64,000 nucleotides of DNA from a virus (lineage: Duplodnaviria; Caudoviricetes): positions 6,370 through 70,369 of IMG/VR virus record IMGVR_UViG_3300032301_000767. One strand, 5' to 3'. Of the stretch, positions 1 through 64,000 are shown piece after piece. The notes under the pieces are model-generated. The model was given only the letters and a program-made list of their open reading frames with translations. It was not told the DNA's origin and did not search any database. Every line of letters starts with the position of its first letter. Positions within the stretch are counted from its first letter, which is position 1. The translations under genes were made by a program, and so were the position numbers.

Positions 1-139
1 GTGCGTAAAGATCTTCACCGCAACACGCTGTTTTTAAGTACCACTCTTTAGCAAAAAAGTCGTATATCATTCCTTTATAGTTGGCATATTTTTTAGCTAC
101 AAATGTCTGAAAAGGATCTGGTATTTCGTATGTAGTCAT
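1..139 (-). CDS. Hypothetical protein, truncated by window edge (MTTYEIPDPFQTFVAKKYANYKG...)
   Basis: ATG at 139, 6 nt after a TAGAAT -10 box; frame stays open to the window edge (manual translation). Confidence 0.6.
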   Translation of the reverse strand, partial: MTTYEIPDPFQTFVAKKYANYKGMIYDFFAKEWYLKTACCGEDLYA

Positions 140-145
140 GATGCC

Positions 146-174
146 ATTCTACTAAATAACATAGGGGCAGTCAA
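146..174 (-). promoter_or_regulatory. Sigma70-type promoter TTGACT-N17-TAGAAT driving a leaderless gene
   Basis: Plus strand agtcaa 169-174 and attcta 146-151; the -35 lies inside the terminator hairpin. Confidence 0.6.
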
Positions 175-188
175 TAGACTGCCCCTAT
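161..188 (-). terminator. Intrinsic terminator after SSB
   Basis: Perfect 12-bp stem ataggggcagtc-aata-gactgcccctat, 10 nt after the SSB stop. Confidence 0.75.
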
Positions 189-198
189 GTATATTAAA

Positions 199-873
199 TT
201 ACCAATCCATATTGCTTGTTGTAGCTGGTGACTCTTCTCCAGAATTTGATGACTCTCCTGCAAAGAAAGCCTCTTGTTCTGTATATGGCAAATCACGAAC
301 TGCAGTTGTCTCTAGATCATAAAGCTCTAAAGAAGTACCATCAAATGGTGTTTCATCCTTAGCTAAAGGAATAATAGTGTAGCTTGTATCTGTTTTTGTT
401 CCAGTGCGCTTAATGCGCCACATAAGATTTGTAATGGATCCCATTTCTCCAGCGTACTCAATTAGAGTTGGGGTGATTGTTTTTCCACTTGAACCTTGAG
501 AAAGAATACCAACATATGGCTCTTCCTTGCCGTCATCAATTAAAGCATTAATGTAAAGTCGTGAACGACCCTTCCATCCCGCCTTGTAATCCTTGCGGTG
601 CTGTTCGCAACCGTAGCACTTTCCTTGATCTTCCATAGAGCATAGCCCTTTACGGCGATAGTCTTTTGGATTTGTATGCTCTACAGCAATAAAGCCGAGA
701 CCATTTTTTTCGTTATACGTAGGTGAATCTGGATCTAGTTCTTGCAAAAAGCGAACCTTTACGCTTTCAGAATCCTCTAACTTTACCCAGCGAGCCTTCA
801 CTCCATCTCCGCTTGAGTGATGCGGTGTATCCATGACCTGGTTTAGGCCCTTTAGTCCTTTAACAATACCCAT
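199..873 (-). CDS. Single-stranded DNA-binding protein (gp32-like)
   Basis: VKVRFL N-terminus, H/C-C-C Zn-type residues, IKRTGTKTDTSY motif, acidic C-terminal tail, next to primase/helicase. Confidence 0.7.
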   Translation of the reverse strand: MGIVKGLKGLNQVMDTPHHSSGDGVKARWVKLEDSESVKVRFLQELDPDSPTYNEKNGLGFIAVEHTNPKDYRRKGLCSMEDQGKCYGCEQHRKDYKAGWKGRSRLYINALIDDGKEEPYVGILSQGSSGKTITPTLIEYAGEMGSITNLMWRIKRTGTKTDTSYTIIPLAKDETPFDGTSLELYDLETTAVRDLPYTEQEAFFAGESSNSGEESPATTSNMDW

Positions 874-919
874 TGTATCTCCTTAGTTTGTAGTGACAGT
901 ATAAATCTGCCGTTTATTT

Positions 920-1924
920 TTACTCTTCGTTCTTCCAAGATTGGTACTCAATATTGGAAACTGCATTGTTTATGCATAGCTTAATTTCCTCATCGGTCAT
1001 ATCGCCTGCATCTTTTGCACTGTGTGGATATATCTTACCATATTCATGCGATGCCCACAAGGTGTCTTTGTTACGTAATCTACTTACTATTGATGATCCT
1101 AGGCTCCTGCCAGCCTCATCTGAATCAGTCATAATTATAATTTTATTAAAATATCTATTTAATAGGTTTAAATTTTCTTGTGACATATGACCGCCAAGCG
1201 TAGCCACGACATTAGGAAATCCAGCTTGATGCACACGGATTGCATCGAAGCTAGACTCCACAATAATTACATTACTGCCAATTCTTTTAGCCTTATGTAT
1301 ATTAAATAAAGTCTTGCTCTTTGGCAAGTTGGTGCTATTCTTAAACTTTTTATCCGATATAGATCTACCAACAATCCCAACTAGAAGTCCGTCTGGACTA
1401 TGTACTGGAACAGTAACCATATTTTGTTTAGCGGAATATCCTAGCATAAAATGATTAATTGATTCAGAGTTGATTCCTCTTGAAGCAAAATAATCTTGGG
1501 CTTCTGTGGACGACAATAAGTCGTTGTGAAGACTCTTTAGTAAATTTTCTGGGAACTCTATAAAGTCAGGCTTATCTTCAAGAAGGTCATTAAGTTCATC
1601 CTCAAATGAATCTTCGACTGTTTTACCATGAGACATAATTAATCTTAAAGACTGAAAGTCATTAATGTGCATTACTCTTTTTACTAAATCATTTAGTGAT
1701 CCAGATTCGCTACAAGAAGGATTAAAACATATCCAAGCACCAGAGCCTTCATTAATACTACAACTTGGTGTGTGCGTGTTATTATGAAATGGGCAGAAGA
1801 AAGCTATTTGATCTCCAACCTCAGTTGAAAGATTAAGCCCAATAGATTTTACTATAGACTTTATCTGACCCGCTGAGTATGTCGTGGAATCAATTTGCCC
1901 TGTGATATTCCCTCTACCTCGCAT
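920..1924 (-). CDS. dnaG: DNA primase (Zn finger + TOPRIM)
   Basis: CPFH...C..C zinc-binding domain; TOPRIM motifs VESSFDA and DSDEAG; start refined to ATG 1924 behind a purine-rich RBS (ORF track start 1975). Confidence 0.9.
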   Translation of the reverse strand: MRGRGNITGQIDSTTYSAGQIKSIVKSIGLNLSTEVGDQIAFFCPFHNNTHTPSCSINEGSGAWICFNPSCSESGSLNDLVKRVMHINDFQSLRLIMSHGKTVEDSFEDELNDLLEDKPDFIEFPENLLKSLHNDLLSSTEAQDYFASRGINSESINHFMLGYSAKQNMVTVPVHSPDGLLVGIVGRSISDKKFKNSTNLPKSKTLFNIHKAKRIGSNVIIVESSFDAIRVHQAGFPNVVATLGGHMSQENLNLLNRYFNKIIIMTDSDEAGRSLGSSIVSRLRNKDTLWASHEYGKIYPHSAKDAGDMTDEEIKLCINNAVSNIEYQSWKNEE

Positions 1925-2151
1925 GCCTTCTTCTTTCCTACATATATACCATGGAGAGTCATTAAGAACTTCCATGTTTCACCAGTGAATTCTACCGAAA
2001 ACGCTGAGTCTATGTCAAGTACCCTAACGTAACCCCTTGACCTCATGTCGTGAGTTAATAAAGTTTCGTACTGTGGCCTAAGACTAATTAGCTGAGAATT
2101 GTCGTAAAACTCAACTTCTATTTGAAATCTTTTAATTCTTTTGTGCGTCAT
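1861..2151 (-). CDS. Hypothetical protein
   Basis: 96-aa ORF overlapping helicase and primase in the same operon. Confidence 0.6.
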   Translation of the reverse strand: MTHKRIKRFQIEVEFYDNSQLISLRPQYETLLTHDMRSRGYVRVLDIDSAFSVEFTGETWKFLMTLHGIYVGKKKACEVEGISQGKLIPRHTQRVR

Positions 2152-3376
2152 CCTGGAATGGATTTTCGTATATCTCCTTGATGATACCTTTATTGATATC
2201 CCAGTCTAGGAACATATTAAATTCTTGGCCGTGTCTATTCTTTCTGCTGACTACCTCAATCATATTTGTATTTGTATATTTATGAATTGCAATGGCCATA
2301 TCAGCATCATATTCAATAGCCTTTGACCATGCTACCTGAGATAGCATTGGAGGGTTGTCTTGATCTGATATATCGTCCATTGTTGCAGCAGTAATATCAA
2401 TTACAGGTATTCCATTATTCATAGCAAGCATTTTAAACTCACGAGAAATATTCATGTTACGTTCAGTTGCTCCACCGCTTTTTTTGGTATCTGAAAATAG
2501 CTGATGGTAATCTAGAATTACAAGGTCTGGCTTATGCTGATCTATCTTAGACTGAACAGTGTTAGCATTAACTTCGCCCATTCCTTCATTAGATACTAGG
2601 ATAAAGCCATTCTTATTCTCAAATTTCTTATTACCCCAAGATCTAAGATTATCTACATTGACATCTCCCCTTGCAAAATCACTAGCACGGAATAAGCCTG
2701 AGCCCATCATAGTATAAATACGGTTACGCATATCCTCTGGAGACATCTCAAGGGATATAATCATAGGCTTAAAACCCTGTTCCCAGGCCTTACAGGCTAG
2801 ATAAGAGGTGAACCATGTCTTACCCCTACCTGGCCAGCCAATAGCGACTATAAGGTGCCCTGGAGCCATTCCTGTAGGGTAAGCCTTGTCTATGGCTTCA
2901 AAGCCAGTTAGGATCCCTGGGCTTCCGCCCATGGCGGCTGAGCGTTCCTTTACTGATAAAAAGTGCCTTTCAGCAGCATCAATATCGGTAATATCTACGT
3001 CTCTAATATTCCCAGTAAACCTTGATAGAGTGGCAAGCTTGGCTTGCATATCACTAATTACTCTTGAGGCTGCATCTTCTTTTAATGCGGAACCACTCTG
3101 TAAAATAATATTTTTTAATCTGGCTGTTAGGTATTCATTCTTTAATTTATCTAAATAATATCCAGTCTCAGCTTTTGTTTCTGCTGGATCAAAGTCTTTA
3201 AATCTTTCCATGAGTACGCCAACCTCTGGAACGGCTTTAAACTTATAGTAATATGATTTCAAGGCATCCCATATGTCTTTGTGTGACGTGAACAGGTCGT
3301 CAACATTATCTGCTAACAATGTGCTGATATCTTTATTCTTACATACTGAAGAAATTAACTCTGACTCTGTATTCAC
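2132..3376 (-). CDS. dnaB: Replicative DNA helicase, DnaB-like (SF4)
   Basis: Walker A GWPGRGKT, SLEMS, LVILDY Walker B, IEYDAD and KNRHG motifs. Confidence 0.92.
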   Translation of the reverse strand: MNTESELISSVCKNKDISTLLADNVDDLFTSHKDIWDALKSYYYKFKAVPEVGVLMERFKDFDPAETKAETGYYLDKLKNEYLTARLKNIILQSGSALKEDAASRVISDMQAKLATLSRFTGNIRDVDITDIDAAERHFLSVKERSAAMGGSPGILTGFEAIDKAYPTGMAPGHLIVAIGWPGRGKTWFTSYLACKAWEQGFKPMIISLEMSPEDMRNRIYTMMGSGLFRASDFARGDVNVDNLRSWGNKKFENKNGFILVSNEGMGEVNANTVQSKIDQHKPDLVILDYHQLFSDTKKSGGATERNMNISREFKMLAMNNGIPVIDITAATMDDISDQDNPPMLSQVAWSKAIEYDADMAIAIHKYTNTNMIEVVSRKNRHGQEFNMFLDWDINKGIIKEIYENPFQDDAQKN

Positions 3377-3693
3377 TGATCTCCGCCCTCTACCAATTTC
3401 TTGGTCTTCTCAAGTAAAACAATTCTATTTTGTTTATCTTTTTCCATCTGTTGCTTTAGATCATCTATCTTGTCAAAGTTATAAAAAAAGAAAGACAGTG
3501 GGTGTCCAGACTTTGATGTTGAGAAGTAGTATATCAGAAGAGATTTTGCTCTGTCAAAGCCAACGCTATCAATAACATCTTGCATTGCCCACTTCTCACG
3601 AAATTTATTTATTCGAGGAATTTTATTATACTTATCCTTGTATAGAGAATCGTATAAGCTCAAAAGAATATAAGGCTCTTTATTATTTGCCAC
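3373..3693 (-). CDS. Hypothetical protein
   Basis: ORF overlapping the helicase start. Confidence 0.65.
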   Translation of the reverse strand: MANNKEPYILLSLYDSLYKDKYNKIPRINKFREKWAMQDVIDSVGFDRAKSLLIYYFSTSKSGHPLSFFFYNFDKIDDLKQQMEKDKQNRIVLLEKTKKLVEGGDQ

Positions 3694-3886
3694 GCTTAAG
3701 CTCTTCTTCTACCTCTTGTGTTTTTTCAACAAGCTTTTTTTCAACAAATGCATATACACGTTCCGTTGCTAAGTCTACTGTTTCTCCCTGTCGAACATCA
3801 TCTTCAATTCCGACTCCTATTTTAATGCTTTCATAGTTACCAAGGTTTCTAGTAAATGACAAGTCTACCTTTACTCTCGTTGTCAT
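3683..3886 (-). CDS. Hypothetical phage protein
   Basis: 67 aa, AAGGAG RBS, TRNLGNYESIKI motif, coupled to neighbours. Confidence 0.7.
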   Translation of the reverse strand: MTTRVKVDLSFTRNLGNYESIKIGVGIEDDVRQGETVDLATERVYAFVEKKLVEKTQEVEEELKRGK

Positions 3887-3993
3887 TTGTGCTCCTTCTT
3901 TATGTGGTTAGATAATGTTATGTGTGCAAAATCAGATCTTACTTCAAGCTCTTTATTACATGTAGGGCATACAACTATTCGGCTACTTGCCAT
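3883..3993 (-). CDS. Small putative zinc-finger protein (MASSRIVVCPTCNKELEVRSDFAHITLSNHIKKEHK)
   Basis: Manual translation, 36 aa, CxxC...H...H; stop overlaps the next ATG. Confidence 0.6.
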   Translation of the reverse strand: MASSRIVVCPTCNKELEVRSDFAHITLSNHIKKEHK

Positions 3994-4120
3994 CCTTATC
4001 ACCTTTGGCTTTAACAATTAGCACTGGCCCATTCAATGAATTCCAGTAGGCAACTTCTGCTTCTCTTTTGCGCTTCTTAGAAGCGCCAGTCTCCAGTGTA
4101 TATTTCGCCATCTCAGCCAT
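3983..4120 (-). CDS. Small hypothetical protein (45 aa)
   Basis: Manual translation MAEMAKYTLETGASKK...; TAATG coupling to the upstream stop. Confidence 0.55.
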   Translation of the reverse strand: MAEMAKYTLETGASKKRKREAEVAYWNSLNGPVLIVKAKGDKDGK

Positions 4121-4605
4121 TACTCCGCCTTCCATATAGGGATAAAGTTTCCTTCATCGTTCTTAGTATACAATATGAAGTTGTTTTTGAAAAGACCCAA
4201 TAATTCTGCCCTTGATATTATTTCTGCTGAGTGCCCTGAGTCTAATATATGTTGGTGCACGTCTAATATGTGTTTCTGACTAAACATATACTTAGACCAC
4301 TTTGTACTATCTGGCTCAGATATAGGATATATCTTTGGAGGAGTTGCCACCTTACCCTCAAGTATATAATCTTGTATGGTAACCCTATGCTTGTTAAGCA
4401 TTGCAGAAACCTCAACAATAGTATAAGCATTCTCCATATGTTTTTTTACTTGCGAATAAGAATACATGACACGCTTCCTGTCTGGATAGCACCATGCAAC
4501 CATTTCGTCTTTTGATCTAGATGATCTTAAGACTTTATGTACTTTATCGTTTAAGAAGAAATACCGTAGTTTTTTTGATTTAACATCTCTTTTTGATCTA
4601 GCCAT
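4120..4605 (-). CDS. Putative DNA-binding protein (excisionase/MerR-like HTH)
   Basis: YTIVEVSAMLNKHRVTIQDYILEGKV resembles a winged-HTH pattern. Confidence 0.55.
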   Translation of the reverse strand: MARSKRDVKSKKLRYFFLNDKVHKVLRSSRSKDEMVAWCYPDRKRVMYSYSQVKKHMENAYTIVEVSAMLNKHRVTIQDYILEGKVATPPKIYPISEPDSTKWSKYMFSQKHILDVHQHILDSGHSAEIISRAELLGLFKNNFILYTKNDEGNFIPIWKAE

Positions 4606-4736
4606 CGTCCGAAAGCACTCGTTTCTTTATTTATCATCCATCTTTTCCCACACATACTACAAAACAATTCTGCGTGTAGCTTCTGAGAAAATACCCTATC
4701 TACAAAAACTCTTCCTTTACATTTAGCGCACCACAT
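4551..4736 (-). CDS. Small Zn-ribbon protein
   Basis: CAKC...CSMCG double CxxC. Confidence 0.65.
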   Translation of the reverse strand: MWCAKCKGRVFVDRVFSQKLHAELFCSMCGKRWMINKETSAFGRWLDQKEMLNQKNYGISS

Positions 4737-5551
4737 TATAGACTGAACATCTTTCCATCAACCATGCATGTATAGTTTGGAGATACGTGAATCATTTGAA
4801 CATGTGGATACTTTCCATTTTCAATATGAGCAATAGCAAACCCCTTTTGCCAATCGTGATGCTGGGTATACTTCATACCTGGTCCCTTTTCATCACACAT
4901 GTGACCAATCTCATATCCCCTTAATGTTTCACCCTTGCCATTGTTTCTAAGTTCATAGGTAACCATATGAGAAGCAATTCTGTGAGAGTGTCCTCTAATT
5001 AAAGACACCTGCATATCTTCCATATCTTTTCTTACTGCTCCAGTTGCAGAGATTGACATACCGTGATGTACGTGAATATCTCCAAAGCGTTTCTTGGGAA
5101 GGCTGTCATAATAAATATAGTCATACCCCAATGAGTCTAAACTCCACAAAGCTTCTGGGGTTACGTGCTTTGCATACTCTGGAATCTTTTTATCTAGATA
5201 ATCAAATATTCTTATATCGTGATTTCCTAGAGCAGAAAACAGTTGAGCCTTCGGAAGCATTTTCCTTGTCCTAGCATAAAATTCTCTAGCACCGCTTGCT
5301 TCAATTTTCATATCTTTTAACATTAACTCTAGGTCATTAGTTACATCATCGTTCTTGTATGCCTTTAAAAATTCTGTTGGTTTACCATCAGTATATTTGC
5401 TGTAGCATGCCTGATCATCCGTATCGCCAAGGTAGTCAACAACATCTGGCTTAAACCACTTCATAACCTTAAACCAAAGCTCAATCATCTTATCGTCTTG
5501 GTACGGGAACTGCTGGTCCGAAGACAGCATCCATTTTAAATCGTTACTCAT
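4736..5551 (-). CDS. Calcineurin-like metallophosphoesterase
   Basis: SD.Q, LGDTDD, GNHD, HHG and GHSHR motifs. Confidence 0.85.
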   Translation of the reverse strand: MSNDLKWMLSSDQQFPYQDDKMIELWFKVMKWFKPDVVDYLGDTDDQACYSKYTDGKPTEFLKAYKNDDVTNDLELMLKDMKIEASGAREFYARTRKMLPKAQLFSALGNHDIRIFDYLDKKIPEYAKHVTPEALWSLDSLGYDYIYYDSLPKKRFGDIHVHHGMSISATGAVRKDMEDMQVSLIRGHSHRIASHMVTYELRNNGKGETLRGYEIGHMCDEKGPGMKYTQHHDWQKGFAIAHIENGKYPHVQMIHVSPNYTCMVDGKMFSL

Positions 5552-5566
5552 TATCTACCTTTACGC

Positions 5567-5591
5567 AAAAAAAGTCACGGGTACGTGACTT
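5567..5591 (-). terminator. Intrinsic terminator hairpin with U-tract
   Basis: AAGTCACG-TACC-CGTGACTT followed by T5 on the minus strand. Confidence 0.7.
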
Positions 5592-5593
5592 AG

Positions 5594-5632
5594 ATGTTAC
5601 AATAATTGTAACATATTGGTTAAGCTTGTCAA
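5594..5632 (-). promoter_or_regulatory. Promoter TTGACA-N16-TACAAT overlapped by a 21-bp palindromic operator
   Basis: tgtcaa 5627-5632, attgta 5605-5610; ATGTTACAAT-A-ATTGTAACAT perfect inverted repeat 5594-5614. Confidence 0.65.
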
Positions 5633-5636
5633 TAGG

Positions 5637-6077
5637 TTAAGCTAGTGTTCCTGTGGCAAACATATCAAACGTTACTGATGCCGATGCGGCTCCATGTCCA
5701 GATCTAACTACAAAAGACATGCTCACTGTATCTACGCTGGTAACAATTATATGCATTCTAGACTGAGCCTCAGTTAAAGATGTTCCCCTTGCTTGAACCC
5801 AACATGCTGGAGTTTGGGTAAATGTTTTACCAAAAGTCCATTTATATTTTCCAGAAGGAGTGTTTGATGGGTTAATGGTTAAAACTTTTTCTTTTGTTAT
5901 AGTGGTACCAGAAACTTTAGTTTCAACAGTATCTGTTTTATTAACAATATTAATTGCAGAAGAGTTTGTTCCTTTTGCAATTAGCTGAATATTTGCAACC
6001 ATTGTTTTTAATAAATCTGCGGTAACAGGATCTCCATCCTGAATAAGCATATCTTTAATAGGTACTGCGTCGCCCAT
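5637..6077 (-). CDS. Putative tail-associated protein (beta-rich, FGKTFTQTP motif)
   Basis: End of tail module; F..tF...P pattern seen in fibre-tip/lectin-like domains. Confidence 0.45.
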   Translation of the reverse strand: MGDAVPIKDMLIQDGDPVTADLLKTMVANIQLIAKGTNSSAINIVNKTDTVETKVSGTTITKEKVLTINPSNTPSGKYKWTFGKTFTQTPACWVQARGTSLTEAQSRMHIIVTSVDTVSMSFVVRSGHGAASASVTFDMFATGTLA

Positions 6078-6078
6078 A

Positions 6079-6225
6079 TTATTCTCCTACTTCTGCCTTT
6101 GCAGGTTCTTCTTGTGTGATCTGCGTAATTTCTGCACGTAGTATAGCAATGTGAGTCTCATACTGTGAGACAATCTCGCCAATTCTTTGCTGCAATGCTT
6201 GTATTACTAGTTCTGCTTTGTCCAT
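6079..6225 (-). CDS. Small coiled-coil hypothetical protein (48 aa)
   Basis: Manual translation MDKAELVIQALQQRIGEIVSQYE...; AAGGAG RBS; TGGTATACT extended -10 upstream. Confidence 0.65.
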   Translation of the reverse strand: MDKAELVIQALQQRIGEIVSQYETHIAILRAEITQITQEEPAKAEVGE

Positions 6226-6256
6226 TATATCTCCTTGATAGATTTACAGTATACCA

Positions 6257-6460
6257 TTATGGGGTATTGGTGTCTAGGCCATGCAAATGAATATAAGATT
6301 CAGTTGTCATTTCTTGTTCTGTTATGCCCTTATGTCTTGCAAACTGCTCTTTTAAAGCCGCTCCACAATCTGGACAAATGGCATATGCCCAATTGTCATC
6401 TATTCTTGCCGCATACATTTCTTTATCATCTATGCATATTGAGCACCAAAATTTAAACAT
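6257..6460 (-). CDS. Small Zn-ribbon protein
   Basis: CSIC...CPDCG; TAATG coupling to the tail fibre gene. Confidence 0.55.
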   Translation of the reverse strand: MFKFWCSICIDDKEMYAARIDDNWAYAICPDCGAALKEQFARHKGITEQEMTTESYIHLHGLDTNTP

Positions 6461-9153
6461 TATTTACTCTCCAGCTCTAGTATCTTTGCTTCCATTTGTT
6501 CTATTTTTAATTTCATGTCCCTAACTATAGGGATAAGCAAGAATGCATATTTTTGTTCATTTCTAAATGATGATGGCAGACCATCAAGATTTCTTTCAAC
6601 AAAAAATCCCAGACCAGCATCTTCCATGTCTTCAACAACGGGGCCAAAGTTATGAGTTCCCCACATTTCATCTGGAATATCGTCTATATTATTTTTGTAT
6701 GTATAAAAATTAATAGGAACGTCTAAAATTCTTTCATAGTATGCTTTTGGCATTTCTATTATATTTTCTTTAAATCTTCTTGAGGAATCAGCTACGAAAC
6801 CGCTTCCCATGTGTCTAAATCCTACTGCTCTACAAATATTTCTAATTTCTGCTGCGTAGTCTGTTTGTGAGCTATCAACTGTAATTCTATTTACGTTATC
6901 TGCAGTATTAACTCTAAAAGATTGTCCTGCAGTGCCATAAGGATTACCAATTCTTAACCCATAATCTGATCCAGAAATCCAACCCATTAATAATTTATTT
7001 CCAAAAATAATTCTAGGAAGCTTTGATGTACTTGCAGTTAGATCTGCATTGGACAAATCAAATCCTCCTACCTGTCCAGATGTAGAAAATATCTGACCAG
7101 TTAGGGAAAGTGCTCCATTTGTAGATAAGCTAAATGTGTTTGCTGAACCTGAATAGGCCTTTATGCCAGTGTTATCTATAAATAAACCATTTGTAGTATT
7201 TCCAACAACTTTTAGTGTACTTAATTCAATTGAGCCTGTTACTATCTTTGAGCCCTCAATTTTTGTAGTATTGTTATTAATTGCACTTGCTACTTCTGTT
7301 GCAGCAACTTTTAGGGCTAAAGCGTTTTCAGCGTTTTGCGCTCTGCTTTGTAATAGGGTTATATCACTTCCTGCAGCTACTGCTTTATCGTAAGCTGACT
7401 GCAGTCTAGTTGATAGATTAACTCCTCCAACTGTTGCATTAGCACCTACAGTTCCCTGGAAAGTTCCTGTAGATGAGAGAGCGTTGGCAGCATTGGATAC
7501 AACGGTTGACGCTGTAGTTCCACCAATTGTTACTGTTCCAGATATAGAGGTAGTGCCATCAATTACTGCACCTGATGCGTACATTTTTCCACTAGAATCA
7601 ACTTTGAACGCAGCATTAGAAGAAGATTGTGAACCTACCCATATTCTGAATGTATCGGTTGCACTCAATCTAACTATTGAATTTAATGTACCAGTAGTGT
7701 CTCCAAGCGTAAGAGTTCCGTTGCTTTCAAGTTTTGTATTGGTGCTGTAGATTGATCCAGTAGTTTGTGCTGTTCCATCTATTGTCCATCCGCCAATATA
7801 ACCTTTACGAGCATCAACTTTTCCATCTACTTGGCTTATAGATATAGTTTGATTATTACTTGCGTCATATGCAAATAGACCACTGCTATTAAGCCTTACT
7901 CTTGCACCAGTAGATGGAGAAGCTCCAGCATACAATGAGCCACCACTTAACTGAACATCTCCGCTGAATGATCCTCCAGTAGCATTAATTTTACCCGTAG
8001 TGTAAAGATCTGATCCGTCCCAAAATAAAAACGCAGATGGGCTACCAACCCTAAACTGCCCAGTGTTAAGCCAATAGTTGTGACCAAAGTTTGTTGTAGA
8101 TTTATTAAGAATAATTCCACTATATGTTCCAGCAGTTTGTGATGGAGTAATGGTTGTAGAAGTATTTATTGATTGCGATATGCCAGTTCCTATTTTAAAC
8201 AGATCAGCAGTCTTACCGCCAATTGATAGTATGGAGCGAAGCTGGGCAAAAGCATCTGCTGGAGCATTTGCATCTACAATTGGTCCAACTGTTCCAGACT
8301 GTGCGCCAACCCATGTCAATGCATTATAAGGACTCTTTGCAGTTACCTGCCAATAATACAAGGTGTTTGGTATCAATCCAGTTATATCAAAAGTTGTTGT
8401 GGCCTTGCCGTCAACCTGTCCGTATTCCCATAAAGGGTTTGGCGTTGTTGCTGGATTTTGAGTTGTCCATCTTAATACGTAACCAGAAGTATTTGTATCT
8501 GCGTTTGCAGACCAAGATGCTGTTAACTTTCCGCTAAACCCGCTCTTATCATTTTGATCTATAGACCCAGTTACTGAAACAGAAGATGGAGCTGATGGTG
8601 GGGTTGAGGTGTCTGGGTCTGCATTCTGTGGGGTTACTGGCCCAGCAATTGTTGATGACCTGTTGACATCCAGCCATTTATCTCTTGTTACAACTTTTAC
8701 CCACCTAGGAGCAAAGTTGGAAGTGTTAACAAATAAACTATTTGATGTTCCCACCCAAACAATATATTCTTCTCCTCCAAAAACACCAGTAAGGCTTTCA
8801 TAAACAATAATGTCTTCATGCTCACTTAAAGGAGCTGTGTCAAATTTTACTCCATATCCTTTTATTCCTGTAGTTAAAACCAAATTAGTTACTGGTAGGG
8901 TGTTGTTTGGTATGGCAAATGTGTCCTCAAGCCAAGGAGATTTTGGTCCTTCTGATGTTAATCCAGTTTCGGGATCTTTGTATATATAAGCTGCTTGAAA
9001 TTTATATTTTTTGTTAGCAACCAACTTCATGTCAATTACAATTGTGTATGAGTCTGCAGATATTTCTGCAGCCGCAACTTTTGCTTCATCTGTAGTTTTT
9101 GCAAGATCTGGTGGATTATACATCAACCACTCTCTGTCGTATGCACCTGCCAT
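6460..9153 (-). CDS. Tail fibre/tip protein with FN3 domain and C-terminal intramolecular chaperone (peptidase S74-like)
   Basis: FN3 (ITGLIPNTLYYWQVTA), G/S-rich beta repeats, C-terminal DSSRRFKENI...LIPIVRDMK coiled coil. Confidence 0.8.
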   Translation of the reverse strand: MAGAYDREWLMYNPPDLAKTTDEAKVAAAEISADSYTIVIDMKLVANKKYKFQAAYIYKDPETGLTSEGPKSPWLEDTFAIPNNTLPVTNLVLTTGIKGYGVKFDTAPLSEHEDIIVYESLTGVFGGEEYIVWVGTSNSLFVNTSNFAPRWVKVVTRDKWLDVNRSSTIAGPVTPQNADPDTSTPPSAPSSVSVTGSIDQNDKSGFSGKLTASWSANADTNTSGYVLRWTTQNPATTPNPLWEYGQVDGKATTTFDITGLIPNTLYYWQVTAKSPYNALTWVGAQSGTVGPIVDANAPADAFAQLRSILSIGGKTADLFKIGTGISQSINTSTTITPSQTAGTYSGIILNKSTTNFGHNYWLNTGQFRVGSPSAFLFWDGSDLYTTGKINATGGSFSGDVQLSGGSLYAGASPSTGARVRLNSSGLFAYDASNNQTISISQVDGKVDARKGYIGGWTIDGTAQTTGSIYSTNTKLESNGTLTLGDTTGTLNSIVRLSATDTFRIWVGSQSSSNAAFKVDSSGKMYASGAVIDGTTSISGTVTIGGTTASTVVSNAANALSSTGTFQGTVGANATVGGVNLSTRLQSAYDKAVAAGSDITLLQSRAQNAENALALKVAATEVASAINNNTTKIEGSKIVTGSIELSTLKVVGNTTNGLFIDNTGIKAYSGSANTFSLSTNGALSLTGQIFSTSGQVGGFDLSNADLTASTSKLPRIIFGNKLLMGWISGSDYGLRIGNPYGTAGQSFRVNTADNVNRITVDSSQTDYAAEIRNICRAVGFRHMGSGFVADSSRRFKENIIEMPKAYYERILDVPINFYTYKNNIDDIPDEMWGTHNFGPVVEDMEDAGLGFFVERNLDGLPSSFRNEQKYAFLLIPIVRDMKLKIEQMEAKILELESK

Positions 9154-10122
9154 TTAAAAATTAATTCCTAATCTGTATTCAATATCCATTTCTTTTCCAA
9201 GATTTTTAATCTGTGGTGTAGCCAGTACGGATCTACTTATCATTCCGTAATCAGTTCTAAATGAGTCTTCATCGTTTATTCTTAAACCATCAAACAAAAC
9301 ATTTGCTGTTGTTGATGCGTTTGCTTTTGCTCCTACTGATATCTTAACTATAGACTGATTTGGCGACCCAACATTAAATCCAGTAGTATTGCTTTGAGAT
9401 ATGTTGTCGTACAAGTATCTTAAATTTAACTTTAATAGCTTGCTGCCAATAGATGAACCATTAAACCTTGCTTCGTAATAGTCTGAGTCTGAACTATAAA
9501 ATCTAACAAATACATACTGAAGGTTTGTATCTGATTGCCTGTAGGATAAAGTTATGCTGTCTTCGCTGCTATATCCAAGTAAGTCAAAATCTGTGGTGTA
9601 AGTATATTGCTTTATTCCGCCATTTGTAGAAGTCAAAGAAATCCATTTTGTACCAATTAAAGGCGCTGGGCTAAATTCTTGTGTGGCTGGGGAAGATCCG
9701 TCTAGCCAAAGAGTATTGTTTTCAAAAGTAGAAATAATTTTACTCTGATAATCTGTGTCATTAAATCCTATAGATGGGAACAATCCAACCTCATTTATAT
9801 ATCCAGAAACATCTACGGGCAATGTTGTTTTATAAACAACTGCATATGAAGTCTGTCCCGTTGCAGAGCTGGTCTGTATATCTGCGCTCTGCACAGAAGC
9901 TCTTGATTTGTAAAATTCAAAGTCTAGCTGCGTATCATTTACCGTAGGAGCACTTGTTCCTATTCCTATTGCAATATCTTTAGATTCAGCGTTTCCAGTT
10001 CCAGCAAGATACTGAGTTAAATACCTTTTGCCAAATTTAGTAAGTAAGTTTTTACTTCTATAAATTTCTTTTCCATCTTCATAGAACACATATGTGCCGT
10101 GCAATCCAATGCTATATTCCAT
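9154..10122 (-). CDS. Minor tail/baseplate-like protein
   Basis: NLLTKFGKRYL...IAIGIG...INEVGLF pattern typical of tail proteins; start refined to 10122. Confidence 0.6.
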   Translation of the reverse strand: MEYSIGLHGTYVFYEDGKEIYRSKNLLTKFGKRYLTQYLAGTGNAESKDIAIGIGTSAPTVNDTQLDFEFYKSRASVQSADIQTSSATGQTSYAVVYKTTLPVDVSGYINEVGLFPSIGFNDTDYQSKIISTFENNTLWLDGSSPATQEFSPAPLIGTKWISLTSTNGGIKQYTYTTDFDLLGYSSEDSITLSYRQSDTNLQYVFVRFYSSDSDYYEARFNGSSIGSKLLKLNLRYLYDNISQSNTTGFNVGSPNQSIVKISVGAKANASTTANVLFDGLRINDEDSFRTDYGMISRSVLATPQIKNLGKEMDIEYRLGINF

Positions 10123-10471
10123 ATACTCTAGCTCCAACCACAGAATCTCCAACGTGATTCTTGACATTTATTGTAAATCTAACTAAATCGTTTTTGTTTC
10201 CGTCTCTTATTTTTTCTTTTTTTACTATGGTTATATCTGAAAGATTAGGTGCAACCTTTAGATTTATTTCTTTATCTTTATCTTTATCGTCGTCATCATC
10301 ATCTTCGTCTTCTTCTGGAGGCAAAACACTTTCTTTAAATTTGGCGGCAAGTGTATTTCTAGGTATTATGTTTACAAGCTCTGGCTTTAAAACATTAATT
10401 AATGGGTCTCCCTCTACAAGGGTGTATTTTGGAGCCCTTAATATTTTACCAACTGGAGTATCGTTTGCCAT
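10112..10471 (-). CDS. Hypothetical tail-module protein with acidic tract
   Basis: AAGG RBS; contains EEDEDDDDDDKDKDKE. Confidence 0.6.
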   Translation of the reverse strand: MANDTPVGKILRAPKYTLVEGDPLINVLKPELVNIIPRNTLAAKFKESVLPPEEDEDDDDDDKDKDKEINLKVAPNLSDITIVKKEKIRDGNKNDLVRFTINVKNHVGDSVVGARVYGI

Positions 10472-10481
10472 TATGTTCCTC

Positions 10482-13400
10482 TTATCCCTGACTATAAATT
10501 GATCTAGCTACCACAGAGGTGGTGCCACTTAACTCTGATGTAGTATCAACTTCAATGATAACATATTTTATAACACTTTGTCCAATATCTTCAGATGAAT
10601 ACAAATAGTTGTTTGGGTAAGATACCTCAATGATATCTCCTATTTGCAATAAGGGGTTAAAAAAGGTCTCTATGTTTATAACTCTTTGCTGCTTTGACCA
10701 TTGATTGCGTATCCAGTCATGTAGCTCTTTTGCCTCAGTTTCTTTTTGAAGCCAAGTAGAATCAAATGCAATTCCTTGCTTTTTATCCTCATCTGTTAAT
10801 TTTGGATCTATGTACTCAAATGGATCTTTAGGGAGCACGTAGTCTCCAACAACCATAAGTCTTTTATCTCCGCCGTCTGATAGCTCTGTAAATGCCCCAG
10901 AGTTATTTAATACAAACACATCCATTGAAAAAGCATCTAAAGATTCTCCAACAACTGTAACATTTGGATTTAATATAACCTCTGTATATCTTGGCGACGC
11001 TGGGGAGTAAGTATATCTAGTTTGAATTCTCTTAAGCTCTCTTGCTACTGGACCAAACTCCCTAACCCAAAGGGTTGAGTCGGACGGGTTGCTCTTGCCA
11101 GAAAATACAAAGTCTGAAAACATTTTAACTAGAGAAGAGTTGTTTCCAAACAAACCTTTATAAACACTGTATGGATTATTTTCTGTGTACTCCTGCTCTG
11201 ATATTGGCTGTGCGTATACGTAGTCATACGATACAGGGCCTTGAAAAGAAGTAAGTGCAAATTTGTTAGTCATTGGTATAGGGGTCTTATCGTGTATAGC
11301 AAAAACAGTATTGTTAAATATAACCTTAAAAACTAAATTTGTTTCAGATCCATTTTTTATACTTCTATTTACTTTTATGTCTAGCCTATAAAGCTCTCCA
11401 CCATTTATTCCAGTTATCTTAGAGGAACCCTCGTTGGTCTGAGTGTCTACCATTTCAGTTAGTTTCCCATTAACAATTTTATACATTGTTATATCTCTAT
11501 AGTTTTTATCTTTAGTTACGTTTTGGCTAGTATTCACACACAAAAAGTATCCAGAAGTGTTATCGGAATTTAAACAAAAAGCTATGCCACCTTTAGTTCT
11601 TTGCTCTGCTGTATCCTGGCCAGAGGCGTTTTTAATAAGTGGGAAGTACATGCTAGTTCCTATTATAAAATTATTGCTTGCCCAACTGGCTCCATCATTA
11701 GAGTACGTTGTAACTGGGCCACCCATTAAATTTTTATCCATGTAATTTGGATACACCATTGTCAGCAAATCATTATCTGCATAACCCTTATATACAGTAT
11801 TTGTTACTGGGTCAGTTATATCTTTTACTACAGTGTTAGGGGAGAATATCGTCATCATAGATCTTGCTATGTCTTGTGAGAAATTCCACTTCCATGAATT
11901 GCCTGTTGCTGGAATTGAGTCTAATGTAAAGTTGGAGCTGTTTAAAGAAGCTGAACCAGTTGTTGTATTTAAAACTGCACCTGTCCATTCACCCTTTAGC
12001 TGTGCGGTATTTATGCTGTGATCTGCTGGTCCGCTTAGTATGCCAAAAGCATTTCTTTGTTTAATTCTATACTGCTTTTCTGGCTTAAATGTACTAGGCT
12101 CTGACAAACCCTCCCACTTACTTATATCAGCATCACTTGTAACCCATATGTATTTAATTGTACCTGCTGGTGTATCCTTCGGCTGATATTGAAATTTTAT
12201 AGCGTCGTACTCTATTACCTCTTGCTCTACAACTAAGTACCCAGAATATGAATTTAATTTTGTTGCGTACCCGTCTACAATTACTGGCTCTAAACTTATA
12301 ACTCCCAGTGGTGAAGCACCAGTTCCATTTAGGTCTGGCTCTGGCGTAGCAACAGCTGGCAATGGAGCAATTAAAGCTGCTGCTCCTAAAACTGTTACTG
12401 GTGCATCGTATAAATCATCTGCATCATTACTATAGTTGGAGGAGAGCCTTGGAGTATATATTATCTTAACTGCTTTAACTGATGGCACATCAGTAGAAGA
12501 TAGGCTAATTATGTTAGATAAATTTGATCCGTTTGTATCGTATCTAAATTTAAAATCTGTTGTTGTTGAGTCAAATATGTACTCTCTGGTATAAAATTGA
12601 AGAACATTGTTTTCATCAAATGTAGCAATCATTTGAGTGTCTCTACACAAGTCTTGCACATGCTCCCAAACAGTTTTCCCTGGATCTGTATACCAATAGT
12701 AAGGCCTAATGCTAGATTTGTCTTTATCTCTTTTATTAAAATTATATGTTGTAAATCCAATGGAGTCCAAAAGCCTTCTCACAATTGCTTGAGATGAGGA
12801 ATCTTTAATTACAATGTCTGGAGGAAAAATTTCTTGTAGCTCTTTAGCTCCATCCAAAGCTTGGGCTGTTATATTTCCATTTTCATCCACACTGTATTCC
12901 GACAAGAAATATGTACCTTGCTTTATTTTTTCAGATTCAATTACATAAAATGGAGTTACTATTGCATCTCTATAAAAGTTAGCTTTTAAATAATTAAATG
13001 CGTATTGCTTATCATACAGAAAATAAGATTTATCAAAAAAATTAAACAAGAACTCTGCCATATTAGATGTTACATTACCTACTGGAAGAAGCCCGTCTGG
13101 AGAATCTGATGCCTGCTTCTTAATGCTAAATGATACAAGGTCTGAAGAAAGGTCTTTAACAAATCTTCCAGACACTTCAATGATTCCAACATAGCCGTTA
13201 GCCACTGTAACCGTATTTATCTCAAGAGAAATTTTACTTATATTTATTGGAGTAGATGGGTTTGTAAACTCTGTAGTAGACCAAGAGGAACCATTGTAAT
13301 ATAAGTTAAGCATTCCATTTGCTGGTATTGTTGCGGTGGCATTTGTTGCAATTGTAACTGGAGATCCAGTTATTGGTGTTGCCTTTATTGACCATGTTGC

Positions 13401-13901
13401 TGGTAGTCCGTGAGAAGACTCAAATTTAACAGTAATTTTATTTATTGCTGCAGTTTTTGCTGCTGGGTAGTTTACATCAATTATGCAATTTGACAATGCG
13501 CTTTCAGATGCTTTGGGAGTGATCCAGTATTTGTATGATGTTTTCATTCCTGGAAGATACATCCTTGTTGCAAATGCTGCATCTGCAGAATACTTAATTG
13601 TTTTTTGTGCCTTTGGATCACCTAGAACAAAGTATTGAATTCCAGATAGCTGTGGTCTTCTTGGAATAATTATAGAGGTTAGCGGAAACAACTTTGTAAA
13701 AGGTTTATATTTTGATCCGTCACCAGCTGTTTTTTCTACGTCTAAAGTTCCTGCTGGATTATCCGCAGTTCCTCCTGGACCCCTAACTGTGACTCCATCA
13801 ATAATATCATTCATGTTATATTCTATCCAACACTTTGGAGTGTACTCGATATAGTTGGACTGATTAATTTTATTAAGAGTTATTGGATATGACGATAACA
13901 T
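10482..13901 (-). CDS. Large minor tail protein (hub/Tal-like)
   Basis: 1139 aa, two genes after the tape measure; C-terminal FNPLLQIGDIIEV motif of tail hub proteins. Confidence 0.7.
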   Translation of the reverse strand: MLSSYPITLNKINQSNYIEYTPKCWIEYNMNDIIDGVTVRGPGGTADNPAGTLDVEKTAGDGSKYKPFTKLFPLTSIIIPRRPQLSGIQYFVLGDPKAQKTIKYSADAAFATRMYLPGMKTSYKYWITPKASESALSNCIIDVNYPAAKTAAINKITVKFESSHGLPATWSIKATPITGSPVTIATNATATIPANGMLNLYYNGSSWSTTEFTNPSTPINISKISLEINTVTVANGYVGIIEVSGRFVKDLSSDLVSFSIKKQASDSPDGLLPVGNVTSNMAEFLFNFFDKSYFLYDKQYAFNYLKANFYRDAIVTPFYVIESEKIKQGTYFLSEYSVDENGNITAQALDGAKELQEIFPPDIVIKDSSSQAIVRRLLDSIGFTTYNFNKRDKDKSSIRPYYWYTDPGKTVWEHVQDLCRDTQMIATFDENNVLQFYTREYIFDSTTTDFKFRYDTNGSNLSNIISLSSTDVPSVKAVKIIYTPRLSSNYSNDADDLYDAPVTVLGAAALIAPLPAVATPEPDLNGTGASPLGVISLEPVIVDGYATKLNSYSGYLVVEQEVIEYDAIKFQYQPKDTPAGTIKYIWVTSDADISKWEGLSEPSTFKPEKQYRIKQRNAFGILSGPADHSINTAQLKGEWTGAVLNTTTGSASLNSSNFTLDSIPATGNSWKWNFSQDIARSMMTIFSPNTVVKDITDPVTNTVYKGYADNDLLTMVYPNYMDKNLMGGPVTTYSNDGASWASNNFIIGTSMYFPLIKNASGQDTAEQRTKGGIAFCLNSDNTSGYFLCVNTSQNVTKDKNYRDITMYKIVNGKLTEMVDTQTNEGSSKITGINGGELYRLDIKVNRSIKNGSETNLVFKVIFNNTVFAIHDKTPIPMTNKFALTSFQGPVSYDYVYAQPISEQEYTENNPYSVYKGLFGNNSSLVKMFSDFVFSGKSNPSDSTLWVREFGPVARELKRIQTRYTYSPASPRYTEVILNPNVTVVGESLDAFSMDVFVLNNSGAFTELSDGGDKRLMVVGDYVLPKDPFEYIDPKLTDEDKKQGIAFDSTWLQKETEAKELHDWIRNQWSKQQRVINIETFFNPLLQIGDIIEVSYPNNYLYSSEDIGQSVIKYVIIEVDTTSELSGTTSVVARSIYSQG

Positions 13902-14350
13902 TAAACTTCTTCCAGGCTTATATTAGCATCCCAAAATTCTTGAGCGACATCCGTACTTTTTTCTTTTACATTTCTTTTAACTACAGTAAAAGAACATGAT
14001 GTAAAAAATGCATTAAATATTTCTTCTCTGACTCCGTTGTATGAAATCTTTACTCTAAATGCAGACTTGCCCGTTGTAAGGTAGAAGTTTCTAAGTTCCC
14101 ATGCTCCGTAACCGCCATCAACTGTCATCGTTGCATAGGAAGGAAGCATGTTCCATGAAGCAGATATATTTTTCTTATCAGCAATCCAAAGTTTTCTAAG
14201 AGAACCGTTTGCCATTCTTTGGCTTTGTTCATGCCTATATGTTTCAATTGATACTGGTGATCTATTATGTTCAGACAATTTAATCCAAGTATTAGAATTT
14301 GGGGTTGACTCGAAGTACAGTATGGATCCTACTGGAAGGGTTAATGTCAT
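13901..14350 (-). CDS. Distal tail protein-like
   Basis: Immediately after the tape measure; RMANGSLR and terminal ISLEEV pattern. Confidence 0.6.
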   Translation of the reverse strand: MTLTLPVGSILYFESTPNSNTWIKLSEHNRSPVSIETYRHEQSQRMANGSLRKLWIADKKNISASWNMLPSYATMTVDGGYGAWELRNFYLTTGKSAFRVKISYNGVREEIFNAFFTSCSFTVVKRNVKEKSTDVAQEFWDANISLEEV

Positions 14351-17300
14351 TTACTAGCCACCTTAATGTTTTTGTTTTCTCCTACCATTTTAACATTATT
14401 CTTTGTTACTGACTGGAATATCTTTACGGCAGCTTCGCTAGCCTTTCTAACAAGCTGATCCTCATTCATTCCTGGAGTAGCGTGTATATGCTGTGTATAA
14501 TTTAATGTCTGGGCTCCTCCAGAAGAACCACCTACTGGAGAAAGATTTGCCTTCTTGATATCAAATCTAGGAGATGCATAGGGAATGCTACTTATATTAG
14601 GGATAATCATATTTCTATATGCTATCTCTGGCCCTTCATCTCCAACAATAGTAGGGACTCTTGGGTTAAGCTTCATTGTTCCCTTACCAGCTTTTACAAC
14701 TGGACCAACTTCATTATTTTTAAATGAGTGGGTTCTCTTTCCGCCATCTTTTTCAACTGCGTATGTTTTGCCAGCATATTCAAAGATCCAATACTGGGCT
14801 CCATTTGCGGCAATGTACTGTCTGGTTTGTTTTCCAGTTGCAGCTTTTTGTGCAACTTCTTTTAATGAGCCGTCGCTTCTACTAAATGATGCTGCATCTA
14901 CACCAAATGATTCTCCAGCCTTAGTCTTTACATATCCAGTGCTACTTCCTTCTGAACTTAATTTAATAGACTTGCCAGTTATAAATAAGTTTTCTATCTT
15001 TGCATTTTTTAAAGAATCTGTTATTGCAGACATTATTCCATTTTTAGGATCTGTAAACTGTGAGACTGCGGAGCTGACGGCATCCATTCCATCTTTAACC
15101 TTAATACCAGCAACCTTTAAATTGTTGCTTACTACTGCCGCTTGTTTCTGAGCAGCCTTGGATTCTTTTACATAAGTTGCAATATCTTTACCTGCAGCAA
15201 ATGCATTAATTGCAAGCGCAAGCATAGATCCGTTTACGTCATCAATTTCTTTCTTTTGCTTAACAATTGAATCATTTAATTTTGACAAGCCTTCTGATGC
15301 TATTGCAGCTGCATCATTTAATTTTTCGTTTTTATTATTAAGGGCATCAATTTTAGATTGAGGCTTAACATTTGCAGCATCTCTAGCATTTTCAATTGCT
15401 GAGACTTGTGAGTTGTACTGCATTGTTGACTGGTAGCCCTTAATGTCTAATTGATACTGCTGTGCTTTTGCGGTATCTCCAGTTGCTACAGCCTGATTAT
15501 ATCCGAGCTTAGCCTTTTCAATTTCTCTGGCCAGGTCGCCTTCGGTCTTAGCAATATCTAATGCTTTTAGTCTAGCGTCAGCAAGCTTATTATTTAAATC
15601 AATTTCTTTTTGTAATGCCTTGATTGCATCTCTAGTTTTTATTTGTGAGGCTGCTGATTGTCCCTTGGCAGCTGACATTAATTTCTTTTGCTGTGCGGTT
15701 AGTTTTTCAAGATTATTGTACTGCTTTTCAAGCAATCCGCCAGAGCCAGAGTTAGCAGTCTCTATTGCGGTTTGCATTGCTGTTCCAGCAGACACTAGGC
15801 CTGCCACCTGAACGGCATTTAGTCTTGACAGGTCTCCAGCATATCCCTGAGTTGTTAATCTTATTTTTTGCCACAAGCTGATAACAGTATCTTGTTCACT
15901 AGCAAATTCACGAATTGCTGGGTTTGTTTTTTCTAGTTCTGCTAGGGTCTCTTCTGTTATTGTAACCCCACGCTCCTTAGATTGGTTAACTTGATTTGTT
16001 ACCTGTAGCTCTGCCTGAAGCTGAGTTAGAACTTCCTTCTTGCCAGACTTATCTGCGCTAGCAGCTTTTCTGCTCTTGTCTATAGCTTCTTGAACAGCGG
16101 TGTCCATTGCAGTCATTGCGGTCTGTACAGTTCCAGCTCCTTCTCTTCCGCCTTGCTTCGAGGTGCGAGCATAAGAGCTTACTGCATATTTTGCTGTTGT
16201 CTGTGCGTCAGTCATGCTATTAAATGCACTATTTTTTACAGTTGAGGCTAGGGCAGCAGATCCCTTTTCTGAAACCTTAAACATAGCATAAATCTTTTTA
16301 GTTGCTTCATCTGCAGATAAGCCAGCTGCTATTAGTTGTGCCTTTAAGTCTGTTGCAACATTTTGTAGGTTGCCAGAGCCAGATGTTTGATTTATTAATT
16401 TAATTTGATCAGCATATGTAGACTTGACTTCTTTTCTAAGCTTCTTATATTCTTCAATTGTCATTTCAATTGGTAGCTTAGCCGACATCATGCTATCGTA
16501 AACTAAAGCATTTGCTTCTTTTAAAGCCTTGGCATCTTCAATTGTTGTCTTCATCTTTTGATTGTAGTCTGTGAACTTTAATCCAGCTTTTTGTGCCGCT
16601 TCTCCAGTGAGAGAATACTGAGTCATTCCAATTCTTAAATGCTCGTTATGATCGGACCATTTCTTTAAACCAAGAGCAACTGCTGCAGTCACTACTCCAA
16701 TACCTATACCTACTGGATTTAATAGCAGTGGTAATCTAGAAAGTATTCCGCCAACTTTGCTTAATACGCCTGCAAACTTTCCACCGCTTGAGCCTAATGC
16801 TGCTAATTTAGCGGACATCTTTTCCATAGCTGGGAATGATTTAGTAAATTTACTTGGAAGCTTTGATGCTGCATCTCCTGCTACATCTGCACCATCTCCT
16901 GCAGATTTACCCCTACGCATGTAAGGCAAGCCTCCGACTAATCCTGACAGCAACATTCCGCCAATCATTCCGCCTGTGTCTCCGCCAATCATAGAGCCCA
17001 GCATGTTGCCGCCCATAAATCCTGCTGAAGAAAGCAAGCTGCTTCCAATAAGTTTTCCTATTTCTCCGCCTTTAGCATATCCTGGAATTATACCCCCAGA
17101 ATTTTTAGGAACAAATATCTCTGGTCCCTTTTCGCCTACAAGGTATGGCCTTCCTGCGTTTACTGGGCCGCCCTTTTCACGAGCTGCATCATAAACTGCT
17201 TCTACCTGTATCTTGTTTTTTTCTGCAGATACAACTCTAAACTTTCCGCCCATGTAAACTTCACTTTCATTTACTTTTACTGGACCACGTGGGGACTGGA

Positions 17301-20300
17301 ATGTAAGATCTGGAAATATTTCTGATGCTGCGACTGCATTTCTATTCTTAACATCTGCAATAATTTGAAGTTCTCCAAATCCATCTGCAGTATCTTTATT
17401 TTTACTCCAAGAAGATCGGCGCATAATAAATTCTTTTCCAACCATGTCAGACCATCTTCCTTCTTTTATTAATTCAGAAAGAACTGGTGGAAGTGATTGT
17501 GGATTTCTTACTCCTCGATGAAGCCTTCCAGTAAACTTTGTTCTTATTGAAGAAAGATGCTGCTGGACTGCTGGGTCATTTATTGCACCATAGTCACCCA
17601 TCATGTAATTATAAAGAGCTGATTTTGCTCTGCTCTCTACATCGCCTAGATCAAATGCTTTTGCGCCAGTTTGCTTCATGTATCCAGATCCACCCTTATA
17701 AATTATCTGTGGGGCTACATGCTGATTTCTAACTTGTACTGGTCCACGGTATCTTCCAATTTGAAGAGGGCCGTGCAAAGGATCTTGATTAGCCAGATCT
17801 TGATAATATGACCTTGGCATTGGATATTTTGCTTCTCTTGCAGGTAATCCAGTAGTTGGAATTTCTCCGTTTGGGTACTTAGCAAATTGTCTTGCTTGTG
17901 ACTCCTGTACTTCTGGACTAACTCCATCTTGACGCCATGATCTCCAGCCCATAGACTTTTTTGTTAATCTAGGTGGAAGACCACCGTATCCAAATTTACC
18001 AATATGAACTTTTCCGCCAAGTGCTCCACCTGCATTTTTTTCTGCTGCTCTCGCCCAATCTAGATTTGCTGCGTGGAGAAAATCAATATCTTCTTTTCTA
18101 TTTCCTTCATGCCGTCCTATTTTTACAGTAAATCCATCTGCAGACAAGATAGCTTCTTGTGGTGAAGTCGAGGCGCCTCTTTTAGTTCCTTGATATTTAT
18201 CTACTGAGCTTGTTGCAACCTTAAACTGATTCCATAGTTTACGCAAGGTTTTATTCCCAGTTTCTCTAATATAATTAGTTATTAAAGAATTAGAAATAGA
18301 GTGGTATGGATTATTTCTATCAGTTAACAATACTCCCTTTGCATCCATTTCGGAAAGTCTTAATAAATATGCATTTTCTATTTCAATTGCCAATGCTTTT
18401 CTTTCAGCAAGCGGCATAACCTTCGAAGGTATTGCGCTCAAGAATCCATCTGTAGAGCCATAGATTGATCTCTTGGTTCCTCCAAGTAGGCCCTTTGTAG
18501 ATTTAGTATAGTTTCTCAATCCTTTTAGGTACTCTTTGATCGGTGCTCCCTTAGAGCCATCCTTCATGAGCTCATTTGTATTTCCTGATTTTTTAGAATA
18601 CAAACCAGTAAATGGTTTTGTAAACCATACATCTCCAGCTTTTGCGCCTCTCGGACTAAATCCTGGCACCATTTTCTTTACACCAGATATTGCTGCGCCA
18701 AATTTTAATGGGCTGTGAAGTCCAGTTAATCTTCCATAGTTATTCTTAGAAGACATAACCGCTCCGCCAAGAGCGTATGGCTCAACCACATTTCCATTAT
18801 TTGCCCACTCTAATGTAGGCATCATTGGCTTAGCTATTTCTGGTGGGAAATATGTTTCACCTGGCGTTAGTAGTGCTGGTACAATTTTTCCACCAGCGTT
18901 TAAACCTTGAACCGCTATATCTACAAGAGGCTTATTTTTCTTTGATGCTTCTTGATTTAATATGAATCCGCCTTCTTGCAATAGGGCTGGAGTGTTATCA
19001 TAATTTATTGACGTATCCCCTGGAACTATGTTTCCATCTCTGGAAGGATCATATACCCGTCCACCATCATTTAACTTTTTAGGTCTAGGCTTAGTTGTTT
19101 CAATACTAAAGCCTCCACCAGAAGTTCTTACTCCAAGATTTCTTGCAATTGCATCAATTGTGCTTGCAGTACTACCCTTATGAAATAGCTCCTTCATATT
19201 TGATTTTCCGCCTGGACCAATAACAGACTGCCCAGTTAATGGAACTGTAGTAAGATTTATTCCTCTTCCCATGCTTCCAGCTGCTAATGTAGCAGATTCC
19301 GCCATCATCTTTTCTATGACTAAGTTCAATTGAATTATTTGAGCTCTTGCTTGTTCTACTGTTATCTTTCCAGCTTGAAGTTGTGCAACAATAGCCTTTG
19401 ATTCTGCTGCTGCAAGTGTTGTTAACTCCATCATAGGTGGGAGCATTGCAGAATATGCATCTGAAAGTGATGCTGTTATTGTTCCCGTTGCTGATATTTC
19501 TTTTTTAAGTAAAGCTAATTCTGCTTCTGACTGAGTTGCAATTGCTGCTGTCATTGCATGCCATCTGGCTGCTTCTTCTGCAACTACGCCAGTAGACACT
19601 CCATTAATTGCAGTTAGGCCGCTGATCTTTGGCATATCCCCTGTTGCGTACATCTGTGGATTTTTGCCAATTCTTACGTTGACTGGGCCTGGGTTAGGTA
19701 CGGTTCCAAATATTGTTCCTGGCTGCTCAATTGCTGCTGGAATCATGTGAGCCATCTGTCTTGCGTAAGGCTTTCCAATTAATGGGTGGCTCTTGTCTGC
19801 CATTCTTTCGCCTTGTACTGCACGAGCAGCACCTGTTTGCATTACGGCAGGGTTTCCTTGCATAGTACTAAACGATGCTGATACCGCTACACTAGACGAC
19901 AAGGCTTTATCTTTTAAGACATCAAATGATTGTGCAAGAGAATATACTGCATCCTTTAATGTTGCTGAGGCTTTTGCATCACTATAGAATGATTGTTCAA
20001 GCAATGTTCCAGCTTTGCTTGCCGCCATTATTTCTGGGGTAAGTAGTTTAAATCCGTCTCCACCCTTGAACAAATTCTTTAAGTGGAATACACCCTTTAT
20101 TACATATCCAAAGAAGTTTGCAAGTACACCAGTAAGCATAAGTAGTGGTCCAGCTAAAGCTGTTAATCCGCCCATAAGTGTTAGAAGACTTTTAACTGGA
20201 GCAGGGAGCTTGTCTACAAACTTTACAATGGCTGAAATTGTTTCTAAAACAAATGTACTTATCTTTAAAAATGATTCTCCAACTGCAGCCATATCTGCTC

Positions 20301-21798
20301 TAACTGACTCTAGGGCTCTTCTATATTTTCCAGAAGCAGACTCTGTTAGCTGAGCTAATTCTCGCTGAGAAAGATTTGCAAGATCTGTTGTGCTTGCTTT
20401 CATAAGATCCATCACTTGAAGTGTCTGAGATCCAGATTTTCCTAAGTTATCAAATAGAGCTGACATTCTTGCAAACTGAAACTTACCAAACAACTGTTCA
20501 ATTGCTTTTGACTTACTTAATGGATCAAGTGAGTCAAGTGAAGCTTGAAGAGCTAATATAGTTCCAGTTAAGTCTCCAGCGTTCTTTTGTACTATCCCGC
20601 CAAGATCAATTCCAAAACCTTCAAATGTTTCAAGAGCTACTTTAGTTGGGTTAATCATTGAAGCCATTGCTGACTTTAGTGCGTTAGCTCCTTCTGAAGC
20701 ATTAATTCCGCCTTCTTTCATTGCAGTTAAATATAAGGCAAGGTCTTTTACGTCTCCACCAAGGGCTTTTACTACTGGACCAGCTTTTGGAATAGCGGTA
20801 ACCAAATCATCTAGAGTTGTTGATGTCTGGTTTTCTACAGCGTTGAGGAAGTCAATTGATTGAGTTAGCTCGTCTGTGCTTTGCTTAAATGCATTCTGAA
20901 TAGCAAGTGTTGCTTTCATCGCTTCTTGTCTATCTACTTCTCCAAGAACTGCAAGTCTTGATGTCTGTATTGTAGACTGAATTAAATCATTTCCTTCTTT
21001 ACCAGTTGCAGCTATATCAGCAGCTAATGATATAGTTTCCTTATATGAAACTCCATATGAAGAAGCAAGCTCTTTTGCAGTAGCAGATACGTCTTCTCTG
21101 ACCTTCTTTAATTCTTCTGCAGACTTTGCGCTTAGCCCGCCGTAAACCTTTGTTAATCTTACAAGCTCTTGATCTGCTTCTCTAAATGCTTTTGCTGACG
21201 CAGCACCGAATGCAGCCATAGGAACAGTAAGTCCAACTGTAAGCTGACGACCAGCCCACTGAGTGTTCTTACCCCAGTTAATCATCTGGTTTGCACCCTG
21301 CTGAATAACCTTATTCATGATTGCAGCTTCTTGTCTTGCAAGGGCCGTCTTATTTTTTATCTCATCAAGACCCTGTGCAACGTGAACATTGTATTGCATT
21401 AGGCCTTGTGCGTTCTTACCAAGTGGCTGTATTACAGCCTGCTCCATAAGAACCTGTTGCTTAGCAAGGTCCTTTACAATACTGCTTGTTTTGTTTGCAT
21501 GCTGCTGCCAAGTATTAAAATACTGGCCTAATTTCATTCTTCCAGAGTCTAAGTTTTTACCAAACTTTTCAACGTCTGATGTAAGTGTTACAAAGTGAGT
21601 AGAGAATTGGCCAGTAGATCTTAGCGTTTCCGCAAAAGACTTATTCATTACTCCTACCTGATTAGATAGGTTCTTATTAAGACCAATAGTTGTAGCTTGT
21701 AACTTTACTAGTTCAGATGTTACTGCCTGTAGCTGTGCCGTTAAAGCACTAAAGTTAGCCGTTGCGGTTATATTGGTATTAATATTTTGCTCTGCCAA
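14347..21798 (-). CDS. Tape measure protein with inserted cargo domains including an ADP-ribosyltransferase-like domain
   Basis: 2483 aa; helical Ala/Gly-rich TMP core, hydrophobic segments, GGxV...VGExGPE linkers; follows the tail chaperones. Confidence 0.92.
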   Translation of the reverse strand: MAEQNINTNITATANFSALTAQLQAVTSELVKLQATTIGLNKNLSNQVGVMNKSFAETLRSTGQFSTHFVTLTSDVEKFGKNLDSGRMKLGQYFNTWQQHANKTSSIVKDLAKQQVLMEQAVIQPLGKNAQGLMQYNVHVAQGLDEIKNKTALARQEAAIMNKVIQQGANQMINWGKNTQWAGRQLTVGLTVPMAAFGAASAKAFREADQELVRLTKVYGGLSAKSAEELKKVREDVSATAKELASSYGVSYKETISLAADIAATGKEGNDLIQSTIQTSRLAVLGEVDRQEAMKATLAIQNAFKQSTDELTQSIDFLNAVENQTSTTLDDLVTAIPKAGPVVKALGGDVKDLALYLTAMKEGGINASEGANALKSAMASMINPTKVALETFEGFGIDLGGIVQKNAGDLTGTILALQASLDSLDPLSKSKAIEQLFGKFQFARMSALFDNLGKSGSQTLQVMDLMKASTTDLANLSQRELAQLTESASGKYRRALESVRADMAAVGESFLKISTFVLETISAIVKFVDKLPAPVKSLLTLMGGLTALAGPLLMLTGVLANFFGYVIKGVFHLKNLFKGGDGFKLLTPEIMAASKAGTLLEQSFYSDAKASATLKDAVYSLAQSFDVLKDKALSSSVAVSASFSTMQGNPAVMQTGAARAVQGERMADKSHPLIGKPYARQMAHMIPAAIEQPGTIFGTVPNPGPVNVRIGKNPQMYATGDMPKISGLTAINGVSTGVVAEEAARWHAMTAAIATQSEAELALLKKEISATGTITASLSDAYSAMLPPMMELTTLAAAESKAIVAQLQAGKITVEQARAQIIQLNLVIEKMMAESATLAAGSMGRGINLTTVPLTGQSVIGPGGKSNMKELFHKGSTASTIDAIARNLGVRTSGGGFSIETTKPRPKKLNDGGRVYDPSRDGNIVPGDTSINYDNTPALLQEGGFILNQEASKKNKPLVDIAVQGLNAGGKIVPALLTPGETYFPPEIAKPMMPTLEWANNGNVVEPYALGGAVMSSKNNYGRLTGLHSPLKFGAAISGVKKMVPGFSPRGAKAGDVWFTKPFTGLYSKKSGNTNELMKDGSKGAPIKEYLKGLRNYTKSTKGLLGGTKRSIYGSTDGFLSAIPSKVMPLAERKALAIEIENAYLLRLSEMDAKGVLLTDRNNPYHSISNSLITNYIRETGNKTLRKLWNQFKVATSSVDKYQGTKRGASTSPQEAILSADGFTVKIGRHEGNRKEDIDFLHAANLDWARAAEKNAGGALGGKVHIGKFGYGGLPPRLTKKSMGWRSWRQDGVSPEVQESQARQFAKYPNGEIPTTGLPAREAKYPMPRSYYQDLANQDPLHGPLQIGRYRGPVQVRNQHVAPQIIYKGGSGYMKQTGAKAFDLGDVESRAKSALYNYMMGDYGAINDPAVQQHLSSIRTKFTGRLHRGVRNPQSLPPVLSELIKEGRWSDMVGKEFIMRRSSWSKNKDTADGFGELQIIADVKNRNAVAASEIFPDLTFQSPRGPVKVNESEVYMGGKFRVVSAEKNKIQVEAVYDAAREKGGPVNAGRPYLVGEKGPEIFVPKNSGGIIPGYAKGGEIGKLIGSSLLSSAGFMGGNMLGSMIGGDTGGMIGGMLLSGLVGGLPYMRRGKSAGDGADVAGDAASKLPSKFTKSFPAMEKMSAKLAALGSSGGKFAGVLSKVGGILSRLPLLLNPVGIGIGVVTAAVALGLKKWSDHNEHLRIGMTQYSLTGEAAQKAGLKFTDYNQKMKTTIEDAKALKEANALVYDSMMSAKLPIEMTIEEYKKLRKEVKSTYADQIKLINQTSGSGNLQNVATDLKAQLIAAGLSADEATKKIYAMFKVSEKGSAALASTVKNSAFNSMTDAQTTAKYAVSSYARTSKQGGREGAGTVQTAMTAMDTAVQEAIDKSRKAASADKSGKKEVLTQLQAELQVTNQVNQSKERGVTITEETLAELEKTNPAIREFASEQDTVISLWQKIRLTTQGYAGDLSRLNAVQVAGLVSAGTAMQTAIETANSGSGGLLEKQYNNLEKLTAQQKKLMSAAKGQSAASQIKTRDAIKALQKEIDLNNKLADARLKALDIAKTEGDLAREIEKAKLGYNQAVATGDTAKAQQYQLDIKGYQSTMQYNSQVSAIENARDAANVKPQSKIDALNNKNEKLNDAAAIASEGLSKLNDSIVKQKKEIDDVNGSMLALAINAFAAGKDIATYVKESKAAQKQAAVVSNNLKVAGIKVKDGMDAVSSAVSQFTDPKNGIMSAITDSLKNAKIENLFITGKSIKLSSEGSSTGYVKTKAGESFGVDAASFSRSDGSLKEVAQKAATGKQTRQYIAANGAQYWIFEYAGKTYAVEKDGGKRTHSFKNNEVGPVVKAGKGTMKLNPRVPTIVGDEGPEIAYRNMIIPNISSIPYASPRFDIKKANLSPVGGSSGGAQTLNYTQHIHATPGMNEDQLVRKASEAAVKIFQSVTKNNVKMVGENKNIKVASK

Positions 21799-21802
21799 TT
21801 AC

Positions 21803-22165
21803 CTACTCCTTTATGTATCCGAGTCCCGCTCCGATACCAAATCCTGCTTCATTTGCAAAAGATCCTTGTAGTGATACAACGTCATCTGCTGATGCCGTAA
21901 CTCCAAGCGCTCTTCTTTTAATATCATCAAAAGAAGTATCCTCTTGCTTTTCTTCTAAGTCAACACCTTGCAGTGATGCTAAAAACTTTCTTTCTTCCGT
22001 CTGCTTTCGGTTCATCGCCGTAAGCGTTTGTACGAGTTCTGGCATTGAAAGATTTTCTTCTAGTTCCTGGTAATTCTTCCAATGACCAAGGAGAAATGCT
22101 TCTCCCTCAAGAGCGGCTAAGTCTAGTTCTGACCAGCCAGAACCGCTGCCGCTAGAAGGTTTGGG
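21803..22165 (-). CDS. Tail assembly chaperone, -1 frameshifted extension (gpT-like)
   Basis: The -1 frame is open from the slippery site through the 21803..22045 ORF (PSSGSGSGWSELDLAALEGEAFLLGHWKNYQELEENLSMPELV...). Confidence 0.85.
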   Translation of the reverse strand, partial: PKPSSGSGSGWSELDLAALEGEAFLLGHWKNYQELEENLSMPELVQTLTAMNRKQTEERKFLASLQGVDLEEKQEDTSFDDIKRRALGVTASADDVVSLQGSFANEAGFGIGAGLGYIKE

Positions 22166-22455
22166 TCGTCCATCTTAATTCCTCCACATACTTCTAGTAT
22201 GCGGTTGATTGTAGGAACGTCTAATGCATCTTCTAACGCATCAATATCTTTTACCAATTCTGGTAGTTGTTTTTCAAGTGCAATTGCACACGCTTCAATT
22301 AGGATAGAAAGCGTTTCTTCCTCTGCTGTCGCAGATGCAACCTTTTGAATAGCTACCATAAATTTTCTTAGCTCTTTAATTGTGAGCGGCTTTAGCTTTA
22401 CGGTTGCGCCATTTTGTAGTGTTACTTCTTCTACATCATATACTGTTGTTGCCAA
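22123..22455 (-). CDS. Tail assembly chaperone (gpG-like)
   Basis: Between major tail and tape measure; GGAGG RBS; slippery heptamer near the 3' end. Confidence 0.85.
   Translation of the reverse strand: MATTVYDVEEVTLQNGATVKLKPLTIKELRKFMVAIQKVASATAEEETLSILIEACAIALEKQLPELVKDIDALEDALDVPTINRILEVCGGIKMDDPNLLAAAVLAGQN
22159..22165 (-). other. Programmed -1 ribosomal frameshift site C CCA AAC
   Basis: X XXY YYZ heptamer in the correct phase (GAC CCA AAC). Confidence 0.85.
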
Positions 22456-22516
22456 TTTAATCCTCCTAGGATCTAGTCTTAATTATTGTATCATATAGAA
22501 AATACCAGCGCAATAG

Positions 22517-22541
22517 AAAACCCCCCAATTGCTTGGGGGGT
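22517..22541 (-). terminator. Intrinsic terminator after major tail gene
   Basis: ACCCCCCAA-GCAA-TTGGGGGGT followed by TTT. Confidence 0.8.
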
Positions 22542-22564
22542 AATCTATTAATTAATTATATTAA

Positions 22565-23299
22565 TTATGCGTGTGTTGCGATGATGCGGTCAATGATTAG
22601 TCCGTATTCCTGGCCTGTCTTAGCGCCGTCTGGAAGCAAACGGAATGTTACTGGGAATGTTGATGCTGCGTTACGAGCCAAAGAGAACTGTGACTGTTGT
22701 ACAGAAAGAACACGACGTGCATAATATACACGCTCAGTAATTAAACCAAGTGTACCGTCAGCTGCTGCAGAACCACCTTGTGGTGCTGCACCAACTGCAA
22801 CTAATTGACGCTCATTTGGAGCTTGTCCAAGAGCACCTGCCTCAAGACCAAGTGTGCGCTTTGCTGCTGCACCTGTTCCTGAATCTGCGAGAGTTGATGT
22901 TCCCTGACCGAATACAGCAAGAATGTTCTCTAGAGTACCTTCTGCCATTTCTGTAGCGATCATAACTTCCATTGACTCCTTGAAAAGCTTTGCTGTATCA
23001 AGAAGCTGATCTACTGTTACTGAACCGTATGATGGGTTGTAAGTAATCTGAAGACCGTTGTTTGTGTAACCTACGTTACGGAATTTGTTTGTTGAGTCTG
23101 CATTAAGAGTTTCTGTGTAAGACTTTCCTGCTGTCTTAACTGCTGGTGTTCCTGTTGTAGTTTCGTTTTCGAAAGCTACACCTGCAACTGAACCAGGCTC
23201 CATGTTTTCTGCATATCCTGATGTTGTTATGTCTTTAGTAGACAAGAAGAGCGGTGAAGCTCCAACAAGAATATTCTTAGCATTGTTATACTTTGCCAT
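22565..23299 (-). CDS. Major tail (tube) protein
   Basis: NILVGAS...VGYTNNGLQITY...VDQL...FPVTFRLL tube-protein pattern; strong GGAGG RBS; own terminator. Confidence 0.85.
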   Translation of the reverse strand: MAKYNNAKNILVGASPLFLSTKDITTSGYAENMEPGSVAGVAFENETTTGTPAVKTAGKSYTETLNADSTNKFRNVGYTNNGLQITYNPSYGSVTVDQLLDTAKLFKESMEVMIATEMAEGTLENILAVFGQGTSTLADSGTGAAAKRTLGLEAGALGQAPNERQLVAVGAAPQGGSAAADGTLGLITERVYYARRVLSVQQSQFSLARNAASTFPVTFRLLPDGAKTGQEYGLIIDRIIATHA

Positions 23300-23422
23300 G
23301 TTGTACTACCTCCTGTTAAATAAATATATATATATATTGACTTACTTTTAAAGATAAATCAAAAGCTGGCTAGGCTCTTTTCCTCTAGTCTAATTTTATA
23401 GTATAAGGGGCCAAAAGGCAAA

Positions 23423-23932
23423 CTACTCGAAGCGTCCTAGTCGATCAGTAACTCTGGCATATTTAACCTCAAGGATTACATCCGTAGAAAGGAATCCGTC
23501 AAGCTCCATGGATGGCTCCGTTGGGGTTATTTCTAAGACCATGGTATTAAAAAATATAATCTTATCTGTATCTTTGCTTTTATTTAGGTCTTTTGCCGAA
23601 AGGTCCATTCTCCTAAATACGTCAAGCATTAAATTCCTAATTGAATTAATCTCAGATACATCTGTTGAATATATTGTAAACAGTATCTTTTCGCAGCAAA
23701 TCATCCAATTTTCTTCGTAGGATAGCCCTGTCTTGTCATAGACTATATGAGACTTTCCGCTCAAAAATTGATTCAGGTCTGGCTGCTGTTGAACTGGGAT
23801 AATAGGAATTATCTCTGTTCCAGAATTCTCTATATAATAATCTGATGCCTTAAATAACTTATGAGTCTTTAGCTCTTCCCACAGGTGCTTTCTGATTTCA
23901 TACATTGCATCTATGTTGTAGTCTATTGTCAT
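23423..23932 (-). CDS. Tail terminator/completion-like protein
   Basis: Position directly before the major tail gene; size. Confidence 0.55.
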   Translation of the reverse strand: MTIDYNIDAMYEIRKHLWEELKTHKLFKASDYYIENSGTEIIPIIPVQQQPDLNQFLSGKSHIVYDKTGLSYEENWMICCEKILFTIYSTDVSEINSIRNLMLDVFRRMDLSAKDLNKSKDTDKIIFFNTMVLEITPTEPSMELDGFLSTDVILEVKYARVTDRLGRFE

Positions 23933-24720
23933 AATGAACCTCCAAATGATCTTTCTAGTGCTGCGTCCGCCTGCTTTTTAACTGTGTTTGGCGAGAAAGA
24001 ATATTTAACTTTCTTGATATCTAAAGGTGCATCTAAAGCTTGAGCCATCTTTAAATTAAATATGTTCTGGAATCCAGAGTTCCTAATTGCTGCACTCACA
24101 AGCTGTCCAGAAAAATATTGACTATACGCCAGCTTAAATTGATTTCTTGCAGCAGAGCCTCCAGGTCTCTTTACTGTTACAGATGAACCCTTTGGCATAA
24201 ATACAGTTATGCCGTCTAGTTCAAATACCAATCGTTCTGCTGACTTTGGCCTGATGACTACAGGTAAACCTATTTCCATTACAGACGCCTTATTTGCAAA
24301 TATGTACTTTTTCTTTTGCTTTTTATTCTTTGATGGAACTGAGTTTTTTGACATCTTATAATCAAAATCTATCTTGAAGGATAGCCCCATAGAATCTATT
24401 TGCTTTAGCTTAAATAGTCTTGCAGTTGAGCTGCCCGTCCTGTTCCACTCGTATACGTGGTGAAGAGACTGAGGTTTAATTCTAGCTTTTGAATCTATGT
24501 ATTCGCCAAACTCTTTATCTATCTGAGCAAATATTGTTTTTTTAAAAAGCTTTTGAAAAGCAGAATTGCTTTCTAGCTTGCTTAATACATTGGCTTGGTA
24601 GTATAGCAAAGCAGATATCTGCGCCACATTACTATCTTTTATTGGTCCGCTTTGAGGTACGCCAACCATAAGTCTTTCAAGACCACTGGCAGCTTGTAGT
24701 AGGGCAACATTAGATTCCAA
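23929..24720 (-). CDS. Neck/tail completion protein (putative)
   Basis: Synteny in the head-tail connector block; probable TTG start at 24720. Confidence 0.5.
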   Translation of the reverse strand: MESNVALLQAASGLERLMVGVPQSGPIKDSNVAQISALLYYQANVLSKLESNSAFQKLFKKTIFAQIDKEFGEYIDSKARIKPQSLHHVYEWNRTGSSTARLFKLKQIDSMGLSFKIDFDYKMSKNSVPSKNKKQKKKYIFANKASVMEIGLPVVIRPKSAERLVFELDGITVFMPKGSSVTVKRPGGSAARNQFKLAYSQYFSGQLVSAAIRNSGFQNIFNLKMAQALDAPLDIKKVKYSFSPNTVKKQADAALERSFGGSL

Positions 24721-25132
24721 TAGACTGATTCTCCGATCTCTTTGCAACAGAGCTGTAGGCAAGAACTGAGCCAAATGGGTCTGTTACTGGAGTAGAACTA
24801 ACAATCTCAAATACCGTTGGAGTGTCGCTAGGATAATCTATTTCTTTCCACAATACGTTTCCATTCATGTCTCTAACATTAGTTATTTTTTCTCTATAAG
24901 TTATTTTATCAACAGTTCTGATTTCTAAAACTTGCTCGTCAGAATACCTTGATCCAATTACTTGCTGGTCACCGCTTGTAGTGGAAGATTTAGATATAAT
25001 TCCTTTTGCTGAGCAAGGAACTGTTCTTATGTAAGACCATTCTTTTTTTATAGCACCAGTATTTATATCTTGCGTGTTTGATTGCTCATAGACATCAAGC
25101 TGGAGTGGCATTAGTGATGCTACCAAGCTCAT
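24710..25132 (-). CDS. Head closure protein (putative)
   Basis: Synteny after the adaptor; beta-rich, 140 aa. Confidence 0.55.
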   Translation of the reverse strand: MSLVASLMPLQLDVYEQSNTQDINTGAIKKEWSYIRTVPCSAKGIISKSSTTSGDQQVIGSRYSDEQVLEIRTVDKITYREKITNVRDMNGNVLWKEIDYPSDTPTVFEIVSSTPVTDPFGSVLAYSSVAKRSENQSIGI

Positions 25133-26119
25133 TTAAAATGCTACCATTCCATTCAATACGTATGGTGAAAGAAGTTGATCTGCATATAGGTTACCAGTGC
25201 CCCTGTGAGCATCTTCCATAAATTCAAACTTCCAATCAAATGTACTAATGTTCTTTACGTATTTATCTTTCCATGCACGATCTTTGTCAAAGAATTGCTT
25301 TATAAGAATAATGCATGCTTCTTCTACATTGTCTGGTACTGAGCTCCATCCAAATCTACCAGCAACAGAATACCTAACATCTTTTCTAAATGCGCCTGAA
25401 GAAGATGCATCGTGAATTGAAGGTGGGACTAATCCGTTTGCTGTATAAACTAGACCGTCTAAATTGTCTTGTCTGTTAACACGTATTCCAAAATTTGACT
25501 CTGAAATTATAGGTGTGTATACCCAGTTGTTTACATTATTAATTTTATCCGCAACAAGAATATCATTCTCATACAGTTCATGAATCTCGCTTAATCTAAA
25601 TGGCAACGGAAGAATGTCTGATCCTGACCCATACACAATTTGTGTATCATCATATAGATAAAAAGATTGATTTGTGTAGATCTCTATAAGTTTTCTTGCA
25701 TACTTTTCTGCCATTTGTAATTCATGGTAGGTCTTGTAGTTTGGATCGGATGGATCCGTTCCAAAACCTAAATCATCAATTACGTCTGATAGGTTTGCAT
25801 ATGGGGTAACTACATCAATAAAATATACATGAGATGCGCTATTTCCACTAATGGAATACCGCCACTCTATTTTGAATTTTCTATTTCTTCTACAAAGACT
25901 AAGTGGTATGACAATTTGGTACGTTCCCGCATCTGTTTCAGACTTTGTAGCCGTATATGTGCCAAGCGGCACGGTAGGGTTAACTGCTGGAGAAATGGTG
26001 CCGTCTTCAGTAATATCATATACTACTGCAGTAACGGTGCCGTCTGCATCTGTTAGTTCCCCACCCCAAAATATTTTTGTTTTTACTGGTGAAGTTTGAT
26101 CCTTATAGATTTCTGCCAT
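25133..26119 (-). CDS. Head-tail adaptor protein
   Basis: ARKLIEIYTNQSF...GRFGWSSVPDNVEEACIIL pattern of gp6/gp15-like adaptors, with an extra N-terminal domain. Confidence 0.7.
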   Translation of the reverse strand: MAEIYKDQTSPVKTKIFWGGELTDADGTVTAVVYDITEDGTISPAVNPTVPLGTYTATKSETDAGTYQIVIPLSLCRRNRKFKIEWRYSISGNSASHVYFIDVVTPYANLSDVIDDLGFGTDPSDPNYKTYHELQMAEKYARKLIEIYTNQSFYLYDDTQIVYGSGSDILPLPFRLSEIHELYENDILVADKINNVNNWVYTPIISESNFGIRVNRQDNLDGLVYTANGLVPPSIHDASSSGAFRKDVRYSVAGRFGWSSVPDNVEEACIILIKQFFDKDRAWKDKYVKNISTFDWKFEFMEDAHRGTGNLYADQLLSPYVLNGMVAF

Positions 26120-26132
26120 TATGTGCTAACGT

Positions 26133-26525
26133 TTAGTTGTAGAAGTCCTGAACTTCCTTTGGTGTCGCTAAACGAAAACCCTCCTCTGTATCAAAGATTT
26201 TTTGAGCATCTTCTTCTGACATTGCCACAAACGGATGTTCCTTTGTAAAAGTGTAACCGAAGATATCATATCTGTGATTTTCTCTGGTCATTCTAACAAG
26301 AATCGTATCCTTTGGCTGAGCCTTTGGATCAAACTTTGGAAGAATTTCAATCTCTTCTTTATTCTTTTCAATTGCTTCAATTGTATCCTGGTAGACACTC
26401 CAGGTCACGCCTTCTTCGGATAGTGCTGCAATTATGTCTTTTTTGTTTTTTAAGTTTTCTGTGTCAACTGCAAAGTCTGTTGCAATTACTTTTAATTCGG
26501 CTACTTTTAATGTGTCAAACGACAT
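26133..26525 (-). CDS. Hypothetical protein with N-terminal HeH/Rho-N-like helix pair
   Basis: LKVAELKVIA...KKDIIAAL motif; follows the capsid gene. Confidence 0.55.
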   Translation of the reverse strand: MSFDTLKVAELKVIATDFAVDTENLKNKKDIIAALSEEGVTWSVYQDTIEAIEKNKEEIEILPKFDPKAQPKDTILVRMTRENHRYDIFGYTFTKEHPFVAMSEEDAQKIFDTEEGFRLATPKEVQDFYN

Positions 26526-26579
26526 ATTTATTTCTCCTCTTTCTAGGTTCTTTAATTATAGCATTGTTAAATTAAAATG

Positions 26580-26610
26580 AAAAGCCCCTAAAATTAATTA
26601 GGGGCCTTTC
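26580..26610 (-). terminator. Intrinsic terminator after major capsid gene
   Basis: gcccctaa...ttaggggc stem with a T-tract on the minus strand. Confidence 0.75.
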
Positions 26611-26631
26611 GAGGGTTTAATTCTTAATTAA

Positions 26632-27681
26632 TTAAGAAGCAACCTTAACGTTCTTTACAACTACCCAAGCGTCTGCCTGCTCGATTTGAACACCAACACG
26701 AGTATACATTGTGTACTCGATTGAGTCCTTACGTGGCCAGAAGAAGCGGTAAACAGTAACATCACGCTTGATACCAATAACAACGTTATTTGGGAATGTC
26801 AAGTGGACGTCTCCGTGTGAACCTGATGGGCTAGCATATGTACCTGTCTGTGTCTCAGGAAGCAATGGAACTTCAACGATTGGAATACCAAATGCGTATG
26901 GAGCTACATATCCTGCTGGACCTCCAAGAACTGGAACATCACCACGGATGATGCCTGAAGCAATATCCTGTGGAGTTACGTTCTGAAGGTTCTGTGAGTT
27001 AGAGTATAGGTAATCCTGGATCAAGTTTGATCCAGCAAGGAAGCGAAGGTCTGTGCGACGTTGCTTGTACTTGCGTGGAAGTGCCTTAAGAGCTGAGTTA
27101 AACACTGCACGAGAAATTCCCGCACCTGCTGCGTCGACAACGCGACCATAGGTCTTTGCCTTCTTAACTGCTCCATCAAATGACTTGTAAAGTGCATCGC
27201 TTGAAAGTGATGTATCACCGTTAAGGATCAAATCTTCAATGTCATTACCTGCTTGTGTTGCCATCAAACGTGCAATGTGATCTTCGAGATCTGCACCTTC
27301 GATATTATCTTCTAGAGATTCTGTTGAAAGTTCCCAATCCATGCGGAGCTTCTTAGTTGAGAGAGAGATCTTTGAAAAAGTTACACCTGAGTTAACTCCT
27401 GTGTTCTCGCCTTCGGTTGCAAGCTTTACAAGCTTCTCACCAATGGACATACGATCAATTTCTGTTGTATCGGCCTTCATTCGGACTGTACGTGCAACCT
27501 TACCAATTACGGTAGCGTCGAACATATAATCTAGAAATCTAGCTGATTGTTCTGGGTTTAGAAGACCACCGTTTCCGTTTTCGGAAGCTGTGTGTACTCC
27601 TGCACCACCTGCTGTTGAGCCGAATCCAGTTGATACTGTTGTACCTGCTGCGGCTGCCTTTTCTAATAGTTCATTACTCAT
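26632..27681 (-). CDS. Major capsid protein (HK97 fold)
   Basis: GGLLNPEQ, LEDNIEG, EDLILNGD motifs; follows protease/scaffold; own terminator. Confidence 0.92.
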   Translation of the reverse strand: MSNELLEKAAAAGTTVSTGFGSTAGGAGVHTASENGNGGLLNPEQSARFLDYMFDATVIGKVARTVRMKADTTEIDRMSIGEKLVKLATEGENTGVNSGVTFSKISLSTKKLRMDWELSTESLEDNIEGADLEDHIARLMATQAGNDIEDLILNGDTSLSSDALYKSFDGAVKKAKTYGRVVDAAGAGISRAVFNSALKALPRKYKQRRTDLRFLAGSNLIQDYLYSNSQNLQNVTPQDIASGIIRGDVPVLGGPAGYVAPYAFGIPIVEVPLLPETQTGTYASPSGSHGDVHLTFPNNVVIGIKRDVTVYRFFWPRKDSIEYTMYTRVGVQIEQADAWVVVKNVKVAS

Positions 27682-27702
27682 TTTTATTTCACCTACCTTA
27701 TT

Positions 27703-29061
27703 TTAGTTAAAGATTTCATTTACGGAACCGAGGAAAGAACCGTTCCATTTTGATTTTGATTGTCTTACTCCCTCAGATCGGCCAAGATCAGAGGACTTCT
27801 TAATTGCGGTATCGCTTTCTACAGCATCTACACGCTTTTGAACACCATCAATGGTGCTCTTTATATCTGTCACAGCTGCACTTAGTGCGCTGTGCTTTTC
27901 TGCCAATTCTGTGATTTGGCCATTGATGCTCTTGCTGAAGCTCTCTACTGTTTCTTTCATTTCGGAAACATGAGCTGCATTAGCTTCTGTGGCTTTTGTC
28001 AAAGTCTCTGAGAAAAAGCCTTTTAGGTCGCCTAACATCTTTGCAAAATCAGGTTCATCAACCGTGACTTCTTCTGTTGCGGCTGCTTCTTCAACGGAGT
28101 CGGCAGAGGCATCTTCTGTTGCAGCTTCTGCAACTTCCAATGATTTGTCAAAAAGATCTACGTTTGATTCATCTGATGCTGGAGCTTCTACGGCTTCTGC
28201 TACAGGTGCTTCAACAACTGCTGCTTCTGCTACTGGAGCTTCTACAACATTATCTATGTTTGTATCTGACATTTTATTACCTCCTTCTACGTTTGCCTGT
28301 TTTGCAATTATTTGTGTTTCAGGCAACGCTAATCTTGTCTTCTTAAATGAAGCAAGAATCTTATCTATTTCTTTTGACTTGGATACGTCTGAGCTTTCTA
28401 CCCATCCAATCAATGTAGCTGGCTTACCAGATACTGGAGAATCAAATGTTTTTTCTGTAGACATAAACACTGAGTCGCTTTCTTCGCAATAAAAAATATT
28501 TTCTGTTACAACATCTGCTGCCATTCCCTTGAATACAAGTTGGCCATTCATCTTCTCAATAGAAAAAATATTGCATAGTTGGTTTGCTGGTGAGTCTACA
28601 ATTGACAACTCAATTAGTTCATAATTCTTAATAAAACGAACTTGTTCTCCAGTAGACTTATTCATTTCGTTGTCTGCTTCTATAATCTTTCCGCCGATTG
28701 AAAAACCAGAAAGAGTGCCATCAAGAACTTTTTCCCAAGTATCTTGTGCACCCTTTGAAATGTATGATGTAACATAAACACCATTATAAAATTCTTTTGT
28801 TGTCTGGTCGTAATAAGTTTCAGGTCTAAACGAAACAACCTTACCTACCGCAAGAGGCTGATGCATCTCACGAAGGTTTCCTCTAAACGAATCAAACGCT
28901 TTCATGCTAGCTTCTGCAGTTACAACATCACCAGTTTGATCTACGTTATCAAGCGTAGCAAAGCCAGATACAGTTCTCTTTTCACGGTTTACTTTTGTGA
29001 AAGGGACTGATAGTTGTACGGTATCGCCGCTGCTAGACCACATGGTCTTTTCAATGTTCAT
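27703..29061 (-). CDS. Prohead protease fused to scaffold
   Basis: HK97-type protease motifs (LREMH, GFSIGG, ELSIVDSPAN), then acidic Ala/Glu linker and coiled coil. Confidence 0.88.
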   Translation of the reverse strand: MNIEKTMWSSSGDTVQLSVPFTKVNREKRTVSGFATLDNVDQTGDVVTAEASMKAFDSFRGNLREMHQPLAVGKVVSFRPETYYDQTTKEFYNGVYVTSYISKGAQDTWEKVLDGTLSGFSIGGKIIEADNEMNKSTGEQVRFIKNYELIELSIVDSPANQLCNIFSIEKMNGQLVFKGMAADVVTENIFYCEESDSVFMSTEKTFDSPVSGKPATLIGWVESSDVSKSKEIDKILASFKKTRLALPETQIIAKQANVEGGNKMSDTNIDNVVEAPVAEAAVVEAPVAEAVEAPASDESNVDLFDKSLEVAEAATEDASADSVEEAAATEEVTVDEPDFAKMLGDLKGFFSETLTKATEANAAHVSEMKETVESFSKSINGQITELAEKHSALSAAVTDIKSTIDGVQKRVDAVESDTAIKKSSDLGRSEGVRQSKSKWNGSFLGSVNEIFN

Positions 29062-29114
29062 ATGCTTAATTTTAGTGGTTTATTTACTATAACGCAAATC
29101 GTAGTTGATTAAAC

Positions 29115-30704
29115 TCACTTGACTTTTGGACCATCGCCCTTGGCATTTCTGCCTTCTCCAGTTTTATCTGAAGTCGTTTTGGCACGTTCTTGGTCCCTGG
29201 CCCTATTACCCGTAGATTTAGCATTTTGATCTGCTGCCTGTTGAGGCTTTAATTCTACTACCTCGTCACCACCTTCAATAGGAATCATGTTCTTTCTGAT
29301 TCTAACTTCATTAGGGGTAATTACCTGCATTCTCAAATAGATCTCATCTATCTGGCTTTGGGTTATTTCGTCTGTCAAACTTAGCTCATTAAATTTTAAT
29401 TCAACAACGTCTGTTTTCTCTGCGATTAAATAATTTAATTTCTTTTCTAATCTATCTTGGGCTGGTCGGCAAACCTGCTCCTTAAATGTTTTATCAGCAT
29501 CTCTTGCTACCGCTAAATTGACTCCCTCTGGAGTTCCAATTTTATTAATAGGAACACGATGGGCTAAAAGAATTTCATCTCTATTAGTTTTACGATAAAT
29601 GTTGAAAGAAGATTCTTGCTCTCCAGCTTCAATCGGCTCCATCTTAAATTCAGTCTTTGAGTCTGGTGTATCCGCTGGAAGTGGAATATAAAGGGATCTG
29701 TGATTCTTACCCTTTAATCCAACCTGGAAAAATTCAAGTAATTTTCTTTCTGATTCTGGAGAAAGCTTTGCTCCCTTAACTGTAATAATATATCTTGGCA
29801 CCGCTTTATTTTCAAAGTAGTCTAGGTTATATCTTCCAGCAAATTCATTTCCAGCCAACGCTTGCTGGGCTGCAATAATATCTGGCACACCGTAATAGTT
29901 ATTCATAGGCGTGTATTTCTTTAAATGAATAATTTCATTTGGCCTGTCTTCTTGGCCAGCAATAGGATTTAATGTTTCCATGTCTCCGAAGTTACGGAAA
30001 TATACAGCCTTGCCATAAAGTAACTGGATGAAGCCGTCACGTAATCTTCTTACACGCATTGTTTTAGCTGGTATATGGCCTATGTAGCCCACATCTCCTG
30101 CTGTTGTACGTCCTATCTCTAGGTAACCATTCCCAGTCGCCTCAAGGTCCGTGTAAGCCTTTATAAGGGTCTCTGTGAAAGACTCCTCTTCGTTACAATC
30201 GTCTAGCCATCTATCTAAATTTGTTTTAATTCGATTTATTTTAGCTCTTGCTCTTTCAAGTTGCTTGCTATCATTAATTTCATCCATAGCATCTTTTGCT
30301 TTTGTAGTCTCAGTAAAGTTGTAGCCCAGGCCAACAATATTTGAAACTTTTGCATTTATAGCTGCATAGTTGTAAGTTGATACTTCATAAATCTTTGAGA
30401 GATAGTCTAGGTTATATGTAGGCTCAACAAGATCAAATAGCGCATATCCGCTAATTGCTTGCTGCATTAAATTCTGTTGTGTGCCTACGCCGCTAGTTCC
30501 AACAAATGCTTTTGAAAAATCTCTATTGACTTTTCTTCTAAATGTAGCCCCTAGCCCACTAAGCTTTTTAATATCTTCTAGACCCATAGCAAAAGGATCG
30601 TCATGCTCTTTTTCTTTTTTAAAGCTAAACCAGTCTGCAGAATTAGATATATCTATAGTAGATACTTCATCTGACGCATCGTCATCAATAAACTCTGCTC
30701 TCAC
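29115..30704 (-). CDS. Portal protein
   Basis: TGNGYLE, EIIHLK, YYGVPD, FENKAVP, ILLAHRVP, ITPNEVR portal motifs. Confidence 0.92.
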   Translation of the reverse strand: MRAEFIDDDASDEVSTIDISNSADWFSFKKEKEHDDPFAMGLEDIKKLSGLGATFRRKVNRDFSKAFVGTSGVGTQQNLMQQAISGYALFDLVEPTYNLDYLSKIYEVSTYNYAAINAKVSNIVGLGYNFTETTKAKDAMDEINDSKQLERARAKINRIKTNLDRWLDDCNEEESFTETLIKAYTDLEATGNGYLEIGRTTAGDVGYIGHIPAKTMRVRRLRDGFIQLLYGKAVYFRNFGDMETLNPIAGQEDRPNEIIHLKKYTPMNNYYGVPDIIAAQQALAGNEFAGRYNLDYFENKAVPRYIITVKGAKLSPESERKLLEFFQVGLKGKNHRSLYIPLPADTPDSKTEFKMEPIEAGEQESSFNIYRKTNRDEILLAHRVPINKIGTPEGVNLAVARDADKTFKEQVCRPAQDRLEKKLNYLIAEKTDVVELKFNELSLTDEITQSQIDEIYLRMQVITPNEVRIRKNMIPIEGGDEVVELKPQQAADQNAKSTGNRARDQERAKTTSDKTGEGRNAKGDGPKVK

Positions 30705-31039
30705 TGTACCGCTCCGTTTCTAAGCATTGAATCTTTATAGACTCCAATATCCAAAGGATCTGGAGTTAATCCCCACTTGAGTCTTTCATTTTGGTGCTCA
30801 AATTCTTCGTCGTCAATTTTTCTACGCCCTGAAAGGAACTTGGGATTGCCCTCGTATATACCAAACGAGCGAACTTCTCTAGCCAAAGCATCGATCTTGG
30901 ATCTATTTCCTTTTTTTGCCGTGACCGAAAGAAAATTGCCATCGTCGTCCCCAATCCATCTGCCATCAGGCATTTCCCACACATATATACCAAGGGTGGT
31001 TTCTTCTATAATTTGACTTTTTTGATTTAAGATATCCAT
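30701..31039 (-). CDS. Hypothetical protein
   Basis: Coupled to portal; TGGTATGAT extended -10 just upstream. Confidence 0.7.
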   Translation of the reverse strand: MDILNQKSQIIEETTLGIYVWEMPDGRWIGDDDGNFLSVTAKKGNRSKIDALAREVRSFGIYEGNPKFLSGRRKIDDEEFEHQNERLKWGLTPDPLDIGVYKDSMLRNGAVQ

Positions 31040-31102
31040 AGACCATAATCATACCATTACTTGGTGTTAAAGTCCAGATATGTCCTAGGCCTGTACCAAA
31101 TA

Positions 31103-32914
31103 TTATATATTTGTCGCAGTAATGGCTTCAGAAACAAAGAAATATGGAAGACTGTCTGTGCCCGTTGTCTTTTCAGACAAAGACATAGCTGTGTCTTGAA
31201 TTACTATTGAATTTAATCCTATATAATTTAGATAATGACTAGATATCATATCCTGGGTCAAAGGAGATTTATAAATAGCTAGGTTATTGTATAGGTTCTT
31301 GCCACCAGATATACTGCCAGATTGATTTTGATTAAACTTTATACTAGTGCTTACATCTTGATTTAAATTTATAACGATGTGGTGCTGTATTCCAGGTATA
31401 AAGTAGCCAAATACATTTGCCGCATTAGTTACATTTTCTCCATTGACATAGATAGAGTCAATACCAGTCTTGCTTATAACCCCTGCGGAATTCCAGCTAA
31501 ACGATTCATTGCTACTTGATAGCAGGAATGCTGCTGATCCATCTGGAGTAAATAGCATTTCAATAGACCTTATATTAATATCATGCTCTATCCCAAAACC
31601 TTTTCCGTTAAGCATAAAAAGCCCATTGTTTTTATTAAAAGACAAAGCACGACTATTTTCTTTTGGCATGCAGTAATCATAATTTGAAATAATTTTATAG
31701 CTAGAGTTATCTCCGTAAAATGACTGATCTTCAAAAAACACTAAGTCTATAGATTTTAATATAGGCAAAAATTTTCTAGAATCTGAGGTAGACATTGTTA
31801 CCTTTATAAATAAAACATCTTGGAAGTCATTATCATTTTTATTAAAGTATGGAATTGATTCTCCGTTTATACACTCTGTCCATATTTGATTATCTAAACT
31901 TACTTGAACGGATATTCCTTTTACGTCTCCATCCCAATAAATTTGTGACGTTGTTATGCCAAGATAATTTGGCACAACAATATAATCAGTAAATGTAAAC
32001 TGCTTACTTTGCTGAGTGTTTGTTTTTTCAAAATATAAATATGACTGATCTGGTGATATTAAAATATTCTCGTTTGCAACATCGGACCATCTTTTTGCTT
32101 TAGGGTAAGAGTATTGAAAAGCTGGTCTTATTTTACTTGAGTTCATAGAAAATAAATAACCGCCATCAGGGTAAACTATGCTTGCTATATTTGTGTTTTT
32201 AATCCCAACATTGTAATGAGTTCCAATTTGTTTTTGATTTAACTCTGACTTATAAAAAGCAACTCCGTCTATAAAAAATTCAATTGCTGAGGACCCAGAT
32301 AAGAATGAAACGTTTTCATTTGTAAATTTAAAGCTATTTAAATTTAATATACTCTTTAACTCAGAGTTAATGTATAGGGCTATATTCCCTGGTGAGAATG
32401 TTCCAACTATGTACATGGCCTCTGACTGGCTGTATGTGTAAGAAACCTCTTGTCCCTGAACAGAAAATACAATGTTTCCGTTTTCATAAAAAATACCTAT
32501 ATTATTTACTGGGTCTGATACTAAATTGACTCTAGAAGACGTAAAATCATTTATTAAAACCCAGGCCTCAATGCTAAAAACATTATCTGGGTATATACTT
32601 GAAGCAATTCCACTTACTGGATAATATATATTAGTTTCTGGAAGCACCTGAGTTCCTCTTTGTCCACCAGAAATTAATGGCATAACTTTTTTATTTGAAG
32701 CTTCCGTTGCAAATCCGTCATTGAAGTTTCCAGAAAAATCATATACAGGTAAACCGCTAATAGCAGCATAAGATATGCCAGAATCTTTTAAATGTTGATA
32801 CGTTGGGAAAAATGTTCTAAGTATGTCGTAAGAAGAAACATCACTTGATGCAACTTCATCTAATTGATAAAAAGCAATCGGTTTATCTTTTAAAATAGCA
32901 TATTTGTATGACAT
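31103..32914 (-). CDS. LamG/concanavalin-A-like domain virion protein
   Basis: DKPIAFYQLDE N-terminus, FSIEAWV, IALYINS, IDGVAFY LamG patterns. Confidence 0.7.
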   Translation of the reverse strand: MSYKYAILKDKPIAFYQLDEVASSDVSSYDILRTFFPTYQHLKDSGISYAAISGLPVYDFSGNFNDGFATEASNKKVMPLISGGQRGTQVLPETNIYYPVSGIASSIYPDNVFSIEAWVLINDFTSSRVNLVSDPVNNIGIFYENGNIVFSVQGQEVSYTYSQSEAMYIVGTFSPGNIALYINSELKSILNLNSFKFTNENVSFLSGSSAIEFFIDGVAFYKSELNQKQIGTHYNVGIKNTNIASIVYPDGGYLFSMNSSKIRPAFQYSYPKAKRWSDVANENILISPDQSYLYFEKTNTQQSKQFTFTDYIVVPNYLGITTSQIYWDGDVKGISVQVSLDNQIWTECINGESIPYFNKNDNDFQDVLFIKVTMSTSDSRKFLPILKSIDLVFFEDQSFYGDNSSYKIISNYDYCMPKENSRALSFNKNNGLFMLNGKGFGIEHDINIRSIEMLFTPDGSAAFLLSSSNESFSWNSAGVISKTGIDSIYVNGENVTNAANVFGYFIPGIQHHIVINLNQDVSTSIKFNQNQSGSISGGKNLYNNLAIYKSPLTQDMISSHYLNYIGLNSIVIQDTAMSLSEKTTGTDSLPYFFVSEAITATNI

Positions 32915-32917
32915 ATG

Positions 32918-34099
32918 CTAACCTTCTAAAGATTTTACTCTTGCCGAAAGTTCCTGTACCGCTTTTATTAATGGCGCAATAAATTCTTCATACCTAAGAG
33001 CCTGTTCTGAATCTTGGTCAGTTTTGTCCAACAAAACCCATCCTCCAAAATCAACACCAGCGTCTTCAATTACCGACTGCACCTCTTGTGCTATTAAACC
33101 CCAGTGTGTTCTTTCTCCTGGAATCGATGATCCGTCTTCTGTCTTTGATCCCTCGATAAACTTATAGCTAACTGGACGCAAGCTATTAATAAAATCAAGA
33201 CCAAGTAAAGAGTCCTGTACATTTGTTTTTAATCTTGAATCTGACGTATTAATGGTTCCAGTATTTGAATATATTGTTTTCCAAAATCTATTTGTTGTTA
33301 CTCCGTTAGGTGAGTCTATGGGCTGACCAATTGCATATAAATTGTTAAATCTTGGATACCAATTTGAATTAACTCCAAAAACGTTTGTAGTCGGTATGTT
33401 CAAACCAATGGAAGTATCCACTGGATCAATATTTGCATTTGCTCCAGCAGCGCCATCTGCGCCTGGTGCTCCAGGTGCTCCAGGGGTTCCAGGGGTTCCT
33501 TGTTCGCCTTTGTCTCCCCGTGGGATTACAAAATTTAATTTTACATCAGAAGATGTGCCAGAGTTTGTTACACTTGCTGTTGTTCCAGCATTGCCAGTTG
33601 TTGTGGACTGTATTACAATTGTTGCTGCAGCATCTCCTTTTGCTCCTGGATTTCCTTGTGCTCCTGGATTTCCTTGTGGGCCTACAATATTTGTTCCAGA
33701 TGCCCAGGCATTGTTTAATTTAGGACCAAAAATTTTATTAGAAACTGTATTTATATAAAAATCTCCATTTGATCCATTTGCAGAAGTTGGATCAACTGTT
33801 CCATTTAATACACTGTTACCACCAATACTAGTTCCAGAATTCCAAGCACCAGAAACTTTTGGGCCGAATATAGAATTACTTGTAGTGTTAATATAAAAAT
33901 CACCATCAATTCCTGTGCTAGAAATGGGATTCGAAGTTCCATTAAGTACGCTATAACCCCTTGGTCCAGTAGCCCCAGTGGGACCTGGATGTGCATCTAA
34001 ATATGCATCAACATCTTCTGCTAGCCGCTCAAGATCTCTTGGAACATCTGGAGTGTCTGAATATTGCGGGTAACGAAACCCTTTTCCTGTTGTGCTCAT
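32918..34099 (-). CDS. Collagen-like fibre protein with C-terminal S74-like chaperone
   Basis: Gly-X-Y repeats; duplicated GDFYINT...FGPK module; SDSRLKTNV...LRYEEFIAPLIKAVQEL. Confidence 0.85.
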   Translation of the reverse strand: MSTTGKGFRYPQYSDTPDVPRDLERLAEDVDAYLDAHPGPTGATGPRGYSVLNGTSNPISSTGIDGDFYINTTSNSIFGPKVSGAWNSGTSIGGNSVLNGTVDPTSANGSNGDFYINTVSNKIFGPKLNNAWASGTNIVGPQGNPGAQGNPGAKGDAAATIVIQSTTTGNAGTTASVTNSGTSSDVKLNFVIPRGDKGEQGTPGTPGAPGAPGADGAAGANANIDPVDTSIGLNIPTTNVFGVNSNWYPRFNNLYAIGQPIDSPNGVTTNRFWKTIYSNTGTINTSDSRLKTNVQDSLLGLDFINSLRPVSYKFIEGSKTEDGSSIPGERTHWGLIAQEVQSVIEDAGVDFGGWVLLDKTDQDSEQALRYEEFIAPLIKAVQELSARVKSLEG

Positions 34100-34131
34100 T
34101 TTTTAATTATACCACCCAAGCTTTTATCATA

Positions 34132-34812
34132 CTATAAACCACCAACGTGAAGTGTTTGGCCAGTCAAACTATTTGACCTCTCGTCTAAAAGAAGCTCTAC
34201 CAAGTCAGATATATCTTTCATTTCAAACATGCGCTCAATTATTTGTGCCTTTAAAGCAGGCTGATTTCCACCAACAATATGCTTTCTTGAAAGGTCGCTC
34301 ATTATAACTCCTGGGGCAATACAGTTTGCCCTTATTTTTGTATTGGACAGCTGCTTTGCAAAGCCTCTAGTAAATGACTCTACTCCAGCCTTTGAAGCTG
34401 CGTACATAGTCGCTTCGTTAGATATGTGTGCAGCTAAACTTGATATATTTACTATAGATGTGTGAACTTCTGGATTCATATTTTGAAGGAACGCTTGACA
34501 TGAATTAAACACTCCATTTAAATTTGTATCTATGAGGTTATAAACTTTGTCTTCAAAAAATATTCCAGCTGCAGAAGGCTCATATATACCAGCGCAATTT
34601 ATTAATCCAGTTACCTGTTTTTTGCTATCAAGTATGTCTCTAGATATTCTATAAAGCGCTTTTATATCTCTAACATCTGACATAATAGTTGGAAATTTAG
34701 GATCATACATTGGTTTATTTAAAGTAATTCCAAGAACTTCTTTACCCAACGAGTGAAGTCTTTCTCCTACATCCCGCCCCATTCCAGATCCAGATCCAGT
34801 TACAATTATCAT
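34132..34812 (-). CDS. Short-chain dehydrogenase/reductase (SDR)
   Basis: TGSGSGMG Rossmann motif, INCAG, YAASK catalytic YxxxK. Confidence 0.9.
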   Translation of the reverse strand: MIIVTGSGSGMGRDVGERLHSLGKEVLGITLNKPMYDPKFPTIMSDVRDIKALYRISRDILDSKKQVTGLINCAGIYEPSAAGIFFEDKVYNLIDTNLNGVFNSCQAFLQNMNPEVHTSIVNISSLAAHISNEATMYAASKAGVESFTRGFAKQLSNTKIRANCIAPGVIMSDLSRKHIVGGNQPALKAQIIERMFEMKDISDLVELLLDERSNSLTGQTLHVGGL

Positions 34813-35468
34813 TCTGAACCGTCCGAATAGTATGGATTCTTTCTATTGTGGTACCAGTTTGGCAGAGAGTATCTAGTTCCCTTTGTAACTGCGTCAACCT
34901 CATGAACATAAACAAAATTAGATGGGAAGAAAAGTATTGTTCCAGCCTCTGGCTTAAGCTCAAGATTAAGATGTGGGAATCTTAATGTTCCGCCTTCATA
35001 ATCATCATTGAGATATAGCAATGCAGACAAAACTCTGCTACTTATTCCATGATCTGAATGAGCTGGTAAAAATCCACTTTCTTTATATTTCAAAACATGC
35101 ATTGTTTTTTCTCTAGCCTTAATATTTTTTTCTGCGTAAGGATAGATAGTGAAGTAGTGATTAAGTGCAGTTTCAAGAGAGCCAAATAGCTCTGAAGATA
35201 TAAAATGCTGTTCTTTATAAAATTTATCAGAAATGGATATGTCTTCTGGTTTAGGCAAGAATTTTTGCCAACAGAAAACAGTTTTTTCTGGACCGCCATG
35301 ATCATAATCCCAAGCAGTCCATTCTTTTACAAAAGGAGACTGATAAGACTCATCTTGTTGTCTTTTTATTTCTAGCTCTTCAATTTTATCAATAATTAAT
35401 TGCGGATCTTTAATTATACCGTTGTACTGAACTACGCCAAGCGCAAGCTGTTTAAACTCCATTAGCAT
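34809..35468 (-). CDS. 2OG-Fe(II) oxygenase, prolyl-4-hydroxylase-like
   Basis: HSD...YLNDDYEGG.L.F...HEV...GTRYS. Confidence 0.9.
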   Translation of the reverse strand: MLMEFKQLALGVVQYNGIIKDPQLIIDKIEELEIKRQQDESYQSPFVKEWTAWDYDHGGPEKTVFCWQKFLPKPEDISISDKFYKEQHFISSELFGSLETALNHYFTIYPYAEKNIKAREKTMHVLKYKESGFLPAHSDHGISSRVLSALLYLNDDYEGGTLRFPHLNLELKPEAGTILFFPSNFVYVHEVDAVTKGTRYSLPNWYHNRKNPYYSDGSE

Positions 35469-36004
35469 CCCTCAAAATCTGGATCCATAAACTCTTTTTG
35501 CGTTGATTGCATAAAGAGTGCCGTATATCTATTGCCAGTTTCAACTTTTGAAACACCGTGCAAATATTCATAGTCGTTTCCTGGGAAAAATAATGCAGAG
35601 AATTTCTTTGGACTGTGTGAAAAATTTTGTTTTGGAAAATATATGTCTCCCCCAGTGTAGCCATCATTGAGGTATATTACAGAGCTATATTCTATAAAAG
35701 GCTCCTTTTCTATTGCATCTATGTGAGGATTGCCACTCATTCCTGGGCCCCACCCTGAACCAAAAGATTTTGTAATTATCACGTCTTTATCTGTTTCAAA
35801 AAATTCTTTCTGAATTAAATTAGCTTTCTTGGCATACTTTCTTAATATACTCATAACCGTATTATTGTACGGGAAAGCAGTTCCACCATTTCTGTCAGCA
35901 TAATAATCTGGATAGTTATTTACAGAAGAAGGGTTTGTGATTTCTGATATTAAAGTTTGTGCATCGTAGTCTTCAATAAAGTTTTCAACTATTTTTATTT
36001 TCAT
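35462..36004 (-). CDS. 2OG-Fe(II) oxygenase, prolyl-4-hydroxylase-like
   Basis: HID...YLNDGYTGGDIYF...HGV...GNRYT. Confidence 0.9.
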   Translation of the reverse strand: MKIKIVENFIEDYDAQTLISEITNPSSVNNYPDYYADRNGGTAFPYNNTVMSILRKYAKKANLIQKEFFETDKDVIITKSFGSGWGPGMSGNPHIDAIEKEPFIEYSSVIYLNDGYTGGDIYFPKQNFSHSPKKFSALFFPGNDYEYLHGVSKVETGNRYTALFMQSTQKEFMDPDFEGC

Positions 36005-36651
36005 CCTAGTGGCACCCAACTTTGATCGTAGTACCCACCAGCTGAAATAAATCTAAGCGGTGTAACGTCATAGGCTATAGTTATTCTATCTTCTTCAAAT
36101 GGCCAAAGACCAATGCTATGGGGGTGTCCAGTTTCCGATAAAATTGCTCTATTGTTTTTATTAACATTTTCAAAGGCAGCATCACCATGTATTTTATAAT
36201 AGGTGGAGCTTGGTTCTGCATTTACGCAATAGTATCCATGAAAATAAGGGAACCCTTTGCCCTCGGAATGGTCGTGATATGAATCTTTGTTGTCTAGGTC
36301 AACATGGTTTTTGCTTCCTTCGGAATTAAACCACCCATGCAACATAAACTTTTCTTTTTCGAAATCAAGTCCATAATATTCACAGGCTTCAATTGTCAAA
36401 GACCTTAAAGTTTTATACAGGTTATAAATTTCTTCATTGTAAAACTGAAAGATGTTGTAAAAGTTGTCTATGCGCTGTGGATTATAGCTATTAAAATAAT
36501 CTTTTGGTGCTGTAGCAAGTACATCTTTCCCTACACCAGCTACTTGACCGTTCTTTAGCTCTTCTTTTTTATTAAGCAAATATTCCTTTAAGCTATCTAA
36601 ATCATTATTTAGGTAAGCGTCAAAAAATTTATGCTGCTTAGTATTATCCAT
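36001..36651 (-). CDS. 2OG-Fe(II) oxygenase-like protein (HxH type)
   Basis: GWFN...HDH...HGYYCV...HPH...RITIAYD; paralogue of 37481. Confidence 0.7.
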   Translation of the reverse strand: MDNTKQHKFFDAYLNNDLDSLKEYLLNKKEELKNGQVAGVGKDVLATAPKDYFNSYNPQRIDNFYNIFQFYNEEIYNLYKTLRSLTIEACEYYGLDFEKEKFMLHGWFNSEGSKNHVDLDNKDSYHDHSEGKGFPYFHGYYCVNAEPSSTYYKIHGDAAFENVNKNNRAILSETGHPHSIGLWPFEEDRITIAYDVTPLRFISAGGYYDQSWVPLG

Positions 36652-37481
36652 TAATTTATTATCCTTGTCTTGTTTAGATATCTCTCTCCGCCAATTTTGT
36701 CGGTTTCTGATTTTTCAATTGTGTACTCAATATCATCATCTTCGAATGGAAATGGTATTACTTCTATCCCAAACAAACCAATGATATTTCTTTCATTGTT
36801 TTCTATAAACTTGTTGTATTTGTGAGTTAATGAAAATGGGACATAGCCATTATTTTCAAGAGGAAGGGTGTTGTTTTGAAACAACTTTGTTGGGCAGCAC
36901 AGTAAGTGGTAATGTTTTTGATTTATCATTATAGACATCTTTTCTTCTTCTCCATAATATTTAAGCTCCACTGGGTATCCAACACGCTTTATGTCAGAAC
37001 TTAAACAGAATATAAAGTCTCTATCTATCATATCAACATTAGAATAATCTTCCGAAACAGACTTTATTTTTTCTATCATAAACAAATTTTTGTTTTTAAA
37101 TTCTAATTTATGATTTCCAGAAATAATTGTTTGATTTTTATATCTTACTGATTCAATTTTATCTACTAAAGACACATCCCAGTCTTTAGACATAACAACT
37201 CCGTCTCCGCACTGCATAAAGTATTCTGAAGCAAGTATTCTTGATCCATCAAATTTGTGTGCGATTGGGCTTTTTATTGAATCCCACTTTGTGTGCTTAT
37301 ATATTATTTTTACGTGACTAGCAGTTATGTCAAACAATCTTGATCGCTCAACATTATTTTGATCTATGATGTAAAACGACAAGTCATGCAAGCCGCTAGA
37401 TTTATTAACAATATCGGTAACACTATCAATCAGATCTTTATTCTGAAAGCTGTATACAAATATGCCAATACTTTTCTTCAT
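36651..37481 (-). CDS. Glycosyltransferase, GT-A fold, resembling GT60 (hydroxyproline GlcNAc transferase) family
   Basis: IFVYSFQNKDL...EYFMQ....DWD..L and YYGEE motifs resemble the GT60 pattern; the DSH motif is diverged. Confidence 0.5.
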   Translation of the reverse strand: MKKSIGIFVYSFQNKDLIDSVTDIVNKSSGLHDLSFYIIDQNNVERSRLFDITASHVKIIYKHTKWDSIKSPIAHKFDGSRILASEYFMQCGDGVVMSKDWDVSLVDKIESVRYKNQTIISGNHKLEFKNKNLFMIEKIKSVSEDYSNVDMIDRDFIFCLSSDIKRVGYPVELKYYGEEEKMSIMINQKHYHLLCCPTKLFQNNTLPLENNGYVPFSLTHKYNKFIENNERNIIGLFGIEVIPFPFEDDDIEYTIEKSETDKIGGERYLNKTRIIN

Positions 37482-38131
37482 TATAGGAGAGGTATCCAAT
37501 GCTGCTGTGGTGCATTTGCTTCAATTAAGCTCTTTAAAGGCATTACGTCATAGGCTATTGTTACTCTAGGACCTTCCCAATCCCAGTCTCCCATTGCATG
37601 TGGGTGACCCATTTCAGAAACAATCATTCTATTATTCTTATTATGGTTTGCAGTTTCTGTGCCAAAAACATTATAGTAGGTGATTGAGGGCTCTGCGTTT
37701 ACTGAATAGTAACCGTGAAAATAGGGGGCATAAGGGCCGCCGTGATCATGCCAATCAAGCTTACCAGTATGATTGTAATTAATGTTAAACCAACCTTGTA
37801 CCATATACTTTTGTTCTTCAAAATTAACTCCGTAATATTCACACGCTTCTTTTATAATATCAGAAAGTGATTTATATAGCTTGTGAATCCCATCGTGGTA
37901 GAACTGAAATACATTATACTCTCTCCACTTGATCGTGGAAACACTTGAAGACGAAAGCCAGGCATCTTTCTGGTTTACTGGAGTAATTCCTTTTAGACTT
38001 AGATTTTCCATGCTTGCGTATTGGTTTTGCAAAAATGTTGCTAAGTCTTGAAGATCGTTGTCTAAGTATCTTTCAAAAAACTTATGATCTTTACCGCTTG
38101 GCTTATTCAGCATCATCGGATTGTAATCCAT
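37481..38131 (-). CDS. 2OG-Fe(II) oxygenase-like protein (HxH type)
   Basis: GWFN...HDH...HGYYSV...HPH...RVTIAYD. Confidence 0.7.
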   Translation of the reverse strand: MDYNPMMLNKPSGKDHKFFERYLDNDLQDLATFLQNQYASMENLSLKGITPVNQKDAWLSSSSVSTIKWREYNVFQFYHDGIHKLYKSLSDIIKEACEYYGVNFEEQKYMVQGWFNINYNHTGKLDWHDHGGPYAPYFHGYYSVNAEPSITYYNVFGTETANHNKNNRMIVSEMGHPHAMGDWDWEGPRVTIAYDVMPLKSLIEANAPQQHWIPLL

Positions 38132-38882
38132 CTGACATTCCTTTTCTGTAATTTTTCCTTTGCCATATATAGTTTTTATAATATGCAAATATTGATATTC
38201 TTCTTCGTTCTTCTTTAATCTTGTTTTCTTCTATACTCTTTTCGGAGTAATCTATTTCCAAATCCCAATCATCTCTTTTGATTGGTATCATTTGAAAGAT
38301 AGGAGTTCCTTTTGGTATTGTTCCAATAAAATTCCTTTTTAAAAAAAAGGCAGTAAATACTGGAGTGTGCCATTTATCTGTATCAATTATCCCAGATAAA
38401 GTCGTGAATGGCAAGTCATGCCTATTCATTGGGTGGGTTATTAGCATTGAGTACCCTGGTGGAGTCTCACAGTACCAATTTACCTTCCATCCAAAATGTA
38501 GGGGGTGATGGGCTGTAGGAACTGGGACGTCAATCATGTTTCTTTTATCTATTATCATGGCTTCCCCGTCCCAGGTTATTGTAGGGAATCCGTCTTTATC
38601 TAAATCAACATGCACGTCATAGTCAAGCTTGTACATGTAGCCAGCAGCCAGGGTATCAAAAAAGGGCATACATAATTTAGTTCCAGCCGCACTTCCGTCA
38701 GTTCCACGATCATTTACTGGGTGAAGTTTAGATATGTTGTTAGACTTTTGAAAACGAGAAAGTCTTCTATACCAATCTGGTAAAAACCTTACAGAGGGTT
38801 CTGGTTCTGAAAGATAATTATTGCTCTTCGGATCAAAATTACTTCCAAACGTTGCTGGGGTAAACTTTACTACTTTACTCAT
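38103..38882 (-). CDS. DUF6065-like protein (dUTPase-like beta fold, unknown function)
   Basis: PDWY...KLCMPFFD...TPPGYSMLITHPMN...GIIDTD...IPKGTPIFQMIPIKR. Confidence 0.55.
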   Translation of the reverse strand: MSKVVKFTPATFGSNFDPKSNNYLSEPEPSVRFLPDWYRRLSRFQKSNNISKLHPVNDRGTDGSAAGTKLCMPFFDTLAAGYMYKLDYDVHVDLDKDGFPTITWDGEAMIIDKRNMIDVPVPTAHHPLHFGWKVNWYCETPPGYSMLITHPMNRHDLPFTTLSGIIDTDKWHTPVFTAFFLKRNFIGTIPKGTPIFQMIPIKRDDWDLEIDYSEKSIEENKIKEERRRISIFAYYKNYIWQRKNYRKGMSDGLQSDDAE

Positions 38883-39585
38883 TGCAAAGCCTGTCAATAA
38901 AATCGGAAGATGCATTTATTTGCATTTCATACATGTATGAACCCCTTTCTATTATTCCAACAGTTTCTGTTTCCATATGCCTTTTAGACTTAGTAAAATA
39001 AAAATCAATAAAGCAAGGTTCTTTTATTCTATCATTTTCGTTGGATTTTGTAAAAGAGCCCCTAAAGTCCATAATTTTAATTGATGGGTTTTCTATTGTT
39101 GAGGTGACAAAAAAATCAATATCCTCATCTATAACCCAAGGAGTATATAATTTAAAGCACCTATCAGAAATAATATCCATGCCTGAAGTATCATATACAT
39201 TGGGGGATGGGTAAAATTGTCTTTGCCAAACCTTATCAACCGAATAAAAAATCTCATTGATTGGTTGTGATTTAAATATACCAAGGTGCCCAAGCGGTGG
39301 GTCAGCAATCTGAACTAGCATGTCAGCATAATTATAATATTCTATTGTAGCTGAAGTATCCGAAGTTTTAATAACTTTTGGCCTAATAGAAAAAAAGGAA
39401 GCATATAAATTTACTGGTTTTAATATCTTGTCGTGATACTCACGGCTAAATTTTACTTCATTCCAGGCAGCCCATTTAGGGAACATGTTAGAATAATTCA
39501 TTATTTCTGCAAAAGTCATAGTGCCCATCTTGCTCCAAGACTCTGCTTCATATGGTGTTTTTAATATGTTTTTAGATGGCTTCAC
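38875..39585 (-). CDS. Hypothetical protein, possibly divergent DUF6065-like
   Basis: FKLYTPW...IIERGSYMY resembles the C-terminus of its neighbours. Confidence 0.5.
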   Translation of the reverse strand: MKPSKNILKTPYEAESWSKMGTMTFAEIMNYSNMFPKWAAWNEVKFSREYHDKILKPVNLYASFFSIRPKVIKTSDTSATIEYYNYADMLVQIADPPLGHLGIFKSQPINEIFYSVDKVWQRQFYPSPNVYDTSGMDIISDRCFKLYTPWVIDEDIDFFVTSTIENPSIKIMDFRGSFTKSNENDRIKEPCFIDFYFTKSKRHMETETVGIIERGSYMYEMQINASSDFIDRLCNE

Positions 39586-40298
39586 TTAAAGGTTTTCTTT
39601 GACCACTTTTTTAAACGATATCCATTTTGAAAAACAGATCGTACTGACAATTGGCTCGCTCTGTTTGCAAGATCAGAGTCTTTATCTTTATTAATTTCGC
39701 TTTCCCAATCATCTCTCTTAAAAGGTATTACTTGTAATAGCGGAGTTCCTTGCTTGATTACACCTTTAAAACCCTTTTCAACAAAAAAAGAAAGATATCC
39801 ATCAGAAGGATATTCGTCGGTATCAATGAGACCTGGTATTGCTCTTATCGGTATGTGGTCTGCGTGTATTGGTGCAATGAATAATGAGCTATAACCTGGT
39901 TCTGTTTTTGCAAGCCACATTGGATGTATTCTTAAAACATCATTGTGGAAGTAAGGTGGTATTGGGTATTCCGATATTTGCTCTTTAAGGTGATGGGCCA
40001 AAAGAAATTTTTGAAACTCCATAACATCGTTTGCAACTTCAAATTTTACTCTTTCTCCAGTAGCATCAATATTTAAATCCATAGGACAAAATAAATAATA
40101 CCCTGCAGCCATTGCATCAAATACAGCTTGGCATTTTTTTACAGTAAGAAGCATGTTTCCGTTATATACTCCATTATCGTTATTCAAATAACTTTCCTGC
40201 TTTTTCCACCACTCTGGTATGTGTTTTTGTATCGACTCTGGCTTAGGAAAAACACCAGCCAGGAATCTGTACTTGGGAATAAATTCTATTTTACTCAT
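39582..40298 (-). CDS. DUF6065-like protein (paralogue of 38103)
   Basis: PEWW...KKCQAVFD...TEPGYSSLFIAP...GLIDTD...IKQGTPLLQVIPFKR. Confidence 0.55.
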   Translation of the reverse strand: MSKIEFIPKYRFLAGVFPKPESIQKHIPEWWKKQESYLNNDNGVYNGNMLLTVKKCQAVFDAMAAGYYLFCPMDLNIDATGERVKFEVANDVMEFQKFLLAHHLKEQISEYPIPPYFHNDVLRIHPMWLAKTEPGYSSLFIAPIHADHIPIRAIPGLIDTDEYPSDGYLSFFVEKGFKGVIKQGTPLLQVIPFKRDDWESEINKDKDSDLANRASQLSVRSVFQNGYRLKKWSKKTFK

Positions 40299-40864
40299 AT
40301 TATAGGCATCCATTTCTGATAGTATTGTCTGTGTAAATATTCAAGTGGTGATATATTTATAACTACCGCCATAAAATCATCGCTTAAATTATTAAAAACA
40401 GCTTTTGTAGATGAATTAAATATCATTAAGCTTGATGGCTCCATATTTATATCATTGTCTTCTACTACTATTCTATCATTATTTGATGAAATAATATATA
40501 GGGCCCAAAATGTAGTTCTAAAATTTGGAGCAAAGTTTAGAGGTACGGATATCGGAATATTTTTATTGTTAATTACTCTACCATATAGATAGGGAAAGCT
40601 TCTTTCAAAATTAATTTTTTCTTCAGCAAATATATTCTTTACAGAAAGGCACACCTCTTTATATATAGAATATATTTCTTTACTATACATTCCAAAAAAA
40701 TTAAATGTGTTTGGATCAACTAAGGATACACGTTTTGCTTTTTTTGATATATTCTTTCCAAAGCCTTTATTTATATCTGCAACATGCTCAAACATGGAGT
40801 CTACCATTTCTAAATAGTTGTGCTTTAGAAAAGCGTTGTCTATGCCATTAACTCTTTTTATCAT
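40295..40864 (-). CDS. Hypothetical protein, probable degenerate paralogue of the HxH oxygenases
   Basis: FNFFGMYSKEIYSIYK and terminal ISPL....YQKWMPI echo 36001/37481, but the metal ligands are absent. Confidence 0.45.
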   Translation of the reverse strand: MIKRVNGIDNAFLKHNYLEMVDSMFEHVADINKGFGKNISKKAKRVSLVDPNTFNFFGMYSKEIYSIYKEVCLSVKNIFAEEKINFERSFPYLYGRVINNKNIPISVPLNFAPNFRTTFWALYIISSNNDRIVVEDNDINMEPSSLMIFNSSTKAVFNNLSDDFMAVVINISPLEYLHRQYYQKWMPII

Positions 40865-41483
40865 CTGGCTCCCAAATACTAAATGAATGCCATGCTGCTG
40901 GCATTATAGGATCTTTATATGGTGCATGCTCTGCTTCTAATAAGACTTGTGGCTTTACCCCGCCCATTATGTTGTCCAGCTCTTCTGGCTTTGATATATC
41001 GACTCTTTTCATAAAAGATATGAGCTTAGTCATTTTTAATTGCAAATCAAATCCAGCCTGTGTGTGTGCACCGCCTTGTCTAACTAATACGTTATAGTAA
41101 AATCTAAAAATAGAGTATCCAAGTATTGCAAGAGAAGAGTTTATTCTTTTTCTTCTCTTTAAAGGTGATGTGTAAAATCTATCACCATAAGCAATATGAC
41201 AATTTTTATCTTTATCATATTGAGCAAACATTATTGAAGCCCATGAATCTGGGTAAGAATTGTTTATAAAATTAGAAAAAACTATAGTTCCAGAAGGTCT
41301 ATCATCATTAAAATAAATACATTCTATTGCTCTAGAACCGTATCTATCATTTAAGATTGTCCACTGTCCCCACGAGCCAGAAAGGTAAACTGGATACCTT
41401 CTAAAGGTAGGAAATATATTTCCTTTATACCAGATTACCCTTCTGAACCCATAAGCAATAAGTTGCTTTAGAGTGTGTAGCAT
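40848..41483 (-). CDS. Hypothetical protein, possible GNAT-like acyltransferase
   Basis: FYTSPLKRRKRINSSL loosely resembles GNAT motif A. Confidence 0.4.
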   Translation of the reverse strand: MLHTLKQLIAYGFRRVIWYKGNIFPTFRRYPVYLSGSWGQWTILNDRYGSRAIECIYFNDDRPSGTIVFSNFINNSYPDSWASIMFAQYDKDKNCHIAYGDRFYTSPLKRRKRINSSLAILGYSIFRFYYNVLVRQGGAHTQAGFDLQLKMTKLISFMKRVDISKPEELDNIMGGVKPQVLLEAEHAPYKDPIMPAAWHSFSIWEPDDKKS

Positions 41484-41486
41484 TAA

Positions 41487-42881
41487 TTATGCTGGTGGAT
41501 TGTTTGGATCAACAGGGTTATCCTGTTGAGATTGCTTCCATTGCTGGTAAAGCTCTTCTAGCGAAGTAGATAGATTTTGTTCTGGCGAGGTTATAACTCC
41601 TGGCGCATTTAAATCTAAAGGCTGTGAATCGTGAACCAATGCATTGTCTGTAAAGAATACGTCGTAAGGCTCGGTGTTAATTGTAATAACTAACTCTTTT
41701 CCTGTTGATTCTCTTAGTTCAATAATTGGCTGCCAGTCTTGGAATGTAGGAGAGAATACTAGATCTGATTCTACTACATCAGTAACATTAACAAACTTTC
41801 CAAGTCCGTCTCTCTTTACAAGTATGTAGTGAGATATGGAGTATTTATTTCCGTTAATAACAATAACTTTGTCAACAATGTGTGCTGATAAAGCAGTAAT
41901 TGTAGTTTCAACTGCTGTGTTTATTACTGGATTCTCTTCAGACCAACCTGCAAAGTATTCTGCAATTGGGACCTCTGTTGCAAGATCTAATCCCTCAATA
42001 TCAGCTGAGTAAAGAACATCTCCTACTGAAAGGTTATGTGCTAGAACTAGTCCTTCTGGGACCTTAGAGCTGATAAGTGTATCTGCACCAATTGATTTAA
42101 CTGGTGTGAAACCAAATGGAGTAAATCCAAACGGAGTAAATCCAAACGGAGTAAAGCCAAACGGAGTAAAGCCAAATGGCGTAAATCCGAATGGGGTGAA
42201 GCCGAATGGCGTAAATCCGAATGGGGTGAAGCCGAATGGGGTAAATCCGAACGGAGAAAATCCGAAAGGAACAAAGCTAAATGCTGTTGTTACGTTTCCA
42301 GATGATCCAGATGTTCCTGAGTTACCATTGGCATTTGTTGCATAAACTGTATAAGTCTGAGCTGAGCCCATTTCTTGACCAACTACTACAGATGTGCTTG
42401 CTGTGTCTCCAGCTTTTCCGTCAGATGCTGCCCAGCGATAGTTTGTAATTCCTTTTCCACCATTTGCTGGGGCTGACCATGAGACGTTGTCTTGTCCAGC
42501 ATTTGGAGAAGAAGCGCTTGGTGCTGAAGGCGTATTTGGAACTGTTGTTGCTGTAACTGAAGCAGAAGCTGCAGACGCAACAGATGTTCCAGAAGCATTC
42601 GACGCCCGAACTGTGAATGTATAACCAGTACCAGACAAAAGTCCTTGTACTGTTAGTGGGGAAGAAGCTCCAGTGGCTGTAAAGCCTCCTGGAGACGATG
42701 TTACAGTGTAAGAAGTAGCAGCAGGCGAATCACCTGGTAAGCTAAAGGATACAGTTACCGCACCATTATTGTATGGACGGTTTGTTCCAACATCTGTTGC
42801 TGATGTAATTGACGGCTGTTTAGGCTCAAGGAAGTCATTGGCTGCCTGTGATCTTTGTCCGAATCTTTTAATAATTGCCAT
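41487..42881 (-). CDS. FN3-domain protein with (FGFTP)n repeats and C-terminal Hint domain
   Basis: Two FN3 domains, 12 pentapeptide repeats, 156-aa Hint-like domain SIGADT...LVHD/S. Confidence 0.85.
   Translation of the reverse strand: MAIIKRFGQRSQAANDFLEPKQPSITSATDVGTNRPYNNGAVTVSFSLPGDSPAATSYTVTSSPGGFTATGASSPLTVQGLLSGTGYTFTVRASNASGTSVASAASASVTATTVPNTPSAPSASSPNAGQDNVSWSAPANGGKGITNYRWAASDGKAGDTASTSVVVGQEMGSAQTYTVYATNANGNSGTSGSSGNVTTAFSFVPFGFSPFGFTPFGFTPFGFTPFGFTPFGFTPFGFTPFGFTPFGFTPFGFTPFGFTPVKSIGADTLISSKVPEGLVLAHNLSVGDVLYSADIEGLDLATEVPIAEYFAGWSEENPVINTAVETTITALSAHIVDKVIVINGNKYSISHYILVKRDGLGKFVNVTDVVESDLVFSPTFQDWQPIIELRESTGKELVITINTEPYDVFFTDNALVHDSQPLDLNAPGVITSPEQNLSTSLEELYQQWKQSQQDNPVDPNNPPA
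42102..42281 (-). repeat. 12 x 15-bp coding tandem repeat (FSFVP, FGFSP, 10 x FGFTP)
   Basis: Units counted in the DNA; variation almost only at synonymous positions. Confidence 0.95.
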
Positions 42882-42902
42882 TTATATATCTCCTAAGTTT
42901 CT

Positions 42903-44654
42903 TTAAGCTGAAAGATCGCCCATTACGATCCATGTATTTGCTGCTCTCTTTAGAAGGGTAGCTGATGACCACTGGGTTCTTAATTTTAATCCTGGTGTTG
43001 CATTAACTGTTACTCCACCTGCACCAGCAATTGAAACTTGGCCAGTACCTGACTGAAGAATATCAATTGATGTTCCAACTGGGTAGTTAACTGTTGCATC
43101 TGCTGGAATTGTAACTGCTACTGCTGAAGCAGAAGAGACTTCAATTAAGTTATCTCTTTCAGTAAGAGATGAAAGTGTGTATGCTGCTGTTTTCTGAATA
43201 ATTGGTGTGCGTGAAGGAACGCCTTCTTTTGTCTGTGTGCCGTCTGTAAACGCTACTCCTGCTGCTGCAACTGTTACTGTGCCAGTAAATGTTGGTGAAG
43301 CAAGTGGAGCCTTTAGAGCAAGGTTTGTTGTTACTGTTGATGCGAAGTTTGCGTCATCACCAAGTGCTGCTGCAAGTTCGTCAAGAGTATTTAGTGCTGC
43401 TGGAGCACCTGTTAATAATGCGTTAACCTGTGATGTTGCATCTGCGATTGCTTCTGATTTAGCAGTTGCAATTGCTGAAGCCTGTGCTGTAGATACTGGC
43501 TTAGCTGAGTCTGCTGTGTTGTCAACATTTGCTAGGCCTACTGAAGACTTTGTAAGTGCTGCTACTGCAGTTGAAACCTTTGTATCTGCTGCAGTACCTG
43601 CTGCTGTAATTGCTTCTGACTTAGCAGTTGCGACATTTGCTGTAGTTGCAAGAAGTGACGTGTCTGCAATTCCGTGAACATTTGTTGTGTCTGCTGTGTG
43701 AACACCAAGAGCTGTATCTGCAGCAGCTATTGCTGCTGTTTGCGCTGTTGAAGATGATGTGTCAGCATAAGACTTTGTTGCAAGAAGTGTTGTATCAGCA
43801 ATTCCATGAACGTCTGTTGTATCTGCTGAGTGTCCTGAAACTGCACCATCTGCATAAGTACGGTCCTGAGTAGACTTGCTGTCTGTGTATGTATTTGCTG
43901 ATGTTCCTGCATTTGTTGCTGCTGTCATAGCAAGACCATGCTGTGTATTTACATATGAAACAGTTTCATCTATTTCTGCATCTGTGTATGTCTTTGCTGC
44001 ATTAAACTTTGTATCTGTGTATGTCTGTGCTGTATCAAACTTTGTATTTGCATAAGTTGTCAAGTCTGTTCTAGCCAAAGAAACGTTTGATAGCGTTGCA
44101 AGCAAAGAAACGTCAGGGATTCCGTGAACATCTGTTGTCTTTGTCTTGTGTACATCTAGAGCCAAAAGATCTTGTGTCTGTAGATACTCTGCATATGTTC
44201 TTGTAGAAATGACAGTTGTATCTATCTCTGATGTAGGAACTTTACCCTGTGCATTAAGAGATGCTACTCCGTTGGCTGCCCCTCTATCATCTAGCGGAAT
44301 GTATGTTGAATCTACTGTATTGCTTAATGAGCTAATAGCTGATGTTACGTATGACCGATTTGCCCATACAGTGTCATCAATTGCAATTGTAATTGTATTT
44401 GCGCCATCGTTGTATGTCTTTGTAAGACCAGTTCCCATTGAAAGGGCTGCGTTAATTGCGTCTTGTGATATTTCGGTAATGCCAGCTGTATCAGCATTAG
44501 CGTATGAAAGCGCTGACCATGTTGCTGTTCCGTTACCAAATTTAAATTTATTTGTGTCTGTTTCAACACCCATTTCTCCTGCTGCCAGGATTGGGTTTGT
44601 TGAGGTCCACTGTGAAGCGGTTCCTCTTCTTACTTGAATTCTTACTGTTGCCAT
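42903..44654 (-). CDS. Tail/head fibre protein with Mtd-N-like N-terminus
   Basis: IQVRRGTASQWTSTNPILAAGEMGVETDT N-terminus, HGIADT repeats, GAPAALNTLDELAAAL motif, WIVMGDL C-terminus. Confidence 0.75.
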   Translation of the reverse strand: MATVRIQVRRGTASQWTSTNPILAAGEMGVETDTNKFKFGNGTATWSALSYANADTAGITEISQDAINAALSMGTGLTKTYNDGANTITIAIDDTVWANRSYVTSAISSLSNTVDSTYIPLDDRGAANGVASLNAQGKVPTSEIDTTVISTRTYAEYLQTQDLLALDVHKTKTTDVHGIPDVSLLATLSNVSLARTDLTTYANTKFDTAQTYTDTKFNAAKTYTDAEIDETVSYVNTQHGLAMTAATNAGTSANTYTDSKSTQDRTYADGAVSGHSADTTDVHGIADTTLLATKSYADTSSSTAQTAAIAAADTALGVHTADTTNVHGIADTSLLATTANVATAKSEAITAAGTAADTKVSTAVAALTKSSVGLANVDNTADSAKPVSTAQASAIATAKSEAIADATSQVNALLTGAPAALNTLDELAAALGDDANFASTVTTNLALKAPLASPTFTGTVTVAAAGVAFTDGTQTKEGVPSRTPIIQKTAAYTLSSLTERDNLIEVSSASAVAVTIPADATVNYPVGTSIDILQSGTGQVSIAGAGGVTVNATPGLKLRTQWSSATLLKRAANTWIVMGDLSA

Positions 44655-44672
44655 TTTGATCTCCTATTTTAT

Positions 44673-44681
44673 ATTATAGCA
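44673..44681 (-). promoter_or_regulatory. Extended -10 promoter TGCTATAAT heading the fibre/tailoring operon
   Basis: Consensus TGnTATAAT 18 nt upstream of ATG 44654; AGGAG RBS. Confidence 0.6.
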
Positions 44682-44695
44682 TTTTTTGTTTTAAA

Positions 44696-45034
44696 CTAGG
44701 CTATTTCGCCTGAGTCAAAAACGAGTGAAGCATTTGTTGATGTCGGTGTTCCGCCATCTGCAAATTTAGTTGCAGTTGTAACTACACCATTTGCCTGAAC
44801 TGTATATACTGGCTGGCCATCATAATCTATTGCTAGACCAATGTCCATCCAAGAAACCATGTCATCACTAGGTATTTGAGAAACCAATGCGATTGGCTCC
44901 CAAATTCCGTTGATGTAAATTTCTAATTGATTCGAGGCTGAGTTAAATGCTACAGGAGTAGACCCCAGTGTTATTTGATTGCCCTCTACTACGAGGCCAT
45001 TCTTTACTCTAAAATTCTTATCCGTTGTTGCCAT
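44696..45034 (-). CDS. Hypothetical virion-associated protein
   Basis: N-terminus MATTDKNFRVKNGLVVEG shared with 45099. Confidence 0.65.
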   Translation of the reverse strand: MATTDKNFRVKNGLVVEGNQITLGSTPVAFNSASNQLEIYINGIWEPIALVSQIPSDDMVSWMDIGLAIDYDGQPVYTVQANGVVTTATKFADGGTPTSTNASLVFDSGEIA

Positions 45035-45098
45035 TTAAGTTCACATATCCCCTAATTGTTTTGTGGGGTTTTGGAAGGACCCCATACCTTTTATTCAA

Positions 45099-46481
45099 TT
45101 ACTTAAGAAGTGTTCCAGATACTTTAACTGTTGAGTTATCTGCTGGAGTTACTCTTATTCTTACATTTGAACCTGATACATCTGCTGTAATAGTTCCTCT
45201 TGATCCATTAGTTCCGACAATTGCATATTCTGTAATTGCTACGTTATCTGATGCATCTAATGTTATTAGAAGTTCTGAAACTTCATTATGTGTTGCGTTG
45301 TCAATCTTAACAAGAACCTTAGCTGAGCGATAATCTGACTTTGCCCACTCATAAGCTGTTCCAGCAACTGATGCTGTCCCAGATGATGAAGCCGCAAATT
45401 GCTTAGCTTGATCATTTACGTTTAGCGCTGTAAATGCTGTTGTTCCTGCTTGCTGAGCTGTGTTAGCAGCTGCTGCTGTTGCTTCCGCTGCTGCTTGTGC
45501 TGCGTTGGCCTTAGTTGTAGCGTCTGCTGCTGCTGCAGAAATTGCTGCTGCTTGAGCTGCGTTAGCCTTGGTTGTTGCGTCAGATGCTGCTGTCGCTACT
45601 GAGGCTGCGTCTCCTGATACTCTGAGAGCTGCTTCTGCGGCTACCTTAGATGCTGCGTCAGCTGCTGCTGCTGTTGCTGCTTCTGATTTTGCAGTTGCAA
45701 TTGCTGTTGTAACATCAGCTGAGTTAGCTTTTGTTGCTAGTGCTGATGTAAGAGTTGTTGTGTAATTAGCATCATCGTTAATTGCTGCTGCTAATTCGTT
45801 TAATGTGTTAAGAAGTGCTGGTGCACCATCTACTAATGAATCTACTGCAGTTGAAATTGCTGTATTACGGTTTGTAACCTCTGTTGAGATTGCAGTTGAA
45901 AGTGCTGCTGCTGCAGTAGCTTCTGCTCCTGCCTTTGCTGCATTTGCCTTAGTTGTAGCGTCTGCTGCTGCTGCAGAAATTGCTGCTGCTTGAGCTGCAT
46001 CTGCCTTGGTTGTAGCGTCTGCTGCTGCTGCAGAAATTGCTGCTGCTTGAGCTGCGTTGGCTTTAGTTGTTGCATCTGCTGCTGCAGTTGAAACTGAAGC
46101 TGCATCGCCTGATACTCTAAGTGCTGCTTCTGCAGCTACCTTTGTTGTGGCATCTGCTGCGGCTGTTGAAATTGCAGATGATGCTGCGGCATTTGCTTTT
46201 GATGTTGCATCTGCTGAAGCGGTAGCCTCTGCTGCTGTCCGAGCTGCTGCTGCAGAACCTGCTGCATCAAATACGCCAGACTTTACGGATAGCTTTCCAG
46301 CTCCGTTTACTTCAAGCTGTGTAGACTCTACTGATTTTACAAGAGTTGCACCGCCAACAAGATTAAGAATATAATTATCTGATCCTGTTTCTGTAAGTAT
46401 ATTTTGGCCATTGATTGTACCTGTTGTACCTTCAACAATGAGGCCAGACTTAATTCTAAAATTCTTTACTACTGTTGCCAT
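45099..46481 (-). CDS. Ala-rich repetitive fibre protein
   Basis: Repeats of AAADATTKANAAQAAAIS; GAPALLNTLNELAAAI motif; C-terminal beta domain. Confidence 0.75.
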   Translation of the reverse strand: MATVVKNFRIKSGLIVEGTTGTINGQNILTETGSDNYILNLVGGATLVKSVESTQLEVNGAGKLSVKSGVFDAAGSAAAARTAAEATASADATSKANAAASSAISTAAADATTKVAAEAALRVSGDAASVSTAAADATTKANAAQAAAISAAAADATTKADAAQAAAISAAAADATTKANAAKAGAEATAAAALSTAISTEVTNRNTAISTAVDSLVDGAPALLNTLNELAAAINDDANYTTTLTSALATKANSADVTTAIATAKSEAATAAAADAASKVAAEAALRVSGDAASVATAASDATTKANAAQAAAISAAAADATTKANAAQAAAEATAAAANTAQQAGTTAFTALNVNDQAKQFAASSSGTASVAGTAYEWAKSDYRSAKVLVKIDNATHNEVSELLITLDASDNVAITEYAIVGTNGSRGTITADVSGSNVRIRVTPADNSTVKVSGTLLK

Positions 46482-46506
46482 TTATATGACTCCTCTTACT
46501 GCTTTA

Positions 46507-47058
46507 TTATATTTTTATTGCTGTTCTTGTAAATCTAGCGGTTATAGAACCAGAAACTGGAGCTACCTTAAAACTAATTATACCTGAATTTTGTTCAAAT
46601 GTATAAGTAAATAGACTTGTATTTGTGTTGGATACAATGTCGGATTCTACAACATGAACATCTACTCCATCGCTTACTGCTGTCAGATTAGATCTGTAGA
46701 AATATGCATTTTTTGTTATCTGTAAAGAGTACTGAACGCTTCTCCATGTATCTACTGCAAAGTGATCTATCTGAGTAGGATTTTCAATACCAGTTACTTC
46801 AAGATCATTGTTTCCCTCTAGTCCCAAAAGCGTAGAAATAGTATCAGTGTTGTTTGTTATATTAGCGACTGCTGTAGAAAGGTTGTTTACCTTATACGTG
46901 ATTGTGGAGCTGTCCGCAGAATTTGTGACTCCAAGAACATTTTCGATTGCCTCAATAGCATCATTAGCGTTGGCATGCTGTGCAGCATGCCCCGTTAGCT
47001 CATCTGTTGCTGCTGGGTTTGATAGGTTGTCTTTTGATGTAGGAAATGAAGTTGCCAT
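46507..47058 (-). CDS. Hypothetical virion-associated protein
   Basis: MATSFPTSKD..NP...HAAQHANANDAIEAIE N-terminus; C-terminal domain similar to 45099. Confidence 0.65.
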   Translation of the reverse strand: MATSFPTSKDNLSNPAATDELTGHAAQHANANDAIEAIENVLGVTNSADSSTITYKVNNLSTAVANITNNTDTISTLLGLEGNNDLEVTGIENPTQIDHFAVDTWRSVQYSLQITKNAYFYRSNLTAVSDGVDVHVVESDIVSNTNTSLFTYTFEQNSGIISFKVAPVSGSITARFTRTAIKI

Positions 47059-47109
47059 TGCCCCCCCTTGTAAAATATGTACTAGTGTTAATTATATCAG
47101 AATTTATTA

Positions 47110-49854
47110 TTAAGCAGGAGGGTTTTCCTGAGAAAGCTTCCATTCTTGATAAATTGTTTCTAATGCTTGTGAAAGATTCTGGTCGGAAGATGTTATTACT
47201 CCTGGAGTATTTTCATCAAACTCGTGAGAGTCATGGACAATAGCATTATCTGTAAAAAATACATCATACGGCTCGGTATTAATAGATATTACAAGTTCCT
47301 TACCTTCAAGAACTTTAAGGTCTATTATTGGCTGCCATGAATCAAATAGTGGGCTAAACACCATGTCAGACTCAAGCACTTCATAGACTTTTACAAATTT
47401 TACAATGTTTTCTCTTTTAACTAAAACATAGTGTGAATAAGAATATTTGTTTCCGTTAATAACAATAACTTTATCAACAATTCTTGCAGACAACGAAACA
47501 ATTGTTGTTTCAAGATTTGTATCAATATTAGGATTTTCTGTTGACCAGGATCCAAGGTACTCAGACAAAGTTTGTCCAGATGAAAGATCTAAGCCTTCAA
47601 TGTCTGCCGTATACAAAATATCTCCAACAGAAAGGTTGTGGGCTAGAGTTAATCCTTCTGGAACTTTTGATGCTACAAGTGTGTCTGCACCAATTGATTT
47701 AACTGGTGTAAACGAAAACGGTGTAAAACCAAATGGTGTAAACCCGAATGGTGTAAACCCGAATGGGGTGAAGCCAAATGGCGTAAAACCAAATGGTGTA
47801 AAACCAAATGGAGGAACATAGCATGCATTTGGTATTCCCAATATAGCTATAATTTGATCGCTAGTAAGATTAGGATTTTGTGTTTGCCCATAAATATAAC
47901 TTGTTCCAGCTCCACCTGATGGTGATCCGTATCCTCCGCTATATGCACCGCTAAATCCATTACATCTTACATATATTGCATATCCTGGTGCTTGGTACTG
48001 ATATCTATTAATGCTAATAGAAGCTGGTAAAGATATATATCGTTTGTCATAAGCAGATCCAGCAATTGGAGATTGTGCAACAATTTTTCCATCTAACGTA
48101 TAGTCTGAAGTTCCAGTGTTTTGGTTAGTTGTTAGTGTCCAATCACCATAGGTTCCATCTGATGTATATGTGCCCACATAATTTGGAGCATAAACATATT
48201 CTACTTCTGGCTCTTGGTACACATAAGAACTTACGCTTACGGTTAGTGGCAACTGGTTTTGAGGAACTAAATATGTTCCAGCTCCTGGGCTTTGACTTGC
48301 AATTTTTCCAGCTAAAGATTGATTAGATGTTCCAGTTGCTGCCGCATGATAAATTACATAGTTTGTTCCATTATTGGCACCTGGTTGACCAACAAAATTT
48401 GGGACTACTACAGATGTTGGTGGGTTTTGAGTAGCAGTTGCAACTTGAGCTGACGCAACTACATCTGATGTGCCAGCGCTATTTGTTGCTGTTGCAAATG
48501 CTCTAAATCGTGTTCCAGCTTCAACATCTAATGCATTTACGGTATATGATGGGCTTACACCAGTTGCAAATACAAATCCGTCTGATATAGAAGTTGGTGT
48601 TCTGTATGAATCACCTACAATTGATACTGATGTAGATGTTGGGTTCGGCGTCCAGCCAGATGTAGATCCATATAACGTAGTGCCTGGATAAACTGCTCCA
48701 TTTGAAGAAAGAAAAGCCGTTCCGCCTGTTGGCTTAATATTTGCTGATGTAGCTTTACCAGCAACTGCATCTATGTATCCAGAAAAACCTCTTGCTGTTC
48801 CATAAACCCTAACTTTCCAAGGTCCAGTTTCTACACCTGCACCAGTCTGTATATATGCAAAATTACTTCCAGATGTTACTGGTCCACGATACCAAATCCA
48901 CTGCATTTCATTTACTTCATCATTAAATGTTTCATAGTATATTTCATACTGAGTTTGATTAATATTAACAGCGTTCCAATTAATTCTAAGAGCTGTGTCA
49001 TAAACATATGGAGATATTGCTTCTATTGTTGAGGTTACAGATGGCTTTTTAGGTAGTAAATCAAGAATATCTTTGCTTTGCCCATTACCAGTAAATTTAA
49101 AGTTAGGCTGCGCTGTTGCCCATTGCCACCAAGACAAAGCTTGGCTTGTGTCATTATAAGGCTGCACAGAAATTGACATTGTTGTTTTGCCAATTAAAAA
49201 TTCTAAATCTGGAGACCCAAAATCTTTATCAAATAAGTTATTTTGTTTTCCAACAATTGTTAATTCTGTGTAAGGAATTCCTGGTCCTTGATACCATACC
49301 TTATATCCATCTGCACCTTCAGAAACATCCCAAAAAAATCTTATTGATCCGTTTATATATCCGCTGCCATCTTGTTGAACAAATGCTGTTGCATTTGCTA
49401 TTCTTTGTGGAGGTAGTGGTGAGCTATCAATTGATGCATATACTGGCTCACTATCTGAAGACCCATTAACTGCAATAACCTTACATCTAATAAAATATCC
49501 TACTTGACTTGCAGTTAAAAGATAACTGCTTGAAGTTCCATTTGGCAAATCTTCCCATTGTGTTGTAGAACCCTGAACATTGTATCCTTTTTGCCACTGA
49601 TACTTATATGATTCTGGAGTTATAGTCCAGGTTCCATTGCTAACACTTACTGTTTGTCCTACTCCAGCTCCAAATGATCCAGCAGACCATGTAAATTCTG
49701 GTAAAGAAATATTAGATTGCCCACTATATATTTCAACCCAAGCAGATCCATTCCAAGTAAAAGCTTTTTTAGCGAATTGCCATGTGGCTCCGTCATAAAG
49801 CTTAACTAATTTTGAATTTTTCCAACTTGAGCCATCAAATATTTTAATAGACAT
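47110..49854 (-). CDS. Ig/FN3- and PASTA-like domain protein with (FGFTP)n repeats and C-terminal Hint domain
   Basis: Ig-like modules (GTW...YKYQWQ...YFIRCKV), two VPN(F/Y)VG...G.I..QSP.AG PASTA-like units, 7 pentapeptide repeats, 156-aa Hint domain. Confidence 0.85.
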   Translation of the reverse strand: MSIKIFDGSSWKNSKLVKLYDGATWQFAKKAFTWNGSAWVEIYSGQSNISLPEFTWSAGSFGAGVGQTVSVSNGTWTITPESYKYQWQKGYNVQGSTTQWEDLPNGTSSSYLLTASQVGYFIRCKVIAVNGSSDSEPVYASIDSSPLPPQRIANATAFVQQDGSGYINGSIRFFWDVSEGADGYKVWYQGPGIPYTELTIVGKQNNLFDKDFGSPDLEFLIGKTTMSISVQPYNDTSQALSWWQWATAQPNFKFTGNGQSKDILDLLPKKPSVTSTIEAISPYVYDTALRINWNAVNINQTQYEIYYETFNDEVNEMQWIWYRGPVTSGSNFAYIQTGAGVETGPWKVRVYGTARGFSGYIDAVAGKATSANIKPTGGTAFLSSNGAVYPGTTLYGSTSGWTPNPTSTSVSIVGDSYRTPTSISDGFVFATGVSPSYTVNALDVEAGTRFRAFATATNSAGTSDVVASAQVATATQNPPTSVVVPNFVGQPGANNGTNYVIYHAAATGTSNQSLAGKIASQSPGAGTYLVPQNQLPLTVSVSSYVYQEPEVEYVYAPNYVGTYTSDGTYGDWTLTTNQNTGTSDYTLDGKIVAQSPIAGSAYDKRYISLPASISINRYQYQAPGYAIYVRCNGFSGAYSGGYGSPSGGAGTSYIYGQTQNPNLTSDQIIAILGIPNACYVPPFGFTPFGFTPFGFTPFGFTPFGFTPFGFTPFSFTPVKSIGADTLVASKVPEGLTLAHNLSVGDILYTADIEGLDLSSGQTLSEYLGSWSTENPNIDTNLETTIVSLSARIVDKVIVINGNKYSYSHYVLVKRENIVKFVKVYEVLESDMVFSPLFDSWQPIIDLKVLEGKELVISINTEPYDVFFTDNAIVHDSHEFDENTPGVITSSDQNLSQALETIYQEWKLSQENPPA
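47704..47808 (-). repeat. 7 x 15-bp coding tandem repeat (6 x FGFTP + FSFTP)
   Basis: Units counted in the DNA; synonymous variation. Confidence 0.95.
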
Positions 49855-49863
49855 TTTTAGCTC

Positions 49864-51540
49864 CTAGTACTGAATATATATATCGCCGACGGCAGTTCCA
49901 GATGGTGGAGTAGCGCTAGTTCCATATGATATTACATTTGAACCTATTGAGGTGTTTGAATTTGAATATCCAGCAGTTACTGTTAGGTTTCCTCCGAGTG
50001 ATACCGCATTTCCATTAATTGTAATTTGGCTATTTAGTAGTTTTTCATTTGTTATAGCTCCGCTTTGAATTAAACTTGGAAGGATGTATCCGCTTGCACT
50101 TATTCCTGCAAAACCAGACGCTACGTTTCTATCAGCTTCTTCAAGATATCCTCCAGAGCTCAATGTGTTTTGTAAACCAGTAGAAGTAACATAAGAAGAT
50201 GCTGCATTTTCAATTGTTAAATATGTTGAAGCAGCATTTGCTGTTGTTAAGTAGCCAGCTATAGAAGCTCCTGCTGGAATTGTTACTGTTCCAGTAAATG
50301 TAGGATTAGATATTGGAGCTTTTAAGGCAAGATTTGTTATTGTTGCATATGTTGATGCCGCATCTGTTGTTGAAAGCTTCAGGCCAATTGATGTTGTTAA
50401 TGCAGTTACTCCGCTTTGATTTGATTGCAAAGCAGATGCTAATTCTCCAAGTGTATCTAGCGCTCCTGGTGCAGAATTAACTAAACTTGATACCGCATTT
50501 GATATATCCGATACTCTTGCAATTGTGGATGGTATAACAGATGTCTGTAATAATCCATTTGAATCTAATCCAGCAAAACCACCAGATATATTTCTATCTG
50601 CTTCAGAGACAGTTGTTTCTAATACTGTATCTATTGCTGTATCTATTGATCCGCCAGCTCCTGTAATTTTTATATCTAGTGAATCAACTGCGTCTAAAGC
50701 ATTTCCTAAAATTTCTGTTGTTTTTGCATTTAATGCTGATACTGCTCTAGCATTTGTAAAATATAAGTTTGTGCCTTCTGTAATTCCAGTAGTAGTAAGG
50801 CTACCAGTTAAAGCGGCTACTGCTCTTGCATTTGTAAAATAAAGTCTAGATCCTTCTGCAATATCTGATGTTGTCAAGGCTTGAGTTGCTGATGTAATAG
50901 CTGCATTTCTTGCAATTGCTTCTGCGTTTACCGCAGAGCTAATTGCTCCAGTTACAGATGCATTATAATTTGTTATTTTTGTATCAGCTGCTGCAGATGC
51001 TGCGGAAATTGCTGCAGATTGCACGGCATTAGACTTAGAAGTTGCATCTAGTGCTGCTGCGGAAATTGCTGCAGATTGTGCAGCATTAGCCTTAGATGCT
51101 GCATCTAAAGATGCGGTTGTAATTGCTTCTGTTTTGGCTGTAGATATTGCTTGATTTCTATTTGTAACTTCAAGTGCAATTGCATCTGCTATTGCTGTTC
51201 CAACTGCAGATATTGCTCTGGCATTTGTAAAATATTTGTTTGTTCCTTCTGGCAAATTAGTAGTTGAAAGCAATGAAATAGCATTTGCAATATCAGCGTT
51301 TATTGAAAAATTATCTGGTAGCTGAGAAATTGATATTTTGCCTTCTGAATTAAGTACTGCTAAACCATTTGCTTCTCCTGGTTTAAATGCATACGATGTT
51401 TGATCATTCCATCTTCCACCGTTTCCAATTTTAAATTTTAATGTATCTGTTTCAATACCTATTTCTCCGCTTTTTAAAACTGGGTTATGAAGTGTCCAGT
51501 TTTGAGATAAGTCTCTTTTAAGTTGAATTCTTATTGCCAT
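49864..51540 (-). CDS. Fibre protein with Mtd-N-like N-terminus
   Basis: IQLKRD...W...NPVLKSGEIGIETDT; three EG.NLYFTNARA-type repeats; SAPGALDTLGELASAL. Confidence 0.75.
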   Translation of the reverse strand: MAIRIQLKRDLSQNWTLHNPVLKSGEIGIETDTLKFKIGNGGRWNDQTSYAFKPGEANGLAVLNSEGKISISQLPDNFSINADIANAISLLSTTNLPEGTNKYFTNARAISAVGTAIADAIALEVTNRNQAISTAKTEAITTASLDAASKANAAQSAAISAAALDATSKSNAVQSAAISAASAAADTKITNYNASVTGAISSAVNAEAIARNAAITSATQALTTSDIAEGSRLYFTNARAVAALTGSLTTTGITEGTNLYFTNARAVSALNAKTTEILGNALDAVDSLDIKITGAGGSIDTAIDTVLETTVSEADRNISGGFAGLDSNGLLQTSVIPSTIARVSDISNAVSSLVNSAPGALDTLGELASALQSNQSGVTALTTSIGLKLSTTDAASTYATITNLALKAPISNPTFTGTVTIPAGASIAGYLTTANAASTYLTIENAASSYVTSTGLQNTLSSGGYLEEADRNVASGFAGISASGYILPSLIQSGAITNEKLLNSQITINGNAVSLGGNLTVTAGYSNSNTSIGSNVISYGTSATPPSGTAVGDIYIQY

Positions 51541-52010
51541 TAGTTTGAATCTCCCAAGTCTAAAATTTCATCCTCAATTGCGGATGGTGCTGCAGAGCCC
51601 CCGTCAACAATTGTATCATCTATCTCTGGCTCAAACATAGAGTTATGCTCTCCACCATCTAAAAGAGTTAAATCTTGATAAGTTCCATTATCGTTATTAG
51701 ACATAGGGTCTCCTCCTTCTATTCCCACAACTTGTGGGATATTTGCTTGCGGTCCTGCTTGATCATTAAATGAATCAAATCTTATAACATTTTGTACATC
51801 AATACTATGTACTGATCCATCAAAAGCATGCGTATGTGGATAAAATGGTGTGGGGTCGTCACTTGGAGGAGTTAGCTCTAGCCAAGATAAACCATTATAT
51901 ATTCTTATGTTTTTAGTTAAAACATTAAAATATACATCGCCCTCAATTGCAGAAACTGGATCCGTAGACATAGTTAATAGGTTAAGAGGAACAACCATTT
52001 TTCTTGACAT
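51540..52010 (-). CDS. Hypothetical virion-associated protein
   Basis: DP.S..EGDVYFN...IYNG.SW module; acidic DGG repeats. Confidence 0.6.
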   Translation of the reverse strand: MSRKMVVPLNLLTMSTDPVSAIEGDVYFNVLTKNIRIYNGLSWLELTPPSDDPTPFYPHTHAFDGSVHSIDVQNVIRFDSFNDQAGPQANIPQVVGIEGGDPMSNNDNGTYQDLTLLDGGEHNSMFEPEIDDTIVDGGSAAPSAIEDEILDLGDSN

Positions 52011-52011
52011 T

Positions 52012-52983
52012 TTATCCTACAATTACAACTTTATATTGTCCAGCTGTTGGTGCTTGGGCAAAATCTACTGTTACGACATTTGAGCTTGTTCTTTTTACAT
52101 CTGCCTCAACTTGTGAAAACGGGCTAGCTGATTCGTAAATTTGAACTGTTACATCTGAAGTTCCAAGATTGTGTGTTACCGTATATGTTGTTAAAGAATC
52201 TGATAATACTGCAGCAAATTTTCTTGCAATTCCGTGAAAGTTTCCACCGTTATTTGTTAGCTGCCACTGGGATGCGCTTTCTTTCCAGACTAGTGAAACA
52301 TCTGATTCTGTACCACGCTCAACGATAATTCCAGCATCTGCAACAGGTGTTCCTGCAAAGCCAGTATTAAGTCTAATTGTATTGTCTGCAATATCAATTT
52401 CTGTGGTGTTTACAGCGTTTAAAGTTCCCTGTACATTAAGGTTACCATTAACTTGTAGGTCTCCAGATATTGTTACGTTGTCTGGAAGTCCAATAGTTAC
52501 TGCTGCATTAGATCCGCTGTTTGGAGCAACTGTTACTTCATTGGCTGTACCAATTATTGTTGATACATAGTCACCAGTAGTTTGTGTGGCAAGGTTAATA
52601 GAAATATTGGCATCGCTTGCGCTAGTTAATCTACCTTGTGGGTCTACTGTAAATGTTACTGTTTTGCTTGTTGATCCGTATGTTCCTGCTGTTACCGCTG
52701 TGTTGTCTAGATCTATTGTTGTTACGTTAGTTGCATCATCAAATGACTTTGTTAAGCCAACTCCGCCTTCTACATAAGACCCAATTGCATCTGTAATTAC
52801 CTCTAAAGAACCAGAAGTAGAAATCCATTGTGTGCCATTCCAAAAATACAGAACGTTGTCGCCAGTGTTATAGTAAACCTGACCTGATACTGGGCTGCTT
52901 GGTGCTGCCCCTAAATTTTGAATTCTAGCATTGAGTAACTCATTTTTGTTGAGGTCAATACTAACTAAAAACTTTTTTGCCAT
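52012..52983 (-). CDS. Virion structural/fibre protein
   Basis: GQVYYNT...FWNGTQW, VTAGTYG...VDPQGRLT, VTHNLGT motifs typical of fibre proteins. Confidence 0.65.
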   Translation of the reverse strand: MAKKFLVSIDLNKNELLNARIQNLGAAPSSPVSGQVYYNTGDNVLYFWNGTQWISTSGSLEVITDAIGSYVEGGVGLTKSFDDATNVTTIDLDNTAVTAGTYGSTSKTVTFTVDPQGRLTSASDANISINLATQTTGDYVSTIIGTANEVTVAPNSGSNAAVTIGLPDNVTISGDLQVNGNLNVQGTLNAVNTTEIDIADNTIRLNTGFAGTPVADAGIIVERGTESDVSLVWKESASQWQLTNNGGNFHGIARKFAAVLSDSLTTYTVTHNLGTSDVTVQIYESASPFSQVEADVKRTSSNVVTVDFAQAPTAGQYKVVIVG

Positions 52984-52997
52984 TTGCTATCTCCTTT

Positions 52998-53438
52998 TTA
53001 GGACAGGTGTGCTGTCCCTGAAAATGGCTGAGCCATTGTCAATGTTATCGAATTTGTGTTGTTGTAATCTATGCCAGTTTCAAGCACATCTCCAGCGCTT
53101 GATTTTACTGTAACGTTCGGATTGTATCCAAGGTTGTGCTGTATTAATAAAGAATAAACTCCGCTACTTGGACCAGTTAACTGTGCAAGTTCCCAAGAAT
53201 AAGATAGCGTGTTTGCTGTTAATGTTATTACTGCTGAATTTGCCCATGTTTGATCAGAGGTTTTTGGACCATATAATTTTGACGTTTCTTTGTCATAATA
53301 AAAATCATCTTGTAGTCCAAGATTATTTGCTGGTGTACCGTTGCCATTTAATATAGTTCTACCTCTAGGGCCTTGCGGTCCTGGAGAGGATACGACTACA
53401 TCATTAACTATTTCATTTACAACAATAACTTCGGACAT
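52998..53438 (-). CDS. Hypothetical virion-associated protein
   Basis: GPQGPRG, DFYYD...YGPK module shared with 32918; HNLG domain shared with 52012. Confidence 0.6.
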   Translation of the reverse strand: MSEVIVVNEIVNDVVVSSPGPQGPRGRTILNGNGTPANNLGLQDDFYYDKETSKLYGPKTSDQTWANSAVITLTANTLSYSWELAQLTGPSSGVYSLLIQHNLGYNPNVTVKSSAGDVLETGIDYNNTNSITLTMAQPFSGTAHLS

Positions 53439-53785
53439 TATATTGTTACCGATCTATTTAAGGTCATGAAGCCCTCAAGGAGTTTTGTTTTATTCAAATT
53501 AGAATCTATAATCATAATGTCGTAAGATGACTTTGGATAGAAAAGTTTATTAGTTTGTGTAGGTGTCATTTTTACTGAAACCGTACCTGTTGGACCATCG
53601 ATAGTGATTCCACCCGAAGGTGAAGTTAAAGTTACTGCTAACTTTGTACTACTTTTTGAATCACGAATCTGCATCTTTGCCGATGCTCCTGTTAGATCAA
53701 TAGCGTTACCATCGTCGTCTTTATATTGTAATATAAAACTAAATGTTGCATTTTGATCTACTTCAAAATTCTTCTGTCCTGCCAT
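53438..53785 (-). CDS. Hypothetical structural protein (BppU N-terminal-like)
   Basis: DQNATF...IDLTGASAKMQIR...YDI...LLEG pattern. Confidence 0.55.
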   Translation of the reverse strand: MAGQKNFEVDQNATFSFILQYKDDDGNAIDLTGASAKMQIRDSKSSTKLAVTLTSPSGGITIDGPTGTVSVKMTPTQTNKLFYPKSSYDIMIIDSNLNKTKLLEGFMTLNRSVTI

Positions 53786-53806
53786 ATGCCATAGTCTCCT
53801 ATATAG

Positions 53807-53842
53807 GAATACTCCTGTACTAATTTTAGCACAGGAGTATTC
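53807..53842 (-). promoter_or_regulatory. 16-bp hairpin (possible terminator) containing an extended -10 TGCTAAAAT
   Basis: GAATACTCCTGTGCTA-AAAT-TAGTACAGGAGTATTC on the minus strand. Confidence 0.55.
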
Positions 53843-53859
53843 TTAATTGACTATTTTAT

Positions 53860-54099
53860 TTATGCTTTATTTGTAAATCCAAAAGCTGGTTCATTTGGGT
53901 TGAGTGCTTTTAGGAGTACGGGTGCAATAGCTGCAAACGCTCCCATCAAAAGATCTCTTGGGTTTGTATTCCCTGTCATATATAGGGCAAGGGCTGCCGA
54001 AATAAATGCTCTTCCGTAAGTTGATAGCGCTGAAAGAATCTGTTCTTGCATTGTTACCTTTCCATCCTTGTTTAAATCCTTTTTATCGAATTTAGCCAT
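53860..54099 (-). CDS. Holin-like small membrane protein with N-terminal EF-hand-like loop
   Basis: Two hydrophobic segments; ALNP...FG C-terminus; DLNKDGKVTMQE. Confidence 0.5.
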   Translation of the reverse strand: MAKFDKKDLNKDGKVTMQEQILSALSTYGRAFISAALALYMTGNTNPRDLLMGAFAAIAPVLLKALNPNEPAFGFTNKA

Positions 54100-54164
54100 A
54101 TTGTCATCTCCTTGTGGGCGGGTGCCCAGGAATTTTCGGTTTCCCGAATACTATAAGTTTACCA

Positions 54165-56099
54165 CTAAGAAGAGATATCCACAAGTTCACAGTTTCCGTC
54201 CGAACTGCAAGCAAGGGTTGCTGAAGGTGAAGTTCCGTCTTCTTTTTCATAAAAAGACAGGTCTTCCCAGCGAATATTCTTTGGCATTTTTAATACTAAA
54301 GAGTCATATTCCTCTTCTGTTATTTCTTGATAAGGGGCTTGCTTGTAAGAATGCTCTGAGTGTGGCAAAAATGAAATTCCAGATACCTCATCAAAATTCT
54401 TGTAAACCCAAGCTCCAACATCCATCCACTCGTCTTCTTTTACGGAAACTGTAATAGATGGTTTATGTTCACACCATGCACGTTGATATACCAACCAAAT
54501 ATTAAGGTGATCAATTGCTGTTAAATCATTTCTAACAATTGCTCCTTCTGGAGCCTTAACTGGAAATGAAAATACGTATGTATCGTTTGGCTTCATTACG
54601 TCATCTTCGACTGGAATTCCAACTTCTTTTAAAAATGTAGAAATTGGATCTCCTTTTGAACCACGAACTGTACGAATGTAATATGGTGAATGCCATGGAT
54701 GCATTCCTGAAGATACCCCGACCAATTGAGACACTGTTCCAGAGGGCTTTACGCATGTAATAGCAGCAGACTCAGGAATCCCAATTTTCCCAGCCTCTTC
54801 CTTGTTTACTTCCCTTGCTTTTTCACGAAGCGTCATAAGAAATGCCTCTAAGGATATAATGTCTTCTTTGCCAGACATAAACTTGTGTCCGAACTGCCCA
54901 GTCAAAGAAACACCAAGGAGCCTTTCTTCTTCTGTATTGTCTTTCCAAATCTTACGAAGATATTTAAAGTCTGTTAGCGTTGACTGCCATGTGCCAAGAA
55001 TTGTAGCAAGCTCAACCTTGCGTTGAATATCTTTCTTTGTATCTTTTTCACGTAGTACGACTTCTGAAAGGTTACAAAACTGGTAAGGACGTAAAATAAT
55101 TTCTGAACATGGGTTAGTTCCGTAGTGTATATCTGGATCTCTTCTTCCATATTTGGCTGCTTGGGCTTGAGCTGCGGCCACATTATATATACCTCGTTCT
55201 CCTGACTTTGAATCATAAAGAGATTTCCATTCTGCAATAAATTGCTCCATCTCTGGTTTGCGAGAGTATGCAACAGAGTTATTTGATAGTGCACGTTGAG
55301 GGCTTAGCTCCCACCAGTTACCAGATTTGGCTTGTGCCATTTCAATATCATTAATGTTTGAAAGAGATATCATTGCAGAGCGTCGAACGCCGCCTACAAC
55401 AACAACTTCGCCAATCTTGCACATAATATCATGGCATTCAATTGGCTTTAAGTTTCTTCCTGTAGCATTTTTAAATTTAGCAATTGTAAAATCAAAAAGG
55501 TTAATTAAGGGTTGTGGGCCAGAAGATCTTCCTCCCATTGTCTTAAGCCTTGCGCCCGCAGGACGTACTTTAGAAACATCAATAGATGGTATTTGTCCAG
55601 ACCAAAGCAATGCAAGTAGTTCACGATATGCTTTTGCCCATCCTTGCTTTGAATCTTCTACGGTAATAACTGTAGTTGATTTTTCTAAAGATTCTGGGAC
55701 TGGAGGAAGTTTATTAATGTATTTATACTCTACAGAAAACCCTACACCAGTTCCACACATAAGAACATACATAGTTTCGTCAAATGATCTAGCAGAATCA
55801 ACTGGCAGGAATGCACAGTTGTATCCAGCAACATTATCTCTTTCTAAAGCTGGTCCAGAAGTCATTACGGCTCTCATGGATGGCATTACATTTCGTTCAA
55901 AAACAAACTCTTTTAATTCCGCAACTAGCTTTTCATTTGGAATATAATTATGGTTTTGTTTTAGGTGTTCTGTAATAAAAGAAAAATATCTATCTACTGT
56001 TTCTCCCCAAGTTTCTCTGCGCCCATCTGCTTCTACCCATTTTGCATATCTAGATAGTGCAATAAAGTTTTCATAAGGATTTTCAATAGTATTTTTCAT
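54165..56099 (-). CDS. nrdJ: Ribonucleotide reductase, class II (adenosylcobalamin-dependent)
   Basis: MPSMR, YNC, GGVRRSA, TNPCSE, CNLSE, TCVKPSGT, C-terminal Cys pair; no small subunit nearby. Confidence 0.88.
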   Translation of the reverse strand: MKNTIENPYENFIALSRYAKWVEADGRRETWGETVDRYFSFITEHLKQNHNYIPNEKLVAELKEFVFERNVMPSMRAVMTSGPALERDNVAGYNCAFLPVDSARSFDETMYVLMCGTGVGFSVEYKYINKLPPVPESLEKSTTVITVEDSKQGWAKAYRELLALLWSGQIPSIDVSKVRPAGARLKTMGGRSSGPQPLINLFDFTIAKFKNATGRNLKPIECHDIMCKIGEVVVVGGVRRSAMISLSNINDIEMAQAKSGNWWELSPQRALSNNSVAYSRKPEMEQFIAEWKSLYDSKSGERGIYNVAAAQAQAAKYGRRDPDIHYGTNPCSEIILRPYQFCNLSEVVLREKDTKKDIQRKVELATILGTWQSTLTDFKYLRKIWKDNTEEERLLGVSLTGQFGHKFMSGKEDIISLEAFLMTLREKAREVNKEEAGKIGIPESAAITCVKPSGTVSQLVGVSSGMHPWHSPYYIRTVRGSKGDPISTFLKEVGIPVEDDVMKPNDTYVFSFPVKAPEGAIVRNDLTAIDHLNIWLVYQRAWCEHKPSITVSVKEDEWMDVGAWVYKNFDEVSGISFLPHSEHSYKQAPYQEITEEEYDSLVLKMPKNIRWEDLSFYEKEDGTSPSATLACSSDGNCELVDISS

Positions 56100-56230
56100 T
56101 TGTCGCCTTTTCTCCGCCTTGCGGTATATTTTTTATTTGAGTTACTATTCTACCAAAAGAACTTTCTTTAAGGAAGAGATATCAAAATGTTTTATATTTT
56201 AGCGTGTATTTTATTAATCAACCAGAATGC

Positions 56231-56258
56231 TTGACATTGAAATTAGAAATAGTATACT
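56231..56258 (+). promoter_or_regulatory. Sigma70-type promoter TTGACA-N16-TATACT
   Basis: Near-consensus boxes in the divergent intergenic region. Confidence 0.6.
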
Positions 56259-56364
56259 TTCAATAGGGGGGTCGGGGGGTCAGTAAATCAATAAATAATT
56301 AAATATAAGATATATTATAATATATAAAGAGTAGTTTGTATACTTTTAATTTCAGTTAACTAAC

Positions 56365-56394
56365 TTGACAGTAACTTAGACCCAATGCTATGAT
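56365..56394 (+). promoter_or_regulatory. Promoter TTGACA-N18-TATGAT with extended -10 TG
   Basis: Upstream of the AGGAGG RBS of the transglycosylase gene. Confidence 0.65.
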
Positions 56395-56421
56395 TGTAGT
56401 TCGTTATCTCTATAGGAGGAA

Positions 56422-56976
56422 ATGCCAATGGAGAATATAAAGACGCAGTTTAGTGATCTGATTCACAACTGGACAGTAATAGCAGTGGCAACACTGTTTT
56501 TGTTTTCTGGAAGTCCATCATCAATCGCTTTAACCGTGACAGAACCTTTAGTGAAAACTGAAGCCCAATTAAAGCAAGAAGTCTTAGATAGTTTTAGTAA
56601 AGAAATTTACAAGCCATCTGAGATGCTTACAGACGAAGATCTAGTTATGCTACTCAAGACTGTAGGATTCGAAGGAGCAGGCCTTAAAAAAGCCTGGTCA
56701 ATAGCAAAGCGTGAATCTAATGGAAGACCGCTTGCATATAACGGGGACAGAGAAACAGGAGATAGTTCTTACGGATTATTTCAAATAAACATGATCGGAG
56801 ATTTAGGTCCAGCAAGACTTGAAAAGTTCGATTTGAAGAGTAACAAGGAGTTATTCGACCCAGTAACAAACGCAGAGATAACGTATTACATGACCAATGG
56901 CGGAAGTGATTGGTCAGCTTGGAAGGGTATGACCCCAAGAGCTAAGGAATTTTATTTAAAATTTCCGACAAAGTAA
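56422..56976 (+). CDS. Secreted lysozyme-like/lytic transglycosylase
   Basis: N-terminal hydrophobic signal; catalytic RES motif, GLFQIN, DPVTNA, GSDWSAW. Confidence 0.8.
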   Translation: MPMENIKTQFSDLIHNWTVIAVATLFLFSGSPSSIALTVTEPLVKTEAQLKQEVLDSFSKEIYKPSEMLTDEDLVMLLKTVGFEGAGLKKAWSIAKRESNGRPLAYNGDRETGDSSYGLFQINMIGDLGPARLEKFDLKSNKELFDPVTNAEITYYMTNGGSDWSAWKGMTPRAKEFYLKFPTK

Positions 56977-56986
56977 AGGGGATGGG

Positions 56987-57208
56987 ATGAAGATACAATA
57001 TGTATCAACCTACATCTCCATGTCAGAAGATGGATTGGTTGAAAAGCTATTATGCCCAGTAGACCAATCCAATCTTTTTTGTAATCAAGACCTAGAAGAC
57101 AGAATATTTCTTTATTGTCTAGAATGCCAGTATAAAAACTTTATTGGTCTTGACCTGTACAATAGAATTATTAAGGCGGTAGAATTAAAGTATGTCAGTA
57201 ATAATTAA
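56987..57208 (+). CDS. Small Zn-ribbon-like protein
   Basis: CPVD...CLEC; coupled to neighbours. Confidence 0.6.
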   Translation: MKIQYVSTYISMSEDGLVEKLLCPVDQSNLFCNQDLEDRIFLYCLECQYKNFIGLDLYNRIIKAVELKYVSNN

Positions 57209-58157
57209 TGGTAAAGACTACGGAGACATAAAAGAGATTAGAGTTGGAATTCGTCCAGAATTTTCTTTTTTGTCCTCTAGGGCTCTTTCAGATAGAACTC
57301 GGATACTAAATGTTCCTATAGACCAGATTCAACACGGAATGATGATTTTTAATAGAGGCAAGGAAGAAATAATTGATTCTATATATGTAACACCAGAAGA
57401 TACAAGAACGTCTTTCTACCACCTCCATATATATAAAACATCTGGACTTTCACTCAGATCAAATATTTCTTCTATGTTTGCTGGGCTCCAATGCTACACA
57501 AATTTTATTGGGCTTTATGATGAGAAACAAGTACTTTCTTCAAAGTTAATATCTGGACACTTTTTTAGAAAACCAATAGAAGACTTTAAACTTGCAAACA
57601 AAAAGCTTCATTCTTTTACCTTGGTAAGAAATCCTATTGATAGGATGATTAGCCATTATGTATACGAAAGACATTTATACAGAGACGCCACAGTAAGCCT
57701 AGATGGATTTAACGAATTTTTGTACTCTGAACAAAGATCTATAGAAAATTTACAGTCAAAAAATATAACTTCTTCTATGGATACAGAAGCATCTAATATT
57801 GTAGCAAAAGCACTAATAAATGGAGAAGATTCTTTAGAAATGAATTTTAGAATTCTTGGGAAAACAAACAGACACATATCAAATCATACAAACGAACATA
57901 GATGGATGGAATACATGCCTGACTTTTCTTTAATAGGCACTATGGACAACAGAGATCGGTTTATGTCAAATTTAAACGATTTACTAAAAAGCGAAAATTA
58001 CAAAGGATCATTTGGGCCAGAGCAATTTGTTAATAAATCCAAAACAATAGCAGCAGATTTTAAAAAAACTTTAACTAAAGATATTATTGACAGGATATAC
58101 AACTTAAATGAATACGATTTTCAATTATATGATCATTTAATTTCTAAGGAGCTATAA
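57192..58157 (+). CDS. Sulfotransferase family protein
   Basis: HIYKTSG 5'-PSB motif, VRNPIDRMISHY 3'-PB motif, C-terminal N..D..LY. Confidence 0.75.
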   Translation: MSVIINGKDYGDIKEIRVGIRPEFSFLSSRALSDRTRILNVPIDQIQHGMMIFNRGKEEIIDSIYVTPEDTRTSFYHLHIYKTSGLSLRSNISSMFAGLQCYTNFIGLYDEKQVLSSKLISGHFFRKPIEDFKLANKKLHSFTLVRNPIDRMISHYVYERHLYRDATVSLDGFNEFLYSEQRSIENLQSKNITSSMDTEASNIVAKALINGEDSLEMNFRILGKTNRHISNHTNEHRWMEYMPDFSLIGTMDNRDRFMSNLNDLLKSENYKGSFGPEQFVNKSKTIAADFKKTLTKDIIDRIYNLNEYDFQLYDHLISKEL

Positions 58158-58255
58158 TGGAAAACGAATCTAAACCAATACCAATAACAGATGCAATGGG
58201 AAGAGAAATTTTTTGGGAAGACTTAGGGAGGCCAGACGATGCAAGAAAGCAATAA
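58157..58255 (+). CDS. Small hypothetical protein (32 aa)
   Basis: Manual translation MENESKPIPITDAMGREIFWEDLGRPDDARKQ; AAGGAG RBS; TAATG coupling. Confidence 0.55.
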   Translation: MENESKPIPITDAMGREIFWEDLGRPDDARKQ

Positions 58256-58430
58256 TCTAGAAGATAATTTGCCTATGGTTAATTATATAATGCTACATAG
58301 AATATATGACTTGCTTACAATAGTTGCAAATAGCATTGATCCAGATAAAACTTCAAAAATGATAGAGTTTCATGAGTCTGGATATCTCCTTGGGCCAGCC
58401 CCATCTTTTACACCACAGGATGAAGAATGA
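58239..58430 (+). CDS. Hypothetical protein
   Basis: GGGAGG RBS; ATGA overlap with P450. Confidence 0.65.
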   Translation: MQESNNLEDNLPMVNYIMLHRIYDLLTIVANSIDPDKTSKMIEFHESGYLLGPAPSFTPQDEE

Positions 58431-59830
58431 AAAAAACAACTTCCCCATTCTTTAATCAAAAAAGAAGATACCCCTTTGTACCTAGAGTAATAACAAGAAA
58501 AAAATTACGTAATAGCGATTTTAAAGACTCTATACCTAAAACTATATCTCCAAAAGAGCTATTATTTAAATCATGGAAAAACAAGGCAGAAGTTTTTAAA
58601 GAAATTAGAGATAATTATGGTCCGTGCTCATCATTTTTTATTGGCAACGAGCTAACAATAACAGCATTTTCACCAGAACTTGTTTATGAGGTTTTAGTTG
58701 GACAACAAAATAAATTTATTAAAGGTAATGGATGGAACAGGATAAGAAAATTTGCTGGTGATGGCCTTGTAACAGCCGAGCAACCAAGCCATATAAAGAA
58801 TCGAAGAATGATACAGCCAAACTTTAACCATAAAAAAATTATAGAAGAATACTCTAAGGTTATGGTAGAAAAAACAACCGAAAAGGCAAACTATCTACAC
58901 GCTTCAAAAAATAAACTGGATTTGCATGAACAGATGGTTTCTTTAGTTTTTGATATAGTTTTAGAAGCACTTTTTGGAGTCACAGAAAAAAAAGATTCTG
59001 CTTCAGTAAGAAAAAATATGGAAATTGCAATGGATTCAGTTGAAAGAACAATTGCAGCTGGTCTTGATAGATATGACTTTACATCGCTTCCAGTATTTAA
59101 AAAATTTAGAACAGCTTCATTAGATTTGCATGAATTTGCTCTTTCTCTTATAAAAGAAAGAAAAGCCGAGGGCAGTGAAAAAGAAGATTTGCTTACATTT
59201 TTAATAAACTCTGAAATGACACCACAACAAATATCAGATGAAGTGCTTACAATTATTTTAGCTGGATTTGAAACGACAGCCAACACCTTATCTTGGGCAT
59301 TTTCTTATTTACATGCAAATCAAGATGTATATAACTTAGTAGTCTCTGAATCACAAAGAGTTATTAATTCTGAAAACTTTTTAGAGGAAGTAAATGAGTC
59401 TAAAATTCTTGATAGCATTATTAAAGAAACATTAAGATTAAATCCTTCACTTTGGGTACTGCCAAGGATGGCAGCAGTAGACGTAACAATTGGTGAGTAT
59501 TTTATACCTAAAGGATCTAATGTAATTATGTCTCCGTTTGTAACTCATAGGGATTCTTCAGTGTATGAAGATCCAAACTCTTTTATTCCAAGCAGATGGG
59601 ATGGAGATTTCGAAAAAAATCTTCCTAGGGGTGCTTATATACCATTTAGCGCTGGCCCAAGAAAATGTATTGGTGACCAATTTGCTTTACTTGAAATGAA
59701 AATAATCATTGCAATTTTTTCAAGCATGTTTAAAATTGAAACTGTTGGAAAATTTCCAGAATCTGCAGCTAGAGGAACATATAGGCTTGCTCGTAGAGTA
59801 AAGATAAAAATAAAAAATAATAATGTATAA
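58427..59830 (+). CDS. Cytochrome P450
   Basis: I-helix AGFETT, K-helix ETLR, PSRW meander, heme motif FSAGPRKCIG. Confidence 0.95.
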   Translation: MKKTTSPFFNQKRRYPFVPRVITRKKLRNSDFKDSIPKTISPKELLFKSWKNKAEVFKEIRDNYGPCSSFFIGNELTITAFSPELVYEVLVGQQNKFIKGNGWNRIRKFAGDGLVTAEQPSHIKNRRMIQPNFNHKKIIEEYSKVMVEKTTEKANYLHASKNKLDLHEQMVSLVFDIVLEALFGVTEKKDSASVRKNMEIAMDSVERTIAAGLDRYDFTSLPVFKKFRTASLDLHEFALSLIKERKAEGSEKEDLLTFLINSEMTPQQISDEVLTIILAGFETTANTLSWAFSYLHANQDVYNLVVSESQRVINSENFLEEVNESKILDSIIKETLRLNPSLWVLPRMAAVDVTIGEYFIPKGSNVIMSPFVTHRDSSVYEDPNSFIPSRWDGDFEKNLPRGAYIPFSAGPRKCIGDQFALLEMKIIIAIFSSMFKIETVGKFPESAARGTYRLARRVKIKIKNNNV

Positions 59831-60395
59831 GATACCACCAACCATAGACAACCTAGAACTTTCTCATTCTTTAATGAACGACCAGATGCTGTCTTATAAT
59901 GACGATCAAACTTTATATTTTTTAAAAAACTTGTGTGACCAGCAACTTGGAATAAAAAACAGTGTGGATTTTATATACGAAAAAACAGACGATATTCTTC
60001 CATCTGTTACATGTATTATTTGTACAGATGGCCAAGTGACTGTGTCTATGGGTTTAACAAAATCAAGAATACCTATGAATAAAGGAGATGTTGTTATCTT
60101 CCCAAGTGAAATGCAGTATAGCGCAGATCCATCTGAAAATACAAAAGTTAAAAAAGTTTTATATAGCAAAAATGTAGATATTTCTTTGGGGTCTCAACAG
60201 TTTATTGTAACTTCAACTATTATAGATAAGTATGAAATATCAATAAATGCTGACAGCCAAGAAGAAGCTATAGAGAAAGCAAAGCTAGCCCCAATATCAA
60301 AATGGACGCACCTTGACCTTTATCCAGAAGTAAATGATAGGAAAATAATAAGGTACGGCAAATGGTGTAATTTTGAGTCAAGGCCATTGACTTAA
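59823..60395 (+). CDS. Hypothetical protein with cupin-like segment
   Basis: DGQVTV...MNKGDVVIFPS pattern. Confidence 0.5.
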   Translation: MYKIPPTIDNLELSHSLMNDQMLSYNDDQTLYFLKNLCDQQLGIKNSVDFIYEKTDDILPSVTCIICTDGQVTVSMGLTKSRIPMNKGDVVIFPSEMQYSADPSENTKVKKVLYSKNVDISLGSQQFIVTSTIIDKYEISINADSQEEAIEKAKLAPISKWTHLDLYPEVNDRKIIRYGKWCNFESRPLT

Positions 60396-60415
60396 CCTGC
60401 TATATATTTTATAAT
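60387..60415 (+). promoter_or_regulatory. Consensus promoter TTGACT-N17-TATAAT
   Basis: Boxes at 60387-60392 and 60410-60415; predicted start about 60422. Confidence 0.75.
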
Positions 60416-60421
60416 TACTTT

Positions 60422-60484
60422 GTGGGTTGAGTTCGCTCCTCACAGGCACCCAGTCGAATCCGCCTTTGGCTGGGTGCCACCCAT
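60422..60484 (+). ncRNA. Putative small structured RNA (three-way junction)
   Basis: 5' GUGGGU pairs with 3' ACCCAU, enclosing a GAG-UUCG-CUC hairpin and a 14-bp stem; GC-rich in an AT-rich context. Confidence 0.5.
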
Positions 60485-60510
60485 AAAAGCATAAATGATA
60501 TACTTTAACT

Positions 60511-61122
60511 ATGATACATTTTAAAAAGCAATATATCCATGAGTGCATATACTACATTGAAGATTTTTTAACTGCAGAAGAACTAAACATTCTTTATTCA
60601 GAAGCGGTTCAAGAAGACTGGCCTGAAGATAACTCAGATTTAGCTAGCACAGCAAAATCAAACTGGTCTGGCAAAATAAAAAGAATCAAGCATCCGTCAG
60701 TAATGAGAGAAATAATACTCAGAGTCAGAATGCAGATGCCACAAGACAAAAAATATTTAGCTTTTACTAATTCAAAGTCTATAAAAAGATACAGGGTTGG
60801 CGATTTGGATGAGGGCGGTAAATATGCCATGAATCCACACCACGATGGAATTAAAGATCCTTGGGAATTTGGCGGAATAATATATCTTAATGATAACTTT
60901 ACTGGCGGAGAAATAACGTACGAGAATATTGGCAAAACTGTTAAACCAAAGCCAGGAATGCTTGTAATGCATGAGGCAAATGAAGATTGTGTGCACAGAG
61001 TTGAGGCGGTTACAGAAGGCACCAGGTATATGATAACATTCTTTGCTGGAGACCCAGAAAATGAAAAGTTAAAAGAACAATTGCAAGATACATCAGAAAA
61101 GACAAGGCAAGGCAATGGATAA
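60511..61122 (+). CDS. 2OG-Fe(II) oxygenase, prolyl-4-hydroxylase-like
   Basis: HHD...YLNDNFTGGE...HRV...GTRY; leaderless, 6 nt after TGATATACT. Confidence 0.9.
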   Translation: MIHFKKQYIHECIYYIEDFLTAEELNILYSEAVQEDWPEDNSDLASTAKSNWSGKIKRIKHPSVMREIILRVRMQMPQDKKYLAFTNSKSIKRYRVGDLDEGGKYAMNPHHDGIKDPWEFGGIIYLNDNFTGGEITYENIGKTVKPKPGMLVMHEANEDCVHRVEAVTEGTRYMITFFAGDPENEKLKEQLQDTSEKTRQGNG

Positions 61123-61624
61123 TAATTTTTATACAGAGATAGAAAATTTTTTTGATGGCGATTTATATCAAAGAATTCTTGATTACGCTAGAGAAAATAA
61201 AGACTATGTTCTTTGCGGGTATGATCCAAATGGTTTCTGGGACAATCGTGCAAAAAGAATTGAGCCAGAGGATTTTAGACTAGAGCTTACATATAATTTT
61301 AAAAACAAAGTTTCTCTTCCAGAAGGAATTTCTGATGTAAACCCAGTAACGCTGGTTAAGTTTGTGGACTACGAAATAAATGGCCCAGATGAAAAATACA
61401 CAATTTCACCTCATTCGTTTAACAACCCACCACACTACTGGGACTATCAAATTATTATAAATCTAAACGATGACTACGAGGGTGGAGAAATAGAATTCCC
61501 AGACCAAAATATAGTAATTAATCAAAAGCCTAATAGCGCAGTTTGCTTTAGAGGTGACGTTGTTTACCAGCTAAATAAAGTTCGTTCTGGTAAAAAGTAT
61601 ATGATTACTTTGTTTGGTAAATAA
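61115..61624 (+). CDS. 2OG-Fe(II) oxygenase-like protein lacking the metal triad
   Basis: LNDDYEGGEIEFP conserved, but HxD reads HSF and the distal His is replaced by Tyr. Confidence 0.7.
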   Translation: MDNNFYTEIENFFDGDLYQRILDYARENKDYVLCGYDPNGFWDNRAKRIEPEDFRLELTYNFKNKVSLPEGISDVNPVTLVKFVDYEINGPDEKYTISPHSFNNPPHYWDYQIIINLNDDYEGGEIEFPDQNIVINQKPNSAVCFRGDVVYQLNKVRSGKKYMITLFGK

Positions 61625-62302
61625 TTAAAAAGTTTTTGCTTTTGGAAGCGCAGATTGATAGGCTGCATTTACAAGAGTAAAATCAATGCTATCTGAAAGG
61701 CTAGCCATTCTGTCTTGCATTTGTGTATAAAGTTCGTTTCTGTTTTGAGGATTTATAATTATATCTTTATTAAGAAAACTTCGGCTATCAGCTTCTAACA
61801 CAGCTAATTCAAATAAAGATTCAAACTCTGGAGATATAGAATACTCAGCAGACTGCAGTATGTCTTTTATAACTAAAATCTTTTTTTCATCATCAGTCAC
61901 ATCTTCAAACTTATAAACAAGATGCGTTGCATCTGCATATTTTTCTGTAGCTAAATAATATTTTTCTAATTTTTTTATCTCAACACTTACAGCTTTTATA
62001 AAAGTAACATCGTCATTTAATAAAGTGCCAGCAAGACTTGGATTTAATGATCCTTCTTTTCTTGAACTCATTATAAGTAATATCATCTGAGACAACACTA
62101 CGTCGTATGGATTTCTTAGAACAGTAACCTGAATTTCATTTTGATGTGTTGTTGTCCATTTACTAATCTTGCCAAGCATTGTAGAACCAACATCTAATTT
62201 TTCAAAAAATAAATCAGTATCTTTTTCCAAGCAATTTTTAATTAGCATTGATAAATAAGTGCTTGATGTTCTACGAGGGGCGTTCAGGATTATTTTCTTC
62301 AT
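61625..62302 (-). CDS. Sulfotransferase-like protein
   Basis: APRRTSSTYL PSB-like motif, LRNPYDVVLS, YKFED. Confidence 0.55.
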   Translation of the reverse strand: MKKIILNAPRRTSSTYLSMLIKNCLEKDTDLFFEKLDVGSTMLGKISKWTTTHQNEIQVTVLRNPYDVVLSQMILLIMSSRKEGSLNPSLAGTLLNDDVTFIKAVSVEIKKLEKYYLATEKYADATHLVYKFEDVTDDEKKILVIKDILQSAEYSISPEFESLFELAVLEADSRSFLNKDIIINPQNRNELYTQMQDRMASLSDSIDFTLVNAAYQSALPKAKTF

Positions 62303-62399
62303 ATACCTATTTTACACTATATTATGTTTAAACAGTGCAAAGTGCGAAAAAGTGAAAAGTGCGGCGGCAGAAGAAGACATTTAGGTATATAATTAATAC

Positions 62400-62564
62400 A
62401 TGAGCCCAAGATACTTTTCTAAATTTACACAAGCTCCCAGAGCTGATGAAAACTGGTGGCATTTTACACCAAGTAGGTATGAAGAAGGGTCATATGAATT
62501 CAAGATTCATATGTATAAGTTAAAGGTCTACGCAAAACTAAAGAAAATATTTAGAATTAAATAG
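62400..62564 (+). CDS. Small hypothetical protein (54 aa)
   Basis: Manual translation MSPRYFSKFTQAPRADENWWHF...; TATAAT 6 nt upstream of the ATG. Confidence 0.55.
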   Translation: MSPRYFSKFTQAPRADENWWHFTPSRYEEGSYEFKIHMYKLKVYAKLKKIFRIK

Positions 62565-62831
62565 CTATATATTAGCTTGAATTTCGTATCGTCTATTTTC
62601 AGTCAACTGAAATAATATGTTCATCAATTTAGCACAATCATCATGTCTCCACCACATGTCGCAATATCCGTCAGAAACATTTAAACACTTGTTGAGCTCG
62701 TTCTCCAGATACTCATTTACATAGCCTAGACAGCTTCTAGCGACCTTTTGGTAGTCGGTTGGATAGTTATTGCTGGCGGAAGTAGATTTGATCTCATAGA
62801 CCATCTGAGAGATGATTCTAGCTCTTATCAT
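62565..62831 (-). CDS. Hypothetical Cys-containing protein
   Basis: Start refined to ATG 62831 with AAGGA RBS. Confidence 0.6.
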   Translation of the reverse strand: MIRARIISQMVYEIKSTSASNNYPTDYQKVARSCLGYVNEYLENELNKCLNVSDGYCDMWWRHDDCAKLMNILFQLTENRRYEIQANI

Positions 62832-63360
62832 AGTTATCCTTATATTGTTTATCTTCTGTATGCCAGAAAGCAGCAGTATATCTTGTTCCTCCAGTAATTG
62901 GGAGTACCTCATGTACTATTGAAGCACTGAATATAATACAGTCTCCTTTTTTAGGTCTGTAATATTCCCCATATTCTGGAAATCCTATGTTCCCGCCCTC
63001 ATAATCATCATTTAAATAAACTACAGAACTATGAGACAGCATTCTTGTCCATTCAAGCGCATCATCTGTATGTGGCAAGCATCTTGATCCAGTTTCCCAT
63101 AATCCAAGATTAGCTGACTTTGTATATAGATCAACATCTAGGTTGTGCAGCTTAGATGCATTTGCTCCTTGCTCACAAAGAAAGTCATACACATCTGAAG
63201 TTAGTCTACAGACCTTATATCCAGCAATTTTAGAAAGATCAATTCCATTTCTTCCACGATCTTTTGCCCGTTCTTGAATTAACAGTATTGCTTTATCTGA
63301 ATCTTTATCTGATATAAAATTACTATAAACGTACACTGGAGCTTTACCTAATTTAAGCAT
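62818..63360 (-). CDS. 2OG-Fe(II) oxygenase, prolyl-4-hydroxylase-like
   Basis: HTD...YLNDDYEGG...HEV...GTRYT. Confidence 0.9.
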   Translation of the reverse strand: MLKLGKAPVYVYSNFISDKDSDKAILLIQERAKDRGRNGIDLSKIAGYKVCRLTSDVYDFLCEQGANASKLHNLDVDLYTKSANLGLWETGSRCLPHTDDALEWTRMLSHSSVVYLNDDYEGGNIGFPEYGEYYRPKKGDCIIFSASIVHEVLPITGGTRYTAAFWHTEDKQYKDNYDKS

Positions 63361-63989
63361 TAGGGCTTCAGTTCTTCTGGACCTACACCTATTTTAACAT
63401 CTTGTAGTAAATAGTACTCATCTTGAATCATTTTCTTATAATGATCTTCACCAGATGGGATTCTTGGCCAAAAGTCTATATTCCATATAAGTAGATCGAT
63501 TTCGCTTCCAGCCTTTAATGTTTTTTCTTCTCTCCAGTGCAGTTGATCAGTTCCAATAAACAATAAACCTTGATTAAATTTAAGATTAAATGTTTCTTCC
63601 CCGATCACAATTGCCCAGTCTTCATTGTAGTTTAGTTGCACATCAAATACTGCTTTATGGTAATCTCTTCTGTCAAAATGTGGAGCAAGCTTTGTTTGAT
63701 ATCCATATTCTGTATTATATCTAATAATAAATGGATCCTCATTGCAAAGCATTTTTTGATTAAAGGTTTTTACCATTAAATTCTCAACCGTCTTAAAAAC
63801 TCCTTCTATTTTATTTCTTTTTATAAGATATGAAGTTCTTCCGAATTCTGGTTCTAGTGGCTTTTCGTTTTTGTCAAAAGCAGCATAGATCTGATCTATT
63901 TCTAGTTGAGTAAAAACATTATCTATAACTACTGGCTTAAATTTAGCTAGCATCTCTGGATTTTCTAAATAATTTATTTGCTTTTCCAT
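63360..63989 (-). CDS. 2OG-Fe(II) oxygenase-like protein
   Basis: Y......LAPHFD...W.I...F.GTDQLHWRE. Confidence 0.75.
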   Translation of the reverse strand: MEKQINYLENPEMLAKFKPVVIDNVFTQLEIDQIYAAFDKNEKPLEPEFGRTSYLIKRNKIEGVFKTVENLMVKTFNQKMLCNEDPFIIRYNTEYGYQTKLAPHFDRRDYHKAVFDVQLNYNEDWAIVIGEETFNLKFNQGLLFIGTDQLHWREEKTLKAGSEIDLLIWNIDFWPRIPSGEDHYKKMIQDEYYLLQDVKIGVGPEELKP

Positions 63990-64000
63990 TAAATTGTTTC

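What the first reader, a model, noticed from the sequence alone, without database searches (positions are those of the whole stretch)
34132..44681. Candidate undescribed phage peptide-tailoring system: (FGFTP)n-Hint substrate gene heading an 11-gene modification operon
Seen: the FN3-(FGFTP)n-Hint gene (41487-42881) is followed, with 3-nt or overlapping junctions, by 11 genes. These are a GNAT-like ORF, a degenerate oxygenase-like ORF, two DUF6065-like paralogues plus a possible third, two HxH 2OG oxygenases, a GT60-like glycosyltransferase, two P4H-like oxygenases and an SDR. All lie downstream of one TGCTATAAT promoter, inside the virion gene block. Established: P4H followed by a GT60 GlcNAc transferase is the logic of Dictyostelium Skp1 hydroxyproline glycosylation, and repeated cores with co-transcribed tailoring enzymes is the logic of RiPP clusters. 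Inference: the Pro/Thr/Phe repeats are the substrate. They are either hydroxylated, glycosylated or acylated as a virion surface coat, or excised as repeated peptide cores, with the Hint domain doing the cleavage or ligation.
Basis: partly seen in the sequence, partly recalled or inferred. Interest (0 to 1): 0.92.

Follow-up and report, generated by a model that had tools for sequence, protein, structure and literature searches.

The report
Phage repeat-Hint fibre protein with enzymes
An uncultured freshwater phage makes a fibre-type protein ending in a greasy Phe-Gly-Phe-Thr-Pro repeat and a self-cutting intein-like domain, followed by hydroxylase and sugar-transferase genes that probably decorate the repeat, though no chemistry has been shown.

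Summary
The core observation holds. Gene 41487-42881 (minus strand) encodes two FN3 domains, about 12 FGFTP units, a true Hint fold and a 45-residue tail. Eleven tightly packed genes follow it. Supported labels are: SDR, two collagen-type P4H-like oxygenases, a GT-A transferase nearest PF11397/GT60, two His-rich oxygenase-like paralogues plus a ligand-less third, and two DUF6065-like proteins. The DUF6065-like proteins fold like dUTPases, not oxygenases. 'GNAT-like' and 'one promoter' are not supported.

The repeat protein belongs to a large uncultured-phage family (539 tblastn relatives in IMG/VR). Its aromatic tract differs by lineage: FGFTP, YSFTP, FGA, PFFP, NFY. In 68 of 68 loci with enough flank, at least one of these enzyme families lies just downstream, against 1 of 59 upstream. 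The number of P4H-type genes tracks tract proline content (rho 0.88). Proline-free tracts have none and PFFP tracts have 4-8.

It remains positional, and after phylogenetic correction too few independent transitions remain. A RiPP-like reading is unlikely.

This scan has noted the same system before on other genomes (25 notes). The enzyme array with a dUTPase-fold cysteine protein was published for cyanophage Syn9 in 2010. My searches found no paper on the repeat-Hint partner.

The parts
41487..42881 (-). Repeat-Hint protein, 464 aa. Parts in order: conserved N-terminus, two FN3 domains, FSFVP-FGFSP-(FGFTP)10, Hint domain (Ser263 ... His-Asp|Ser) and a 45-aa helical tail.
42115..42270 (-). 15-nt tandem array encoding the FGFTP units (10.4 copies, 85% nt matches).
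   Evidence: The peptide unit is kept exactly in relatives whose Hint domain is only 50-55% identical, with 5-12 copies.
41490..42101 (-). Hint domain plus tail (204 aa). Invariant Lys-Ser at the start, block-B His, and terminal His-Asp-Ser.
   Evidence: Alignment A1, model, Foldseek, PDB profile hit 9hth at E 0.085 aligning the block-B His and the terminal VH(A)S.
47110..49854 (-). Second carrier of the same cassette, 914 aa. It has an unrelated N-terminal part, then (FGFTP)6-FSFTP, a Hint domain and the tail.
   Evidence: 70% nt identity to the first copy, translation, tandem array 47704-47811.
40848..41483 (-). g02, 211 aa, no family. Found only beside Ser1-type Hint genes.
40295..40864 (-). 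g03, 189 aa. Ligand-less paralogue of the His-rich oxygenase-like genes.
   Evidence: hhalign 96.6%, E 5.6e-10
39582..40313 (-). g04, DUF6065-like, dUTPase-type beta barrel with an invariant Cys.
38875..39585 (-). g05, 236 aa, unknown. Its relation to DUF6065 is undecided.
   Evidence: hhalign 41%
38103..38915 (-). g06, second DUF6065-like paralogue (26% identical to g04).
37481..38188 (-). g07, His-rich (HDH ... HPH) oxygenase-like protein. The true start is probably the ATG at residue 20.
   Evidence: Invariant His residues in A2. Atlas: 18 of 30 nearest clusters belong to the set that carries PF13759. No Pfam hit.
36651..37499 (-). g08, GT-A glycosyltransferase, nearest PF11397 (GT60-type) and GT2.
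36001..36651 (-). g09, paralogue of g07 (46% identical).
35462..36019 (-). g10, P4H-like 2OG oxygenase (HID ... H ... RYT read from the sequence).
34809..35468 (-). g11, P4H-like 2OG oxygenase (PF13640; HSD ... H ... RYS read from the sequence).
34132..34812 (-). g12, classical short-chain dehydrogenase/reductase, FabG-like.
42903..44654 (-). Upstream fibre gene (Mtd_N). The TGCTATAAT motif at 44673-44681 precedes this gene.

Best explanation
The gene at 41487-42881 and its paralogous cassette in 47110-49854 encode virion-appendage-type proteins. Their C-terminal end is a low-complexity aromatic tract, (FGFTP)n, capped by a Hint domain.

The eleven genes that follow are a dedicated tailoring cassette, expressed with the late structural genes. 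I infer these steps:
1. The two collagen-type P4H-like oxygenases hydroxylate the one proline in each unit.
2. The PF11397-like GT-A enzyme adds a sugar to hydroxyproline or threonine.
3. The His-rich oxygenase-like proteins and the dUTPase-fold DUF6065-like proteins make further modifications that are still unknown.
4. The Hint domain undergoes an N-O acyl shift at its first residue, Ser263. It then cuts itself off, or hands the tract's C-terminus to another nucleophile. This exposes a chemically modified tract on the particle.

Shown here: the architecture, the Hint fold, the enzyme folds and families, the strict downstream position, and the match between tract composition and enzyme set across relatives.

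Inferred: every chemical step, the timing, and the location on the virion.
For: Synteny. The whole block lies downstream of the cassette in all 25 of 35 IMG/VR loci that have enough flank, at 35-80% protein identity.

Sample found with the FN3 N-terminus only. This sample (539 relatives, best 80 fetched) was not selected on the enzymes.
- 68 of 68 loci with a complete protein and at least 3 kb of downstream flank have at least one of DUF6065-like, HxH-like or P4H-like within 6 kb on the same strand. The median distance to the first is 500 nt.
- Upstream, only 1 of 59 loci has any of them.

Dose and type match.
- P4H-type gene number against tract proline fraction: Spearman 0.876 for n=62, and 0.876 for 50 unique N-termini.
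- By tract class: Pro-rich tracts have 4-8 P4H genes (n=28). (FGA)n tracts have 0 P4H genes and 1 DUF6065-like gene (n=8). N-F/Y-Y tracts have 0 P4H genes and 1 HxH gene (n=2).
- A (PFFP)n protein in L148 is followed by seven PF13640 genes and a DUF6065 gene above Pfam's cut-off.
- 'Pro-rich' and '3 or more P4H genes' change at the same 5 places on the tree.

Enzyme identity. The nearest solved relatives of g11 and g10 are peptidyl-Pro and peptidyl-Lys hydroxylases: B. anthracis P4H, P3H1 and LH3.

Selection on the tract. The exact FGFTP unit is kept in relatives whose Hint domain is only 50-55% identical.

Hint domain. The position-1 nucleophile is kept in 30 of 31 distinct tails.

Possible expression. 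An RNA-library run holds contigs on g10 (254 nt, 0 differences) and on the repeat gene (452 nt, 11 differences). DNA carry-over is not excluded.
Against: No modification has been observed. All evidence is positional and comparative.

The loci are related phages with conserved gene order. After allowing for kinship, only 2 (well-supported branches) or 5 (all branches) independent contrasts remain, and the sign test cannot reach 0.05.

Proline content does not predict everything. (Y/F-S/A-F-T-P)n tracts with 18-19% Pro have no P4H gene (L156, L157). Some FGxFGF(S/T)P tracts with 15% Pro have none either.

The enzymes also occur without such a tract.
- The DUF6065-like gene of halovirus HF2 is a lone gene, with no aromatic repeat in 14.7 kb.
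- In cyanophage S-RIM44 it sits with tryptophan halogenases and 2OG oxygenases after a giant tail fibre. The sequence I read there holds no aromatic repeat.

Iyer et al. 2010 read such cyanophage arrays as secondary-metabolite genes (PMC2938197, passages read).

The window holds more oxygenase-type genes elsewhere (P450 and sulfotransferase at 57-60 kb), so such genes are not confined to this site.

For chlorovirus PBCV-1, a review reports that hydroxyproline was not detected in virion proteins despite an active viral P4H (PMC7019647, passage read).
Confidence: 0.55

Rival explanations
1. Accessory-gene hot spot. The site between the fibre genes and the portal module is simply where these phages keep variable auxiliary genes. 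The oxygenases, the dUTPase-fold protein, the GT and the SDR would act on small molecules, nucleotides or host envelope components, as proposed for the cyanophage arrays, and not on the neighbouring protein.
For: The gene content of the block varies between lineages.

The same enzyme families occur in cyanomyovirus S-RIM44 and in haloviruses without an aromatic-repeat gene in the sequence I read.

Iyer et al. 2010 interpret the Syn9 array as metabolite biosynthesis.

The DUF6065-like fold is that of nucleotide enzymes.

The window has a second enzyme island with a P450 and a sulfotransferase.
Against: A hot spot does not explain why P4H gene number follows tract proline content (rho 0.876). 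It also does not explain why Pro-free tracts have none.

The nearest solved relatives of g10 and g11 are protein hydroxylases.

At least one of these enzyme families is present downstream in 68 of 68 loci, not just sometimes.

In S-RIM44 and HF2 the genes also lie beside fibre genes.
Confidence: 0.27
2. The enzymes modify other virion proteins. A candidate is the collagen-like fibre with an S74 chaperone domain encoded just downstream (32918-34099), as in collagen hydroxylation. The Ala-rich fibres upstream are another.
For: 32918-34099 has a collagen triple-helix repeat (1.5e-5) and Peptidase_S74 (2.3e-15).

The nearest solved relatives of g10 and g11 are collagen-type hydroxylases.

Iyer et al. 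2010 propose collagen-like and tail-collar proteins as substrates of co-encoded hydroxylases and sulfotransferases.
Against: The collagen/S74 fibre is not kept with the block. Only 3 of the 35 loci have an orthologue covering at least 70% of it, against 25-29 loci for each enzyme gene.

In the wider family it is the aromatic tract's proline content, not a collagen gene, that tracks P4H number.
Confidence: 0.1
3. RiPP-like reading. The FGFTP units are repeated core peptides. They would be modified and then excised as small products, with the Hint domain providing cleavage or ligation.
For: Repeated identical units lie next to co-oriented tailoring enzymes. An autoprocessing domain sits at the end of the tract.
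Against: The carrier has two FN3 domains and an N-terminus that is conserved across the family at 48-68% identity. It sits among fibre genes.

I found no protease, cyclase or exporter in the block.

A Hint domain cuts once, at its own junction, not between units (established knowledge of Hint chemistry).

40 of 78 family members have no Hint domain.
Confidence: 0.04

Closest known systems
Bacterial intein-like (BIL) domains and Hedgehog/Hog C-terminal autoprocessing domains of the Hint superfamily (e.g. PDB 2lwy, 6y75, 1at0), and Ser1 inteins such as the Aes123 PolB1 intein (9hth)
   Same: The fold is the same (Foldseek). The domain has a nucleophile at position 1, a block-B His and a penultimate His. 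In most family members it sits at the C-terminal end of a host protein with only 1-7 residues after it, as in Hedgehog-type processing.
   Different: The window's clade has Ser1, a terminal His-Asp in place of His-Asn, a Ser at +1 and a conserved 39-46-residue helical tail. No Pfam Hint model matches at E up to 10. The domain is not a mobile insert in a housekeeping gene. It is a facultative cap on an aromatic repeat tract of phage fibre-type proteins.
[quoted passage not shown]
   Same: Both are arrays of several distinct 2OG dioxygenases plus a dUTPase-fold protein. Here that protein is DUF6065-like, with an invariant Cys61. tblastn finds distant relatives of g04 (23-24% identity) in five records of cyanophages S-RIM4 and S-RIM44. 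In S-RIM44 the match lies next to tryptophan halogenases and 2OG oxygenases.
   Different: The passages I read describe no repeat-Hint protein partner. The authors suggested metabolite biosynthesis. This window has no halogenases in the block, and it does have a GT and an SDR. The block directly follows a candidate protein substrate.
Skp1 prolyl hydroxylation and glycosylation in Dictyostelium (P4H1, then the GT60 enzyme Gnt1); recalled, not read here
   Same: A P4H-type 2OG oxygenase is combined with a GT-A enzyme nearest to Pfam PF11397 'Glycosyltransferase (GlcNAc)'.
   Different: The candidate substrate is a repeat tract, not a single Pro of Skp1. The PF11397 match is below the curated cut-off. 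There are many extra enzymes.
Virus-encoded modification of the virus's own repeat or structural proteins: PBCV-1 prolyl 4-hydroxylase acting on Pro-containing peptides (PMC7019647, passage read), and mycobacteriophage virion glycosylation by phage glycosyltransferases (Freeman et al. 2023, seen only as cited in PMC11256854)
   Same: A viral enzyme is encoded with a viral protein that carries its likely target residues. In phage Che8, glycans are attached to the major capsid protein.
   Different: Here a multi-enzyme cassette is matched to a variable aromatic tract and combined with a Hint cap. For PBCV-1 the natural substrate is still unknown, and hydroxyproline was not detected in virions.

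Membership tests
Hint superfamily (inteins, BIL, Hedgehog) | Hint fold | tested here: met
   AF2 model with pLDDT 70.1. All printed Foldseek PDB rows down to rank 47 are inteins, BIL or Hedgehog domains. 5 hits have E <= 0.001. 2lwy has TMt 0.62 and rmsd 3.6.
Hint superfamily (inteins, BIL, Hedgehog) | Nucleophile (Cys/Ser/Thr) at position 1 and a block-B His | tested here: met
   Ser13 and His101 are invariant in 16 sequences. Position 1 is Cys (16) or Ser (14) in 30 of 31 distinct family tails. The block-B Thr is not conserved.
Canonical splicing intein | C-terminal His-Asn followed by a Cys/Ser/Thr at +1 | tested here: not met
   The window's clade has His-Asp-Ser, invariant. 11 of 31 family tails have His-Asn but end 1-4 residues later. 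Whether Asp can cyclise here cannot be tested with these tools.
Canonical splicing intein | Autocatalytic cleavage or splicing | not testable with these tools
   Needs expression and mass spectrometry.
Collagen-type prolyl 4-hydroxylase / 2OG-FeII_Oxy_3 (PF13640) | Profile match above the curated cut-off | tested here: met
   g11: 60.4 bits against 27. g10: no Pfam hit, but phrog_61 at 2.3e-14 and B. anthracis P4H at 1.4e-3, so g10 alone is inconclusive.
Collagen-type prolyl 4-hydroxylase / 2OG-FeII_Oxy_3 (PF13640) | HxD...H iron triad and a basic residue that binds 2OG | tested here: met
   Read from the translations: g11 has HSD ... H ... RYS and g10 has HID ... H ... RYT. The residue roles are assigned by recalled motif knowledge.
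Collagen-type prolyl 4-hydroxylase / 2OG-FeII_Oxy_3 (PF13640) | Hydroxylates peptidyl proline | not testable with these tools
   Only indirect evidence: P4H gene number tracks tract proline content.
GT60 / PF11397 GlcNAc transferase | Profile match above the cut-off | tested here: inconclusive
   The window's protein has no hit at E <= 0.1. 6 of 11 orthologues hit PF11397, best E 4.2e-4. The Atlas model has TM 0.71 to a cluster in which 100% of members carry PF11397, and about the same to GT2 clusters.
DUF6065 (PF19541) | Profile match above the cut-off | tested here: inconclusive
   g06 scores 24.0 bits and g04 21.4 bits against 26.6. Both match phrog_7084 at e-37 and e-39. A family member in L148 scores 92 bits.
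dUTPase / dCTP deaminase superfamily | Fold | tested here: met
   Model with pLDDT 84.3. VIA-align: 22 chains with Z >= 5, all dUTPases, dCTP deaminases or herpesvirus dUTPase-related proteins. The top match has Z 9.9, rmsd 3.2 and 120 aligned residues. The next unrelated row has Z 4.9.
dUTPase / dCTP deaminase superfamily | Nucleotide-binding motifs and activity | not tested
   G-I-I-D-T-D and a conserved Gln resemble dUTPase motifs III and IV by recall only. The Arg residues of motifs II and IV are not evident.
2OG-FeII_Oxy_5 (PF13759) for the HxH genes g07 and g09 | Profile match | tested here: inconclusive
   No Pfam or NCBIfam hit and no PDB profile hit. Atlas language-model features: 18 of 30 nearest clusters belong to the set that carries PF13759; the listed example carries it on 57% of its members.
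GNAT acetyltransferase for g02 | Profile match | tested here: inconclusive
   PF00583 in 3 of 10 orthologues, best E 0.0074. None of 13 homologous clusters has a Pfam domain on record.
Short-chain dehydrogenase/reductase | Profile match above the cut-off | tested here: met
   adh_short at 117.5 bits against 26.6. FabG-like NCBIfam matches are all below their equivalog cut-offs.
RiPP biosynthetic cluster | Short precursor with leader and core, plus a dedicated protease, cyclase or exporter | tested here: not met
   The carrier is 464 aa with two FN3 domains. None of the eleven genes matched a protease or transporter family.

The most novel reading that the evidence does not exclude
Uncultured freshwater phages carry a modular substrate-plus-enzymes system. 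A fibre-type scaffold displays an interchangeable aromatic low-complexity tract, and each tract type travels with its own matched enzyme set.

In this reading the enzymes turn the tract into a hydroxylated, glycosylated or cross-linked adhesive or shield, analogous to plant extensins or mussel foot proteins.

The Hint cap would not merely fall off. It would use its (thio)ester to attach the modified tract covalently to another virion component or a host surface molecule.

The dUTPase-fold Cys protein (DUF6065) and g02, which occurs only with Ser1-type Hints, would carry out peptide chemistries that have not been described.
Probability: 0.15. Interest if true: 0.92.

Novelty: new variant of a known kind. 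Interest (0 to 1): 0.74.

Why it matters
P4H-type and other 2OG oxygenases are among the commonest 'auxiliary' genes of aquatic phages. Their substrates are unknown. A published reading treats the cyanophage arrays as metabolite pathways. Even for the enzymatically proven PBCV-1 P4H the natural target is unknown.

This locus, and the family around it, offers a concrete and cheap test. There is a named protein tract next to the enzymes, with natural 'controls' in relatives: Pro-free tracts without P4H genes, and Pro-rich tracts with 4-8.

If the tract is modified, it would show that bacteriophages build heavily post-translationally modified appendages. It would give a function to DUF6065. It would also add a new biological role for Hint domains outside inteins and Hedgehog.

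Tried and rejected
Searches of cultured phage genomes.
- megablast of the block: no match.
- tblastn of the whole repeat protein: no match.
- tblastn of its FN3 N-terminus at E 1e-3: no match.
- tblastn of the L148 DUF6065 protein: no match.
So there is no cultured relative to lean on, apart from the portal (56% identical to the portals of Streptomyces phages).

Profile and family searches.
- Profile searches of the PDB sequences for the HxH family, the GT and the DUF6065-like family gave only chance-level rows or nothing.
- Pfam gave no Hint family for the Hint domain at E up to 10.
- NCBIfam gave nothing for g02, g04, g06, g07, g09 and g10. It gave only chance-level rows for g03 and g08.

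Co-folding. Complex prediction with g04 (alignment A5) and the tract (residues 186-262) returned 'no answer' with score 0.00. It counts neither for nor against binding.

Kinship test. The independent-pairs test on the N-terminus tree cannot reach significance: 2 pairs on starred branches and 5 on all branches.

Literature.
- 'DUF6065': 0 papers.
- 'bacterial intein-like' + phage + 'tail fiber': 0 papers.
- 'Hint domain', bacteriophage, 'structural protein', autoprocessing: 67 papers hold at least 3 of the 4 terms and 12 were listed. I opened two (PMC3556154, PMC5259590). Both concern ordinary inteins in terminase or RNR genes.
- I therefore know of no paper on the repeat-Hint family, but the library lacks most subscription journals.
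The supplementary data of Iyer et al. 2010 may list family members or neighbourhoods that bear on the Syn9 comparison.

Reads. All four runs are contigs, so no transcript start, end, strand or level can be read. Much of the block had no cover in the RNA run X19. That says nothing about expression. The small-share runs that I did not lay are not used for habitat.

Rejected ideas.
- DUF6065-like as a cupin or 2OG oxygenase: cupins reach only Z 2.8 against 9.9 for dUTPases.
- A DNA-hypermodification reading of the block: considered because of the dUTPase fold and the GT. I did not pursue it, because g10 and g11 match protein hydroxylases and Tet_JBP scored only 17.7 bits against a cut-off of 34.9.

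Full report
WHAT IS THERE

The window is 64 kb of a 70,369-bp IMG/VR viral contig estimated 65% complete. All genes between 31 and 56 kb run on the minus strand. In transcription order they are:
- a ribonucleotide reductase;
- a head-decoration-like gene;
- several fibre genes with Mtd_N or tail-fibre PHROG matches;
- the 464-aa gene 41487-42881;
- eleven small genes;
- a collagen/S74 fibre;
- a LamG protein;
- then portal, protease, capsid, adaptor and a 2,483-aa tape measure.

The portal is 56% identical to the portals of large Streptomyces siphoviruses. An independent run labelled freshwater metagenome holds 55% of the sampled words. It covers much of the stretch in long pieces, for example 1,415 nt with 17 differences. 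This is an uncultured freshwater phage, probably of an actinobacterial host.

THE REPEAT-HINT PROTEIN

The protein has a conserved N-terminus and two FN3-like domains (fn3 8.7e-9). Then come FSFVP, FGFSP and ten FGFTP units, encoded by a 15-nt array with only 85% nucleotide matches. A 204-residue C-terminal part follows.

I aligned 16 versions of that part and folded it (pLDDT 70.1, pTM 0.69).
- Every printed Foldseek row down to rank 47 is an intein, a bacterial intein-like domain or a Hedgehog autoprocessing domain. Examples are the Ser1 Aes123 PolB1 intein at E 5e-5, C. thermocellum BIL with TMt 0.62, and Tetrahymena BIL2.
- A profile search of PDB sequences finds the same Aes123 intein at E 0.085. 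It aligns the block-B His and the terminal V-H-(A)-S.
- Lys-Ser at the start, the block-B His and the terminal His-Asp-Ser are invariant.

The same tract-Hint-tail cassette, 70% identical in DNA, ends the otherwise unrelated 914-aa protein 47110-49854.

THE ELEVEN GENES

Junctions are 3 nt or overlapping. Evidence for each gene:
- g12: a classical SDR.
- g11: PF13640. Its nearest solved relatives by sequence are B. anthracis prolyl 4-hydroxylase, prolyl 3-hydroxylase 1 and lysyl hydroxylase LH3.
- g10: the same, more weakly.
- g08: a GT-A fold, with PF11397 (the GlcNAc-transferase family) as the only recurrent Pfam match among its orthologues. This holds for 6 of 11, best E 4e-4, below the cut-off.
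- g07 and g09: paralogues with invariant HDH and HPH motifs. Their only family lead is a language-model resemblance to PF13759 clusters.
- g03: a homologue of g07 and g09 that has lost those histidines (hhalign 96.6%).
- g04 and g06: match DUF6065 just below Pfam's cut-off and phrog_7084 strongly.
- g05: its relation to g04 and g06 is undecided (41%).
- g02: the 'GNAT' label is not supported.

A 41-sequence alignment of the DUF6065-like family gave a good model (pLDDT 84.3). Its fold is that of dUTPases and dCTP deaminases. All 22 chains with Z of 5 or more belong to that superfamily. The top match has Z 9.9 and cupins reach only 2.8. So these are not oxygenases.

The TGCTATAAT motif exists at 44673-44681. 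It lies upstream of the preceding fibre gene, and it is no more frequent in the window than chance.

DOES THE BLOCK BELONG WITH THE REPEAT GENE?

Three searches of IMG/VR bear on this.

(a) Search with the Hint part: 35 loci.
- 25 of the 35 carry matches to all eleven genes in the same order, at 35-80% identity.
- The other ten have at most 3.2 kb of downstream sequence. The exception is L034 (5.3 kb), which is centred on the upstream paralogue and is followed by fibre genes, as in the window.
- The FGFTP unit is kept exactly in all of them, with 5-12 copies.

(b) Search with the DUF6065-like family: 303 relatives, of which 79 loci were fetched.
- In lineages whose portal is only about 50% identical, the gene still lies a few genes after an FN3-FN3-tract protein.
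- The tract differs between lineages: (YSFTP)n, (FGFSP)n, (FGA)n, or FSP/FAP.
- The C-terminal end is a Hint with canonical Cys1 and terminal His-Asn, a degenerate Hint, or a Cys-rich knot.

(c) Search with the FN3 N-terminus alone, which does not select on enzymes: 539 relatives, best 80 fetched.
- Of the 80 loci, 68 have a complete protein and at least 3 kb downstream. The other 12 were set aside.
- All 68 have at least one of DUF6065-like, HxH-like or P4H-like within 6 kb on the same strand. The first lies at a median of 500 nt.
- In the 6 kb upstream, 58 of 59 loci have none.

THE ENZYME SET MATCHES THE TRACT

The sample was the 62 loci with at least 5 kb of flank.

| Tract class | n | P4H-type genes | Other enzyme families |
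|---|---|---|---|
| Pro-rich (PFFP, PPGFFA, FCPS types) | 28 | 4-8 | 0-3 DUF6065-like, no HxH |
| (FGA)n | 8 | 0 | 1 DUF6065-like |
| N-F/Y-Y | 2 | 0 | 1 HxH |
| FGxFGF(S/T)P | 17 | 0-2 | 0-4 HxH |
| (FGF-S/T-P)n, the window's type | 3 | 1-2 | 2 DUF6065-like, 2 HxH, 1 GT |

- One (PFFP)n protein, in L148, is followed by seven PF13640 genes and a DUF6065 gene at 92 bits.
- P4H number against tract proline fraction gives Spearman 0.876, both for all 62 loci and for the 50 with unique N-termini.
- On a tree of the N-termini, 'Pro-rich' and '3 or more P4H genes' each change five times, at the same places. One example is L167 (Pro-free, 0 P4H genes) beside L187 (35% Pro, 7 P4H genes).
- Only 2 independent pairs lie on well-supported branches, so the sign test cannot be significant.

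Exceptions: (Y/F-S/A-F-T-P)n tracts with 18-19% Pro have no P4H gene, and several 15%-Pro tracts have none.

THE HINT DOMAIN ACROSS THE FAMILY

I compared 78 complete proteins, 76 from loci plus the window's two.
- 38 have a C-terminal part of 120 residues or more. These give 31 distinct tails.
- Position 1 of those 31 tails is Cys in 16, Ser in 14 and Asn in 1.
- His-Asn ends 11 of them, followed by only 1-4 residues.
- His-Asp-Ser with a 39-46-residue tail occurs only in the window's clade (4 tails).
- The other 40 proteins have no Hint. They end in a Cys-rich knot or a few residues.

So the conserved chemistry is at the N-terminal junction, that is cleavage or transfer at the end of the tract. 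The Hint domain is a facultative cap.

g02 follows 11 of 12 Ser1-type Hint genes. It follows none of 21 Cys1-type and none of 39 Hint-less genes.

WHAT SPEAKS AGAINST THE SUBSTRATE READING

- Nothing chemical is shown.
- The loci are kin with conserved gene order.
- In halovirus HF2 the homologue is a lone gene, between the RNR gene and the tail module, with no aromatic repeat in 14.7 kb.
- In cyanophage S-RIM44 it sits with two tryptophan halogenases and several 2OG oxygenases. These follow a giant tail fibre and three Gly-rich 'tail fiber assembly' genes. The sequence I read there has no aromatic repeat.
- Iyer et al. [quoted passage not shown] They suggested metabolite biosynthesis. For other operons they proposed that co-encoded collagen-like or tail-collar proteins are hydroxylated and then sulfated (PMC2938197, passages read).
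- The window has a separate island with a P450 (1.2e-73) and a sulfotransferase (2.8e-6).

VERDICT

I put 0.55 on 'the cassette tailors the tract'. The rivals are a hot spot acting on other targets (0.27), other virion proteins (0.10) and RiPP-like peptides (0.04).

The enzyme array is known in print. The repeat-Hint partner and its match to the enzymes appear undescribed in the searches I ran.

Within this scan the same system has been noted on other genomes: 25 notes hold all the search words, in at least 21 genomes. Those notes are not independent evidence.

An RNA-library run holds contigs on g10 and on the repeat gene. As contigs from a library that may contain DNA, they are only a weak hint of expression.

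Noticed in passing
window 40848-41483 (g02) and loci L118-L197: g02, a 211-aa protein with no family, lies directly after the repeat gene in 11 of 12 loci whose Hint starts with Ser. It is absent from all 21 Cys1-type and all 39 Hint-less loci. It could be a helper for the less reactive oxyester of Ser1 Hints. Kinship was not controlled.
   Followed up: partly
window 39582-40313 and 38103-38915; L198 9070-9777; L117 6902-7786: DUF6065-like proteins have a dUTPase-type barrel with an invariant Cys. [quoted passage not shown] In halovirus HF2 and cyanophage S-RIM44 the homologue lies next to Gly-rich fibre or fibre-assembly genes.
   Followed up: partly
window 56422-59830: A second enzyme island on the plus strand: SLT-type lysozyme (9e-13), sulfotransferase (2.8e-6) and a full cytochrome P450 (1.2e-73). 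Iyer et al. 2010 linked hydroxylases and sulfotransferases to fibre-protein modification.
   Followed up: partly
loci L122-L192 (e.g. L122, L164, L171): Hint-less family members end in short Cys-rich segments with 6-8 cysteines, for example after (PFFP)n tracts. These may be disulfide knots or metal sites that replace the Hint cap.
   Followed up: no
window 42155-42319: Contigs of two freshwater DNA runs join across the repeat array, with 40 other letters between the two sides (tables 5 and 5c). Related strains therefore differ in the tract. This agrees with the 5-12 units seen among loci.
   Followed up: no
window 32918-34099: A fibre with a collagen triple-helix repeat and a Peptidase_S74 intramolecular chaperone domain lies directly after the enzyme block. 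Only 3 of the 35 related loci keep it at 70% coverage or more.
   Followed up: partly
window 14347-21798: A 2,483-aa tape measure gene.
   Followed up: no
L132, L150, L163 (repeat proteins of 500-590 aa): Some (FGA)n family members carry extra inserts between two aromatic tracts. The inserts are (Pro-Val/Thr/Ala)n linkers and Cys-containing modules.
   Followed up: no
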